The notes below the pieces were generated by a model. It ran no database searches. It was not told the DNA's origin and saw nothing but the letters and a program-made list of their open reading frames with translations. A DNA stretch of 63,997 nucleotides, filler included, from Streblomastix strix (Eukaryota), in the NCBI GenBank assembly GCA_008636045.1. It is 4 parts of 4 records of this genome, joined end to end, with 100 filler letters (N's around TTAATTAATTAA, not from the genome) between each part and the next. Parts side by side here need not be neighbours in the genome. Positions count along the whole stretch, not along the records: positions 48,943 to 63,997 come from SNRW01001042.1; 3 more parts are not named here. One strand, written 5' to 3'. Numbering within the stretch: position 1 is the stretch's first letter; every line of letters starts with the position of its first letter. The position numbers were made by a program, and so were the translations under genes. This document shows, piece by piece, positions 1-63,997 of the stretch.

Positions 1-3000
1 AAAGAACAAGAAAAAGAAAGATAGAAATTATTGGTTGAATAAAAAGAGAAGGAATAGAATTAGAAACTGAAGAATATTAACAGTGATAAGAAATTGAAAG
101 TGAATTAAAAAGATAAAATTGTTAACTATGAAGTTGAAGAGGATGATTATGAAGGATTGGTTTAGAGAAAAACAGAAAATAATTAAATTGATTCTTCTTA
201 ATCAGATCAAAGTTAAGAAACAGATAAGAAGGATATGGAGTAATTAAATATTTTAGGTAAAGAAGGAGAATTAACAATTTAATAAGAATAGCAACATGAA
301 TAAAATAAATAAGAAATTAATGAATAGTAATAAGAAGTCGAACTCAATTAAATTCCACTTCCATTTCCGAATAAGCCATTCATTGCATGCCCAATTAGTT
401 TGTAAGAAATTAAATTATTTGAAAAGAAATCAATTTAATTGATCAATAAATGTATTGATGGAACATTATGGGAGACATTAAAACCTTAGAAAATGAATAA
501 GAGCAAAACATCTTCAAACCAGTTTAAATTAAATTCAGTTAATGCTAATGGAGAAAAAAAATAATAATAATTTGGGGATGATGGAATATTTGAACTTGAT
601 TTGATTGATACTAATTCAAAATAAATTTAAAGATAAGAAGATAATTAAGAGGAATTAGATGATGATGAAAATGAAATCTATAATATTATGAATGAAGATA
701 ACAGCACATATCCAGCAGCTTTTGTTCTATAAACAATTTAAGAATTAGAAGAAGAAGAAAATCATAACATCATTTATGAAGATTATTAATGCTCAACTGA
801 AGGATTGAATGCTCTTAAGAAGAAAGAAAGAGAAAAATAATTATGGTTTTAAAAATCACAAGGATTACTTAGGACATAAATAAATAAGACAGCAAATGTT
901 GAGAAATCGTCTGAAATGAAATAATCTTCAATTATAAAATAGAAAGATGCATAATAATAACAATTATAGAATTCTCCAACAGATCCAATTCCATCTTCAT
1001 TTGCTTCTCATTTATTCTTCAGAATATTCACAGATATTTTAATGACTTTGAGAATATTTTTACATTCTTCTAAGTATGAATATAAATACTATTTACTAAT
1101 TAAATTGAAATTTATATTAAATATTTTTATTATTCTATATTATTCTATATTATTTTATATTATTTTATATTATTTTTTTATTTAATAATTCATATAAATT
1201 TAAATTATGTAGATAAATAATCCCCCAAAGAGCATAAACCTTTGAAGAGAAAGAAAAGGCTTATAATTCAAAAAAGAGAAGAGAAGAATATAAACAAAGA
1301 ATTAAATAACATTAAAATTAATAAAATGATTCATCAGGTAAACCAAATACATAACTGTCTTATTAAATGAATTCAGTATTTCCAACATATTCGTATGAAT
1401 GGGCATTATTATATAACAGAGCAGTATTCTTGTCTGTATTTAGAATATTAGTTAGAATGAGTAATTAAATATCATAAGAAATAAAGAATGCAACTGAATA
1501 TTGGACAGAAAGAGAAGGAGAGAAAATGAATGAGATAATTACTAAAAATAAAAATATGCAATTAATCACTTAAAAATCTTAACTATCAACAATTAATTCT
1601 GAATTAAAAGATCCAAAAATGTAATAATTTAATTCAACATTTCTTCCCTAAAGTCAATTTCCACCTTCTTCACTAAATTCTCTGCAATAATAATAAACCT
1701 CATCTTCATCTTAATCTCCTTTGAAGAAAGACTTCTCATATTTTGTATCTTTCCTAAACGCCCAAATATTATTATTATCTTTATTTGATGAATTCTCACA
1801 ATGTCCAATATTTGATGATGACTAATAGGGATATGATTCAATATTTGTTAATGAATAATAATAAGAGATAATTGATGATGAAATTGAATAATAAGAAAAA
1901 GAAGACAGTGAATTAAATAATGATCAAAATAACAACACTTATAATTACAATAGTTATATAAATGATAAAAAGAGTAATAATAAGAGAATATAACAAAGGT
2001 AAATAATTAGAGAATGTAGAGATATTGATAGGAATGGGAAAAAATTGATTTTAGGAGTAATTCATTCATTAAGTACATTAATTAAAAATAATCAAAGTAT
2101 TTCAGTTCCTAATAAAATTAATTAAATTGAATTAGATGAAGAAGAATCAAGTGAAGAAGTAGAATAAATTGAAGATGAAGATGATGAAGATGAAGAAAAA
2201 GAAGTTGGAAGAACAACTGAATCAGAAATAAATGATGAATAACATGTTGATTAAATCAGTGAAACAAATGATTCAAATGAAAAGAAGTCAACATTTAGTG
2301 AGAAGAAGAAGAAAATAAAGAAAAGTAAAGGAAAATTAAAAGAATTAAAAGGTAAGAAAAAGAAGAAATTATCAAAAAGTAAAAGTGGGAAAACACAAAT
2401 TAATGAATCAGATGATGAATAATAAAACAGTTTAAAAAAGACTGAAAATGTGGAATTAAAAGAGAAATAGAATAAAGATACCAAAACTTAAGTTGTAGAA
2501 TAAAAAGAAGCAATGAAAAACGATTAAGAATAATTAAATAATTCATCATAACAAAAAAGAAAATTAACAAAGAAAGTTTAACAGAATTCAAAACTATAAT
2601 AAAGGAAATCAACCCGAAGTTTAAAATCAAAGAGCAAATCCAAATCCAGGTCCATTTCTCCATCTGGAAGCCGATCTCCAAATTCGCACACATCTTCTCC
2701 ATCTGAATTATCAACTCAGTTGTTTGATTCTTTGAGCAGAAATTAGAAGAAGAAGAAGAAATAAATTATTCCTTATACTCAACTAAGGCCTATTCATTTA
2801 GATTAGAGTAAATTGAACTATTTAATAATCTCTTTGTCTTCCTTATTGAAACAATCCCTATTGATATTATAGCTATATATTGGAAAGGGGAAGATCAATG
2901 AAGGAATAAATGATTAATTAAATGCAAAAGATAGAAAGAAAGATAAAGAGATGAATGAAAGAGGGAGATAAATTGATAGAAATACAATTAAAGGAAAGAA

Positions 3001-6000
3001 TAACTCACCAAATTCAGTATCTGTTTCTAAAGGTAGATCAGTTACTCCTGATTTCAGAAATAGTTAATAATCCAGCAATAAGACAATATTATTAATTCAA
3101 AAACATAATATGGTACTTACTCGATATTAAAATGAAGCTCTTTCTTCATTGTTTATTGCCATAGCATCATTCAAAACACACCCTCTATCATTACCTTAAT
3201 ATGATATTAACCATTAAATAACCAAAACTGCTGAGAAATTTGGCCTTATTCATTTAAAAGCAAGATCCATGACAACATAAGCAGAAGAAGAGAAGAAGAA
3301 ATACATCATTGAATAACTATTGGCAATGGAGAGAAATAATGAAGAAGAGAAGAAGAAGAAGAAATCAAAGAAATCTTAATCACCCACCTAATCACCTTCT
3401 TCAAAGATCAGTTATCCAACATTCTTAGATGAGGATTAATAAAATACTTCATAACTTGTATAATCTAATTCAAATAAAGAAGAATAAAAACAATAAAATC
3501 TGAATACAAATGAATCGGTAACTAAACCAATAGCATCAACACATCACGGATAATAATTATTGGTTTGGCTTAATAAAATAAATGAAGAAGATGATTAGAA
3601 GAGAAAAGAAGAGCAAAGAATAAAAGAAGAAAAGGAATAAGAAGAAATAAAGAAGATATAAAAATAAATAGAAGAATAAGAAAAAATATAAAAAGAGAAA
3701 GAAATTGAATAAGAAAAACAAAGATTGATGGAACTTGAAGAAGAAAAGAAAAAAGAAATGGAACAGACAATTTAGAAAGTTAAACAATAATAAGAAAAAT
3801 AAAATGCAAAAAATTAACATTTGAAGAACAAAGTTGTTGAATAATAGAAAACAAAGTAACAATAATAAAATGTATAATAGAAATAAACTGCTCCAAAGCC
3901 AGTGATTAATAATAATATTAATAAATAAACAAAACCAAAGAAAATGAATGAAATTGAGAAGTCTAAGAAAAGAGAAAAAGAAACCAATGATAGTAACAGT
4001 GATGATGATGAAGATGAAGATGAAGAAAGTACTGGTGATGAAGAAGAAGAATAAGAAGAAGAAGAAGTTGTATAAGAAACATATTAACAAATAATCCAAA
4101 GGTTAATTAATAGAATTCCTTAGGATAGAATAGATATGGTTAATAATGATGAATATTCAAGATTAGCAGCGGAATATGCTGTTAAATAAGCTCGTTTGAA
4201 TGAATTATTAAGAAAAGATAGAATATTGGGATAATTTAAAATATAAAGGAAGAGAAAGATTGAATAGAAACAGAATCAAAATGAAGAAATTCTTGATATA
4301 AATGATTGTGTAATTTAATATAGAAATGAATTAAATTCCATTTATTCAGAATTATAAGAGAATAGATAAAAAACAGAGTTAGTTACTCTTATATCCAATT
4401 CTGTATCTTCTACAGGATCATCAGTTGGAGAATTAACTAGAAAACCATTGACATAAAAATAGCTTAGAATATAATAAAAAAAGAATGAATAAATAAATAA
4501 ATAAATAACGCTTTCAACTTCCTAATCCAAATCTCCTTTATCTCAATCGAGTAAAATAAATTAAATACTTCAAACTCCTCCTCCCTCATAGTCATCATAA
4601 TCAATACATTAATAATCATCATAATAAATAAATAGAATTGAAAAATCAACAAATCCTTTTTAAGTTAAAAGCATAAGTTAAATTCCAATAACACTAGCTA
4701 TATCAGAGCATTTAATATTATCTGCTCCATTAGCATCAGTTAATAAAGTAATTAATTCATATTCATATTCTTCTTCATCTCCATCATAATCGCAATCTAT
4801 TACTTAAAAATATTTATAAAATAAAATAACAAATATCAAATCGCAAACTATATATCCTGTTTTGTCATGGAAAGACCAAACTGCGATAATGGGTACAACA
4901 ATACCGAAAGAAGTTTAGTAAGTGATGAAAGAAACTTCTTTTACTCTTCATAAAGTGTCAGCAAAGATATTAATTGAAGGGAGATCTGGTGGATTGATAA
5001 GAAATAAGTAATTTAAGAATAATGGATATATTTTTAATTCATCAAATTCAGATATATTTATTCGATGGCTTTCTCTATTTGGTAAATCATTATGCGAATG
5101 GCTTCCATTGGCTAATTAGAGCATACCATTGCCATCTGAGTTACCAACATTTTTTTCATTCTCATCTCCATTATTAACTTCTTTAGCTGGTTATAATAAA
5201 ACAGGGATAGTTAGCAAATAAAATGAATAAAAATAAATGATTGGAGATAAATCACTAATTGATTCTTCATTTCTTTCATCAGCTACGTTAGCTACTCTTG
5301 ATACATCCTTTTCCATTATTGAACTATTAAAGTAGAATAAATCTTTAATGAATATTTCAAAGAAACCCGAATAATCACCAAAACATTCACATTTACACAC
5401 ACATCGATCTCATTAGCATCGTAAATCTCATATTAGTGAATAAGATTTTAATTATACTCCTTTGAGTAATAATGAGAATAATAATACATTTGACTAACAA
5501 CTGAATATAAATAGTTTTTATAGTGACGATCCAGATAAAATGAAAGAAAAAGAAAATAAATACAAAAGCAAAGACAAACTTGAAATTGAAGCAGCCGTTT
5601 CTGCATTTCAGATTCTGACCAAATCCAACCCACCTCAATTACCAAAGACATTATAATATGCATTTATAATGCTCTAACTTGCTGAAGATGAAGCTACATA
5701 AGCAGAAGACTATGCATCACTGAATAATGAGATATAAGAGATGATATTAGATATAGCTGGAATATTGAATCTTACTCTTGCTCCTTAACTTGTGGAATAT
5801 AGAAAATAAGTTAAGGAATTTGAAGAATTTGAAGAAGAATAAAAGAGAAAAGATTTGTATGAAGAATAAGAAGAAACTTAAATAAATGAAATTGGAGATA
5901 AAAATAAGAGTATTAATTAAATGAGTGTGAAATCTCTTCACAAACATTCAACATCTGCTTCTCTTTCTTTATAATCATAATAAAAAAATGCATTTGAAAA

Positions 6001-9000
6001 ATAATAACCTTATTAAGAAAATTAAACTTCTAATTAATAATCTAATGAAGGAAAATAATAATTAAATATATTATTAAACTTTAATATTGATTAATCTCCT
6101 GAAAGAAGAAGATTTGCTTTAATATAATAACACTTACAATAAAAAGAAGAGGAAGCAAAGCGTTTGTAAGAACAAGAAAAATAATAATAACAACAATAAC
6201 TATAATTACAATAATTACAATAAGAGAAAACAAGGAGAGAATCAAAGCACAGAAAAAGTAAAATAGATGTGAAATCATCAATTAAGATTTAGTCATAAGA
6301 TTCATTAACTCTTACAATTCCAGATTAAATCTAATTATCTTCTTCCCAACTAATTAATACTTAATCATCTCAATTAATTGGTTCGCCAGCATCATATCTT
6401 TCTATTTCACAAACACAGATGCAATCATCTTAAACAATCTCTTTCACACCAAATACATCAAATGCAACAACTCAGTTTTTGAATTAAAGCAATTAATAAC
6501 AGTTATAATATACTTAATAATAATTCAAATATGAACCACCTTAAGATTTTATATCTCAAATAAGACCATAAACAACATAAGATGGAAGATTTTCATATAA
6601 GTTTGAAAACGTTTCACCATTGAATTCGTAGAAGCTCATCGAATAGAAAACTATAAACAAAGATATCAAACAAATTAAATTTACAAGTCCATTTCCTATA
6701 TTTGTATATCCAAATTAGTAATAAAAATATAATCAATAGGACGAATTTAATCAAACAAATTCCTTATTACAACAATAAATAAAACCACAAAAAGAATAAA
6801 TGAAAGTTTAATCATCTCCAAACAAGATCGAACCAATTCAAGAATAAAAATCATCTTCCAAATTAATTAGACCTTAAACAGCATAATAACCCTCTCCAAA
6901 GATATCAATAAATTAAACTCCAAAATCAATTACAAAAACTCAGCCAAAATCTTCTTCAAAAGTTCAACCAAAATAACAATCATAATAATAATAATCTAAA
7001 TTAAATGTCGCTGCTATTTAATCTCCATCAAATACTTATAATAAATTAATTCAATAAACTCCAACAGCCATTGCCACACCAATTAAATCAGATTCTCCTT
7101 CAATAATTAATTCTTTCAATCATCAAATAACTTAAGTAGAAAAGGAAGAGTAATTATAATCACCTCTTCCGAGTAGATAGATACAAAATATTTTCTTTGC
7201 TCTTAATGCATTCCGATTAAGTGGGAAGTCAAATCCATTCAAGTCATAACATTTAAAATAACTTGAAATGTTTAAAATTACAACACGAAACGAGTTCTAA
7301 GGATTGAGAATACTTATAGATGCTATTTGCATAGCCATTGATGATATTGCATCTTAGTTTCATAGTAAATTGTATTAAGAAAATATTAAACAGGACTAAA
7401 ACAAATAAGAATAAATAAATAATGAATAAACATAGAATTACTCACCAAACAGATCTAAATCAAATACAACAAATTAAAATAAGAATTCAGATAAGAGAGA
7501 TTTGGAGAAAGAAAAAATCTAGAAATGGAAAAGACTTTCATGGAACTAATCATAAAACTTAATTTCAATTCCATCAAATATTATTGGAAAGAAAGTTTAT
7601 TATATTCCTGAATGCATAGAAAATGAAGATCATAAAGATTCAAGGTAATAAATTGATTTTGAATAATTTGATTAGTTGGAAGAAATGTGGATGGGAATTG
7701 ATTTATGCAAATATAATGAAAATTAATCATAAGATGAAATAATGAAATAAAATATTAGTCCATCTGCATTAAGCATTTAAAGTTCAAAAACAAAGAAAAA
7801 GAAACAATCTGTTAGAAGTTCTAGTAAGTCGAGTTAAGGAAAGAAACTATCAACAATAAGAAAAGAATAATAAAACAAAACTCCAGATGAAACAAATTTA
7901 TAGCAAAGTTAAGACAAAATTTAAGATTCCTTTATCAAATTCTTGATTTAACTTCTTTCATCTTCTTTCTTACCTTCATTTTTCTGCTCATTAAGATCAA
8001 TTATTTTTTCACATGAAGTTGCCCAATCTGGATTATGTATTCTTTCAAATATTCTATAAATGATTTTTGATGCACTAAATATCAACACAAAGAAAGTATA
8101 AAACAAAGAAAATAAGTTGAATTAAACAAAGAATAAAAAGAAAGATATGGTTGAATAAAAAAGCACATCTTCAAAAATAGGAAAAGTCAATAATACAAAA
8201 TAAGAACCAGAAAAAAAGAATTTAAATTCAATAAGGCCAAAAACAGCTTCAAATAGTAATAAATAAACAATTCAACCTTAGAATAAGATTATCAATTAAT
8301 CAGTAAATAAAGGGAAATAAGCAATCCTATAAAAATCTCCTTTGAAAGCAACTTTGAATAAAAACATTTAATCAAGTATCAAAAGTAATGTAATTGAAGA
8401 GAAAAATAAATAATTAGAAGAAGAATAAGATTAAGAAGAATAATCCAACAATCATTCTGGATATCCTTCAATTGATGATGAATAGAAGGTTCTAATAAGT
8501 GAAATTGAAGATATTGAAAATCAATTATTAGATGAAGGTGAAGGAGCTCTTGAAACAAGATAACTTCTTAATCTTATTCATTTCAGATCTTTTTCACAAA
8601 TGGGAATTAATTTCATTATATAAAGAGAAAAACCGAAATAAAAAATAATTCCTGTTGAATTATAAAGAATAATTAATACAAATTCGATTGATTCTAATCC
8701 ATTGAAGAAGAAATTTGTTTAAAATTAATAAAAGGATAAAATTCAAGAAAAGACTTATAGAAGAGATAAAAACGTGAAAATGTATAAATATTTGGATAAA
8801 TGTGAAAAAGAGAAGATTTCTGCTCACGAGCATGATTATTTAAAAGATAAGCAAACTCCATTTTCTTACTCAATTCGATTCATTCCACCAAAAGACAATA
8901 ATTAAATTGCAGACTCCACAAATGCAAACAACTTAGTAACAATATTAATTCACCGTTGTTCATTCCCTATTCATTATACTCATAAAACAATGATTGATTA

Positions 9001-9578
9001 TTATTGTGAATAAACAAATAGTAAATATGGTTCTAGCATTCCTATTCCTCTGGATATACATCCTTCAATTGCTCCATTTGATTTCGTGTCACAATTAGAT
9101 GGGAATATGACATCTGATGAATTAGATGATCATTGGGAGAAACAAACTGATGATTCAGGAGGGAGGAAGAGGAAAACATCTCCTTCTTATTCTTCCTCAT
9201 AATCTCCAAATTCATTAAATTCAAAAATTAAAAATGTGAAATAATCAAATATTGTAACATCTTCTAAGAGATCAATTTCACCAAATTTATAAAAATATTC
9301 TTCAAAAATTACTAATTCAAAGTTTTCATCTAATTCCCTGCTAGAATAACTGTATTAAACAGCTGGATTCATGCTGGTTGGATTGCATAAAGATTAGGCT
9401 GATGGAATTCAGGTTGGACTCTTCATTTGGGACGTTGTTTGTGTTGCTTGCATTCTTCATAAGTATGCGAATATCTTTTAATTTATTTTATCAATATTTT
9501 ATTGATATTTTTAGGGATCTTCTTCCTATTGCACGACGCTGTATACAACTTTTATAAAAATGTACATCGTCACTATGA
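1..9578 (+). CDS. Giant (>3000 aa, 5'-partial) Q/E/K/S-rich hypothetical protein
   Basis: Open from base 1 with TAR=Gln (KEQEKERQKLL...). Introns 1074-1212 and 9463-9514 (GT-AG, phases compatible). Ends ...DLLPIARRCIQLLQKCTSSL-TGA at 9576-9578. The ~8.2 kb middle exon was spot-checked, not read codon by codon. Confidence 0.75.
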
Positions 9579-9674
9579 AATAATAATATTAAACTCTATT
9601 TTTATTAAATTTTGATTAACAATAAATATAAACTAATAAAAAACAGAATTTGAGTGAGGTGATAAAAAACATGA

Positions 9675-10274
9675 TCAGATTAAAGTCCCTCTTTCACGTT
9701 TGACAACATTTTTATGATTCAAGATTGCAAATATAAGTAGAACTTGTATACTTAAGAAAGTTGTCCATACAAAAAACATGTTTCCTTTCTTGGCAATTCT
9801 CGCAAGTTCTTTTTCATCATCAAGAATAGAACTTTATAATCCTTATTCTTCCTATAATTCTTTTTATGATGTGTCTGGCAGGGTTTGAACAGTTGATTAT
9901 CGATATGAAGCCTTTATATTTTGTTCAACAGTGGATTATAACTGTGTTAATTATGTATTAAATGAATTTGAAAGAGAGTCTACTTCCCTTTTCAAATCAT
10001 TCTCAGCAGTGCCCTTCCACAGCGCGAGTTAATTTGTTAACCATTCTGTAAAGCCAGATTCCTTAGAAATCGTACCTGCCTTTTCTGAGATTAATGATTG
10101 CAATTTTCTTCGAAATTCTTCTGCACGTCGTTTAGAATTCTCTTCTTGGACTCTAGAAAATTCAATCAAAAGCACCTCTAATTCTTTTTATGTGATTTAG
10201 TTTGGAATATTTTCACTAGGTTTTATCTCTTCTGCTCTTTCAGCAGTAAGAAGTAGGATTAAAATAAATAACAT
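9675..10274 (-). CDS. 199-aa predicted type-I membrane protein (signal peptide, helical ectodomain, C-terminal TM, short tail)
   Basis: ATG at 10274 and TGA at 9675-9677 lie 600 nt apart in one frame. Starts MLFILILLLTAERAEE and ends FFVWTTFLSIQVLLIFAILNHKNVVKRERGTLI*. Confidence 0.7.
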
Positions 10275-10837
10275 TACTAAAAAACAATAGAGTTAATAAA
10301 TAAATAATGATACAATTCCTCTTGAGCTAACTGTACAAATAAAAATATGAAAAATTGCTACATTTCCGTATAAAGTTATTTAGGCGTTGTAAAATTCATA
10401 TGGATGATATTCATATTTTATAAATTTATTTAATATAGTAGTTATTCGTTATGAGCATACGATTTATCTGAAACGCAACCACAATTCATTTTTTGATAAA
10501 TAGTAGTTGAAATATAATTATATATTTTATAAACGTAACAAGAACTGTTTTTAAATCCTTTTTCGTGGATCAGAAATTTTTTCTAAAGCAAAAATTAGAA
10601 TTTTTTAGTTATTGCTTAAATTAACCTTTACAATCATCCTCAAACCAAGAAATTTTTAATATAATTTGTCCTTAACACCTTAATAAATAAATATAAAGCA
10701 TTATTAGCTTATAACCACCAATTTAAAACAAAAACAAATTTAAGCAAATACAGCTCAAACTTTCCTAAGTAAGATTCTATTATTATTTAATAAGATAATA
10801 AAATATATATATATATTTTTATTTATTGCCAAAGAAC

Positions 10838-13010
10838 ATGGCCTTTCCAAACGCATTTGCTCAGACAGATGAAGTTTAAGAGCTCTAATCACTCGGATTA
10901 TAGGTGAAATTCTTTAGATTTTACTAAATTTTGATTTTTATTCTTCTTTATTTTTATTATTTTTATTTAGGTTATTTAAAGATTGGGGCAGAGTTCAAGG
11001 TTTGAAAAAATTTGATTCTTAGTTTTTAGTTTTTTGCAGAGTTTTCAAGGTTATGGATAATGAGAATTAAGTACTTTGCGCTATAACCAGAAATAGATCG
11101 AATTTTAACCAAATGGAGTGGGCTATAGTCAATGAACTTGCAAAAGAAGAAAAGTTTTATTATTTTTTTTTATTTTTCAAATTAAATTTTTTTTATTTAA
11201 TTTAGATAAGGAGAATATAGTGACTTCATTGTGAAATATATTTCATTGAGCAAAACTCCTTCTTTTTATATTATATTTACAAAATATTATGGTGAAAAGG
11301 TATTTATTTCAATTTTTTTTAATGCATTATATTTATTCATCATTAATTTTAAATTTTTCTTTTTAATATAAAGAATTTAGAGGATTTATCATTAGCAGGA
11401 GTATTCGCTAATAACGAGATTTGCACTTCGGTTATTATTGGTAATATATTGGAAGGAGTTTGTGGATTTTTTAATTTGCGGATACAGTTTTATCAAATTG
11501 TTTTAATAATATTTAGGTAAACGAATTTCATAAACGTGGATTTTCACATGGGTATTTGCTAATAATTTTTAATTTATAATTTTGACTTTTGAAATTTAGT
11601 AATTTGAAGGCTAATAACATATATATAACTGAAGTAGGTCCAGACAAATCAATTGCTGTAGTAACAAATCTCAGCTGTACTCAAAAAATTGGATAAACTT
11701 AAAGAATCTAGCAAAACATGTTTGTTATAATTTAATAATATTATTTATTTATTTTATTTATTGTTTTATCATTTATATAGACCACTTCAATTGCTTGTGT
11801 GTTATTATAATATATAAATAAAGTAATTATCTTATTTTCATGCTTTTCTAGCCCCCAGAATGCTTGCAAGGTTAACCATTTACACCATAGAGTGATTTGT
11901 ATATGATTGGAATCATTATGTACTCAATGCTCTTTAAAAGGTTTTTATAGATTGATATTTAAAGTTTATTATTAGCTATAATTTAATAACTCAATTATAT
12001 GCAGATTACCCTACACATCATAAACTTACCAAGAACTTTTGAATGAACAATAAAGTGGTCCCCCAAATCTAGATAAACTTTTTTTAGGAACTAATAGTGC
12101 TCTATGCACACTTCTGGCTTATGATCCTAATCAACGTTCATCTTGTGAGCAATTACTTCAAAATTCTCCATTATTCAATAAATAAGTAGATATTAATCTT
12201 ATGCAGAGTAATCCATAGTTTGCAGCATAGTTGTAATAATAAAGAGTTTATTAAAGGGGATGTTCTACAATACCCACTCATATATTAGCATAACCAATGC
12301 AACCTTCAGAACTTCTATTTGGAAGACAAACAATTTATTAACCCCCAGTGATAAAATCTGGGGTAATACCACCAAATTTAAAACCTGTTGCAATTGTTCA
12401 GCCCTCACCAGTAATTATTTAGCCTTAACCAGTAATTATTTAGCCTTAACCAGTAATTATTTAACCTTAACCAGTATATGTTTAACCGGGATTAATTCGA
12501 CCAATTAATTCAGTTCCTGAAGATCCTGGCTTTGAGTGTGAAGAATGTCACAAAAAATTCACATTCGACCAGTATAAAGATCATATCCAATAATAGCATT
12601 ATGGATCACCGTATATTTATTTTATTTTTTACAATCACATTATTTAAAATATTTTTTTAAGGTTATATAATAAAGAATTTGGTAGGAATCCCGTACCAAG
12701 CGATGAATCAATCACAATTCCTTGTGAATCATGCAAATAATAAATACCTTTCAGTAAATTCGAAGAACATATGAAAGGACATCAAAACTTAAGAATAGCA
12801 CCTGTCATTAATGATTAAGATGTTACAATTCCTTGTGATCGATGTAAGTAATAAATTCCCTTCAGTTAGTACGATGAGCATATAAAAGGACATCTTAGCC
12901 AAAGGAACGCACCTCCCATTAATGATTAAGATGTAACTATTCCTTGTGATAGATGCCATTAACAAATCCCCTTCAGTTAATATGAATAGCATTTTGCAAC
13001 TCATTAGTGA
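10838..13010 (+). CDS. Multi-intron pseudokinase with Pro/Gln linker and four C-terminal CxxC...H...H zinc fingers
   Basis: Kinase-fold motifs FHKRGFSHGNLKANNIYI, PPECLQGQPFTPQSDLYMIGII and LLAYDPNQRSSCEQLL. Fingers CEECHKKFTFDQYKDHIQQQH, CESCKQQIPFSKFEEHMKGH, CDRCKQQIPFSQYDEHIKGH, CDRCHQQIPFSQYEQHFATH. TGA at 13008-13010. Confidence 0.8.
12399..12483 (+). repeat. Coding 21-bp tandem repeat (QPQPVII x ~4)
   Basis: Unit TAGCCTTAACCAGTAATTATT repeated inside the pseudokinase linker. Confidence 0.9.
12700..13005 (+). repeat. Three 111-bp coding repeats, each one zinc finger
   Basis: First Cys codons at 12723, 12834 and 12945 (period 111). Confidence 0.85.
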
Positions 13011-13176
13011 ACAGAATAGAAACTGGTCTTAGGGAAATAAAACTTTAGACAAATATAATCTCTAATAAATACGATTAATAATTTTCATAATAAATCAAAA
13101 ATTCAAAAGACTAAAATATGAAGTCTATTAAACATTATTATTATTTATGTATAGGTTTGGTTTTTGAAATTTACTT

Positions 13177-16100
13177 TCAGAATGGTACCAAATCATTCAT
13201 TGATTCTCCAGTGATTAGTTCTTTTGCTCGATCAGCAGCTTCAATTAGATCATCCATAAGTGATGGAGGATCGCTTTCATACTACTATGCCACTAGTATT
13301 AATTAAATATATGTTTAAAATTTATTTAAAATGATGAAATAAACCAAAAGCACACCATCATAAAGTGTACCAAGTACTTCTGAAGATCGCAATATGTGTA
13401 GAGTTTGTGGTTGAACAGTTGCGTTTGATCTTTATTCATATAAATTTTCAATTAATTATAATAGAAAAAGTAAAGCAAAACGAAAATTGTAGACCTGATA
13501 TTTACTAAACATCTACAAACAAATGTTGATAGTGTCAGATCCATAAGCCCAAAATCTGTAATTATTCTGAGAAGTCTACAAAATATGTTAAAAAATCAAA
13601 AGTTGTTTTGGTTTAATATTATCTCATATATATAAAACCTCATAATAACTGATTCGTCATCAGCTTCTTCTTCATCATTGGCATCCAATCCTTTGCTCTT
13701 TACTCCCTACCAAGTCATAAGGGCATCAGCAATTGTTGTATCTTCAGCTAGATTCAAGAGTCCTCCAACTACAGGTGCCAATACTTATGGATCACTGTGA
13801 CCAAGAAGAACTGCATATAATTCATATGCTTTATTGAGATTTTAAAAAAATATGGGAATAAAAAAAGAATTGAATATTAATTGTTGACATATATTGATAT
13901 GTTGTAATGTCAAACCTTTCTTTTCAAGCATGAATTTTCTAACACATGGTAACCTGGTTAAGCTCCCCATTGCACGAGCAGATTCAGAAATCATCTCCTG
14001 ATTACTGTGATATGAAAGTGTGTCACACAGAACACGAACTGCTCTTACACATAAGCATTATGAGTGATCAATACTTGCCAATTCAGATTCATGTGCAACT
14101 GTAATTTCATTTGATATATTAGCGAGCATGCCAACTGTATTAAGAAGTAATTCTTCCTCTTCCAAAGTTAATCCACTTCCAGTATAATTATTAGAAAGAT
14201 TATTTTATGATGAAGATTTATTGAGAGTTGCAGTGAGTGTATTTTCAAGTGTGTTGTGTGTTGCAGATGATGACATGGCTGATCTGTAATTCTCAGCAAG
14301 AGATTCCAACATATCAATTATGCATTTGACAATATCGCCTGGCTAACCATCTTTCTATTTATCAACTTTATTAGACTTATTATATGAGAACAATTCAATC
14401 CTATTTTGTGGTTCTACACATAAATTTGCAATTGCACTAACACATTTGGTTAATTCATCATAAGCAGAAAGGACAATTGTTGAAGAAGGTAAAATATTCT
14501 ATGAATTACTTCCTACCATTGATCCCTGACTTTTCTTCTTTCCTCCTGAAGTTGGTCTGCTTGGTGAAGAAGGACGAGGAAGGATCTATTTTGTTGTCTG
14601 TCCCACAATATGAGGTGGTGTGCTTAGTTTATTTGTAGTTGATGAGGATGTATTTGTATTTCCATTTGGACCAAGTACAACAATCTTATCCCAGGCATTG
14701 AGAAGTAATTTAGACAAAACAGGAATTATTCCACATTCTCCCCATGAACGTCTGTATGCATCAGTTGTTGTATATTAATTAATCTATCCATTCATGTTAC
14801 TCACAGCAAAGAGAATCCTCACAAGAGTGGCTCCATGAACATATGATGGTAATTAAGATGAAGAAGAGGATTTAATAACTGTGTTTCTCTCACCTCGTGG
14901 AGATGAATGTCTTATTTCTGATCCTGAACTCTATTCTCCTCTTCCTGTTATTGTTGCTGCTTTTCTGAGAATTTACATTATACAATTCTAATGAATACGT
15001 TTAGGCTTCATTTTCTCATCTTTCTCATCATGAATTTATTATTATTTGGATGTTTTTTGTATTTACTGTGGTTTTTCTGTATCTTTTTTTCTAAGACTTC
15101 TATTTACTGCTTCCAATTTGTCCTTTTCTTCATTTTTTTCATCTCTTTCATTATTCATTTCAATTACAAAACCAAAATATTCATTTTCTTCACTTTAGAG
15201 CAAAGATAGACATTCTGGAATAAGTGAAATCTTACTCAATATTCGTGAAATATTGAATATAACTTCTTCATCATCAGATTATTTAAGAAGTGAATGTAGG
15301 AATATAGAAAGCAATAAAAATCTTTTGTCTTATTTATTAAATCCATCATTAGTTGCATTCTATTACTATGATCTATCTCCATTTGAATAAGATGGAGAAG
15401 TCTGAAGCTTCTATTAAGATGAAGATGAACTTCCAGATATATTTAATCTTGGTGGTGAATAAGAAGATTAATTTGAATCTGAAAGTAATACCTCCGATTA
15501 AGATGAAGGTAAAGGAGTGTCTATAGAGCCACAAATATTACGAAGAAAGGCTGTAACCTGAATAAGGAAGTTAATAAACATATCAGGATTCTTTGCTAAT
15601 GACTCTTTCATTCCTGCAGACATCTACTTCTATAGTTCAGTACCATCATCAATGATTATTTCTTTTTTGCTTTGTGTTGCATAATAATATGGATTAATAA
15701 CTTATTAGAAAAGAGTGCATATTGTATCTATAGCTCCTGAATGAACCAAAAAAACTTGATTTGTTTCTGCAGAAGCTGTGACATTCTTCAAAATACCAAC
15801 AACATATACAAATACTTCAAAACGAGATGGTGCAGGCATATTAAGTATAGATAATAAAGGTATTAATAACTTCTCTTCATGGAATAATAGATCATTAATA
15901 GCAGATTTAGATAGAGTGAATAATGCTCTGCATGTTTCCATAAGAACAGGAGGAGGAGGATGAGATGTAATTATTATATGAGAAGCACGAAGAATAATCC
16001 TTCCACATTCTTATATTGATAATATAGGAGGTAGTAAACTAGATTATGAAGTAGATCCTGTTTTAGTTTATTCAGAGGATTGTTGTAGTTGAAGAGCTTT

Positions 16101-16217
16101 TTATTAGTTTTGAATGTTTATTGTCAGAATTGGTGAGATATGAGGACCAATCAATGAAAAGGGGAAACATCCTGTATTCTTAAACATTACATCTCTCACT
16201 TTATGTAATGCTTCTAA
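13177..16217 (-). CDS. ARMC2: Armadillo repeat protein, ARMC2-like (5'-partial, several introns)
   Basis: METCRALFTLSK..NDLLF, VYVVGILKNV, LIQVTAFLRN, FNISRILSKIS, EEELLLNTVGMLANIS, ESARAMGSLT and LLGHSDPQVLAPVVGLLNLA follow the ARMC2 motif order. TGA at 13177-13179. Confidence 0.75.
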
Positions 16218-16317
16218 NNNNNNNNNNNNNNNNNNNNNNNNNNNNNNNNNNNNNNNNNNNNTTAATTAATTAANNNNNNNNNNNNNNNNNNNNNNNNNNN
16301 NNNNNNNNNNNNNNNNN
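16218..16317. other. Artificial contig linker N44-TTAATTAATTAA-N44
   Basis: 100-nt spacer; the genes on both sides are truncated at it. Confidence 0.97.
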
Positions 16318-19300
16318 ATGTTGATGGATGTAGAATCTGATAAAATTGATGGTAAAAGTGATTAAAATGATATTGATGATACTTTTGGAGAACTTCCAGA
16401 CATTTCTGGAGCATTAAATGCCCTATAATTTTAATAAGAAGAAGGTTAATATATTTTTTTCATTATATATAATTAAGAGAAATTTTCTCATTGTATTTAT
16501 ACTTATTTTAATTTTGTTGTATCATTAGATGCTAAGAATAAAGTTATTGAAGAGACATAATCTGTTGTTGATGTTTTATTGGAGGAGGAAAAGAGAAACA
16601 AAGAAGACAGAAAAAAGATGGTTTAAAAATAGTTTAAATGTTAAATTCAATTTATATAATTGTAATATATTAATATATATTAATATATGTTAATATTTCA
16701 TTTTCATCCTTAGATTGGATTTGTTCGAGGGGAGAAAGAATTCCCAGATGAAGTTGATGTTCCTTTAGATACATCAGCGAGAGAGAGATTTTCAAAGTTT
16801 GATTTTAAGATATATATATATATATAAATCATTTTTATTTATTCATTAATTTTCAGATATAGGGGTATGCGATCATTCTAATCTTCACCGTGGGATACAA
16901 AGGTTTGAATGCAAAGATATTCATATTACTTTATTATATTCTCTATATTTATATTCTCTATGTTTATATTCTCTATGTTTATATTCTCTATGTTTATATT
17001 CTCTATGTTTATATTCTCTATGTTTATATTCTCTATGTTTATATTCTCTATGTTTATATTCTCTATGTTTATATNNNNNNNNNNNNNNNNNNNNNNNNNN
17101 NNNNNNNNNNNNNNNNNNNNNNNNNNNNNNNNNNNNNNNNNNNNNNNNNNNNNNNNNNNNNNNNNNNNNNNNNNTATATTCTCTATGTTTATATTCTCTA
17201 TGTTTATATTCTCTATGTTTATATTCTCTATGTTTATATTCTCTATGTTTATATTCTCTATGTTTATATTCTCTATGTTTATATTCTCTATGTTTATATT
17301 CTCTATGTTTATATTCATTCTTTCACATTATAGGAGAATTTACCACCAGAGTACAGTCGTATATTTGCCTTTGCCAGTTCTGGATAGACATCCAGAGCAT
17401 CATTGAAGGAGAGTGATATTTGGGTTAGAGAAAATGAAAGACAGAAGATTCCAGAGAATATTGAAGATAAATAAAATGATAAAGAGTAAGAAGGAGATAA
17501 GTAGAGTTATTCAATGGAAAAATAAATTGATCATTAATTAGATAAAGAGAATAAATAATCTTTTCCACTTCATGATTAATTACATCCACATAAACGTCCA
17601 TTTCCTTTCTAACCCGGAGACATAGTAACAATTACTTTGAAAGACATGCCAGTATCTACAGCACAATAAATAATGAATCACTTCTTTCCTTAATAATAAT
17701 AATAGCAAATATAATAATAAGAGCTCATTCCTTAACCATTATTACAGACACAAACATTTCCATCTCCTTTATTCAATTCTAATAATTCATTATCTCAAAT
17801 CCCCATTTCCTCTTCATTATCCTAATATTCTCAATCTTCATTATATTCACCTCATCCACTTGTCATATTTGGTCTTTTACGACATGAACATAAGGTCTCC
17901 GTTCTTCACTTCGCACTCACACTTAATCCATCCATATACACACACAATAATGAACTAATTGAAGAATAGAAAAAGAAAGGAGTAATAAATTCAATGATTG
18001 AATAAGAAAATAAAAATATTAATTCTTCATATACAAATTCAATTTCTTTATTACATCCAATTCCTCCTTTATAATCTAAGGTTGATTTGAATTTTAAATT
18101 TATGATTTTTTAAAATATTACTAATTTTATTTTTAATTTCAATCCTTAATATTACATTTTCAGTCTCAGCTTCTTATATAGGTCGGTTTTCGGCGTTTAA
18201 AATGTCGCCCAATTTTCTCAACTATATCAACACGTTCGTAGACATCAACAACAACAATATAGACTTAATAAAATTAATCATCTTCATCATCTTCTACGGA
18301 AAATACTCTATCAACCTCAGTTATTAAAACAACAAGTTCAAAAGGAAAATATATGAAGGTATATATTTGATATTAATCTTTACATTTGTAAATATTTCAT
18401 TGTTTTTATATTTTTTATGTTTTATTTATTGAAATTATTATTTAGGAAGTTAATTTTGGTTTAAATACTCTCGTTATTGCAAGCACATATGCTCCAATTA
18501 CATTTGGTAAAGTACCCGTCCTTATGTTTAGAAATGAAGAATAAAACACACCATTCAATCTTTAAGGCGATTAACGATAATAAGAAATACTAGAAGAAAG
18601 AAAATTAGGAAAAGACTAAAATCCATTTGCCATTCAGAAATAGACATCTTTTATGTCTTCATTTTCTCAATCTTAATTTGGATAACTTCGTTTACCATTT
18701 ACTTAATCTCTTATTCCTTCATAACCGTAGTTATCTTCAAATCCTCATTAATTAACTCTAACTCAATAGATTCCTACAACTTTATCATTATCACTTCCAT
18801 CTTTTCCTCTTCTTGTAGCTAATGGATCAACATATTCCATTGATCCCGATAGATTAATAATCAAACGTATTATTCTCACTGGTTTGATTGATATTTTATT
18901 TATTACTTATCTCATTAAATTTCTTCTTATTATCAACTAGGATACCCTGTAAAAATACATAAGGGGACTTCTGCTATCATCCGATATATGTTCTTCTCTC
19001 CAGGTTTTGAAAAAAAATTTATCATTTTACTTTATTATTTAAAATTATTATATGCTCATTATTAATCATTTTTCATTGTTGTTATTTAATTATCACAAAG
19101 ACGACATTAACTGGTTCAAACCTGTTGATCTGTGGACAAAGAAGGGGAAACTCGGACGTATTAAAGAGCCACTCGGTACACATGGATATTTCAAGGTTCT
19201 GATGAATCATTTATTTCATTTCTTTATTAATTTGTCTATTAAAAAATATTCAGGCAATATTCAGTGGTCGTTTGGATCAGGCTGAAACAGTCTGCATGTC

Positions 19301-19337
19301 ACTTTACAAAAGAGTCTTTCCATAATGGAACTTCTGA
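16318..19337 (+). CDS. TSR1: Pre-rRNA processing protein TSR1 (5'-partial, multi-intron)
   Basis: EFPDEVDVPLDTSARERFSKYRGMRSFQSSPWDTKENLPPEYSRIF, GLLRHEHKVSVLHF and DINWFKPVDLWTKKGKLGRIKEPLGTHGYFK...VCMSLYKRVFP. TGA at 19335-19337. Confidence 0.95.
16935..17316 (+). repeat. Intronic 15-bp minisatellite (ATATTCTCTATGTTT)n spanning a 100-N gap
   Basis: Near-perfect tandem units inside a TSR1 intron. Confidence 0.97.
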
Positions 19338-19606
19338 ATAATAAATTAATCAATATGAGTGAAACATTTGTTGTTAATATATTTATTTATACATTTAAAT
19401 TATTTAACGATTAATATGAAATATAGCACGGTAATTATGACAATTTAGACAGTAAATTTATGTGAATTGACATGTGATTGATGAATTTTGATAATAAAAT
19501 GTTAATATTTATTCAAAGAATAAATAATAATTAAGATAAAATTAAATTAAAAATAAAATTATTAATTTTACATTCTAATATATACAACTGAGGAATCATT
19601 TTGAAG

Positions 19607-22600
19607 TCAATTTCCAGATGATGCAAGAATTGGGTTTCCCAAACTACTTGGGTTGAAGAAACCCATCTAATTTCCCATAATTCCAAGGCTTCCTTATTAA
19701 GATTGTATATATTGTTACATGGATATGTTAACTGGATCGATAATATTCATTTGATTTTAGTTCTATTAGTCGATATTCATCCCAGATATATTCTGAAGGG
19801 CTTAAATATTATTAATCTATGATAGATTTCCATTATTCTATTAATTTTATTATTGAATATCTTATCCATCATTACTTTTATTTATAACAGATGTGAGTAT
19901 TCCATTTGATATCTCGTGAATACTTTATTTAATCCTTTCAACAGTCTCATCATAATACATTTTTTCAGTCATGCTTACATCTTAACTTGAATCCATGAAT
20001 TGTCTGACTGAAGGCATCTCTTCAAAAGCATCAAGGTTAATCTGGAGGTCAAGAAGACTCTAACCAACTTTCTCTCCCATAAACAGAGCAAACTCACAAT
20101 CTATAGTTTTTAAATGCACATTTTGAAGTGTAGAGAAGAATGTAAGGCAATCTTCTGATGTTGGAAGTTCGACTATTGTTTTTGATAAATTAACTTTCTC
20201 ACCTCCGCTTTCCTATATTGCTTTCTTTTTTATTTCCTATTCAACTTTAATTAAGTTTATTTCATCCTCAAACTATTTGAAGCACTTTAATACCTCTTCG
20301 TGGAATTTCATCAGTTTACGCATTATTTATACATGATCTGACTTATGCTGATCAGCAGAAACAGAAGGAAGACCAAGTTTATTCATCAACATCTCTTCAT
20401 CTGAACAATGAGTACTCATACGCCAGACAAGAACATCGAGCATTAATTGGAGTATTGAACTACTTGCAATTATTACATCATCTTTTTCACTATCATTGTG
20501 CTCTTTTTCTTTTCTACGCTTAATGCATTTATCACGTTCATCTGTGATTGCTTTTCCTACTATTGTCATTGTTTCATAGAGTTACTTATGAGCAGCATCC
20601 ATACGATTTACTGTTGTAGCAAGTTCTTCATCAAATACAACCTAATCAATGCTTTTACCTTTTTAAACTGTCTATGTAATGATATTTATCCACTGTGTCT
20701 AGGAAGATACTTCTCTAAGTTATTGAGGGAGAGGAATGAAAAATATAAAAGATAATATTAAGATAATAACACTAAGTGCTATGAACAGAACTAGTAGTAT
20801 AGTAGAGTATTAGCTTGAGAATTTATCCAAATTATCCATAAGGTAATCTCCAATCTAATTCAGACCATAAAGAATATCATTGCGAGCACTTTCAATGATA
20901 AATGAGAAATCAGTGTCGTTGAAGGGAATATTATCCACAATCTCAGGATTGCGAGTCATTAAATCTTCAATGCTCTGCTAAAAACGGTCAAGAAGACTTT
21001 CAAGGCCGTTAAAAGGATAAGTAATTCCAGGCATGCGGTTCTAATCTAAACATCTCTCTGCACCTGTTTAAGCTTTTGATATTGAACTTTCTGGAAAGTC
21101 CTATTATATAAATTAATTGTAATTATAATAATTATATTAATAATAATAATAATAATAAATATGTATACAATATCTGAAGGAAGTAAACATGATGTTTCTT
21201 CATTCATAATTGTATCAATGAATGAGTCCTTTCCCTAAACACGTTTGCATTTAGTACTATCAAACAAAGCGTCTCCAATATTATCAGCTTATTTACTACC
21301 ATATTGAAATTTAGAATTTTAACTTGCAAAGACTTAATTGAGACTGCGAATAGAAGGTCTTAATTCATCAACATCTGTTCCAAAAATATTACTTCCAAAT
21401 ACTTTTGAATAAACAGAAGTAGGAGTAATGACTAAACTATCATTTGTTACATGATATGTGGTATCAGAAACATAAATAGTGCAGAATGCAGAAAGTCTGA
21501 TAACATTGATTACTCGTATTTCGTTCATCGCAATCTGACCAGCTCGCCAAACAAGCTAATCCATCGCATATACAGCAACAATGAAGAAAGGAGATATGAT
21601 AATGATTATTAATAATGTTCCTAAGATCAATTGAACAATAACTCGCATTGGAATAATACCAGTAATGCTACTCAATTTCTTTTCTACATCTTCTGATCTT
21701 TGTTATGCCAAGTGTTACTTCTCTTCTTCTTCTTCATTAATATTCTCTCCATCCAAATCTTTATTTGCATTTCCTGTTTCTAATACATTTGGTTATGTTT
21801 ATTCAACTCTTTATCCTTCTATGTTACCATAACCTATTTAATCTTCTTACTTCTCAATTTATTTGGCTCGTTCCTGTTTAATATTCATTTGCTATATATC
21901 GGATCTTCCTGGTTACTAAGTGGATATCTTCCCTAATTCTTCAACTTATTCTTCAGTTTTAACAATGTTTATTGATTTTGATGTATCTATTCGTCCAAAT
22001 TTTAGTAGAATATCTTTTTTCTTATCTGTTTCCAGAGGTATTATTTTCGTAGATTGAATGATTATTTCATTGCTTTTTTCCTATTAAAGTTAAACATTTT
22101 ATTATTGATTTGGTACTTTTGGAGGTTTGTCCAATGAAGTTTATGACTAACCAGCTTAACCCTTATTTTTAATTGATTTTAATTTAAATTTGGAAGTCGA
22201 TGTATTTGGTTAAATTTTTTATAATTTGCTTAAAAATGCTGAGGACGAATTCGTTAACTATTGTTTTTATTATTATAAAGGCGAAATATTATTTTAATTG
22301 TCATTTGATTTATTTTTGTTATGTTATTATGCATTAACAGGGCTATTTGACTTAATAATATTTCTATCTGATGTTTATGGACTATTATCACTGCTTCTAA
22401 TATAGCTCATCTCAGATTACTGATTATCTATGGATAATAATTCCTGAAATTTGGATCTGTGTGTTTCTTATTACTATGAATTTTAATCAGAAATATCAGA
22501 TTCTCCTTTCCCTTATTTTTTCTCTTAAACTGGAATACTCTAATCATCCATGTTCTCCAGAAGATTATACATAATTTAAGCATCTTCTGCGGTAACAGCA

Positions 22601-24572
22601 CAAATATCTCGCATTTTCTGCTTACGATCTGATGAAACGCGATGAATTTGAATCAACATCGGAATCAATAGTCCAATTAAGAGTGCAAGTATTCCAATAG
22701 CCAAACAGATTAATACAGTCATTGTCCCTGATTATGAATATTTCTATACATCTTCATTTGCTATTATACTAATGCGCTTCATTGTCTCAACACCTAAATA
22801 GGGAATATTAAATACAAGAGGTGCAAGGTGCCTTTTCATATCAACAAATTATGTTCTATTAGTGTCCGGATTTAAATCTCCAATATTAGCAAAGTCTGCA
22901 ACCATCTATACAATGCTATCTTCAGCCCAACTCATAAACCTTGGTAGATTCTATAAATAGACAGAAGATTCAATTATATTCGTATAGTTGGTACTTGGTA
23001 CTGTTACATTGAGTACAAGTTAATTCCATTCAATATCGACCACCTTCCAGACATCTTTCTAAAAACCCCATTTATAGAGTTGATAAAATTCATCATTTAA
23101 TTCATATAGTGTCTTATTTAGTGTAGAAAATCCAGAGTCATATATACTTTTATATGAATTAACCTCTGCAGCTGAATTTCTATCAACGTTGAGTATTCTA
23201 AGCATTGTATATGTTGAAAATTCTAAAGCAGTACACATCTTCTCAGCTACATTAATTGATTATCGCAATGCTTTAGCAGCATTGACTGCTTTAGTGAAGT
23301 CAGAGTTTATAAATATATATGAGAATACAAAAAGGAATATTACAATTAAGAGTGATATGTACAGAAGAATTAGAATAACATTCATAATTGTCTCATTTCT
23401 AGAATCAATAGATTCTTATGATCCTGTCATTCCTCCATTCTTACTTGATACTCCACTTCCAATCCTTAAATTAGCATGTTTACTAACTTTATGAGAACGA
23501 ATATCACCCATTCCTTAAATTGAATCTCTTCCTTCTTTATTTTCATCAATATCCATTTAAGATAACCAATGATTCTCTACTTATGAAATGGATTATGTTC
23601 CTTAACTGCGATTTTGTACTCCTTTTATTAAACGAGCATTATTATGAGCATTGATTGCTTATTCCTCTTTTATTTATTCTTATTCCATTAATTCTGCCTC
23701 TTCCAACATATCATTGGCTGTTTTGGAATCTGTATATATCTGACGTATAAGCTATGAATATTATCTAAGCACATTTGGATTATCTGAGAATGTTTATAGC
23801 AGTTCTTGATATATATTCTGTGCCTACATAGAGTGAAATGCAGCTTAACATCCATGAAACATTGCACGATCAACGTCAACTGTTCTACGAGAAAGGAGAG
23901 TCCAAAGACGCATCAAATGAGCTTTTGCAAAGTCAAATGATTTCTGAGCTTATATAAGTTAGATACGAAGGTTGTGTGTCTTTGTATCTTGCAAAGAGAT
24001 TGATCCACTTTGAATCCCACCTTATCCTCCTAATTAATTATTTGATCCAATTGATCCTTCTTCTATTCCTCTTAACGCTCTGAATATAATCCATCGATTT
24101 GTCCATCCAGGAAATAATTCAGCAGCTCGTTACATGTGTTATATAATCTTAATTGGTTAAGGTCTGAAGTTCTCAAGGAATATTGCAACAGACACATTGA
24201 GTTCTGCAGACTGTTGCATATCATTCTTCCTCAGAGCTCCCATCATAATAACATTCACAAATGTAACTATCTTCACTTGCATAGAAACTTCTTCTAAAGT
24301 CATAAATCTCATAATCTTCTCTAACTGAGATGGAGTTTCAATTGATTTAAGAACCTATCTGACAACAGGAGGAGTAGCAAGAAGAGGAGACGAGGTCCAT
24401 TATATATTTGGATGTGATGAATATATTACTCCTTCAGTCGGACGATCAACAATAACTAAATTAATTTTCTTTGGAGGTATACTAGTTTTCATTCCAATTG
24501 CAGCTTTTACAGCCAGAGATTTATTTTTTATTTATGAGATTGGAGATGGAACTTTGGTTAAACTTGTTCTTG
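19607..24572 (-). CDS. TmcB/TmcC-like multi-pass membrane protein with C-terminal hemerythrin-like domain (5'-truncated)
   Basis: TPR-like AQNIYQELLQTFSDNPNVLRQYSQLIRQIY..ANDMLEEAE, two TM pairs flanking extracellular loops, a Q-rich linker, then H / HxxxE / HxxxH / HxxxxD motifs. The frame continues through the 296-bp spacer. One intron. Confidence 0.75.
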
Positions 24573-27500
24573 GTGAAGATAGTTACATTTGTGAATGTTA
24601 TTATGATGGGAGCTCTGAGGAAGAATGATATGCAACAGTCTGCAGAACTCAATGTGTCTGTTGCAATATTCCTTGAGAACTTCAGACCTTAACCAATTAA
24701 GATTATATAACACATGTAACGAGCTGCTGAATTATTTCCTGGATGGACAAATCGATGGATTATATTCAGAGCGTTAAGAGGAATAGAAGAAGGATCAATT
24801 GGATCAAATAATTAATTAGGAGGATAAGGTGGGATTCAAAGTGGATCAATCTCTTTGCAAGATACAAAGACACACAACCTTCGTATCTAACTTATATAAG
24901 CTCAGAAATCATTTGACTTTGCAAAAGCTCATTTGATGCGTCTTTGGACTCTCCTTTCTCGTAGAACAGTTGACGTTGATCGTGCAATGTTTCATGGATG
25001 TTAAGCTGCATTTCACTCTATGTAGGCACAGAATATATATCAAGAACTGCTATAAACATTCTCAGATAATCCAAATGTGCTTAGATAATATTCATAGCTT
25101 ATACGTCAGATATATACAGATTCCAAAACAGCCAATGATATGTTGGAAGAGGCAGAATTAATGGAATAAGAATAAATAAAAGAGGAATAAGCAATCAATG
25201 CTCATAATAATGCTCGTTTAATAAAAGGAGTACAAAATCGCAGTTAAGGAACATAATCCATTTCATAAGTAGAGAATCATTGGTTATCTTAAATGGATAT
25301 TGATGAAAATAAAGAAGGAAGAGATTCAATTTAAGGAATGGGTGATATTCGTTCTCATAAAGTTAGTAAACATGCTAATTTAAGGATTGGAAGTGGAGTA
25401 TCAAGTAAGAATGGAGGAATGACAGGATCATAAGAATCTATTGATTCTAGAAATGAGACAATTATGAATGTTATTCTAATTCTTCTGTACATATCACTCT
25501 TAATTGTAATATTCCTTTTTGTATTCTCATATATATTTATAAACTCTGACTTCACTAAAGCAGTCAATGCTGCTAAAGCATTGCGATAATCAATTAATGT
25601 AGCTGAGAAGATGTGTACTGCTTTAGAATTTTCAACATATACAATGCTTAGAATACTCAACGTTGATAGAAATTCAGCTGCAGAGGTTAATTCATATAAA
25701 AGTATATATGACTCTGGATTTTCTACACTAAATAAGACACTATATGAATTAAATGATGAATTTTATCAACTCTATAAATGGGGTTTTTAGAAAGATGTCT
25801 GGAAGGTGGTCGATATTGAATGGAATTAACTTGTACTCAATGTAACAGTACCAAGTACCAACTATACGAATATAATTGAATCTTCTGTCTATTTATAGAA
25901 TCTACCAAGGTTTATGAGTTGGGCTGAAGATAGCATTGTATAGATGGTTGCAGACTTTGCTAATATTGGAGATTTAAATCCGGACACTAATAGAACATAA
26001 TTTGTTGATATGAAAAGGCACCTTGCACCTCTTGTATTTAATATTCCCTATTTAGGTGTTGAGACAATGAAGCGCATTAGTATAATAGCAAATGAAGATG
26101 TATAGAAATATTCATAATCAGGGACAATGACTGTATTAATCTGTTTGGCTATTGGAATACTTGCACTCTTAATTGGACTATTGATTCCGATGTTGATTCA
26201 AATTCATCGCGTTTCATCAGATCGTAAGCAGAAAATGCGAGATATTTGTGCTGTTACCGCAGAAGATGCTTAAATTATGTATAATCTTCTGGAGAACATG
26301 GATGATTAGAGTATTCCAGTTTAAGAGAAAAAATAAGGGAAAGGAGAATCTGATATTTCTGATTAAAATTCATAGTAATAAGAAACACACAGATCCAAAT
26401 TTCAGGAATTATTATCCATAGATAATCAGTAATCTGAGATGAGCTATATTAGAAGCAGTGATAATAGTCCATAAACATCAGATAGAAATATTATTAAGTC
26501 AAATAGCCCTGTTAATGCATAATAACATAACAAAAATAAATCAAATGACAATTAAAATAATATTTCGCCTTTATAATAATAAAAACAATAGTTAACGAAT
26601 TCGTCCTCAGCATTTTTAAGCAAATTATAAAAAATTTAACCAAATACATCGACTTCCAAATTTAAATTAAAATCAATTAAAAATAAGGGTTAAGCTGGTT
26701 AGTCATAAACTTCATTGGACAAACCTCCAAAAGTACCAAATCAATAATAAAATGTTTAACTTTAATAGGAAAAAAGCAATGAAATAATCATTCAATCTAC
26801 GAAAATAATACCTCTGGAAACAGATAAGAAAAAAGATATTCTACTAAAATTTGGACGAATAGATACATCAAAATCAATAAACATTGTTAAAACTGAAGAA
26901 TAAGTTGAAGAATTAGGGAAGATATCCACTTAGTAACCAGGAAGATCCGATATATAGCAAATGAATATTAAACAGGAACGAGCCAAATAAATTGAGAAGT
27001 AAGAAGATTAAATAGGTTATGGTAACATAGAAGGATAAAGAGTTGAATAAACATAACCAAATGTATTAGAAACAGGAAATGCAAATAAAGATTTGGATGG
27101 AGAGAATATTAATGAAGAAGAAGAAGAGAAGTAACACTTGGCATAACAAAGATCAGAAGATGTAGAAAAGAAATTGAGTAGCATTACTGGTATTATTCCA
27201 ATGCGAGTTATTGTTCAATTGATCTTAGGAACATTATTAATAATCATTATCATATCTCCTTTCTTCATTGTTGCTGTATATGCGATGGATTAGCTTGTTT
27301 GGCGAGCTGGTCAGATTGCGATGAACGAAATACGAGTAATCAATGTTATCAGACTTTCTGCATTCTGCACTATTTATGTTTCTGATACCACATATCATGT
27401 AACAAATGATAGTTTAGTCATTACTCCTACTTCTGTTTATTCAAAAGTATTTGGAAGTAATATTTTTGGAACAGATGTTGATGAATTAAGACCTTCTATT

Positions 27501-29242
27501 CGCAGTCTCAATTAAGTCTTTGCAAGTTAAAATTCTAAATTTCAATATGGTAGTAAATAAGCTGATAATATTGGAGACGCTTTGTTTGATAGTACTAAAT
27601 GCAAACGTGTTTAGGGAAAGGACTCATTCATTGATACAATTATGAATGAAGAAACATCATGTTTACTTCCTTCAGATATTGTATACATATTTATTATTAT
27701 TATTATTATTAATATAATTATTATAATTACAATTAATTTATATAATAGGACTTTCCAGAAAGTTCAATATCAAAAGCTTAAACAGGTGCAGAGAGATGTT
27801 TAGATTAGAACCGCATGCCTGGAATTACTTATCCTTTTAACGGCCTTGAAAGTCTTCTTGACCGTTTTTAGCAGAGCATTGAAGATTTAATGACTCGCAA
27901 TCCTGAGATTGTGGATAATATTCCCTTCAACGACACTGATTTCTCATTTATCATTGAAAGTGCTCGCAATGATATTCTTTATGGTCTGAATTAGATTGGA
28001 GATTACCTTATGGATAATTTGGATAAATTCTCAAGCTAATACTCTACTATACTACTAGTTCTGTTCATAGCACTTAGTGTTATTATCTTAATATTATCTT
28101 TTATATTTTTCATTCCTCTCCCTCAATAACTTAGAGAAGTATCTTCCTAGACACAGTGGATAAATATCATTACATAGACAGTTTAAAAAGGTAAAAGCAT
28201 TGATTAGGTTGTATTTGATGAAGAACTTGCTACAACAGTAAATCGTATGGATGCTGCTCATAAGTAACTCTATGAAACAATGACAATAGTAGGAAAAGCA
28301 ATCACAGATGAACGTGATAAATGCATTAAGCGTAGAAAAGAAAAAGAGCACAATGATAGTGAAAAAGATGATGTAATAATTGCAAGTAGTTCAATACTCC
28401 AATTAATGCTCGATGTTCTTGTCTGGCGTATGAGTACTCATTGTTCAGATGAAGAGATGTTGATGAATAAACTTGGTCTTCCTTCTGTTTCTGCTGATCA
28501 GCATAAGTCAGATCATGTATAAATAATGCGTAAACTGATGAAATTCCACGAAGAGGTATTAAAGTGCTTCAAATAGTTTGAGGATGAAATAAACTTAATT
28601 AAAGTTGAATAGGAAATAAAAAAGAAAGCAATATAGGAAAGCGGAGGTGAGAAAGTTAATTTATCAAAAACAATAGTCGAACTTCCAACATCAGAAGATT
28701 GCCTTACATTCTTCTCTACACTTCAAAATGTGCATTTAAAAACTATAGATTGTGAGTTTGCTCTGTTTATGGGAGAGAAAGTTGGTTAGAGTCTTCTTGA
28801 CCTCCAGATTAACCTTGATGCTTTTGAAGAGATGCCTTCAGTCAGACAATTCATGGATTCAAGTTAAGATGTAAGCATGACTGAAAAAATGTATTATGAT
28901 GAGACTGTTGAAAGGATTAAATAAAGTATTCACGAGATATCAAATGGAATACTCACATCTGTTATAAATAAAAGTAATGATGGATAAGATATTCAATAAT
29001 AAAATTAATAGAATAATGGAAATCTATCATAGATTAATAATATTTAAGCCCTTCAGAATATATCTGGGATGAATATCGACTAATAGAACTAAAATCAAAT
29101 GAATATTATCGATCCAGTTAACATATCCATGTAACAATATATACAATCTTAATAAGGAAGCCTTGGAATTATGGGAAATTAGATGGGTTTCTTCAACCCA
29201 AGTAGTTTGGGAAACCCAATTCTTGCATCATCTGGAAATTGA
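24573..29242 (+). CDS. Mirror copy of the TmcB-like/hemerythrin gene (no start codon)
   Basis: Reverse complement of 19607-24276. Intron 27681-27748; TGA at 29240-29242. Confidence 0.7.
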
Positions 29243-29511
29243 CTTCAAAATGATTCCTCAGTTGTATATATTAGAATGTAAAATTAATAATTTTATTTTT
29301 AATTTAATTTTATCTTAATTATTATTTATTCTTTGAATAAATATTAACATTTTATTATCAAAATTCATCAATCACATGTCAATTCACATAAATTTACTGT
29401 CTAAATTGTCATAATTACCGTGCTATATTTCATATTAATCGTTAAATAATTTAAATGTATAAATAAATATATTAACAACAAATGTTTCACTCATATTGAT
29501 TAATTTATTAT

Positions 29512-32500
29512 TCAGAAGTTCCATTATGGAAAGACTCTTTTGTAAAGTGACATGCAGACTGTTTCAGCCTGATCCAAACGACCACTGAATATTGCCTGAA
29601 TATTTTTTAATAGACAAATTAATAAAGAAATGAAATAAATGATTCATCAGAACCTTGAAATATCCATGTGTACCGAGTGGCTCTTTAATACGTCCGAGTT
29701 TCCCCTTCTTTGTCCACAGATCAACAGGTTTGAACCAGTTAATGTCGTCTTTGTGATAATTAAATAACAACAATGAAAAATGATTAATAATGAGCATATA
29801 ATAATTTTAAATAATAAAGTAAAATGATAAATTTTTTTTCAAAACCTGGAGAGAAGAACATATATCGGATGATAGCAGAAGTCCCCTTATGTATTTTTAC
29901 AGGGTATCCTAGTTGATAATAAGAAGAAATTTAATGAGATAAGTAATAAATAAAATATCAATCAAACCAGTGAGAATAATACGTTTGATTATTAATCTAT
30001 CGGGATCAATGGAATATGTTGATCCATTAGCTACAAGAAGAGGAAAAGATGGAAGTGATAATGATAAAGTTGTAGGAATCTATTGAGTTAGAGTTAATTA
30101 ATGAGGATTTGAAGATAACTACGGTTATGAAGGAATAAGAGATTAAGTAAATGGTAAACGAAGTTATCCAAATTAAGATTGAGAAAATGAAGACATAAAA
30201 GATGTCTATTTCTGAATGGCAAATGGATTTTAGTCTTTTCCTAATTTTCTTTCTTCTAGTATTTCTTATTATCGTTAATCGCCTTAAAGATTGAATGGTG
30301 TGTTTTATTCTTCATTTCTAAACATAAGGACGGGTACTTTACCAAATGTAATTGGAGCATATGTGCTTGCAATAACGAGAGTATTTAAACCAAAATTAAC
30401 TTCCTAAATAATAATTTCAATAAATAAAACATAAAAAATATAAAAACAATGAAATATTTACAAATGTAAAGATTAATATCAAATATATACCTTCATATAT
30501 TTTCCTTTTGAACTTGTTGTTTTAATAACTGAGGTTGATAGAGTATTTTCCGTAGAAGATGATGAAGATGATTAATTTTATTAAGTCTATATTGTTGTTG
30601 TTGATGTCTACGAACGTGTTGATATAGTTGAGAAAATTGGGCGACATTTTAAACGCCGAAAACCGACCTATATAAGAAGCTGAGACTGAAAATGTAATAT
30701 TAAGGATTGAAATTAAAAATAAAATTAGTAATATTTTAAAAAATCATAAATTTAAAATTCAAATCAACCTTAGATTATAAAGGAGGAATTGGATGTAATA
30801 AAGAAATTGAATTTGTATATGAAGAATTAATATTTTTATTTTCTTATTCAATCATTGAATTTATTACTCCTTTCTTTTTCTATTCTTCAATTAGTTCATT
30901 ATTGTGTGTGTATATGGATGGATTAAGTGTGAGTGCGAAGTGAAGAACGGAGACCTTATGTTCATGTCGTAAAAGACCAAATATGACAAGTGGATGAGGT
31001 GAATATAATGAAGATTGAGAATATTAGGATAATGAAGAGGAAATGGGGATTTGAGATAATGAATTATTAGAATTGAATAAAGGAGATGGAAATGTTTGTG
31101 TCTGTAATAATGGTTAAGGAATGAGCTCTTATTATTATATTTGCTATTATTATTATTAAGGAAAGAAGTGATTCATTATTTATTGTGCTGTAGATACTGG
31201 CATGTCTTTCAAAGTAATTGTTACTATGTCTCCGGGTTAGAAAGGAAATGGACGTTTATGTGGATGTAATTAATCATGAAGTGGAAAAGATTATTTATTC
31301 TCTTTATCTAATTAATGATCAATTTATTTTTCCATTGAATAACTCTACTTATCTCCTTCTTACTCTTTATCATTTTATTTATCTTCAATATTCTCTGGAA
31401 TCTTCTGTCTTTCATTTTCTCTAACCCAAATATCACTCTCCTTCAATGATGCTCTGGATGTCTATCCAGAACTGGCAAAGGCAAATATACGACTGTACTC
31501 TGGTGGTAAATTCTCCTATAATGTGAAAGAATGAATATAAACATAGAGAATATAAACATAGAGAATATAAACATAGAGAATATAAACATAGAGAATATAA
31601 ACATAGAGAATATAAACATAGAGAATATAAACATAGAGAATATAAACATAGAGAATATAAACATAGAGAATATANNNNNNNNNNNNNNNNNNNNNNNNNN
31701 NNNNNNNNNNNNNNNNNNNNNNNNNNNNNNNNNNNNNNNNNNNNNNNNNNNNNNNNNNNNNNNNNNNNNNNNNNATATAAACATAGAGAATATAAACATA
31801 GAGAATATAAACATAGAGAATATAAACATAGAGAATATAAACATAGAGAATATAAACATAGAGAATATAAACATAGAGAATATAAACATAGAGAATATAA
31901 ATATAGAGAATATAATAAAGTAATATGAATATCTTTGCATTCAAACCTTTGTATCCCACGGTGAAGATTAGAATGATCGCATACCCCTATATCTGAAAAT
32001 TAATGAATAAATAAAAATGATTTATATATATATATATATCTTAAAATCAAACTTTGAAAATCTCTCTCTCGCTGATGTATCTAAAGGAACATCAACTTCA
32101 TCTGGGAATTCTTTCTCCCCTCGAACAAATCCAATCTAAGGATGAAAATGAAATATTAACATATATTAATATATATTAATATATTACAATTATATAAATT
32201 GAATTTAACATTTAAACTATTTTTAAACCATCTTTTTTCTGTCTTCTTTGTTTCTCTTTTCCTCCTCCAATAAAACATCAACAACAGATTATGTCTCTTC
32301 AATAACTTTATTCTTAGCATCTAATGATACAACAAAATTAAAATAAGTATAAATACAATGAGAAAATTTCTCTTAATTATATATAATGAAAAAAATATAT
32401 TAACCTTCTTCTTATTAAAATTATAGGGCATTTAATGCTCCAGAAATGTCTGGAAGTTCTCCAAAAGTATCATCAATATCATTTTAATCACTTTTACCAT

Positions 32501-32531
32501 CAATTTTATCAGATTCTACATCCATCAACAT
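29512..32531 (-). CDS. TSR1: Mirror copy of TSR1
   Basis: Reverse complement of 16318-19337. Confidence 0.9.
31533..31914 (-). repeat. Mirror copy of the 15-bp minisatellite
   Basis: (AAACATAGAGAATAT)n with a 100-N gap. Confidence 0.97.
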
Positions 32532-32631
32532 NNNNNNNNNNNNNNNNNNNNNNNNNNNNNNNNNNNNNNNNNNNNTTAATTAATTAANNNNNNNNNNNNN
32601 NNNNNNNNNNNNNNNNNNNNNNNNNNNNNNN
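32532..32631. other. Artificial contig linker
   Basis: N44-TTAATTAATTAA-N44. Confidence 0.97.
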
Positions 32632-33160
32632 ATCTAACATATTCTTTAGCGTTTCAGGGAAATTTCTCCCACAAGTAGTAACTTAGATATTATGCTAGCA
32701 TGGATTTTCATAACAAGTTGTTGCTCTAGCATCTTTAGGAAATAACAGACACACACTTGTAACATGAGATAATGAAATGTTTTACGAAGTTCTTATTCCT
32801 GTTGTAGTAGCACTTGTTGGGAACTACCAAACTTAAATTCTCTATGAAGGTACAACAAATGGTCTATTAGCATAGAATTCACGAACTCTTTAATGTGAAC
32901 GTAATAGTAATGGTGCGCTAACATTTGATGGATTAGACACAAATAATTAAAATGTATCAATAGGATTAAGTGGAGCACCTATTTATTAAAGTGATACATA
33001 TTGTTATTATAACGTTGATTTAATGGGTAAAAGACCCCCACCACCAATTCTATGCACTATACATGATACATTCTGGCTATTTGGACTTGCTAACGGAGAT
33101 TCATGTGTTTATGATGTTAATAACACATTTGATGAAGTGATAAGTTAGATTGAAGGATGA
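32632..33160 (+). pseudogene. C-terminal part of a putative major capsid protein
   Basis: LQCERNSNGALTFDGLDTNNQNVSIGLSGAPIY...PPPPILCTIHDTFWLF...DEVISQIEG* is a beta-rich C-terminus next to a packaging ATPase. The upstream part is disrupted. Confidence 0.45.
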
Positions 33161-33299
33161 AAAATCAATATTAGTGTTTTGTTTTTATTTAACCAAAATG
33201 TATAAATAAATATATGAGACACTTAAGCTGCTAGAACTATAATTACTAAATGATTATTAACAAAAAAACTAAAGAAATTTAAAAATTTGATATAAAACT

Positions 33300-33793
33300 A
33301 AAATAAATATATATAAAATTTAAATTTAATACTAGATCAAATACGAAGTGTGATACAGTTAGTTGGTTTTTAATTTTAAAGTTAAGATAGTCAATCATTG
33401 AAATATTTTATTTTTTAATTTAAAACAATCTTTTAATTTAACAGAAAACGGGTGATATTAACTTAAAATTCAATTATACAAACAGATGAAGAGGTTAGTC
33501 AGTTTCTATTACCTATAGAATTTTTCATATCAAAAAATAATTTAGGAATAATATTTATTTAATGTAGAGCAAATAACACTTTAATTGAATGATATCTTTA
33601 TATTAATGCATCATTTGTATATGAAGATTAAGATAATGCTTAGTATATAAGTGGATGTGATGAATAGTACACCAAGAAGCACTTTTTTCAATTAAATCAT
33701 GATAGAAGTGTATAATTTTGGTTTACGAATATTGATAATGAATAAGTTGATTAAAATAATGTCATTTACACTTGAAATCAATTTAACATTATG
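33300..33793 (+). pseudogene. Putative minor capsid (penton)-like remnant
   Basis: Frameshifted LYINASFVYED..YISGCDEQYTKK and QFWFTNIDNEQVD..LEINLTL*. Beta-rich, small, directly after the capsid candidate. Start approximate. Confidence 0.3.
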
Positions 33794-34173
33794 AAAAGTA
33801 TGAATTTATTTCAAATAAAATGAGTCGAGTAATATCTGACACCAAATAGAAGGCAGTTAATAAATTGAACAATAGTCTACTATAATTGAAGATATTAGAG
33901 AAATATTCACCTGAGTTAGTAATATTTGATAAAGTTGATAAATTCAAATAGTATCTTGTATTATATAAGGAATTAGTGGATTAAATAACTATATAAAAAT
34001 TAAATAAGATATTTAAAGTTAAAAGGTATTGAATTACTAAACTGAAATGTGCAATCTTTTTGAGAAAATGTCATGATAATCATAATAATATAATTAAAAA
34101 TGATTAATTAGATAAATTAATAAATGTTTTGATTGATAAAGTAATTATTTCAATTGATGACTTAGATTAATAA

Positions 34174-34839
34174 TCATGAGTCTAATATCTTTATTTTTAT
34201 TCCATCATTACTACATTATACCATTAAGGCTTATTTCGTTGTTAAATTTAAATATCATTCCCACACTTTATCTTTATTAAATGGTATAGAAGATTAATAA
34301 TAAAATAAGTTAAATTTCTTTCTTTTGAATCCATCGAAAAAGTAAATTGTATCGACATTAGCTTTTATATTTGCATCAAGAACTATTATGTCCTATAGAC
34401 ATAGAAATTATGTGATTCTTGGCTATCTATTCTTGAATAGCTTTTTGAATAATGTTAATTAATTTATTAGATGTTTCTCAACAACAGTATCATATGCTGC
34501 TTTTGCCTCAATGAGGTCATTAAGCACCCCATCAATCTCACCATAAGTAACAATCTTTGTTGGAATATTGATTAATGTACTCATCCTCTTATATGTTTAA
34601 TCATTATTGCTATCTGTAACATATATAAATAATGTATACCAGTTCTTAATCTAACTCAATTTGATTAATTCTTTGAATACATTGTATGACTTACCACTTC
34701 CTCTCTATCCAATAAGCAAGTTAATAGAATTATACGTAAAGTTAATTTCCTTGTGAATTGTACTTTATACCTCATGTTTATTCGTGACTTCACTCTCTAG
34801 TAATTCATTTACATATAGAGTTAGTGAATGATTTGACAT
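34174..34839 (-). pseudogene. A32/FtsK-HerA-type DNA packaging ATPase, degraded
   Basis: Walker A NLLIGQRGSGKS (34687-34710) and NRQPRITQFLCLQD (Arg finger/sensor Gln). No Walker B visible; internal TGA at 34255-34257. Confidence 0.75.
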
Positions 34840-34858
34840 TTATTTACAGTTGAAACTA

Positions 34859-36072
34859 ATGATTGACATGTAGTTAATATCTATTTTTTTGCTTAAACTA
34901 AGTGAGTGAACAAACTTAATAAAGTGGATCTTAATAGCCATGTGTTGCAAAATGATTAGAATATACTTCTCGTACTAAGTCAAGAGTTTAAGAACCAGGT
35001 TAATATGAAAGTAAAGGAATAATACTATCATATGAGACTTATCAGAAGATAATAGGACCATAATTAAAATTAAATTAAGAGTTGAAAGATAATAAAGATT
35101 GTAAAAAGGTTAAAGAATAATCATTTGCGAAAGAAAATGAGATTTTAGCGTAATCAGTATAGTAATCATATGCTCCACTAATAGATTTGATTGGTAAGAA
35201 TAAAGATATTCAATTTAAGAAAATGTGGTCAAATTAGCCATCATTTGAAAAGTGAAAGAAGAGTAGAAAAAATCTTAGATAAAAGAAATGGGTTGGATCT
35301 GGTGAAGATATTAATGGTGATAAATTTCCAGAGTTTGTTGTTCGTGATGATAGAGGATTTATTCAATCAGCTGTTGGACTTAGAATTACAGTTCCAATTA
35401 AGCGTCAAAAAGTCACCAAATATTTCACTGAAAATCCAACTAAAGAAGCACGTTAAGAGAAACATTATAAATAACGGAAACAAGAAGATAAACCAGCAGA
35501 TAGCTATAGACATTTCATTAAAAATATCTATCTCTTTTCTTGAAAGTGCGTGGCTATACTGTTGCTTCAGTTTATTCAGTCATTAGAGGTAGGATATGGA
35601 AGGTAGTTATTGCTCCATTGGTATTGCAATATTATGATAAATCATATTAAGCATAATCATTTATTGGAGGTGATGCTACATCACTAGCAATACATAAGAA
35701 ATTGAGTAAAGCAATAAAATTAGCATATAATTTATATTTCATAACTGGTGAAAGTGAATAAAGAGATAATTAGATGATGAAATTAATATAAGTAAGTTAT
35801 GCAGGATTTTGGAATAGTGAATTAGGAGAAATTCCTGATGATACAAATGATGAGAGTGAAGCAATATTGAGAATTCCTCTGAGTTAGATATTAAAACTAC
35901 AAAATAGAAAATAGATGAGAAGAGAGTAATTGAACAATAATAATATGAAAATAATATAGCAAAAATAAGAGCAAGGAAATATCCTAAATTTAATGAAGGG
36001 AAGATATTAGAAAATGCTATACTACTATCTTTTGAATTCGAAAATGATTTAGATGATTATGTAACAGAATGA
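34859..36072 (+). pseudogene. Decayed virus-associated hypothetical ORF
   Basis: Readable blocks such as WVGSGEDINGDKFPEFVVRDDRGFIQSAVG, broken by frameshifts and stops. Divergent from the ATPase. Confidence 0.4.
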
Positions 36073-36159
36073 AAATTATTTTAATTAATTATTATTTTTA
36101 ATTTCATTGAAATGAAACTTATTAGCTGAACTCTTGTTTCATATAAGAATAAGGTAAAG

Positions 36160-37370
36160 TAAAATTAATCGGTGCTATTATTATTCCCTGTGTCTAGTTC
36201 TATTTCTTCTTTTGTAGAATTCTATTTGTTACAGGTATTAATGAATGAATATATAATTTGACTTTGTTCCGATTGTAGTTGAACGCGTTATGGAATTGTG
36301 TCCCCAGATCGTTGAAGTCTACTGTCACACAGTTATTGATTATATTATTTAATTGTCTTAATGAATTATAAGGACATCGTCGCAGTAATTAAATATTTTA
36401 ATTTGTGACTGTTCTGATTTGTCTAAGTTTCGATTCAATCTCATCTGTTATGATGATCGGGCTATTTTTAGTATCAAATTGAATAGCTTTATAAATTCAG
36501 TTATTTTTAATTAAATTGAAAATTAAATATATTTTTGAGTTTGGAGACCTTGTGATTTAGTGAAATGCTAACTTGAGATTGAGAGAAGTTTTTCAGTAAA
36601 TTTGGTTTGTAAAGCTTTATTTTCTTTATTTCTTATCTAATTTTCTTGTTTTCACAATTTTTTTCATACTTTATTAGATACCATTATATATGAATATATA
36701 GTACCATCATTAAATTTATTAATTTTGTACCTGCATCACTTTTCTTTCATCAGATTCTTCTTCAAACCTTTCATATTGTGCTTACATCTCATCATCAATT
36801 ATTATATTAAAAATAAATTTTTTTATCTATTCAAATTCTTCAATAAATCTTATTTTCTTTCCTCTCATTCAATTAGTTTTCTCTATTAATTTTAATTTTC
36901 CTATCAAATTTTATATTTTCAGAGGAACCGTTTTCATCAGCACGTTCCTCTCTTCTATCTCATTAACTGTCGTTGCTCGATGTCCTGCAGTATAGGCTAG
37001 TGTTCTGATTGAAGAAACTTTCCTATTTCTTCTCCAGCTTCCAGTTGCTCAAGAACGGATTCGGCGTATGTCCTTGGAGTAAACCTTGGTGCGTAGATAG
37101 TCACAAATGGTCCAGGATCTGACGGTTCCAGATTTAATTGATTCATTTACATTATTGAAAATGGCCATTTCAAAGATCGGAACTCCGTATTGATATAAAT
37201 CTTATTGGAGCAACAATGATATCTCGATAAAGAGGTGAGATAAGGAGATTAGTGCATAATCAATTATTACCCTCGTCTCCCTCTAAGACAGGGTTAATAA
37301 TTCTTCTTATTCAACATCTCAGGTAGACCAAGAATAAATAAAAAATTTGTGTTCGGTTGATCCTATTAAT
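36160..37370 (-). mobile_element. Collapsed DIRS-like retrotransposon remnant (gag-like, RT and methyltransferase fragments)
   Basis: RT motif KIFNYCDDVLIIHQD (YCDD at 36376-36387), then NAFNYNRNKVKLYIHSLIPVTNRILQK...GIIIAPI resembling the DIRS adenine-methyltransferase domain. An upstream ORF from 37146 (MNQLNLEPSDPGPFVTIYAPRF) sits in the gag position. Confidence 0.65.
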
Positions 37371-37885
37371 GTTCAAAATCTTTAGTAAAAAAAATGTTAG
37401 TTATGGATTTAAAAATATTTACTTAAATGATATTTAAATTTAAAGAAATTGCTTAATTATTCTTTGCTATTAAGTCAGTATTATACAAATATTTATTATT
37501 TAATCTAGATCGCATAAATATATGAAAATGTAATTGAATTTATTTACATATTATATGTTTCAATAATTTTATTTTTCACATTAATATTTGTTATCAATCA
37601 AATTAAGGTCTCTCGTGTTATACACATTGAATAAATGAAATGAGAGATGAAAGCAAAAAATAAGAAGTAATAGTAGATGTTTAATTAAATTAAAGTTAAA
37701 TAAAAGTGAAAATAAAGTAAAAGTAAAATTGAGAATATTTTTTTTGATTTTTTAGATCACCAATTATTTGCTTACATTTCTATCGAAACTCCTCCGCTTT
37801 TATTTGAATTCGATCTATTTTTCTGATAAATAATTATAATAAAGAATTAGATAAAAAATAATAATAATGTTAATTAAATATTTTG

Positions 37886-40800
37886 TCAAACTTTCTTGTA
37901 GATTACTACTACAATTATTATAATGACAATGGCAACTATAACAACAACTGCACCAATAACTATACCTGCAATCGCTCCTCCACTCAACTTCGATTTCTTT
38001 TCTTTTATTTCTTCTTCTATAATTATTTCTTTGCATGATTCAACTGTTTATTCTTTTTTTCCTCCACATGGAATTATTCCACAATCTTATATTCTTTCAC
38101 TTTTGCAATCAAGATATTATGCAAAGTTTGCATCGAATCCTGAAATCTTTACTTCTCCAACATATCCATCAGTCTTATCATATTTATATCCTTCTGCAAC
38201 AACTTCAATTCCTCCTGCTTCATTCAACATTTCTTTTGATGAGAATAATATATCTTTTGCTCCTTTCAAATTTGAAATGCTATTGCTAGAGAAATAGTTG
38301 TTCTTCACATTGAGAATATTATGCTATCTCCGAATACAATTCCTCCTGCTTCTTATCCTTGGCATGAAATAAATTGATTGTTTGTTATTGAAATTGAACC
38401 TAAGTTATCTCCTGTAACACTAGTAGTATGCGCAGCACCTGCTATCTATGATCCATTTCTACAATTCATGAATAAGCAACTTTCAATTAAAGCAACAGAA
38501 TCTTATCCAACTTCTAACTATATACCACCAGAGAGAAGTTATGTGAAATTTGTATTGGAAATGATGAGCTTTGAACATTCAGCTTCAATTGAGATAGCAG
38601 GTGCTCCAAGTTATGAAAATTTATCTTCTGATCCGAATAGACATGAGATGATTTCCAATTTGCCTAAAGTTGCATAAATGAATGGAGAAGATATTGCAAA
38701 ATTGGAAGAAATTGTGCTATTCGGTTAAATGAATGAACTCGATTCAATTCTAGCATTCATTTATTATTCATCATTCGATGTTAAAATATTCTTAGATAAT
38801 TCAATAATTCCCCTAATGTTTTCTCCATTCTTTAAAATATTCCTTAAATTATTATTCAGAATAAAAACTTCTTCAGCTCCTTAGTTAATATAAATTACAC
38901 TCGTATCATTCATCAATTTATAACTTTCAATCTTTGCTCTTTCCATTTTCATTGTTCCTCCATTAATTGAGATTATTGAATGATAAATCTATGAATCTGG
39001 AGCATCTGATTCAAATTCACAATCAATAATTGAAAGTTAGGGATTTTATTCATTGTTATCTGATAATAAGGAGATGAGTGGATTAATGGATGTTGGATTA
39101 ATGTTATCAAAATGAAGTCCAAAAAGTTCAAGATGACTAGTTCCAGAAATTGTGAAGAGAGAACTGCTAAATGATGATGTTTGTATTTATCGTTTAATAT
39201 AGTCAGTTCCTCCTGTTATATATCCACTTGACCGAATTTTGAAATTGTTTCCAATTGGAGTATTCGAATCAATCATTATTCCATTTTCAAGTTAAGTGTT
39301 TGTTTATAATTCGATATTGATAGTTGCTGGATTTGATGGATAATCATCTATTGATAATACGATATTTAATATATACTTAATTGTATAACATTTCAATCTA
39401 CTATTTCCACAAATTGGATGATCTTTTCCATATTCAGCATCAACAAGATATGGATCGTTAAATTTAGGAGTTAATGAAGGGCTGATGAAAAGTGGTTCAT
39501 GATCAGTAAATAGAGCATTTCCACTATTTGCTTTAGATTTATTAATTCCCATATAATCAAAGCAATACCACTCATTAGTGTACAGATCAGATATTATGTT
39601 TGATAAATTACTCATGTCTTTCACTGTGAGAAGAGATCCTGTTTTGATCTAATTACCAATAGCAGTTGTGTCATCTGAGAGAATATGTAAGTTGTTTCCT
39701 GCCCCAGAAGCTTTGCAGTTTGTGAAACTAAGATCTGTTAATTGGAAATTCGTTGTTGTTAAAGGAGGTGGATTGTATTATATATCGATATAAATCGCTC
39801 CACCCCAGCCGTATTATGTTGAAGAACTTGGTAGTGTTTTGCAATTCGTGAATGATGAATTTGTAATTGATATATAACAATTAGGTTACTATTAATTAAT
39901 CGCAATTGCTCCACCTCTTCCTGGTCCTGAACAACCACAGTCTGTAAATATTCCATTATTAATAATCAATGCAGAATTCGAATATAAGTCAATATTTATA
40001 GCTCCTCCATTACCTATGCCTTGACTTCCTGAAAATATTGACTCATCAATAGATGTAGTGCCTGAATATACATCTATCAACAAAGAACCACCATTCCCAG
40101 TGTTATATTAGCTTGAACAATTAGTGAATTATGCCCTATCTAAAATGAAACTAGATAAATCATTATAATTCCATAACTAATAATGGATTGATCCGCCTTA
40201 AAATCCGGAAATACATTCAACGAATTAGCAATTATGGACCTCAAATATTGCTCCATTTCTCTGATCTAAGTATATTGCACTTCCCATATCAGCTTCACAT
40301 TTTTCAAACATAACATTATCAGAGATTATACATTTACTATTCGATCCACTAATGCCAATATTCATTCCTCCTCCTCCCCACATTGTATTTATACATTAGA
40401 CAAATGAAGTTTGATTGATAATTGTCAGAGTTCCTCCAGAATCTCGTAATTGAGCATAAATACCTCCACCATCATTGTTTACAGTGCATTCCTTGAATTA
40501 GACATTATTAACTTCACAAGTACCCATATTTAATAATTCAACACTTATTGCGCCACCAGTGAAACTTTAGCATTTCTCAAATTTGACTTAATCTGAAACT
40601 ATGAATTAACTGTTTGATCCATTTACAACTGCTTTAATAGCTCCTCCTATACGATTATTACTTTATTGAGTTGAACAATTATAGAATGTGCACTAATCAG
40701 TAACTTTCAATATACTTCCATAATATAATTCAGCATTAATAGCAGCACCACTTCCAATTACTTAATATTGAATATTAGAGAATGTAGTTTAACTGATTGT

Positions 40801-42324
40801 AACTGTTGATGTTATACCTTACTTTATACTAATCATACTCTTACTATTAAATAATTCATAATTTTAAATCACAGTATTCTAAATTATCATCATTCCACCA
40901 TTCATTTCAATCAAAGAATGATAAATCTATGCATTATTGCTTCGATCAAATATACAATCTTTAATTGTTACTTCTGGATTTTAACTATCGCTAGTTTGCA
41001 ATATTTAGATGAGTGAAGCTGTCACAGTTGAAGATGGATCAAGATTATCAAAATGAAGCCCAAAGAGTTCAAGATGACTAATGTCAGTTATTGTGAATAG
41101 AGAACTGCTAAATGATGATGTTAAGATTGAATACTTTTAATACCCTGTTGGATTTGAGAAATATTCTTCAGATTGGATTATAATATTTATAGCTAAATTA
41201 GTACCTCTATCTAATGAAATGCCGGTTTGATCTGATGAACTAGATTTCAGGTTAATAATTGCACTGTTCAAATTTCTATCAAATCCAATTGATGGGTTAA
41301 TTGTAAGAATATGATTGATAGTTTTACAAGGTGATATAGATGAGCATAATGATCCAGAATCAATACCATTATCTCTTATATAGAATGTAATATCATCGTT
41401 GGATTACTTTTTCGATTAGATTAAACCAGAAGTATTAACCATGTAAAAGTTTATATCGGTCTTGCTTACATTTTATAGGTTTAATGGAGTATTATTAGTA
41501 TTGTTGAGTGTTGATGAACTAATTCCATTATCCTGAGTAATATCACTGGCAGCAGAAACATTGAATATACCACATATAGAGCTGAATACTAATAGATACA
41601 CTAGTAGGTTTATATTGTGATTATTCTTATTTATTTACTTTTAATGTCTGTGGATCTAAGCTTCAGTGCTCCAAATGAGATAAGAGAATAATGTATGAAT
41701 AAGAAAGTGAAGTAGAACAAGATAGGAAGATACTCCAAAGACTATATCTAATAAATTAGTGTTCAAAGATCTGAGCTGAGAATATTAGTTATCGATTTTA
41801 TTAGTTGAAATGCCATTGAAAGATGCAATGATACTTGAATCTGACTTATTGTTAGAAAGTACAGCTGATTCAATGCCATTCTCCGTGTTTTATTCCCCAA
41901 CTTTAACTTCAAAAGATTCTCGCGCCGTCGGAATCGTTGCTTTTCTACTGCATATGCTGACAAGTGGAGGAACTAATGATCGTAGTATTTAGCCTTCATA
42001 TATAACAACATCAGCAGAATCAAATGATCGATGCTGTGCTGTGTAGGTCTAAAAAAAGGATTTGTTGTTTAAATTAAGTTCAAGAAAATGGAAAGCACAT
42101 ACGTCTTTGCTTATCTGAGAATCTTTACAAAAATGAGATGTTGAGCACGATGATGTGAATAGAGCTTAATTTATCATCAATGACATTTGAGAATTCAGAA
42201 TTTGTTCATTTGCCGCGGATCCACAAGTTATGCAGACATTAGTTTCACTGAAAATGATTTAAGTACACTCATTAAGTTTAATTCGTTCAATAAGAATAAA
42301 CAGAAATATGTATAATTTGAGCAT
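37886..42324 (-). CDS. Large surface protein with GGAI/FxxC repeats (predicted beta-helix) and C-terminal TM; one frameshift near 38310
   Basis: Signal-like MLKLYIFLFILIE, intron 42049-42102, repeated GGAI..FxxC motifs, C-terminal LSGGAIAGIVIGAVVVIVAIVIIIVVVIYKKV*. Confidence 0.8.
39103..41121. repeat. Internal module duplication (39103-39180 similar to 41046-41121) in the surface protein
   Basis: Both copies encode TSSFSSSLFTI...SHLEL.GLHFDN; spacing about 1.94 kb. Confidence 0.8.
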
Positions 42325-42599
42325 TTTTGATTTTTGACGATCAGTACCATTGATTGTACATTTTAAAAACTAATCGTTAATAAAAATTGTATCTTAAATG
42401 CATTTTTTGTTTATTCATATTCACATAAACTAGTAAATTGAAATTTCTAACTTACATACTGATTCTGAGGATCTTCACTCTTTTAAACTTTTATACCTTT
42501 AAATTCAATGCAACTTACCAACTATATATTAATTTATTAATACTTAAACATGAATTATATAAAAAATCGAAAATGCTCAAATTATACATATTTCTGTTT
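42298..42599. repeat. 38-bp inverted repeat (1 mismatch): 42298-42335 and 42562-42599
   Basis: AAACAGAAATATGTATAATTTGAGCATTTTtGATTTTT pairs with AAAAATCgAAAATGCTCAAATTATACATATTTCTGTTT; 226-bp spacer. Confidence 0.92.
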
Positions 42600-42765
42600 T
42601 AGATAATAAATATAATCAATGTTATGAAATATAAATTGGTTTAATTTATTTCTGATGAGACTGTGATCAATTTTCATTTTTATTGAACTTGAAATGCTTT
42701 ACCCTCAAATCTAACGTTCATTGAATTTTCTTCCTTGTGTTTGATTTATCATTAATACTTCATAT

Positions 42766-44960
42766 TCACCATTATATAGCTTTTTCATTTGAAACAGTCG
42801 CTGATGTTGGTGCTGCAAGTTTTTTGAAGGAATGAATGATGCAAATTTGATTATTTATGTAAAAGTGAATCTTTACAAAATAAATATTAAAATTTAAAAT
42901 TATTAGTTTATTTCAAAAAGAAATAGCATCAACATACCATGAAACGAATTTTCTCTTTTATTCCACTTATATACACTGGTTGTTATTTACCATTAACAAA
43001 GAGTATCACAGTTCCTTTCTCAGAGTCATATTCCATCTTAATTATTTGATTTTAGGCAAAACCAGTGTTACCCTTTGTTTCAATTCCTTTATAATAGACA
43101 TTTCCATTATAACCCGCTCTATTTAAGTAAATAGTAAATAAATTTTATAAACAATTAATGAATTAAATATACTGAATTGTAAAGACAGCAATATGTTGGT
43201 TGTCTAATAAATGATAATTAATTTAATAAGAAAATTTTTGAATAAAAAACAATAACGCAAACGTGGTGAACTTGTTGGATATGTGCCAGCAGGAACTGTA
43301 TATGAATCACGTACAATTCCAACGCCTATTTATTTATTTATTAAAATTAAATATTTAAATTAATAAGTGAATGCAAACATTCATATCCATTGAATGTATT
43401 GAGAAATTCAGCTTCAACACTATAGACTCCATTTTCTAGTACTGGATTTAATGATATTGTATTATGCTTAGTTTATTTCTTACTTATTTTTAATTTCCCG
43501 TTTGCTTCAGTTGTTGAAACAATATCATCAGTATCTTAGCTGATGGCAGATATTTAAAGATCTAAGAAATAAAATTATTATTATTTTGATAAGTTGATTA
43601 AGATTAATAATAATAATTAAACTTTGTGGTAACTTTATTTTCAATTTTTCAATTTTCACTTTTTGTTTTGCAGTTTCTTCTTTCAGTTTCCTGTTTTCTT
43701 CTTAATCACGACGATGTTCATCTTCTAATCTTTTTGTTGTTTCTTCCAATTGTTTATTTTTCTCCTCCAATTCATGAATCTTATCACAATCTTATTTCGA
43801 ACTCGAAGATGATGAAGAACTTACTCCATAACCAATCAATAAGCACAAAATGTTCTTAGCGGAATTTTTGAGTTAATTTACTCCTTTTGATTTCAATTCT
43901 TCTAACATGGGTATCAAGAATGAAAGAGGTTGCAATTCTTATTCATCGCATGTTGTTAACACTTTCAATACAATTTCTAAAAGATTCAATTTCACATGAA
44001 CTGCAGTTCCTTATTATTCTTATTATTAAGATGATTGTTTTTCTTTTAAAGATTCATTCTTCTCAATATTATCAATTGATAGAGTGTGTTGAACCATTCC
44101 AAGAAATCCTGTTGATAATAATGAAGATCTGACAGAATTATCTTTAATAAGACCTTAAAGAACTTGGCAAGCTGAATTTGATCTATCTTCATCTAATGAC
44201 TAAATAGTGAAAAATAAATATTAAAAACATAATCAAAAATATAATCAAAAATACATGAATCATTTGAAGGAGCGGTTGAATTGCTGCATTCATTCGAATT
44301 GATTAATCTGAAATTTTGTCATATACACTAATTACATGCAATATTGTACTGCTTATAACCTTATTTTTAAAAAAGGAATTAATAATATATAAATAAATCA
44401 TAAAACAGTAAAACAAACGAATTTCTCATCGGATTCCTTCAAGCTAAGAAACTTCTTAAGTATTTCGGGTATTCCTTGCGAATAAAATTCATCAAGACAT
44501 TCAGGGCCTGAATAATTCATAATATGATAATTATTATAATATAGGTTGTTATATATAATTTAAATTTATCAACCTTTCAATACGATATTAAGAAGGCGTT
44601 TCATAGCAGGAAGATGAAATTAATTATTTGTAGACTTGAGATCTAGAGCAAGTAGAGGAATAATTTCCTAATAAAAGAAAATAATGGTTTAATATATCAA
44701 AGAATATATAAAAATGACTAACAATGGTATCCGCTTCGTCATCGGGTGTGTATGGTTTGCTTCTTGCACTGCACTAAGTTTATTCACCCAGTCTAGTAGA
44801 TTAATTCATCTAAGAATAAAAAAAAAGAAAATAACTGAAAATAGATTATATGAAAAGAAAATTATTAAATAACAAATGATTATAATAATTTTATTATGGA
44901 TGCTTTAAATAAAATATTAATTGAAGTTGAAATTAGTCAAGGCCAGCAAGTTATGCATGG
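42766..44960 (-). CDS. Multi-intron protein: helical/ARM-like region, coiled coil, C-terminal SPRY-like domain (start uncertain)
   Basis: TISLNPVLENGVYSVEAEF, GVGIVRDSY, IKMEYDSEKGTVILFVNGKQQPVYISGI and KAIQW* (TGA at 42766-42768). Confidence 0.6.
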
Positions 44961-45611
44961 TTTAAAAGAATTTAATATTGAATGCATTGTTTTGGCTGTA
45001 ATGAATGGAAACTAATTTAATTTTTGTAAAATTGTTAATTAAATATTGTGATAAATTCAATAATATTTTATATAAATTTATGATATCTATCTATTGTAGT
45101 AAAAAACAGATTTATTTACTAATTCGGTTAAAATTGGGTTAATTAGATAATATTTAGAAAATAATGAAATAAATTACAAGATTAAAGCAGTTCTAAAGGA
45201 GAAGGATAGAATTTATGTTAACGGTCTGGCTGTGAAATCTGTTTCAAACTGATAAATTGAAAACTTCGCCTAATCATAATCAATGTTCAATTCATTACTT
45301 CTTACCAAACATGTATTAAAATATTAATACTTAAACATTAATTAAATAAAAAATACTATTTTTGCATTCAGGTTCATCAATGTGATCTCGTCAAAATATC
45401 TCAAAGAAAATCATAAAATACTCTACGGGCGATTATTTATTATCTACATTAAATTTATTTTTGCCATTTATAAATGCAATAAACTTAAATATGATAATTT
45501 TGATTAATTATGTTCTGCGAACATGCCACAATTAAGAACTCACAAAATAACTAATTAAATTTCGTTTTTCTATTTTGGTTGATATTATTTTTTACTTAAT
45601 TTTATAATCAG

Positions 45612-48600
45612 ATGCCGGAGAGAATTGTTATTCACCAGATTGACGTTGAGAACTTCAAGTCGTACCTTGGCAGACACACGATTGGACCTTTCAACACAGT
45701 TCGCTAAATTTTATAATTTTATTTCACATTTTTACATTTATCACAGTCTTTCTCATGCATTATAGGACCTAATGGAAGTGGTAAATCCAACATCATAGAT
45801 GCACTGCTGTTCGTCTTCGGGTTCAAGGCGCGGAACATGAGAATGAAAAAAGTGGAAGAATTGATATATACTGGAAAAGGGAAAGAAGGAGTTTTAGAAG
45901 CGACGGTGACTATCCACTTTGTTCGCACCGTATATTCGGTATTCATATAACATAATGACATATAAATCTATATAATTAAATGTAATGTATTTAATACTAC
46001 TTACAGAGTGGAGCACCACGTGCGAAATACATTAGAGAAACACACTTCACAGTGAGCAGGACAGTTCGAAGAGGGAAATAGATACAGTCAACATACAGAG
46101 TGAATGATAAAGTGAGTACATTGGAGAATATCACGAAATTACTGAAAGAAACACACAACTTTGATGTAAGGAATAACCGATTCATGATTTTATAAGGAGA
46201 AGTTGAAGCTATTGCAACGATGAAAGCTAAAGGCAACTAAGTGACAAAAGAAGAAGGACTTCTTGAATTCATAGAAGGAATGATTGGAACAGATGTATAT
46301 ATAGAATCTATAGAGTAATGTGAGAAGGAACTTGAAGTTATGATGGAGGATCGATAAAGTAAACTATTTGCAGCAAGAGTTGTGCAAGGCGAAAGGACTG
46401 CATTAGCACCAGGTAGAAATGAAGCACTTATTTACTTGGAGAAATAGAAAGAACTTGTTGAGCATAAAGGAAGATTGTATATATACCATATGAATGAAGA
46501 AGAAGAAGAATAAGAGAGAATTGAATAAGAAGTTGAAGAATGTATTTAGAAATTGGAAGAATTGAAAGAATAAGTAAAAGAACTTAAAGTATAGAAAGCT
46601 AAGACTAATAAAGAATATGAAGGAAAAAAGAAGCAATATGATGCGAGTGAAATACAACAGAAGAAAATCAAAGATGAAATGATGAAAGTGACGAATTAAA
46701 GCTCAGAATGCGATAATGAGATGAAAGAATCAGAGAAATTGATCGTTAAATTGGGAAAAGAGATCCAAAAATTAGAAAAAGCGCGCGATGGAGCAGAAAG
46801 TGAGTTGAAAACAGATCGTGAGACTGCAGAACAACTGGACAAGTAATTAGAAGAGAAGAATAAAGTACTCCAAGACTTATAATCTGAGATGAAGAGCGTA
46901 TAGAGTCGAGTTAAAGGAGAGACGGCAGTTGTATTGAAAGAATTAAACAGTAAGAAAACAGAACTTCGAAGTGCAGAATCTTGAGTGTAACGTGCAGAAG
47001 ATGCAGTTGCAATGGCACAGATGGAATTAGACAGTCTGAGGAACACAGCGAATGAGAAACTTGATGTGAGAACGAATGTAGCAGCAGAAGAATTCAAAAG
47101 GAGATCACATGATCGAGATTCATGTTAATAAAGATTTGAATTAGTTAATTAATTAATTGAATAGAGGAAAGAATAATCAAATAAGAACAGAGCTGAAATG
47201 GATCAAGTTTTGTAGAATGAAAGACAAGTTCGTGATAAATGTGGATCGATTCAGATTAGAATGGATTAATATTAAGAACAATTAAGAGCAAGTAAAGAAG
47301 GCGAATAAGATCGAGCTCTTGATATACTGCAAGATTCTAAGAATAATGGACAGATAAGTGGATTTTATGGAAGATTGGGAACTCTTGGTAAATTAGTATC
47401 TGATTAATTTGAAACAGCAGTTGTAGAGGCAACAGGAGGTCAAAAGGGAGCTTTGAGGAACTTTGTTGTTCAGACGAAAGAAGATGCAAACCGATGCATA
47501 AGAATCTTGAAAGATAATAAAATTGCGCCTGAAAGATTCTCTGTTCTGAATGTGATGCAATAATAGTTTGAGAAAGAAAGATAAGAATCATTGAGTGATT
47601 AAGGATTGAAGATTGCAGTTCAATCTGCTTTGGATTTGAAAGAGAAGATAAATAATAATAAATAATAATAAAAAGGATCAAATCGATCGAATAAGAATAA
47701 TGAAAGAGAATAAGAATAAGATTATGAATCTGAGATACCTGCACATGGACTTCATTTACTTACTCTGATTGAACCAGATGATTAACAATTCTTACCTGCA
47801 TTTGGAGCCGCTCTTAGAAACACACTTCTTGGATCACAATAGAATGCTCGTGAATTGGCAGTTCCCAGGAAATAACAGAACTAATAAAGAGGTTAATAAT
47901 AATATCAATAATATTCTAATTATGAATAAAGAAGAAGAGTAGTTACACTATCTGGTATGGTTATAGAGACATCTGGTGCAATTTCAGGAGGTGGAGTGAA
48001 TTAAAGGAATTAATAATAATAGAATCAATAATAAAGAGGAAGGTATGGAAAAGGATAATAATAATAATAATAATAAAATGATCAATAAGGATAGAAATCA
48101 GGAATTGGACAATCATTCAGTAGAATTGTAATAACCGATGAATAAAGAGTATAATTTAACAGAGATTCAGAAGAAATGAAGAAATTATCAAGTGAATTGG
48201 ATGAAATAATCAGAAGAAGAGAAAGAATTGAATCTGAATTAAGAAAAGATGAAGGAAATATTCGAGGAATTGGAAGAGGTAATTAATAAGGAAGAAAAGG
48301 ATAATAATAATCTAATCAATCTGATCAGAATTTGAATGAAATGGGATTATCATAACTTTAGAGTGAATAAAGTGGATTAAAGAATGAGATCAAGTCAATA
48401 ACTAATGAATTGTTTCGATTGGAGACGAAAATGAGCCAATTTGAAGAAACTATTCAAAAAGAGAAATAAGAAGCTATAGAATCTGGATAGAAAGCGAAAG
48501 AAGAGATGGAAAAGACACAGAAATAGTTGAATGAAGCTAAAAAATCATCAAATGAACTTATTAAGATTCGAGATGTATTATCAAAAGAAGTTTAGTAACT

Positions 48601-48842
48601 TCAGAACAAAGTGGATAAAACGGGAGGGGATGATGTAACACGTTTGAGATCAGAGATTGATTCAACAAGTTTATTAGTTGATTCACTTCGGAAGTAGAAA
48701 GCTCTTCAGAAGACATCAGCTGGTTAGAATGAAAAGCGAGTTCAGTAGTTGGAGCAGAAGTTGAAGAAGAGTCGTGAGGAATTATAAGAGAATCAGGAGA
48801 ATATTGAAGAAATGACAAAGAAGAAGGAAGAATGTGAGAAAA
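45612..48842 (+). CDS. SMC4: Condensin subunit SMC4 (3'-partial; one in-frame TGA)
   Basis: ENFKSYLGRHTIGPF, IIGPNGSGKSNIIDALLFVFGFKA, NNRFMILQGEVEAIA, GLLEFIEGMIGT, hinge GFYGRLGTLG and RVVTLSGMVIETSGAISGGG. Introns 45699-45746 and 45930-46006. Confidence 0.93.
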
Positions 48843-48942
48843 NNNNNNNNNNNNNNNNNNNNNNNNNNNNNNNNNNNNNNNNNNNNTTAATTAATTAANN
48901 NNNNNNNNNNNNNNNNNNNNNNNNNNNNNNNNNNNNNNNNNN
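48843..48942. other. Artificial contig linker
   Basis: N44-TTAATTAATTAA-N44. Confidence 0.97.
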
Positions 48943-50911
48943 GTGCTGGCTCACATAGAAAACTCGGAACTTAGTATAGTTTTGTGAAATCAATCAAGCT
49001 TGATGTATGGAAGCTGGCAGAGGCGAAGCAGATGACGATTGGAAATTTAGAAAGTAATAACTATTTTGAAGCCAATCTGCCTGATGGAATCTAACGCCCA
49101 ACACACGAAGATGATTAATCGTTTGAGAATTTATAACATATTCAAAAAATATTTAATCATTATAATTACAATTTTGTTTAATTAAGCATTAGAGAGAAAT
49201 TTGTGAAAGATAAATATCAGCGAAAACTTTGGATTTCAAAAGTTTATTTTCTGTTAATATTGATTCTTATTTTTTTCAAATATAATTATTATATTTACAA
49301 ATTAAATTTATTTATCAGAACAAACCACCTCCAGACCCGCCAGAAATAACTGAACCAATCAAACCAAAGGACTCGATCGATATTCAGAAAATAAAGGAAT
49401 AAAATGAAGCACCAAAAACTATTGTTGTACTGGAAACTACAAAAGTTACTGAACATATAGAACCATTTTCTCCAAGAAAACTCAAAGGGAAACATCATAA
49501 AGAGAATATCGATAAAATTGACAAAATTGACAAAATTGATTCAAACTCAAAATAAGATTCAAATAAATAATATCAATAATAAATACAATAATAATAATAA
49601 TAATATCAGCAACCTGCATTTCTTCAGACACATGCTACAAACACGAATATCTCTTTCTTTGAGTAACCATCAGCTACTGTTCAAGCTGTGATGCTTGCTA
49701 ATACGGATCCACATATGCATTACACATCATAATAATAATAAATATAATAATAACAATAATAACAATAATAATAATATCAATCAGAGCCTCAACTCCTTCA
49801 AATGCCAACCTCCAGTCACAATCATATTCTTCCAATGTTCTACCAGTATCAGCAAATCCAGGCTCAATAACCACAAATACAGCACATTCGTCCAATATCA
49901 ATACTTCCTCCGCCAATTAAACCGCTTCAGTTCAATGCGCCACCATAAGTTATGAATTAGATAAACAATAATGCTTTAGATATAAATAATGCTTTGAATA
50001 CTAATAATTAGAATAATGCAATTAATTAGAATAATCAGTCATAAGGATAAGATCAGTAATAATAATAAGTAGTAACAAATTCTAATATTGAGAGTCAGAA
50101 GTAAAACACTCAATTAAGTCCTGAAAAAACGTAATAATCAGTTAATAATCAACAAGTATTGAATGAACGAATGCATCCACAGTAATATTCAGATACTATT
50201 TAATAACATGATCTGCTCAAATTTGAGAAAAATCAATAATCTCTTCCTTAAGTAAATTCATCTTCAAATATAACTCAATCTGAATAAAGAACAATATCTC
50301 ATGTTCCAATACAAACTCAACAAAAAGAAATAATATACAATGCATTCCAATAGTAACAGCAACATTTCATTCAGAAACAAACACTTATTTAATCTTCACA
50401 TCTAAAAGAGAGTGATTATAACCGAGTTATTGTAAGACTGAATGTTGGTGGAACTTAGTTCTGGACGTAACTTACAACTCTTGATTATGCTCCATAAACT
50501 TCTCTGTTGTATAATCTAGGCAAACATATTAAATAGAATGGAATAATTGTGCATTTAACTGATAACGATATCTAAAGTAATTAAAATGTGAGATAAGATG
50601 ATTCTTATGATGGAATTGTTGATTTTCCTGAATTTCAGCCATTCATAACACTTCCAATAAATACATCCGAGGTTAATTTTCTCCAAAATCCGTCACAGCA
50701 TAAATAATCTCGCGCACTTCTGACAAACACTCTTTTCCTTGACCGCGACCCAATCCTCTTCCGTTTCATACTCAATAATCTGAGAGATGCTCAACAGACA
50801 GTATTAGATTAAGGTCATCAATAGGCTGCTTCTACATAAGGAAGCGGAGGAGTTATAGCATGCACTCAGGCGCAGTTGCAAGTAGAAATGTAGTTTTTCG
50901 GACTTAAATGA
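48943..50911 (+). CDS. ArfGAP domain + polyQ linker + KCTD/T1-type BTB domain (5'-partial)
   Basis: (C)AGSHRKLGTQYSFVKSIKLDVW..NNYFEANLP..REKFVKDKY, then VRLNVGGTQFWTQLTTL, FLDRDPILFRFILNNLR and EMQFFGLK*. Introns 49121-49186 and 49242-49318 keep one frame. Confidence 0.85.
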
Positions 50912-51339
50912 GGGTAGATTGTATATATTTTTAATTTGTTTAATTTTTAAACTTTCATATTTATAAAATTTTGTTGAAATAAATCTTAATTGACAAAGTA
51001 AAATTTTTCATTAATTTTGCAACAAGTTTTTCTCGTCTGCTGTATTTATCTTCAAAGCATTTCTACTACCAATCAGTTATATACCAACGAACTTTTAAGT
51101 TAATTTGATTTGTTTTTTATATTTTTATTTATTAATAAATTGAAAATAAAGAAATTAAAGAATAAAAAAAAGCCGCGCAAAAAGTATATTAAAAAAGTGA
51201 AGCCATCAGTGGAGCCAGTAGTAGAGCCAATAATTGAGCCAGTGATGGAGCCATAAGTGGTACCTGTTGTGGAGCCAGCCGCAGGCGGAGGTCGGAAGAC
51301 CGACCAAGTGGAAGCTCCAAAATAAGGAAGACCTAGCCA

Positions 51340-52323
51340 CTTATTTAAAACTATAAACTCATATTTAGTTAATGTGCCATATAGTAATAAAAATTCTTCG
51401 AAGTCCAAGCCCTAAATACTATTCTCCTCATATACTTATTTTAAATCACTCTCGCCCAGATTAACGCCTAAACAATTGACGTGTGATAATATGCGAGCTG
51501 TCCTAAATAAATAACTGGGCTATTAAGCTATAAAGAATATGGTATTTTTACTATGGCGTAAATCATTAACCAAATGGGTAATGGTCTTAGATAATGAACA
51601 ACTAAACATTGTATATCAGCATTGGAACCTATATCATCAAACAGCATCATAGTATTCAGTAGCTGGGCATCTTTTAATATAGGAATTTTTAATATTTTTA
51701 TGTCTGCTGTTTATTTATCGTCTATGACTTTCAATTTCTTTTGATAGCTTACGTTCTAAATTAATGCTGGAATTTTGAACCGCAAAATTTCAAAAGATTA
51801 TGAATATTTATTTATGGTCACTATTATTGTTGATTAAAATAGTTCGGCAATTCTTACTATATATTAGTTTGATTTTTCTTCCCTTTTTGTTCGATTTGGT
51901 TCTATTATTTTCTCTTTCATTCGTTTAATAAAATCGCTATTTTAATCAAAATTTTATTCGCGCAGCTTTTAATAAATATACACTTCTTTAGTGCTATATT
52001 TTATCTCGACAAACTCTGGCAAAAAAAACCATAGCCTCGCCATATGTTATTTTCACTATTTATATTTCAGTACTATTCAAATTTAACGCCATAATTTCAT
52101 CCGCCCCAAAATTAGAGAAATAAATAATATATGGATCAATGATTTTTTTATACATAACAATCAGCTTGGACATTAGCGTTGTTTTACCTGAGCCAACAGC
52201 TCCAACGATATAGTGGTTGCCATTGACGGGGAACAACGAATTTTTAGTAAGTGGCTGCGTTTTATATTCGTTCAATAAATCTTAGTTCGCAAATTATATA
52301 TTTTGTAAATCTGAAAGAGTCAT
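51340..52323 (-). pseudogene. A32-like DNA packaging ATPase (frameshifted)
   Basis: Walker A HYIVGAVGSGKT (52180-52203), Walker B MMLFDD (51633-51650), and NDLRHSKNTIFFIAQ (Arg finger plus sensor Gln). The motifs are not all in the same frame. Confidence 0.85.
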
Positions 52324-52556
52324 TTTTATTAGAATAAAATGTTTCTAAGCTAATGCAACATTTTGAATTTGATTATGGCCTCCAAGTTCTATATATTTTA
52401 TGGCATAAATTTTGTAATATCTATTTAATCCGTTTTCATCCCTGATAATTTAACTGATACAGTTAATTTAATTAAATATTTATAAGGGTTTTTGGATATT
52501 GTATCTGTTTCCCTTAATATTACAATTTATATAATATATTTTTTTATAGAAGAAAA

Positions 52557-52727
52557 ATGAAGAACAATTAAAGATCATTCATTGGAATAAATTAACGGAG
52601 TAATAAATTGAGGCATTTCTGAACGAAGCAATAACAACTAAAGATTTTGAATTAGCGCAGCACTGGCGATATATATTATATTTGAAGATGTTGAATTCAC
52701 CCCAGACTGACAAATAACAAGTTTGAA
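52557..52727 (+). CDS. Small (56-aa) element-encoded hypothetical protein
   Basis: MKNNQKIIHWNKLTEQQIEAFLNEAITTKDFELAQHWRYILYLKML...*. Confidence 0.4.
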
Positions 52728-52816
52728 ATTATTATTTCTAATTTTTTTATCTACCTATAAAAGACAAATCAATTTGAAAAACTGGAATTCTATCTAAACT
52801 AAGACCAAGTAAAAAA

Positions 52817-53400
52817 ATGACGGACAACTAATATAACAAATCAACAGCATATATATAATTTAACGAACTCCGTTTATGGAACCTGTAATTTTATCAATTA
52901 ACCAAAGTCAAAAACAGCGATTATACATATTATAGGAAATTAAAATGGTATTGGAAAAATAACGAAAAATATATATTCGTTAATGATACAAATAATAATG
53001 AATAGAAAATAAGCATAATACAAATCATATAATCAAATCATAAAAGGAAATCAATTAATGAAGTCATCAATGAATATACCGAAGATGAATCATACGGGAT
53101 ACGAATATTTTATTTTAATATAAATGAACCAAATTTATTAATTAGCCACAAATTTCGGCTTATAATATAACACTACGGATTATGAGATATTTAAAAAATT
53201 TGAAACATTAATAGAAAATAATAATCTGAATGAAGAGGAAAAATAAACATATCAGTAATTCAAAAATCACTATACATTCATTGAGCGCGTAAATGATAAA
53301 ACTGATGAAATCATAAAATATATCCAATATCTCAATTTGCTTATGAAGTTAAATTAAGTTGGTAATAATGGACCAAGCAACTATTTTTTGCGTCATTTAT
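52817..53400 (+). pseudogene. Element-encoded hypothetical ORF, frameshifted
   Basis: MTDNQYNKSTAYIQFNELRLWNLQFYQL... is disrupted near 53180; end approximate. Confidence 0.35.
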
Positions 53401-53829
53401 AAAATCAATATATATTTATTTCTCTGTTTCATTAGCTTCGGAAATAATATTTTTTTTGATTTACAGGGGCCGATTATTTTAATCTAATTGCTTTTTTTTA
53501 TTTAACTGCATTTATTTTTAAAATATTTCATATGTTCATTAAATAATTTATTTTTATATTCTTCTTCATTGATATATTATTTTATGCTTTAAAATTTATT
53601 TTATAAATTTAGAAATTATTTATTTATCCTCAGTAATTCTTTCAAAAGTGGATGCATTTGTTCTTTATTATCTTTGATAAGTAAATTATTTATTGCGTCA
53701 ATGGCTACCTTTATCGTATCCTCATTTTCAAAATAACATTTAACAAGTTCATTAAAAAAGTTATTTTATAGGCTTAACCGAAGGGTCGAGTGAAGCGAAA
53801 GACATTTAATATAAAAATAAAATAAAATT

Positions 53830-55970
53830 TCAGAAAACCCGACCGTTAAATGTTAATTTGTTTCCATAAGGTGATATTTATAATCCTCTATCAATCTAAC
53901 CTTCTTAACCTGCTTTTACGATGGTAAAACCAAATGGGTTTGAATCAATATTTCCTATTGTTCCTATCAACCGTTAATTAGCAATATATTCAGAATTTAA
54001 ATTTGGATCACTGCAAAATTATATAATACACCATAAGTTATCTGAATGCCTACTAATTTCTATACATTCGTTAAGTTATCCATTAAGTGTTGGATTTATT
54101 TATAATAATTTTCCGAATGTTTTTATTCCATTAATTGTTTAATCACTTCCAACATCTACTAATCCATTACCATTAAATTTTAATGTTTATCCATCTGCGG
54201 ATATTTCTAATCCTCTAGTATTATCACTTACTTAAGATGATACAGCTATTACAAAACTATAAGGAATATTTGTAGAACTATTTGGTGGTGTAAATATTGA
54301 CCATTATCCTTCAATAGCACCAGTATTAGATGTTCTACTACATCCTAACTCAATTGATGCACCACCTGTATTTTCTATTGTCCTAGCTATTCTCAAACCA
54401 TCGTCATAACCAGTTGAAGTAGGGTTTATTTAGATACTATTATTTTATGTAAATGGAGCATTATTTATAGTAAGTATATTTGCTTATAAATTAGATAATA
54501 ACTCTTATGAATCTGTAAAATCAGTTGGCATTTAATCAACAGATTCCGATGTTAATATATCAGTAATACATTCAGAATGATTTAATGGTTCAATTGTTTA
54601 TGTAATCTATCCTTCACGGCAATATTGTTATAATCGGCACCATAAATCGACTGTTTTATTTACTCTCTCCCCATAGAATAATGCAATTGGATTATCAACA
54701 CGCTCATTAATGAAAATACGCGGTTTATAATTATATATGAAGCCCTCGTACCTTCATTATAGTATTAATTTGTTGATATTTTTCCAAATCCCTATCTTCA
54801 TTACAAATCAAATTCAATAAATGTATACAAAAAATCAGACCTTGCGTTAAAATGACATAATTTAATATAATTATCTGCATCGGTATTATTTGATATATTT
54901 TTTTATTCAATACCGTTAATATATTTAGTATCTCCATTCACAAGCAATATATCGCTATTTGTCCTACCTGATTTAATAAATTTAGTAGCAGTAATGTTTC
55001 CATCATAAGTCAATTATTGAGGATGAACAAGGTCATTTCTACAGTAATTATCACTCGTTCCATTAGCAGAAACAATAGCATTTATCAGAGGCACATTGAC
55101 ACAACTGGGATCAACATTAAGAGGATGAGCCTGATTTGACCTAGAGTAATAATTAAAATTTCCAATATCTCCCCCTGTGCCTGTATCTTTTTGAGGTTTG
55201 TTTGCTACATCGGTATCAGTGTTCAAAATATGCTAGTGGTCGGCTCAAGAGTATGCTGTTGAAGTTCCCGCTGTTCCTGTTGCTGAATCTCTAGATGGTA
55301 TTTATTCGCTGACTTATAGCGGATGCTAATAGTCCCCACGGCTATATTCTGTGCTAATGCCAGCAACACCCGCGCCACTATCTGCCATTGGTAGCGCATC
55401 GCTAGTGGGAGAAACTTTATAAGGAATTACTTATCCGCTATTGTACCAATTAGAGTCATACATCCATACTGTCCCACTCTCGGCACTGTATGCAAAATCA
55501 CCCGCTGCGGAATCAGGTTGTTAAATTATAACAGTGTTCAATAAATAATATCTCCTAAAATGCTGCTATCGCGCAAGCTCTTACTGCATGGTTATTATAT
55601 CATTTTTTACCCCAACAATATCAGAGTCAATAAAGCCGACAGTAGATTATAATTAATTTACTTCATTAATTAATTGGTTAATTTATCCGACGAAATCAAA
55701 TTTTAGAATCTTTAAATTCTTTATTGTAAGCAAACAATCAGCGGCTATTTTTAATGCAAAATCGGATGCTTAGCCGTCAAGGATTTAATTATTGGCAGCA
55801 TAAACTAAAGCGTTATCATTATCTATAAACAATTAATAATCTCCATTTTCAAAGCACTCCACCCGCAGAGTTGCAACCGCGTTTCGAGTACTAAATATAA
55901 TAAGCTATATCGTTAGTGATTAATTATCGGATTATTCTAATTTATTACTATGAAAGCGAATTATTTCATT
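53830..55970 (-). pseudogene. Fibre/spike-like protein with GxxGxSxxYSRxDHxHP repeats and duplicated C-terminal module
   Basis: Coiled coil, four repeats (YSRGDYQHP, YS*ADHQHI, YSRSNQAHP, YCRNDLVHP), DQTINGIKTF, and two RGL.IS..G..L.FNG modules. Has an internal stop and frameshifts; TGA at 53830-53832. Confidence 0.65.
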
Positions 55971-56044
55971 ATATTTATTTAAAAATAAAAATAATTATCA
56001 AACGAAATCAGCTGCAGGCGGAAGTTAAAGACGACATATTGGAA

Positions 56045-56251
56045 TCTTCTTTTATTTACAAGCTTATCCACAGCCCCCTCAAGATTAGCACCTGCCCCAA
56101 TTGCTCCACCAATGCCCGGATGAATCATTCCGACGGGGCCTGATACCGTTGAAAGAACTTTATAGACAGTTGGCGCTATCCATTATGCGGCATGTTTGAC
56201 ACCCCCCAAAATTTTCGATCCAAAATTTGCTATCGTACTGAAAAATCTCAT
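56045..56251 (-). CDS. Small amphipathic Gly-rich protein (candidate membrane-lytic virion protein)
   Basis: MRFFSTIANFGSKILGGVKHAAQWIAPTVYKVLSTVSGPVGMIHPGIGGAIGAGANLEGAVDKLVNKR. No stop codon follows the apparent end, so the end is approximate. Confidence 0.5.
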
Positions 56252-56334
56252 TTATTTTAAAATAAAAATAATAGATTCATTTGTTTTAATCATTATTATA
56301 ATCATTTATATTATTTATTTTTATTTATTTAAAA

Positions 56335-58100
56335 ATGTCATTTTCAGCTTCAGATTATTTAAGTCGTTTTGCGAAAATGCAACACTCGGACTATATTAGG
56401 GACTATATGGCGATGGGTGAGGTATTGAAAACTATGAGCATCCATGCATTATCTTTCACTATATCAAAATATGAATTTTTGACTAGTCGCTTACTTAATT
56501 AAATTCTTCAGGTGCTAAATATACCCGTGCTCCACTAGCGGCAAGAGGGTCAGCTACTTGCTCAATGGTTTAAACATGCTAGGTAAATTAGACTATAAAA
56601 ATACCTGCAAATACATTAGCAATATAATTAAGTAGACTACCTGTAGCGGCCGTTGTCTCAGACTTAACAGCTAAAGTTGCCGTTAATTTTTGCGCTAATA
56701 CAAATATTACTGCTATAGGCAAAAATATGGACCAAGGCGTACAAAAATATTATGGTAATACATCCGATGGAATGAATGAAAGTGAAGTTCTACGTTTTAA
56801 GCAAGGATTTTCTGCTGCTTGCGGCTCTTTTAATTAATTTGTCATATGTAAAGATTCAACGAAGTTAAGTGATACATTAATTTATGCAAGAGAATAAGCC
56901 GTCATATGTTCAAACTCATTAAATGATTTTTGTACTAATAACTCCGTCAGCGTTTCGCCACTGGAAAGCATCATATCAGGGAAACGCCACTGAGAGGTAT
57001 TTATAAACATATCACTTTTTGAAATTGATACATATTCGGGAATAACAGCAAAATATTATAGAATACCTCATGATATTGTATTTTGTGGGGTGCTTGATTT
57101 AAATTAATTGAACCCTATTTATAATTCGTTTCTTGTACTAACAAGAAACTACGCATCATTAGATTTATTACCTTGGATGTTGGACTTCCTGCAAGATTTA
57201 AAAGCTGTATGGCTAAATAAAACAGATACAACGGCAAATAGACATTTAGCATATTAAATTATACCTCTAGAAAAAACCAGATATAGTATATTTATTAAAT
57301 GAAGACTGAATTTCTTATGGTAAATTTAGCGTTCGAATTGTCAATATGAAAGGTGTAGCAAATGGAGCAACAGGCCCATAGAACACCATTAGCTAAATTT
57401 AAGATACAGTATTAACAAAATTGGAAATATAAAATGTATGTTTCAAAATCGAAAAAGGGGACGCGATTATTTAATTTATCCAAAACAAAATAATTATTAA
57501 TTTCCCCACTTAAGTATTAAGGTCATAATCTTCTAACTTTTCATTTAATAATTTTGGAATTGAGAACGGAAACCTTTAAAGTATTATGTCATTCTCAAAC
57601 AATAAAGCTATGTTTATGACTTTCGCCATGCATTAGTATCCGACGTGGTTTTTCCCTGTCCTATTTTACAACTTCGATTTGATCAATGATTAGTGGCACG
57701 TGATTCCTGCACCATATGAGGCATTAACTTAAGCGGCAAATGGTTAAATGTTTGATTGTTTCGTTGATTAGGAAGCCATTAGTGCCCCGTCTGACTAATA
57801 TTATTTTCTTATGTTCGAAAATAGAAATATAAACGACTAAAGAGATTTTTATGGGCACACTGATGGAACAACTGCAGATGCTAAATTATCAAACATATTT
57901 TATAAATCTACTTTATATTACGGGACAAAAGAGACTAAAACATTGTATCCAAATAAATTTATGCTCGTATGGAAATGAGTCACTGACGACTCATTTACGT
58001 GTGGATATAATTCTTCAAAAATAAGTGCTAGAACAAATATATAGGTAATTTTAAATGGAAGTTTAGTTCAAGGAATTTTAAATAACTTCATTTTTTATCG
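56335..58100 (+). pseudogene. Putative double-jelly-roll major capsid protein, degraded
   Basis: ~580 codons with beta-rich blocks (LDLNQLNPIYNSFLVLTRNY; IINFPTQVLRSQ; PNKFMLVWK*VTDDSFTCGYNSSK..TNIQVILNG) in a packaging-ATPase/fibre context. Contains TGA stops and frameshifts. Confidence 0.55.
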
Positions 58101-58109
58101 ATATATAAA

Positions 58110-58759
58110 CCTTTATCTATATTATTTATATCTCTCTTATTCTATATCTAAAAACGTTTGTCATTTCTGAATCCTGTTGTTGTATTTGCTAATTTAGAAT
58201 TTAATACCCAGCTATATTCTAACGTTGGAATAAGCATTGGGTGGCCATCAATGATTTGGATACTATCATATACATTAGAGCCTAAATATAAATTACTATC
58301 TAAATCTTTATTGATTCCTCTATTTATTTTTATAACTCCTAACTTATCATCAATTCCAAGCGTTGGTTATAGTGTAAAATCACCATGAACAAGGGGACGT
58401 AGTTTTAGCAAAAAATCATTTATATCTGATGTTTCACCATTAGCCAGTAAAATTTAATTACTTGCCCCATCTTATTTTATAATTTTATCCACATAAATAG
58501 GTGACAAAAATGTTTTGATTCCGCTAATGGTTTGATTGGGTTTTAGATTAATAAAACCCATAGCTCTTTTCAAAAATTAGGACAAATAAGAAAACTATTT
58601 TAATGTTTGATTATCAATGGTTGCCATTAATTGATTTTTTTGCTTTATTTATTTCATTTGTTCATCCTATTATTATTTCAATAGTTGAAATTATTATTGT
58701 TCTTAAGCTAAATTATCCTCATCAAGATTTTATAAATCGCTTAAAATCGGGGAGTCCAT
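58110..58759 (-). CDS. Second fibre-like ORF (3' end unclear)
   Basis: MDSPILSDLQ, a coiled coil, then NQTISGIKTF and DGASNQILLANG; the QTIxGIKTF motif is shared with the 53830-55970 protein. Confidence 0.5.
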
Positions 58760-58794
58760 TAATATAAAAATAAAAAAGATATCCAATGATAAAA

Positions 58795-59596
58795 TCAAAA
58801 ATCGTTTTCATTTATTTCAGTCTGTGGAGTATCACTAAGACGGATAAAATCACAATTTACTCGATATAATTTTTCTATTGAATTATATAGCACATTATAA
58901 ATTACTATAACGGATACGGTTTTTATTAGAATATCCATTACACGTATCAAATCCTTCTTTTTATATGTTTTACCCATGCATGAATGAGCTCGCATTAGTG
59001 GCTCCTCTAATACTATTTCAATATCATCCTCAGAATTTTAAGTTATTAATGCCCACAATTTTATAAGATTATCCGATGAAAATATAAAATCGTCTCCTCG
59101 TTTTCTTTAGCATTTTAAGTATGCAAGTATGCGGCTAAATAATGGCTTCCTCTAATACTATTTCAACATCATCTTCATCGTTTGGGGTAAATAGTGCACA
59201 AAATTTGATGAAGTTATCAGAAGAGAAAACAAAATCATCGCCGCGTTATCGCAAGGTAATAGTGCGCCATATCGTATCAATTACAAACTTTTAGACTTCT
59301 AAATTTGGATGCGAAAGATATATATTTCTTGGCTGTTCTTCTACAAGCTTTTACATAGCCTCTTCTGGCTAAACTTATGCAGTAGTGCGTTCCACTTCTT
59401 TATATTTATTTATCTTGTATTTTTTATGATTTCTTGCTGATTATTCATTTGTCTCTTCCGTTTATGGCAGCATAAATGACCTTTTCGTTGTTTGCTAATC
59501 TATGCGCATTGATTTTATACGGCAAATTGCTTCATCGAATATTAATAGTTTTATTTTATCTTGGTCTTATAGTTGTTTTTATTTTATTTTGGACAT
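58795..59596 (-). pseudogene. Element-encoded hypothetical ORF with diverged internal duplication
   Basis: RGDDFVFSSDNFIKFCALF and RGDDFIFSSDNLIKLWALI occur ~145 nt apart. Confidence 0.5.
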
Positions 59597-59614
59597 TTAT
59601 TTTTTGTTTTTAAC

Positions 59615-60247
59615 ATGTGCAATTAATTTCTTACTATTCATTTTACCATTTTATATTTTATAAAATATTAAAAAGGATAAGGCACATGCATTAAAAAAAT
59701 TGATTGAGAATGGAACATAAATCGAATATTTTGATAATGGATATATTATGCAAGTTAAAGATAAAATTATAGTTTATGAGGATGGGAAAAAATCAGCGCG
59801 TACATTGACTCCCGCACAATAAAATAAATTACTTTTATAAGCAAGAAGTGGGGGCATTGAGAAAAAGAAGATATAAAAACCTATTGAAGAAGAAGAAGAT
59901 GAGGTTGTGGAGTATGAAAATGAAACTGAAGGCTCATAAAGTTAAAGCGAAGTTAAAAAAAGCCATTAAAAAAAATAAGCCGAAGGCTCCGAACAGTTAA
60001 TAGTTCAAAATAGCCATAAATTAATTATACTAATCCGTAGCTCGATTTGGAAGAACTGATACGATTGAGAACAGAAAAAACATTTATAAAATAATAACAA
60101 TAAGACGCAATAAAATAGTTAGAGAAATATAAGCAAAAAATAAAAGGTTATAAATACCCTAAGAAATAGGAAGAAATTAAAGAAGAAGAACCAAAACCCG
60201 AACCATAACCTGCTCCATAAATGCGTGAGTATGAATTATATATCTGA
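59615..60247 (+). pseudogene. Element-encoded charged low-complexity ORF
   Basis: KKLIENGTQIEYFDNGYIMQVKDK...EEEEDEVVEYE...PAPQMREYELYI*; likely frameshifted, start uncertain. Confidence 0.35.
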
Positions 60248-60523
60248 GTTTAAACATTAACGTTTAACATTTTTTTTTTATTTTATTATATATAGCCAGT
60301 AATATAGTGCAGTAATGGATGTGGCATTGCTGATTCAGTGGCCCGCTGCGAGTAGTATATATGGGTGAAGTTCGAACTAATTTATAATTTTATGTTTATT
60401 GATATTAGTAAAAGAGATTGAATATTATGAACGAGGATGCAAATGCATTCCGAATTCGTAATATGAAAGATTGATTTTACTTTACCCAGCACAAATAAGA
60501 TAAAATAATACGTTGGGAAAACT

Positions 60524-63500
60524 TCACCACTATACACTTCTGCGGTTTAATCTGTGGAAACAATCATATATTTAGAAACCGATAAATCTTCTCTCATCAT
60601 CTTACTAATTTGATTATGGATTTCTCCAGTATACAAAGTAGTTTGATACATAACTTTTGGCTAAATTTGCTTAATTTTAGATATTAATTTCAATTAATCC
60701 TCCATAATCGTTGAAATTATTTCTAATAAATCCTTTTTTTTCGTTTTTTAAATAATTATGAATCAATTTCTTCATTTCCACCTTCTTCTTCGATTTGTTC
60801 TTCAGACCTTCGGGCAAGAAGAGGTTGAGGTGGGAATGATGGATATTAGTATTTTCTCCCTTGATGAATATCTCTGAGGAATTTGGAGATGTAACGCAAT
60901 CCCTCACAGATCTACTCATCTCCTTCCACTTCTATTCCACCAGCTGTACTAATTGATATGATTAGTACTCTTCCATATTCGGCATTGATTAGTTTAACTT
61001 GCTATTACTAACCACTATATAATTGAATATTGCCAAGAATTTATCTACATTACTTTCTAATCTCGTAAGATTATTATTGATCCTATTCATTGTTGATGTA
61101 TTTGAAGTGTTTATGATTAGTAAGAATAGCTAGTGAATTAATGATGTTTGAAATTTTTGATTATTTATTTACATTTAAATTTATTACAGATTTCATTTAT
61201 AAGATCAATAGAATTTGAAACAAATGCAGTAGATGAATAATACTCTTCTAATTATTATTAATGTAATTTTTAATTAATGTTTGTTTTTTACATTAGTTAA
61301 AATTGTGTTGAATATGAAACTATGAATGATGCTAGGTGAAAAATGAAGTTATCATCTTAAATTAACATGTTTCTGATTTCTGAATTATTGAAGAAAACTT
61401 CTATAGGATTTTTGAAAACAGCTTTATGTTCTTTGTATAATTCTTATAAATCAGGATATTGTGGAATATTAGTGCATTATTAACAATTAATGACTTCAGG
61501 ACATATTATTTGGATAAATAAATATATTCTTTTCTTTATAATATTTATAATCTGATTTGGAATTCAATTATACCAACTATTCGTAACTTTCTCTCTAATT
61601 AATGGAATAACTTTAATTAATTAAGATTATTATTTAAATTCACTTTCAATTTCATCTATATTCATTTCATTATTAATTTTTTAATTGTCTTATTTTATTT
61701 TACTGTTTATATTAAATAAATTATTTATACTCTTATTAATAACTTTAGCATAAATAATAATCATCCATTAGTCAGAATTTCTTCCTTTCATAATTTTTAT
61801 ATATATTCTTATTAATTATTCAGTTTCGGCAGAATATTTCTATTATTCTTTTTCTATCTCTATTTTATCTTTTATTATTTATTCAATCTTAGAAAGGAGA
61901 CCTGATCTCCGAATATCATTGAATATTGTATCTTGATCATATGGTAAAGAATGCATTTAAACTCCATGTTCTGCAACAAGCTCAATTATATTAAGAATAA
62001 TCTTTTCAGGTCCAATAGAACAATCTCCAATTCGAGATTTAATTATTAATTATTATTTAACATCATATATCTTTTTTAATTCATTAATTCCTTTATTTTT
62101 AATTTATTCAAATATTATTATTGATTTTTTTTCTTTTTCTTATTCAGTTAATAAGCTACTTCCAAATATGTTTGATACATTTCTATCCATTATTTTGATG
62201 ATTCTTTCTTCCATTTCATTTCCAATTTATATTCCTTTCATTATATTCTTATATATATTCATTAATTATTCAGTGGTTTTGGAAAAAGGAATATTCTCAT
62301 TTTCTTTTTCTTCTTATTCAATTTTATTTTTTATTATATATTCAATCTTAATTATGAGTCCAGACAATTCAAATTCATTGAAGAATTAATTATTATCATC
62401 TTTTAAAATTCCAAATTCTACAATTGATTCAATTATGTCTAAAATAATCATCTCTATTTCAATTCTACAATCATTTATGTGTTTTTGAATTAGTTTGAAT
62501 GCATCAATATTAAATATATTTCTTAATTCATTACGATCTTTCTTTTTCAATTCATTAAATATTTCTCTTATTTTCATTTCTTTCACTTCATCATTAATTG
62601 TTTTTGATTTAATAATGTAAAGAATATCTTTCATTGTTTAATCCAATCGATTAAATTAATGTTTTTGAAGTACTATTTTTTAATGGAAATAAATTTAGAA
62701 GAATTTATGAAGAAATTAATGTTAAAAAATGTTAATTAAAACAATAAATACATAAATAAGTATTATAAAATTTGAATAGATATTAATAAAATAATATTTA
62801 TTATCAAAATATACCATAATTTCTGATATGTGTTCCAAATCTAACTAAAAGTCCTAATTAATTAATTCCTTTTGGTTTTTACAATAATGGCAATTGATTT
62901 TCGTTATTTATTTATTCAATTTTTAATAATTCTTTCTCTTTCTCTTTCTTTTATAGTTATATTTATTCTAATTTTTATTCTTTCTCTTTTTATTTCTCTA
63001 ATTATTTTGTTTTATTTTTTTCTTAATTTAATTAATTTTATTATTCATTTTTATTTTGATCACAATTTAATTCATCAATAATTTAATCATTATTTATAAA
63101 TTCAAAATTATCTAAATCATTAATTTAATTATCGTCAATATTTTCTTTATCTTATTATTCAACTTCTTCATTTTATTCACTTTATTAATTATTATTTTCT
63201 TTCATTCTTTCTTTATCTTCTTAAATCTTAAGATATTTCTTAATTGTTTCTTATTCCATTATTTATTATGTTGTTGGACGCTTTGACGAATCCTGAATAA
63301 TAATGTTATTTAAATAAATAAATTTATTTTTTAAATAAAAAAAGTTATTTATATATTTTTCATACAAATTAAAGCATTGTATACAACAACTTCCTTCATC
63401 TCCTTACAAACATACTCAGGTAACTTTGATGCTTTTCCTAATTTAATTTTCTCAATCAGTTCAGTTTCTGATCCGGAATCGAATGGATGTTGACCAGTTA

Positions 63501-63997
63501 ATAACTAGAATATTATAACACCCAGTGAAAAGATATCATTTTTGAAGTCAGATCTGAATAAAAATGAAATGAAATAAAATATGAATTGATTTATTTATAA
63601 AAATAGTTATTAATTCAAATATATTTGTCAAATGGGCTTCTGGTGCCATATATGCTTTATTTATGGTTAAGTTAGACTGTTCTTTTTCAGTTATGTATTT
63701 GTCTAATCCAAAACCACCTTAAATACAAAAATAAATAATAAAAATAAATAATTTAATCATTTATTTATAAATATAAACCCAATCTAACTGATCCGTCTTC
63801 ATTCATTATTATATTGCTTGGTTTCAAATTTAGATGCATAATCCCATTTGAATGAAGATGATGAAGAGATCGTGATATTTGGCTAAATATATACCAAACA
63901 CGCTATTTAGATGCAAAAATAAGTTAAAAATTTACAACGAAAAATTCAAACTATGAATTTTGACGTCAATTTCAGCAGCTGAGTGATTTCAGAATCT
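60524..63997 (-). CDS. Pseudokinase with long helical C-terminal region (5'-partial, introns, at least one frameshift)
   Basis: QISRSLHHLHSNGIMHLNLKPSNI, VRLGGFGL, AYMAPE, DIFSLGVIIFQLLTGQHPF; C-terminal FPPQPLLARRSEEQIEEEGGNEEIDSQL with a frameshift in an A-run near 60745. Confidence 0.75.

Follow-up and report, generated by a model that had tools for sequence, protein, structure and literature searches.

A hemerythrin domain at the end of a membrane signalling protein is a known mark of bacterial hemerythrin sensors, according to the relevant sections of PMC9388753 and PMC4919030. The O2-binding type is defined in part of PMC9388753 by the signature H-HxxxE-HxxxH-HxxxxD, i.e. five His, one Glu and one Asp, with three His on one iron and two on the iron that takes O2. 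The same sections describe the characterised bacterial fusions as autoxidising rapidly, their output being switched by redox state and not by ligand binding, and report that the N-terminal loop of DcrH is ordered in the oxidised and disordered in the reduced protein (PMC9388753). As for eukaryotes, the survey passages of PMC4919030 count O2-binding hemerythrins in four of 135 genomes, none of the four being that of an oxymonad. On the side of the membrane scaffold, the sections of PMC2914791 devoted to the transmembrane adenylyl cyclases (TMACs) of Trichomonas vaginalis describe six to eight N-terminal transmembrane (TM) helices, a conserved cytosolic domain, four to six TM helices around two outer domains and a C-terminal cytosolic cyclase.

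Here we describe a gene of Streblomastix strix that joins these two kinds of parts. We lean towards reading its product as a TmcB-type multi-pass protein whose bacterial-type hemerythrin tail is likely cytosolic and likely acts as the O2 or redox sensor of the receptor. To our knowledge, oxymonads are the sole eukaryotes without mitochondria, and the locus bears on how mitochondrion-free gut protists detect O2. S. strix is an oxymonad that reads TAR as Gln, as stated in part of PMC13002328, and in termites and cockroaches the hindgut is nearly O2-free except at the periphery (PMC12887300). Long frames are open under genetic code 6 only (84 ORFs of at least 200 aa, vs 24 ORFs of at least 100 aa under code 1), GC content is 23–34% and the DNA was recovered in runs that are termite gut metagenomes. 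An anaerobic gut protist as host, as supposed in the preliminary description, is supported. The identical protein in the database is S. strix EZS28_005571, which bears the UniRef name 'TmcB/TmcC TPR repeats domain'; it is also the single match of the hemerythrin domain among longer proteins in a word-based homolog search. Each of three such searches gave a single protein, a result that is weak evidence on breadth.

Gene model and membrane scaffold

The gene is read on the minus strand, where exon A is open over 1,134 codons (24570–21169) and the hemerythrin exon over 497 codons (21100–19610). Its features, together with the inverted duplicate next to it, are as follows.

24573..32631, plus strand: inverted duplicate of 16218–24276 with a mirror hemerythrin at 28259–28750 (8,059 bp, 0 mismatches, N gaps mirrored)
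21169..24578, minus strand: exon A of the TmcB-type receptor, the 5' part of the gene being lost at the fold-back junction (open frame, code 6; an alternative continuation branches at 24578 in run X1)
23674..23952, minus strand: TPR_TmcB domain (PF25474), predicted cytosolic (E 4.7e-11, 43.1 bits vs a cut-off of 27)
22636..23382, minus strand: module 1, i.e. TM helix 23382–23308, predicted outer domain of ~195 aa, TM helix 22716–22636 (hydropathy, family alignment)
21643..22635, minus strand: long low-complexity loop, predicted cytosolic (frame open; mostly spliced out in NCBI model P0004)
20729..21642, minus strand: module 2, i.e. TM helix 21642–21562, predicted outer domain of ~210 aa bearing a conserved pair of Cys, last TM helix 20800–20729 (intron inside the span)
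21101..21168, minus strand: predicted 68-nt AT-rich GT..AG intron (sequence; same join in NCBI model P0004; homologs continuous across it)
20609..20725, minus strand: post-TM helix and hemerythrin N-terminal loop (model helix 7–27; from residue 31 on, the model aligns with DcrH, starting at residue 4 of the latter; profile alignment)
20069..20608, minus strand: hemerythrin four-helix bundle with the seven canonical ligands (motif, predicted model, alignments)
20471..20539, minus strand: charged insert 1, ~23 aa, in the A–B connection, limits approximate (His1–His2 spacing 60 vs 37 in Monocercomonoides exilis P0010)
20171..20284, minus strand: charged insert 2, ~38 aa, in the C–D connection, limits approximate (His4–His5 spacing 73 vs 35 in M. 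exilis P0010)
19904..20062, minus strand: family-specific helical extension of ~50 aa after the hemerythrin (kept in most family members; pLDDT 80–98 by block)
19607..19903, minus strand: N/Q-rich tail and stop codon (open frame)

The PF25474 match (E 4.7e-11), which lies above the cut-off, bears out the TmcB-type scaffold announced in the preliminary description. Hydropathy and family comparison place four hydrophobic helices between TPR_TmcB and the hemerythrin, enclosing the two predicted outer domains, and the two modules resemble each other as a weak internal repeat (hhalign probability 81–86%; control 0.1%). As had been noted, the hemerythrin follows the last TM helix: hydrophobic helix 20800–20729 precedes it at a distance of ~25 residues. 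A block of six to eight TM helices that stands before the TPR in longer homologs (e.g. P0010, P0032 and P0040) is lost from this assembly at 24578. The tail is predicted to be cytosolic, charge bias agreeing with this side at three of the four helices; the glycosylation-sequon ratios calculated for topology are 0.61 and 1.23. Beyond the bundle, the helical extension falls outside most matches to plasmid bacteriohemerythrins (one of 35 records covers 80% of query P0022).

Pfam searches of this protein and of the scanned homologs found no class III cyclase domain at the C-terminus, the hemerythrin standing in that place, and no match to a recognised output domain (MCP, GGDEF, HD-GYP); in the 13 homologs scanned, PAS, cyclase and RGS gave no Pfam match at E ≤ 0.5 either. 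The UniRef name 'RGS domain-containing' carried by P0024 was consequently dropped as a clue to an output domain. The protein may work like the hemerythrin-domain sensors DcrH and Bhr-DGC as well as Bhr-HD-GYP but, having no recognised output domain, it falls outside that class.

The mirror copy first reported at ~28240–28750 does exist as sequence (28259–28750, plus strand), but its most probable origin is a fold-back chimera, which cost the gene its 5' end; in view of perfect identity, mirrored gaps and a branch in the reads, we rejected a second gene. Two continuations of the 296-bp spacer are seen at 24578 in run X1, one into the mirrored arm (depth 94) and one into other sequence (depth 27), and the switch point (24573–24578) is a 6-bp word common to both continuations. 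The 30 letters shown of the alternative continuation in this run, read by hand, keep the minus-strand frame open. Fold-back chimeras arise in whole-genome amplification; a genuine inverted duplication carried by some of the cells is the other conceivable origin of the mirrored arm. If the arm is a fold-back chimera, then the minus-strand copy represents the gene in its genuine surroundings, deprived of its N-terminal membrane block. The fold-back region and the missing 5' block could also be taken to mean that the whole locus is an assembly artefact or a pseudogene. This is scarcely credible, considering that the frames stay open over their 1,134 and 497 codons, that the order of the parts is the same in homologs, that positions 25047–29329 of the mirrored copy are covered, with 2 differences, by a single contig (4,283 bp) from run X2, and that a contig from a second study (run X3, record 23; 28054–28444, 4 differences) runs from the last TM helix into the hemerythrin domain, of which it includes the first half. 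Two of the three X3 differences listed are silent and one lies within insert 1. The TM–hemerythrin fusion is not an assembly error.

The hemerythrin domain and its predicted fold

The complete H / HxxxE / HxxxH / HxxxxD set claimed in the preliminary description is present in one open minus-strand frame under code 6 (20099–20590). The seven ligands are H 20590 (codon 20590–20588), H 20410 and E 20398 (HxxxE), H 20347 and H 20335 (HxxxH), and H 20116 and D 20101 (HxxxxD), so that the O2-binding-type signature occurs in full. When the exon was shuffled 20,000 times, a pattern with loose hemerythrin-like spacing came up once; across all six frames of the window (the whole 63,997-nucleotide stretch of DNA analysed), it occurs at the two mirrored places only. 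The charged insert described before the last motif is there (~38 aa, C–D connection), but a second one of ~23 aa in the A–B connection had been missed.

Profiles of hemerythrin families do match the domain, but all below their curated cut-offs: TIGR02481 (hemeryth_dom, NCBIfam) at E 2.4e-9 (37.3 bits, cut-off 51.75), NCBIfam bacteriohemerythrin at E 1.6e-7, NF033749 with 31.5 vs a cut-off of 84, and PF01814 at E 0.004 (18 bits, cut-off 25.3). These low scores are explained in part by the two inserts (~23 and ~38 aa relative to P0010); the insert-free paralogs P0015, P0016, P0020/P0045 and P0022/P0047 pass PF01814. Judged on its sequence, the S. strix domain is a divergent hemerythrin-like domain and not a member of a curated family.

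AlphaFold, run from a 29-row alignment, predicts a four-helix bundle (helices 46–82, 91–123, 127–179 and 196–225) followed by the helical extension (228–280), with a pLDDT of 88.9 and a pTM of 0.84. Since the other rows of the alignment are canonical, this confidence reflects in part the family and not this copy alone; a single-sequence prediction (pLDDT 46) was discarded. Foldseek returned no PDB match at E ≤ 0.001, with hemerythrins at the top by probability (up to 0.94). When the 265 chains supplied by Foldseek, and these only, were realigned with VIA-align, the best match was DcrH-Hr (Z 13.2–13.4, rmsd 2.0–2.1 Å, 133/133 DcrH residues), followed by the M. capsulatus hemerythrin (Z 12.5–12.6) and invertebrate hemerythrins (Z 10.6–10.8); FBXL5 reached Z 7.8–8.0 at an rmsd of 3.6 Å, and the best unrelated bundle Z 10.9 at 4.6 Å. 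As a Z of 13 is close to the line below which the tool advises caution for helical bundles, the sequence evidence carries weight. Single-sequence phmmer found no match in the PDB at E ≤ 10. Searched against the PDB, family profiles gave DcrH-Hr and the M. capsulatus bacteriohemerythrin as their best matches (E 1e-10 to 5e-14) and myohemerythrin only after them, with all the ligands and the N-terminal Trp loop of DcrH in register. The domain thus belongs next to DcrH and the bacteriohemerythrins, and sequence, profiles and predicted fold concur on the hemerythrin identity put forward at the outset.

Could the domain be a cytosolic sensor of iron, or of another metal, that adjusts surface uptake or signalling as its site fills and empties, in the manner of FBXL5 or BRUTUS? 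Hemerythrin-fold iron sensors exist in eukaryotes, and the ligand variants of the paralogs described below could grade metal affinity. The choice between O2 and iron is also undecided for the hemerythrin of P1B-5 ATPases, according to the passages of PMC9388753 that deal with them. Nevertheless, the motif is that of the O2-binding type, the model matches DcrH (Z 13) clearly better than FBXL5 (Z 8), and the PDB chains recovered with the family profiles include none of FBXL5. We hence regard an iron sensor as distinctly unlikely; as far as the predicted model and the profiles tell, the domain is closer to O2-binding hemerythrins such as DcrH than to iron sensors of the FBXL5 type.

Ligand conservation in the oxymonad family

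A search of 1.84 billion representatives gave 35 matches at E ≤ 0.001, one of which (P0026, a repeat/integrase-like protein) is spurious and was rejected. Of the 20 clusters looked up, 14 are tied to M. exilis, Blattamonas nauphoetae or S. strix and six carry no organism; no lineage other than oxymonads is named among these 20. Long members number at least eight in M. exilis, at least six in B. nauphoetae and at least two in S. strix, and the longer ones share one order of parts: approximately five to nine predicted N-terminal TM helices, the TPR, four helices and the hemerythrin, amounting to ~11–12 TM helices in full-length homologs. PF25474 and PF01814 both score above cut-off in P0015, P0045 and P0047. 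Several members are already named 'hemerythrin' by automatic or manual annotation; the M. exilis NCBI protein 'Hemerythrin' is a 1,324-aa TmcB–hemerythrin fusion, and an InterProScan hemerythrin match is listed for MONOS_7061 in the part of the PMC10703272 supplement concerned. More generally, the component parts had been flagged by automatic annotation.

Ligands were counted in 30 domains, leaving aside this gene's own copies, five fragments that reach no further than the first helix, and nine same-cluster duplicates, along with P0026 and the split P0049; P0018, which ends in a low-complexity stretch, was scored as a miss at the last two ligands. The ligands are kept as follows: His1 in 26 domains, His2 in 13, Glu, His3 and His4 in all 30 (E116, H133 and H137), His5 in 25 and Asp (D215) in 29. 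The preliminary description had made a four-helix bundle and conserved His residues the touchstones of its proposal: the bundle is predicted (pLDDT 88.9), but the His are not all conserved, as nine of the 30 domains, the S. strix copy included, retain all seven ligands and 17 are without the second His, which sits on the O2-binding iron. In most of the members that show losses, a single ligand is missing. The nine complete members cover the three named species at ~25–30% identity. Examples are the insert-free KAH7816728 of M. exilis and MONOS_3906 among the seven-ligand paralogs, and MONOS_957 among those devoid of His2. On a quick tree (SH-aLRT only, no root, one long-branch warning), His2 requires four changes, His1 three, His5 two and the other four ligands none; the His2 figure is a minimum, two of the changes being forced by starred branches. 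We take His1 and His2 to be the pair on the O2-taking iron. With nine complete domains and 17 without the second His, O2 binding is not the universal job of the family; given the near-invariance of Glu, HxxxH and Asp against the losses of His2, metal binding looks selected across the whole family and the O2-side site in part of it only.

The pocket around the site was compared at positions fixed by the McHr L114 and DcrH I119 mutant structures in the profile alignments, a hydrophobic O2 pocket being defined by Phe after His2, Trp-Leu before His5 and Ile after it. The S. strix copy has Cys after His2, Leu in place of the conserved Trp, followed by Gln, before His5, and Leu after His5; the other eight seven-ligand paralogs have Phe, Trp-Ile/Val and Ile/Phe at the same positions, and Gln at the L98/L114 position is found in the S. 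strix copy only among the 30 domains. On this alignment, the O2 pocket of the S. strix copy is polar.

Two further functions have to be weighed against these data. The domain might be a structural metal or docking module, possibly holding one metal in a three-His half-site, with the outer domains doing the sensing and the seven ligands left over from the bacterial donor. The two outer domains could indeed be the true input, the pocket of the S. strix copy is eroded, and 17 of 30 domains have lost the O2-side His, through at least four changes on the tree, when Glu, HxxxH and Asp need none. We nonetheless consider this function unlikely: the persistence of nine seven-ligand members in three species at ~25–30% identity is disfavoured under drift alone, and most loss-bearing members are short of just one ligand. 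The second function is that of a membrane-tethered scavenger of O2 (or of NO or peroxide) shielding Fe–S enzymes, a role put forward for the 'hemerythrin' of M. exilis, which the relevant passages of PMC6759080 count among oxygen-stress proteins, citing the protection of Fe–S enzymes in Campylobacter and making no mention of a membrane fusion. One di-iron site per receptor-like chain of 1,300–2,700 residues would however be a poor sink, the chain contains no reductase partner and many paralogs miss a ligand of the O2 site, which makes scavenging highly improbable.

Proposed mechanism and comparison with known systems

The O2/redox-sensor reading, to which we return, can be phrased as a sequence of steps. 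The domain would bind two irons, and O2 leaking in would quickly oxidise the diferrous site with no stable oxy adduct; quick oxidation is expected because Gln occupies the solvent-gating Leu position (McHr L114) and Cys and Leu two other pocket positions. The N-terminal loop would then change order with redox state, as proposed for DcrH, and shift the state of the receptor: this loop being tied to the last TM helix by one short helix (~25 residues), the same change could move the receptor. Because the chain contains no enzyme, the output would pass to putative partners, whether via the TPR domain, via the membrane block at the N-terminus or via the extension at the C-terminus. Paralogs lacking one ligand would have been retuned, would hold a single metal or would not sense at all. 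NO, which had been named as a possible ligand, was dropped as a specific claim, nothing pointing to it in particular. At the level of the lineage, we tentatively suggest, as a possibility that invites some doubt, that a bacterial hemerythrin taken up by oxymonads displaced the cyclase in a TmcB-type receptor, and that the product was expanded into a set of surface O2/redox receptors tuned by the stepwise loss of single ligands.

The preliminary description did not recognise the architecture as characterised, and no description of a hemerythrin–TmcB membrane fusion was found in the literature searched, which covered few subscription papers; as far as searched, the fusion combines two known parts in a way not previously described and has expanded in oxymonads. 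If the O2/redox-sensor reading is true, a eukaryotic membrane harbours a non-heme di-iron gas receptor, and what has been reported in M. exilis as an oxygen-stress 'hemerythrin' is for the most part a receptor domain. The fusion seen in the NCBI protein of that name suggests re-reading this annotation. The family offers a soluble domain of ~200 aa amenable to expression and assay, with naturally occurring ligand variants that can serve as internal controls, and two of the species with members, M. exilis and B. nauphoetae, are in culture.

Compared with known systems, the S. strix protein is most similar to DcrH of Desulfovibrio vulgaris (PDB 2AVK, 2AWC), a membrane chemoreceptor with the same seven-ligand motif and a C-terminal cytosolic hemerythrin, and the best match of the domain in both profile and fold, N-terminal loop included. 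The scaffolds differ, HAMP–MCP in DcrH and eukaryotic TmcB in S. strix, with a TPR, two outer domains and the ~11–12 TM helices seen in full-length homologs; furthermore, the S. strix hemerythrin directly follows the last TM helix, contains two inserts and a 50-aa extension, and has many paralogs with lost ligands. FBXL5 also exemplifies the regulatory use of the hemerythrin fold in a eukaryote, but as part of a soluble ubiquitin ligase, with a more distant fold, and not in a membrane receptor. Its ligand motif differs too, and plant BRUTUS is another such eukaryotic hemerythrin-like case. In Bhr-DGC (Vibrio cholerae) and Bhr-HD-GYP (Ferrovum), the hemerythrin is likewise fused to a signalling protein, but these proteins are soluble, with an N-terminal hemerythrin and a catalytic output, none of which applies to the S. 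strix protein; both autoxidise without a stable oxy form, according to the sections of PMC9388753 on them, as the polar-pocket copy of S. strix would. P1B-5 ATPases share with it a polytopic membrane part and a cytosolic C-terminal hemerythrin, but they are metal pumps and their motif is H-HxxxE-HxE-HxxxxD, not H-HxxxE-HxxxH-HxxxxD. Finally, the TMACs and the TmcB/TmcC family (PF25474), compared by their described layout, resemble the oxymonad proteins in topology and in their many paralogs, with a class III cyclase at the C-terminus where the oxymonad proteins have the hemerythrin. The little-studied TmcB scaffold bears a putative sensor at the place that descriptions of related proteins give to a cyclase, an analogy that suggests a swap of the terminal domain, from cyclase to hemerythrin, on a TmcB-type receptor.

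Inverted duplication and the NCBI gene model

The receptor lies in an inverted duplication with the following layout:

16218–32631: inverted duplication, with letter-perfect arms of 8,059 bp flanking a 296-bp spacer

Along with the receptor, the duplication doubles a Tsr1/BMS1-type gene (PF04950 at 17340–19282), in whose region a short AT-rich tandem repeat with a unit of about 16 bp surrounds an N gap (16940–17310). At position 24578, two outgoing paths are found in the termite gut metagenome run X1, namely the fold-back, at a depth of 94, versus a different continuation, at a depth of 27. The NCBI model of the receptor (EZS28_005571, P0004) starts in the duplication spacer, where the wrong strand is read (24363–24572, + strand); therefore, its first dozen residues are probably a fold-back artefact. 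This model also removes two in-frame open stretches as introns.

In the + copy, positions 28849 and 28876 of the assembly are not matched by the contigs from X1 and from a second termite gut run, X2: one difference results in a Gln-to-His change in the C-terminal extension of the receptor, a change also carried by the family protein P0005, and the other is silent. These differences reflect either allelic variation or the way in which the assembly consensus was called.

Other genes in the window

11907–13007: zinc-finger repeat protein
13599–16199: armadillo-repeat protein
34258–35412, - strand: ORF with a Walker A motif, without Pfam match
38308–42414: repeat-rich, surface-like ORF of 1,369 aa, without Pfam match
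46985–48841: SMC hinge protein
49127–50908: BTB protein
about 53000–61000: series of broken ORFs, without Pfam matches

The zinc-finger, armadillo, repeat-rich, SMC hinge and BTB neighbours do not look linked to the receptor. The Walker A ORF and the broken ORFs are possibly mobile-element remnants, although this is a guess.

Variant and divergent family members

Three paralogs (P0009, P0014 and P0048) retain the second His of the ligand set and carry Asp in place of the fifth (H-HxxxE-HxxxH-DxxxxD), a substitution that may create a carboxylate-richer di-metal site. They cluster together with modest support in a quick, unrooted tree.

The Blattamonas protein P0019 (3,353 aa) contains a tandem pair of complete TmcB-hemerythrin units (two TPR matches and two hemerythrin-like domains), and is either genuinely fused or the product of merging two gene models. 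Its second unit and P0049, the two most divergent family members, retain an 'LL..LP'-like helix end directly after the last TM helix. This end recalls the signalling helix preceding class III cyclases, and would fit with hemerythrin having replaced a cyclase.

Follow-up and report, generated by a model that had tools for sequence, protein, structure and literature searches.

A probable relic of a small double-jelly-roll DNA virus and its large gene family in Streblomastix strix

Polinton-like viruses and Polintons (Preplasmiviricota), which occur in protists in free and endogenous form, combine two hallmark genes, encoding a double-jelly-roll capsid protein and a packaging ATPase of the A32/FtsK-HerA type, in a compact intron-free block, and they are present in many copies per protist genome. 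Polintons (Mavericks) proper are additionally characterized by a protein-primed family-B polymerase, a retroviral-type integrase, and terminal inverted repeats. The late genes of virophages have shared upstream motifs. As for Streblomastix strix, a protist of the termite gut, the parts of Bellas et al. 2023 (PMC10120064) used here describe endogenous capsid viruses with 820 capsid genes in genetic code 6. All of these genes are assigned to one cluster, MMPC_40 of the “Metamonada group”, which is shared with Trichomonas vaginalis and is of the Maverick type; about a tenth of the S. strix genome is estimated there to be viral.

The window analyzed here (the whole stretch of S. strix DNA, 63,997 nucleotides in length) contains a viral block at 51.1–60.1 kb, on a contig of 15,055 bp (window positions 48943–63997). 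The block includes the genes of a packaging ATPase, a capsid protein of about 650 codons, a small Gly-rich protein, and a long and a short fibre-like protein, as well as three further ORFs. When the standard code is applied, only two ORFs of at least 80 aa overlap the 49–62.5 kb region, versus 64 with translation table 6, and all viral genes of the block use the host code (TAA/TAG = Gln). A previous reading based on the sequence alone had described a ~9 kb block of packed ORFs in this place, with an ATPase, a capsid candidate, fibre-like ORFs, and a small protein, and had interpreted it as a decaying endogenous virus of a code-6 anaerobic protist. The block and all these features were found at the coordinates that it gave, the ORFs being opened by table 6, and the interpretation is supported by the capsid fold, the A32-like ATPase, and the many disabling lesions. 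Very probably, the block represents a defunct, incomplete copy of a small dsDNA virus with a double-jelly-roll capsid, likely integrated into the nuclear genome, and belongs to a large family specific to S. strix, which is the host according to all named database matches. Relative to many intact paralogs, the genes of the capsid, the ATPase, and the long fibre are all disrupted; frameshifts occur across this set, along with in-frame TGA codons. Read-through of these TGA codons was considered and rejected, because two of the three positions are occupied by ordinary residues in intact paralogs, namely Cys in P0002 (GKRHC) and Arg in P0169 (AYSRADH). No tRNA genes were found in the window.

The major capsid protein pseudogene is located on the plus strand at 56335–58083. 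It starts with the ATG at 56335, aligns to residues 1–587 of a 658-aa intact paralog, and is truncated near 58083, so that the last ~71 codons are missing. The start and the extent of the ~580-codon ORF proposed previously are correct, but it is not a single ORF: two frameshifts (~56475–56508 and ~57275–57310) and two in-frame TGA codons (56991–56993 and 57976–57978) can be noted. In the N-terminal part, nine of the ten TAA/TAG codons fall at Gln positions of intact paralogs in an alignment read by eye. The piece between the frameshifts (P0001, 56475–57297) matches 92 S. strix proteins of 481–1057 aa, the best of which is 74% identical, and several of them carry the UniRef name “Major capsid protein”. 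When the C-terminal half served as the query, exhaustive searching by phmmer returned 56 matches, which are fragments with 37–81% identity plus one 645-aa protein with 25% identity.

The capsid family has no match to Pfam families, as judged by the window pieces, three intact paralogs, and the capsid ORF of the metagenomic contig L003; PHROGs gave no match for the window pieces and the L003 ORF, and the family profile matched no solved capsid protein among the PDB sequences. Three scans of IMG/VR, with the family alignment, the L003 capsid protein, and P0141, revealed zero relatives. The fold was examined on an intact paralog, P0004, instead of the broken copy of the window. For P0004, AlphaFold2 gave a low-confidence model (pLDDT 53.3, pTM 0.59); despite this, a Foldseek search of the PDB yielded 143 matches with E ≤ 0.001. 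Sputnik was the first (3j26_A, E 8e-9), followed by mavirus (6g44_A, E 1e-7), SGIV, PBCV-1, and PRD1. In BFVD, virophage, adintovirus, and adomavirus capsid proteins were at the top, with a virophage protein at 3e-11. Sequence identity in the structural alignments with virophage capsids is 8–10%, and the VIA Z values of the model are 11.5–11.9 for mavirus and Sputnik; because of these Z values, the fold does not discriminate between virophage and giant-virus groups. Taken on the paralog model, these matches support the double jelly roll as the predicted fold of the family, in agreement with the jelly roll expected earlier for the capsid candidate. Pfam did not bear out a possible polymerase adjoining the capsid gene in the paralogs P0093 and P0074, indicating an HNH endonuclease only.

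The packaging ATPase pseudogene occupies positions 51331–52323 on the minus strand. Walker A (GAVGSGKT), Walker B (MMLFDD), and the RH...Q signature, all announced by the earlier reading, are indeed present; however, they are spread over three reading frames. One frame change coincides with a T8 run at 52021–52028, and the second is near 51600–51615; there is no stop codon where the intact relatives end. In the sequencing run X1, contigs with one T fewer at this position account for 1500 of the summed depth of 1599. Nineteen S. strix relatives of the ATPase were found; the window pieces share 65–79% identity with intact ATPases of this species (~340 aa) and 33–42% with the ATPases of the contigs L003 and L001. 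Among 14 family members scanned, Pox_A32 (PF04665) was the only family to pass the curated cutoff, with 25.5–26.2 bits against 22.8 in three of them. This supports, by sequence profile, the assignment of the family as A32-like. PHROGs searches with 15 window pieces gave just two weak P-loop matches, both to the ATPase piece, and the ATPase profile matched nothing among the PDB sequences.

Two fibre-like ORFs, as noted earlier, are present on the minus strand, a long broken one and a short intact one. The long pseudogene, fibre 1 (53833–55969), carries at least three frameshifts, one just past its ATG, one near 55852, and one within 54801–54441; its in-frame TGA is located at 55245–55247. It consists of an N-terminal part, a coiled coil, four repeats of the YSR.DH.HP type, and two C-terminal repeat units with a QTINGIKTF motif between them. 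The search revealed 249 relatives at E ≤ 0.001; among the matches listed, all 120 are from S. strix, and some relatives bear the UniRef name “Tail fiber protein”. Fibre 2 (58088–58759) encodes an intact protein of 223 aa, has a promoter-like motif at its ATG, and contains an N-terminal coiled coil followed by a QTISGIKTF motif; the QTI.GIKTF...ADG module is common to fibre 2 and the fibre paralog P0169 (tblastn E 1e-5). The fibre fold search gave no structural match above noise, the fibre pieces matched nothing among the PDB sequences, and a tblastn search of phage records with a fibre paralog found no match. The small protein of the sequence-only reading was also recovered. It is a Gly-rich, hydrophobic protein of ~70 aa encoded on the minus strand at 56030–56251, with a promoter-like motif at the ATG at 56251 and an apparently lost stop codon. 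It shows 29–30% identity and 20 invariant columns in the alignment with the ORF located directly 3′ of the L003 and L001 capsid genes; its predicted role is that of a minor virion component or a membrane protein.

The other ORFs of the block are less characteristic. At 51108–51340 (plus strand), there is a copy of the promoter-like motif (motif family D1) and, behind it, a short basic ORF with (V/I)EP repeats, which contains a 12-nt repeat and lacks an ATG at the expected place; we infer that it is a member of the element. The motif copy, 51108–51140, is 82% identical to the motif upstream of the capsid gene. ORF X (53070–53805, minus strand) begins with MSFASL behind a variant of the motif and changes frame soon after the start; no family or relative was found in Pfam and PHROGs, and a comparison with the ORF that precedes the capsid gene of L001 detected no similarity. 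ORF Y (58795–59642, minus strand) contains an internal tandem duplication of ~135 nt (~59243–58975), which shifts the reading frame, and has no family in Pfam and PHROGs. ORF Z (59650–60059, plus strand) is charged and of low complexity, has no ATG at the expected place, and is located in the most repeated part of the block. The AT-rich motif stands directly before four start codons of the block, with variants at two more. The pattern TTTTTATTT[AT]{3,16}ATG occurs five times in the window, and the four occurrences in the block are each at a gene start; 0.06 would be expected in the block, and four or more were obtained in none of 400 simulations. The motif is predicted to be the viral family's own promoter.

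Judging by the protein families, the capsid protein of intact relatives would form trimeric capsomers of an icosahedral shell, into which the ATPase would pump the genome. The small hydrophobic protein may be a minor virion or internal-membrane component, and the fibre proteins would be vertex components that attach to the host cell. The window copy would produce no particle.

When comparing the block with Polinton-like viruses and Polintons, the double-jelly-roll capsid protein and the A32/FtsK-HerA-type ATPase in a compact intron-free block can be noted as common, as can the many copies in one protist genome; the relatives of the block are found on contigs of ~13 kb. It is these two hallmark genes only that support the label “Polinton-like”. 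In contrast to both groups, a penton, a protease, a protein-primed polymerase, an integrase, and terminal repeats were not detected in the block, the capsid protein is long (~650 aa) and without a sequence match to Pfam or to solved capsid proteins, and a ~700-aa fibre-like gene and the small Gly-rich protein gene adjoin the capsid gene. The features of Polintons proper are lacking as far as the truncated window copy is concerned. The search for ORFs covered stop-to-stop ORFs of at least 120 aa at 50.9–60.7 kb, about a third of which, together with the flanking ORFs, were compared with Pfam; in the scanned translations, neither a polymerase nor an integrase was matched. No terminal inverted repeats of at least 25 nt pair the two block ends, which together with the Pfam result on the chosen ORFs coincides with the earlier statement that no pPolB, integrase, or terminal inverted repeats were recognized; target-site duplications were not recognized. 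Pfam and PHROGs gave no match to the single-jelly-roll penton (minor capsid) family or to the adenain-like cysteine protease among the ORFs of the block and L003, although the protease gene may have diverged or been deleted, and a primase-helicase was not found in the contig. Sputnik and mavirus are similar to the block in the capsid fold, being the best Foldseek matches of the model, in the genome scale, and in the upstream motif at gene starts; they differ in that neither a cysteine protease nor a penton gene was found in the block, and there is no sign of a giant-virus helper.

Outside S. strix, the capsid family was found only in three metagenomic contigs and one unnamed protein, all of them distant. 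In L003 (13,454 bp, standard code) and L001, the genes of the capsid protein, the small protein, and the ATPase are located side by side, and this module is 25–42% identical to the window pieces. L003 is densely packed with ORFs of 90–700 aa. A 282-aa ORF is located upstream of its capsid gene; its 542-aa protein has weak matches (E 0.02–0.03, 43 residues) to receptor-binding proteins of lactococcal phages, and its 701-aa protein matched nothing among the PDB sequences. The fibre family profile shows no similarity to either of these two proteins. In the public S. strix assembly, capsid and fibre genes are at most two locus tags apart on eight contigs, and ATPase and fibre genes on three; here, synteny means adjacency of locus tags on contigs of equal length, which was taken as gene adjacency.

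The block could be suspected to be a copy of the published Maverick-Polinton elements of the “Metamonada group” cluster. These are similar to it in the host, the use of TAA/TAG as Gln, the high copy number, and the capsid fold, which in both families, according to the available part of Bellas et al. 2023 (PMC10120064), is a double jelly roll with a virophage capsid as the best structural match. The same window, however, contains a capsid fragment of the published type on the minus strand (32632–33336), which shares ANRPFVVPSQR, FPTSATTTGIRTSQNI, and LLFPKDARATTC with a sequence of Table S3 in that source. Against the capsid family of the block, this fragment, which has only 235 residues, gives an hhalign probability of 0.1% and a BLASTP E of 0.54, so that the two families appear unrelated at the sequence level. 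They also differ in length, ~650 aa versus ~555–562 aa, the 820 genes of the published table form a single cluster, and none of 11 tested locus tags of the block's family occur in the examined part of the supplements. Identity with the published elements is therefore extremely unlikely. A further explanation, and one that we find improbable, would be that the block is a piece of a giant virus (Nucleocytoviricota) that became endogenous, instead of a small Polinton-like virus. Virophage capsids rank first in both the PDB and BFVD, though the fold itself does not separate these groups; the only non-host relatives are on small dense contigs such as L003, where no giant-virus core gene was detected; many S. 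strix contigs, 5–33 kb in length, carry the module as well; and no other NCLDV hallmark is seen in the contig.

The evidence for integration of the relic comes from the 15-kb contig, and the block would not be integrated if this contig were a chimera of host sequence with episomal or free viral DNA or with another repeat copy. A separate contig of the same assembly, at 16318–32531 of the window, is a perfect 8-kb palindrome; palindromic contigs are an artefact type expected from whole-genome amplification. In addition, neither junction of the block with host DNA is bridged by any of the public contigs aligned to the locus. This absence says little, because repeat borders are, by construction, where short contigs end. 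Moreover, a false joining would be needed at both ends, genes of the family are present on many other contigs of the same assembly, and the numerous disabling lesions fit neutral chromosomal decay and not a replicating virus. A chimera is thus very unlikely, and the relic is likely integrated. On the left, it is flanked by a Gln-rich host gene lying outside the element (49691–50911, plus strand) with a BTB_2 domain near the C-terminus (Pfam, E 1.4e-8); of the previous designation “ArfGAP-BTB”, the BTB part holds, whereas Pfam found no ArfGAP domain. On the right, there are ORFs at 60524–63171 on the minus strand, presumably host genes. Neither a kinase nor any other Pfam family was matched above the curated threshold, because of which the label “pseudokinase” was not reproduced. 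Public contigs match the right flank with zero differences at a depth of 45–200. The summed contig depth, which is not equal to copy number, is 15–35 in the left flank versus hundreds to ~20,000 within the block, the highest values being 13,000–20,000 at 59.3–60.2 kb.

The locus itself is an ordinary dead relic of little importance, and its capsid family, which is more important, is modestly new within a known kind. It seems to have been overlooked by the only survey of viral insertions that has been published for S. strix. The chances are about even that the family represents a second, undescribed double-jelly-roll lineage of this host, with a capsid unrelated to the Maverick type, adaptation to the host code, its own promoter motif, a ~700-aa fibre, and a membrane-like protein. 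If true, this would make it a group of small eukaryotic DNA viruses that is new at the family level, since free relatives with the standard code, such as L003, are found in metagenomes. The public assembly contains no fewer than 92 gene models for the capsid and 249 for the fibre, and the near-identity within some clusters suggests recent activity. A second, sequence-unrelated capsid family with many gene models would raise the viral share of the S. strix genome and add a virus lineage for oxymonads, anaerobic gut protists for which we found no isolated virus in the literature. Given that the family is rich in TAA/TAG Gln codons and that the standard code is used by its relatives from metagenomes, it would also offer a clean case for studying how a virus tracks a change in the host code. 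Finally, the public annotation presents the locus as one spliced “hypothetical protein” of 534 aa that includes antisense capsid sequence, so that decayed viral blocks of this kind distort protist gene catalogues.

The sequence has a G+C content of 23–34%, and its frames are open only when TAA and TAG are read as glutamine: ORFs of at least 80 aa overlapping 49–62.5 kb number 2 under the standard code versus 64 under table 6. With TGA as the sole stop, all six frames contain ORFs; therefore, homology was used, and not ORFs alone. The block of viral genes noticed in the sequence-only reading was correctly observed, and it is confined to the last piece of the window (48943–63997, 15,055 bp). The pieces are separated by spacers at 16218–16317, 32532–32631 and 48843–48942, each composed of 44 N, TTAATTAATTAA and 44 N. 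The TTAATTAATTAA spacer is the usual stop-in-all-frames linker for joining contigs; thus, the window consists of separate contigs strung together, and genes flanking a spacer are not true neighbours.

The capsid gene (56335–58083, plus strand) corresponds to residues 1–587 of P0004, an intact 658 aa S. strix paralog. It carries two frameshifts and TGA codons at 56991–56993, where the intact paralog P0002 has cysteine, and at 57976–57978; its last ~71 codons are absent. A TAG (Gln) codon is also present at 56589–56591, where the nine full-length paralogs reaching this stretch, among those listed, have tryptophan (QVNWTI); the standard code would read this as a stop, but in S. strix it is a mere substitution. 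No Pfam family matched the window capsid pieces, three intact paralogs or the capsid ORF of L003, a metagenome contig of 13,454 bp, and no PHROG match was obtained for the window pieces or the L003 ORF. The capsid family profile did not match solved capsid proteins by sequence either. The jelly-roll fold was examined on the paralog P0004 and not on the broken copy of the window, using 28 S. strix sequences aligned with three distant relatives; the confidence of the resulting model is low (pLDDT 53.3, pTM 0.59). A Foldseek search with this model revealed 143 PDB matches with E ≤ 0.001, with Sputnik at the top (8e-9) and mavirus, an iridovirus, PBCV-1 and PRD1 next; the top matches in BFVD were virophage, adintovirus and adomavirus capsid proteins. 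Some other capsid gene models (P0074, P0028) have an HNH endonuclease domain fused to or behind them (PF13392, E 3e-8 in P0074), which suggests that a homing endonuclease adjoins the capsid gene in certain copies.

The ATPase gene (52323–51331, minus strand) retains Walker A (GAVGSGKT), Walker B (MMLFDD) and the RH...Q piece, each in a different frame, whereas intact S. strix relatives of ~340 aa are uninterrupted at the break points of the window copy. One of the frame breaks falls at a T8 run (52021–52028), and contigs of a public termite-gut run with one T fewer account for 1500 of the 1599 summed depth there. Pox_A32 is the sole Pfam family to pass the curated cutoff, in 3 of 14 members of the ATPase family. 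Together, the double-jelly-roll-like fold of P0004 and the Pox_A32-type ATPase support the proposed endogenous virus; a capsid without a jelly roll and an ATPase grouping with cellular ATPases had been named as observations against it, and capsid matches in Foldseek and a Pox_A32 match above cutoff were found instead. The block yielded no penton, protease, polymerase, integrase or terminal repeat, and the last three had not been recognised in the sequence-only reading either; therefore, the "Polinton-like" label is carried by the two hallmark genes only.

The long fibre-like gene (55969–53833, minus strand) has a frameshift right behind the ATG, a second one near 55852, an in-frame TGA at 55245–55247, where its paralog P0169 has arginine, and an additional frame change between 54801 and 54441. 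The short fibre-like ORF (58759–58088, minus strand) is an intact frame of 223 aa. Their assignment as putative fibres follows from sequence character, namely coiled coil, repeats and an automatic name; neither the phage records searched nor a structural search, in which nothing rose above noise, gave a match. A weak match of 43 residues to phage receptor-binding proteins, obtained with a different L003 protein, also counts towards the assignment. P0259, a 534 aa gene model from the public S. strix annotation, covers 55248–59356 on the minus strand with segments 96–100% identical to the last contig, which marks that contig as S. strix DNA. The model is a chimera, with pieces spliced together from ORF Y, both fibre-like frames, the small protein gene and, in antisense, the capsid gene.

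The remaining genes of the block are a small Gly-rich hydrophobic protein gene starting at 56251 (minus strand), ORF X (53805 to ~53070, minus strand), ORF Y (59642–58795, minus strand) and ORF Z (~59650–60059, plus strand), the latter being charged and of low complexity. ORF Y contains an internal tandem duplication of ~135 nt (58975–59243, minus strand), in which the peptide RGDDF.FSSDN...EDD.EIVLEE is repeated with a shifted frame.

The motif TTTTTATTT, followed by 3–16 A/T bases and ATG, occurs five times in the whole window, both strands counted. Four of these copies are in the block, located exactly where the capsid gene, both fibre genes and the small protein gene start; Markov simulations of the block gave an expectation of 0.06, and none of 400 reached four. 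A near variant is located at ORF X and a weaker one at the ATPase gene. We infer that this AT-rich motif is the promoter of the family. A short basic ORF with (V/I)EP repeats (51141–51340, plus strand), lacking an ATG, lies behind another copy. Unlike the S. strix family, L003 has the repeated intergenic motif CAAGACGATTACAA and its complement (e.g., 21–47, 1314–1336, 3805–3831 and 7288–7310), which may be the promoter of that contig.

All named matches in the three protein searches (capsid, ATPase and fibre) belong to S. strix. The capsid piece matched 92 S. strix proteins, some of which form near-identical groups as large as 29, and the fibre piece matched 249 proteins, S. strix accounting for 120 of 120 among the matches listed. 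An exhaustive comparison of the C-terminal half of the capsid with 1.84 billion representatives returned 56 proteins, comprising fragments 37–81% identical and one protein of 645 aa at 25%. Some UniRef entries of the family bear the automatic names "Major capsid protein" and "Tail fiber protein", so it is partly recognised by machine annotation. Scanning of metagenomes for capsid relatives yielded three contigs. The ORFs of L003 are intact under the standard code, and in both L003 and a second contig, L001, the capsid, small protein and ATPase genes adjoin and are 25–42% identical to the window pieces; these three conserved genes form the core of the lineage. In the public assembly of S. strix, where the order of locus tags was taken as gene order, capsid and fibre genes are at most two tags apart on 8 contigs, and the same holds for ATPase and fibre genes on 3; contigs with capsid and fibre tags include those of 33,332, 20,756 and 19,763 bp. 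Given this proximity and the trio in L003 and L001, the order ATPase, X, fibre, small protein, capsid in the window is the arrangement of the family.

To the left of the block, a Gln-rich gene ends at 50911; it had been described as ArfGAP-BTB, and its end and a BTB_2 domain were recovered, while the ArfGAP label was not reproduced. The right neighbours (60524–63171) contain no recognisable domain, and the "pseudokinase" label was thus not reproduced. Both flanks show zero differences to contigs of the public run. The summed contig depth is 15–35 in the left flank versus hundreds to about 20,000 within 50.8–60.7 kb, which fits a repeated element in unique DNA, summed contig depth not being equal to copy number. 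Inside the block (50758–60701), the depth is uneven, from ~24–350 over the capsid gene to 2,500–20,000 over 52.1–53.9 and 58.4–60.7 kb; copy number or age may vary between parts of the block, or a distinct high-copy repeat may form its right end.

The join of the viral block to the host flanks may itself be a chimera. Contig 16318–32531 of the same joined record is a perfect inverted repeat from end to end (arms of 8,059 nt at 100%, spacer N counted, with 296 nt between), most likely a fold-back chimera of genome amplification or assembly. Such a palindrome is a type of artefact produced by whole-genome amplification. No contig bridging either junction was present among those listed from the public run, although short contigs would break there regardless. 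Against a chimera, the genes are heavily decayed, which favours a chromosomal fossil.

Endogenous capsid viruses of S. strix with code 6 have been published (Bellas et al. 2023, PMC10120064); this study counted 820 capsid genes, all placed in a single cluster and retrieved by PSI-BLAST with the Trichomonas Maverick capsid protein as query. In the examined part of its supplements, none of 11 tested locus tags of the block's family was present, and full-text literature searches revealed no further paper on Streblomastix or oxymonad viruses. Apparently, the copy in the block belongs to a second, uncatalogued capsid lineage of S. strix. The locus is an ordinary dead viral relic in a host genome known before for its many relics of this kind, and the second lineage is the moderately interesting point. 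Another viral relic, on a different contig (32632–33336, minus strand), is a fragment of the published Maverick-type S. strix capsid gene and has long identical strings in common with a sequence in Table S3 of PMC10120064. Its similarity to the block's capsid family is undetectable (hhalign probability 0.1%, BLASTP E 0.54). Near this fragment, an ATPase-like ORF whose Walker A motif reads GQRGSGKS is located at 34255–35412 on the minus strand.
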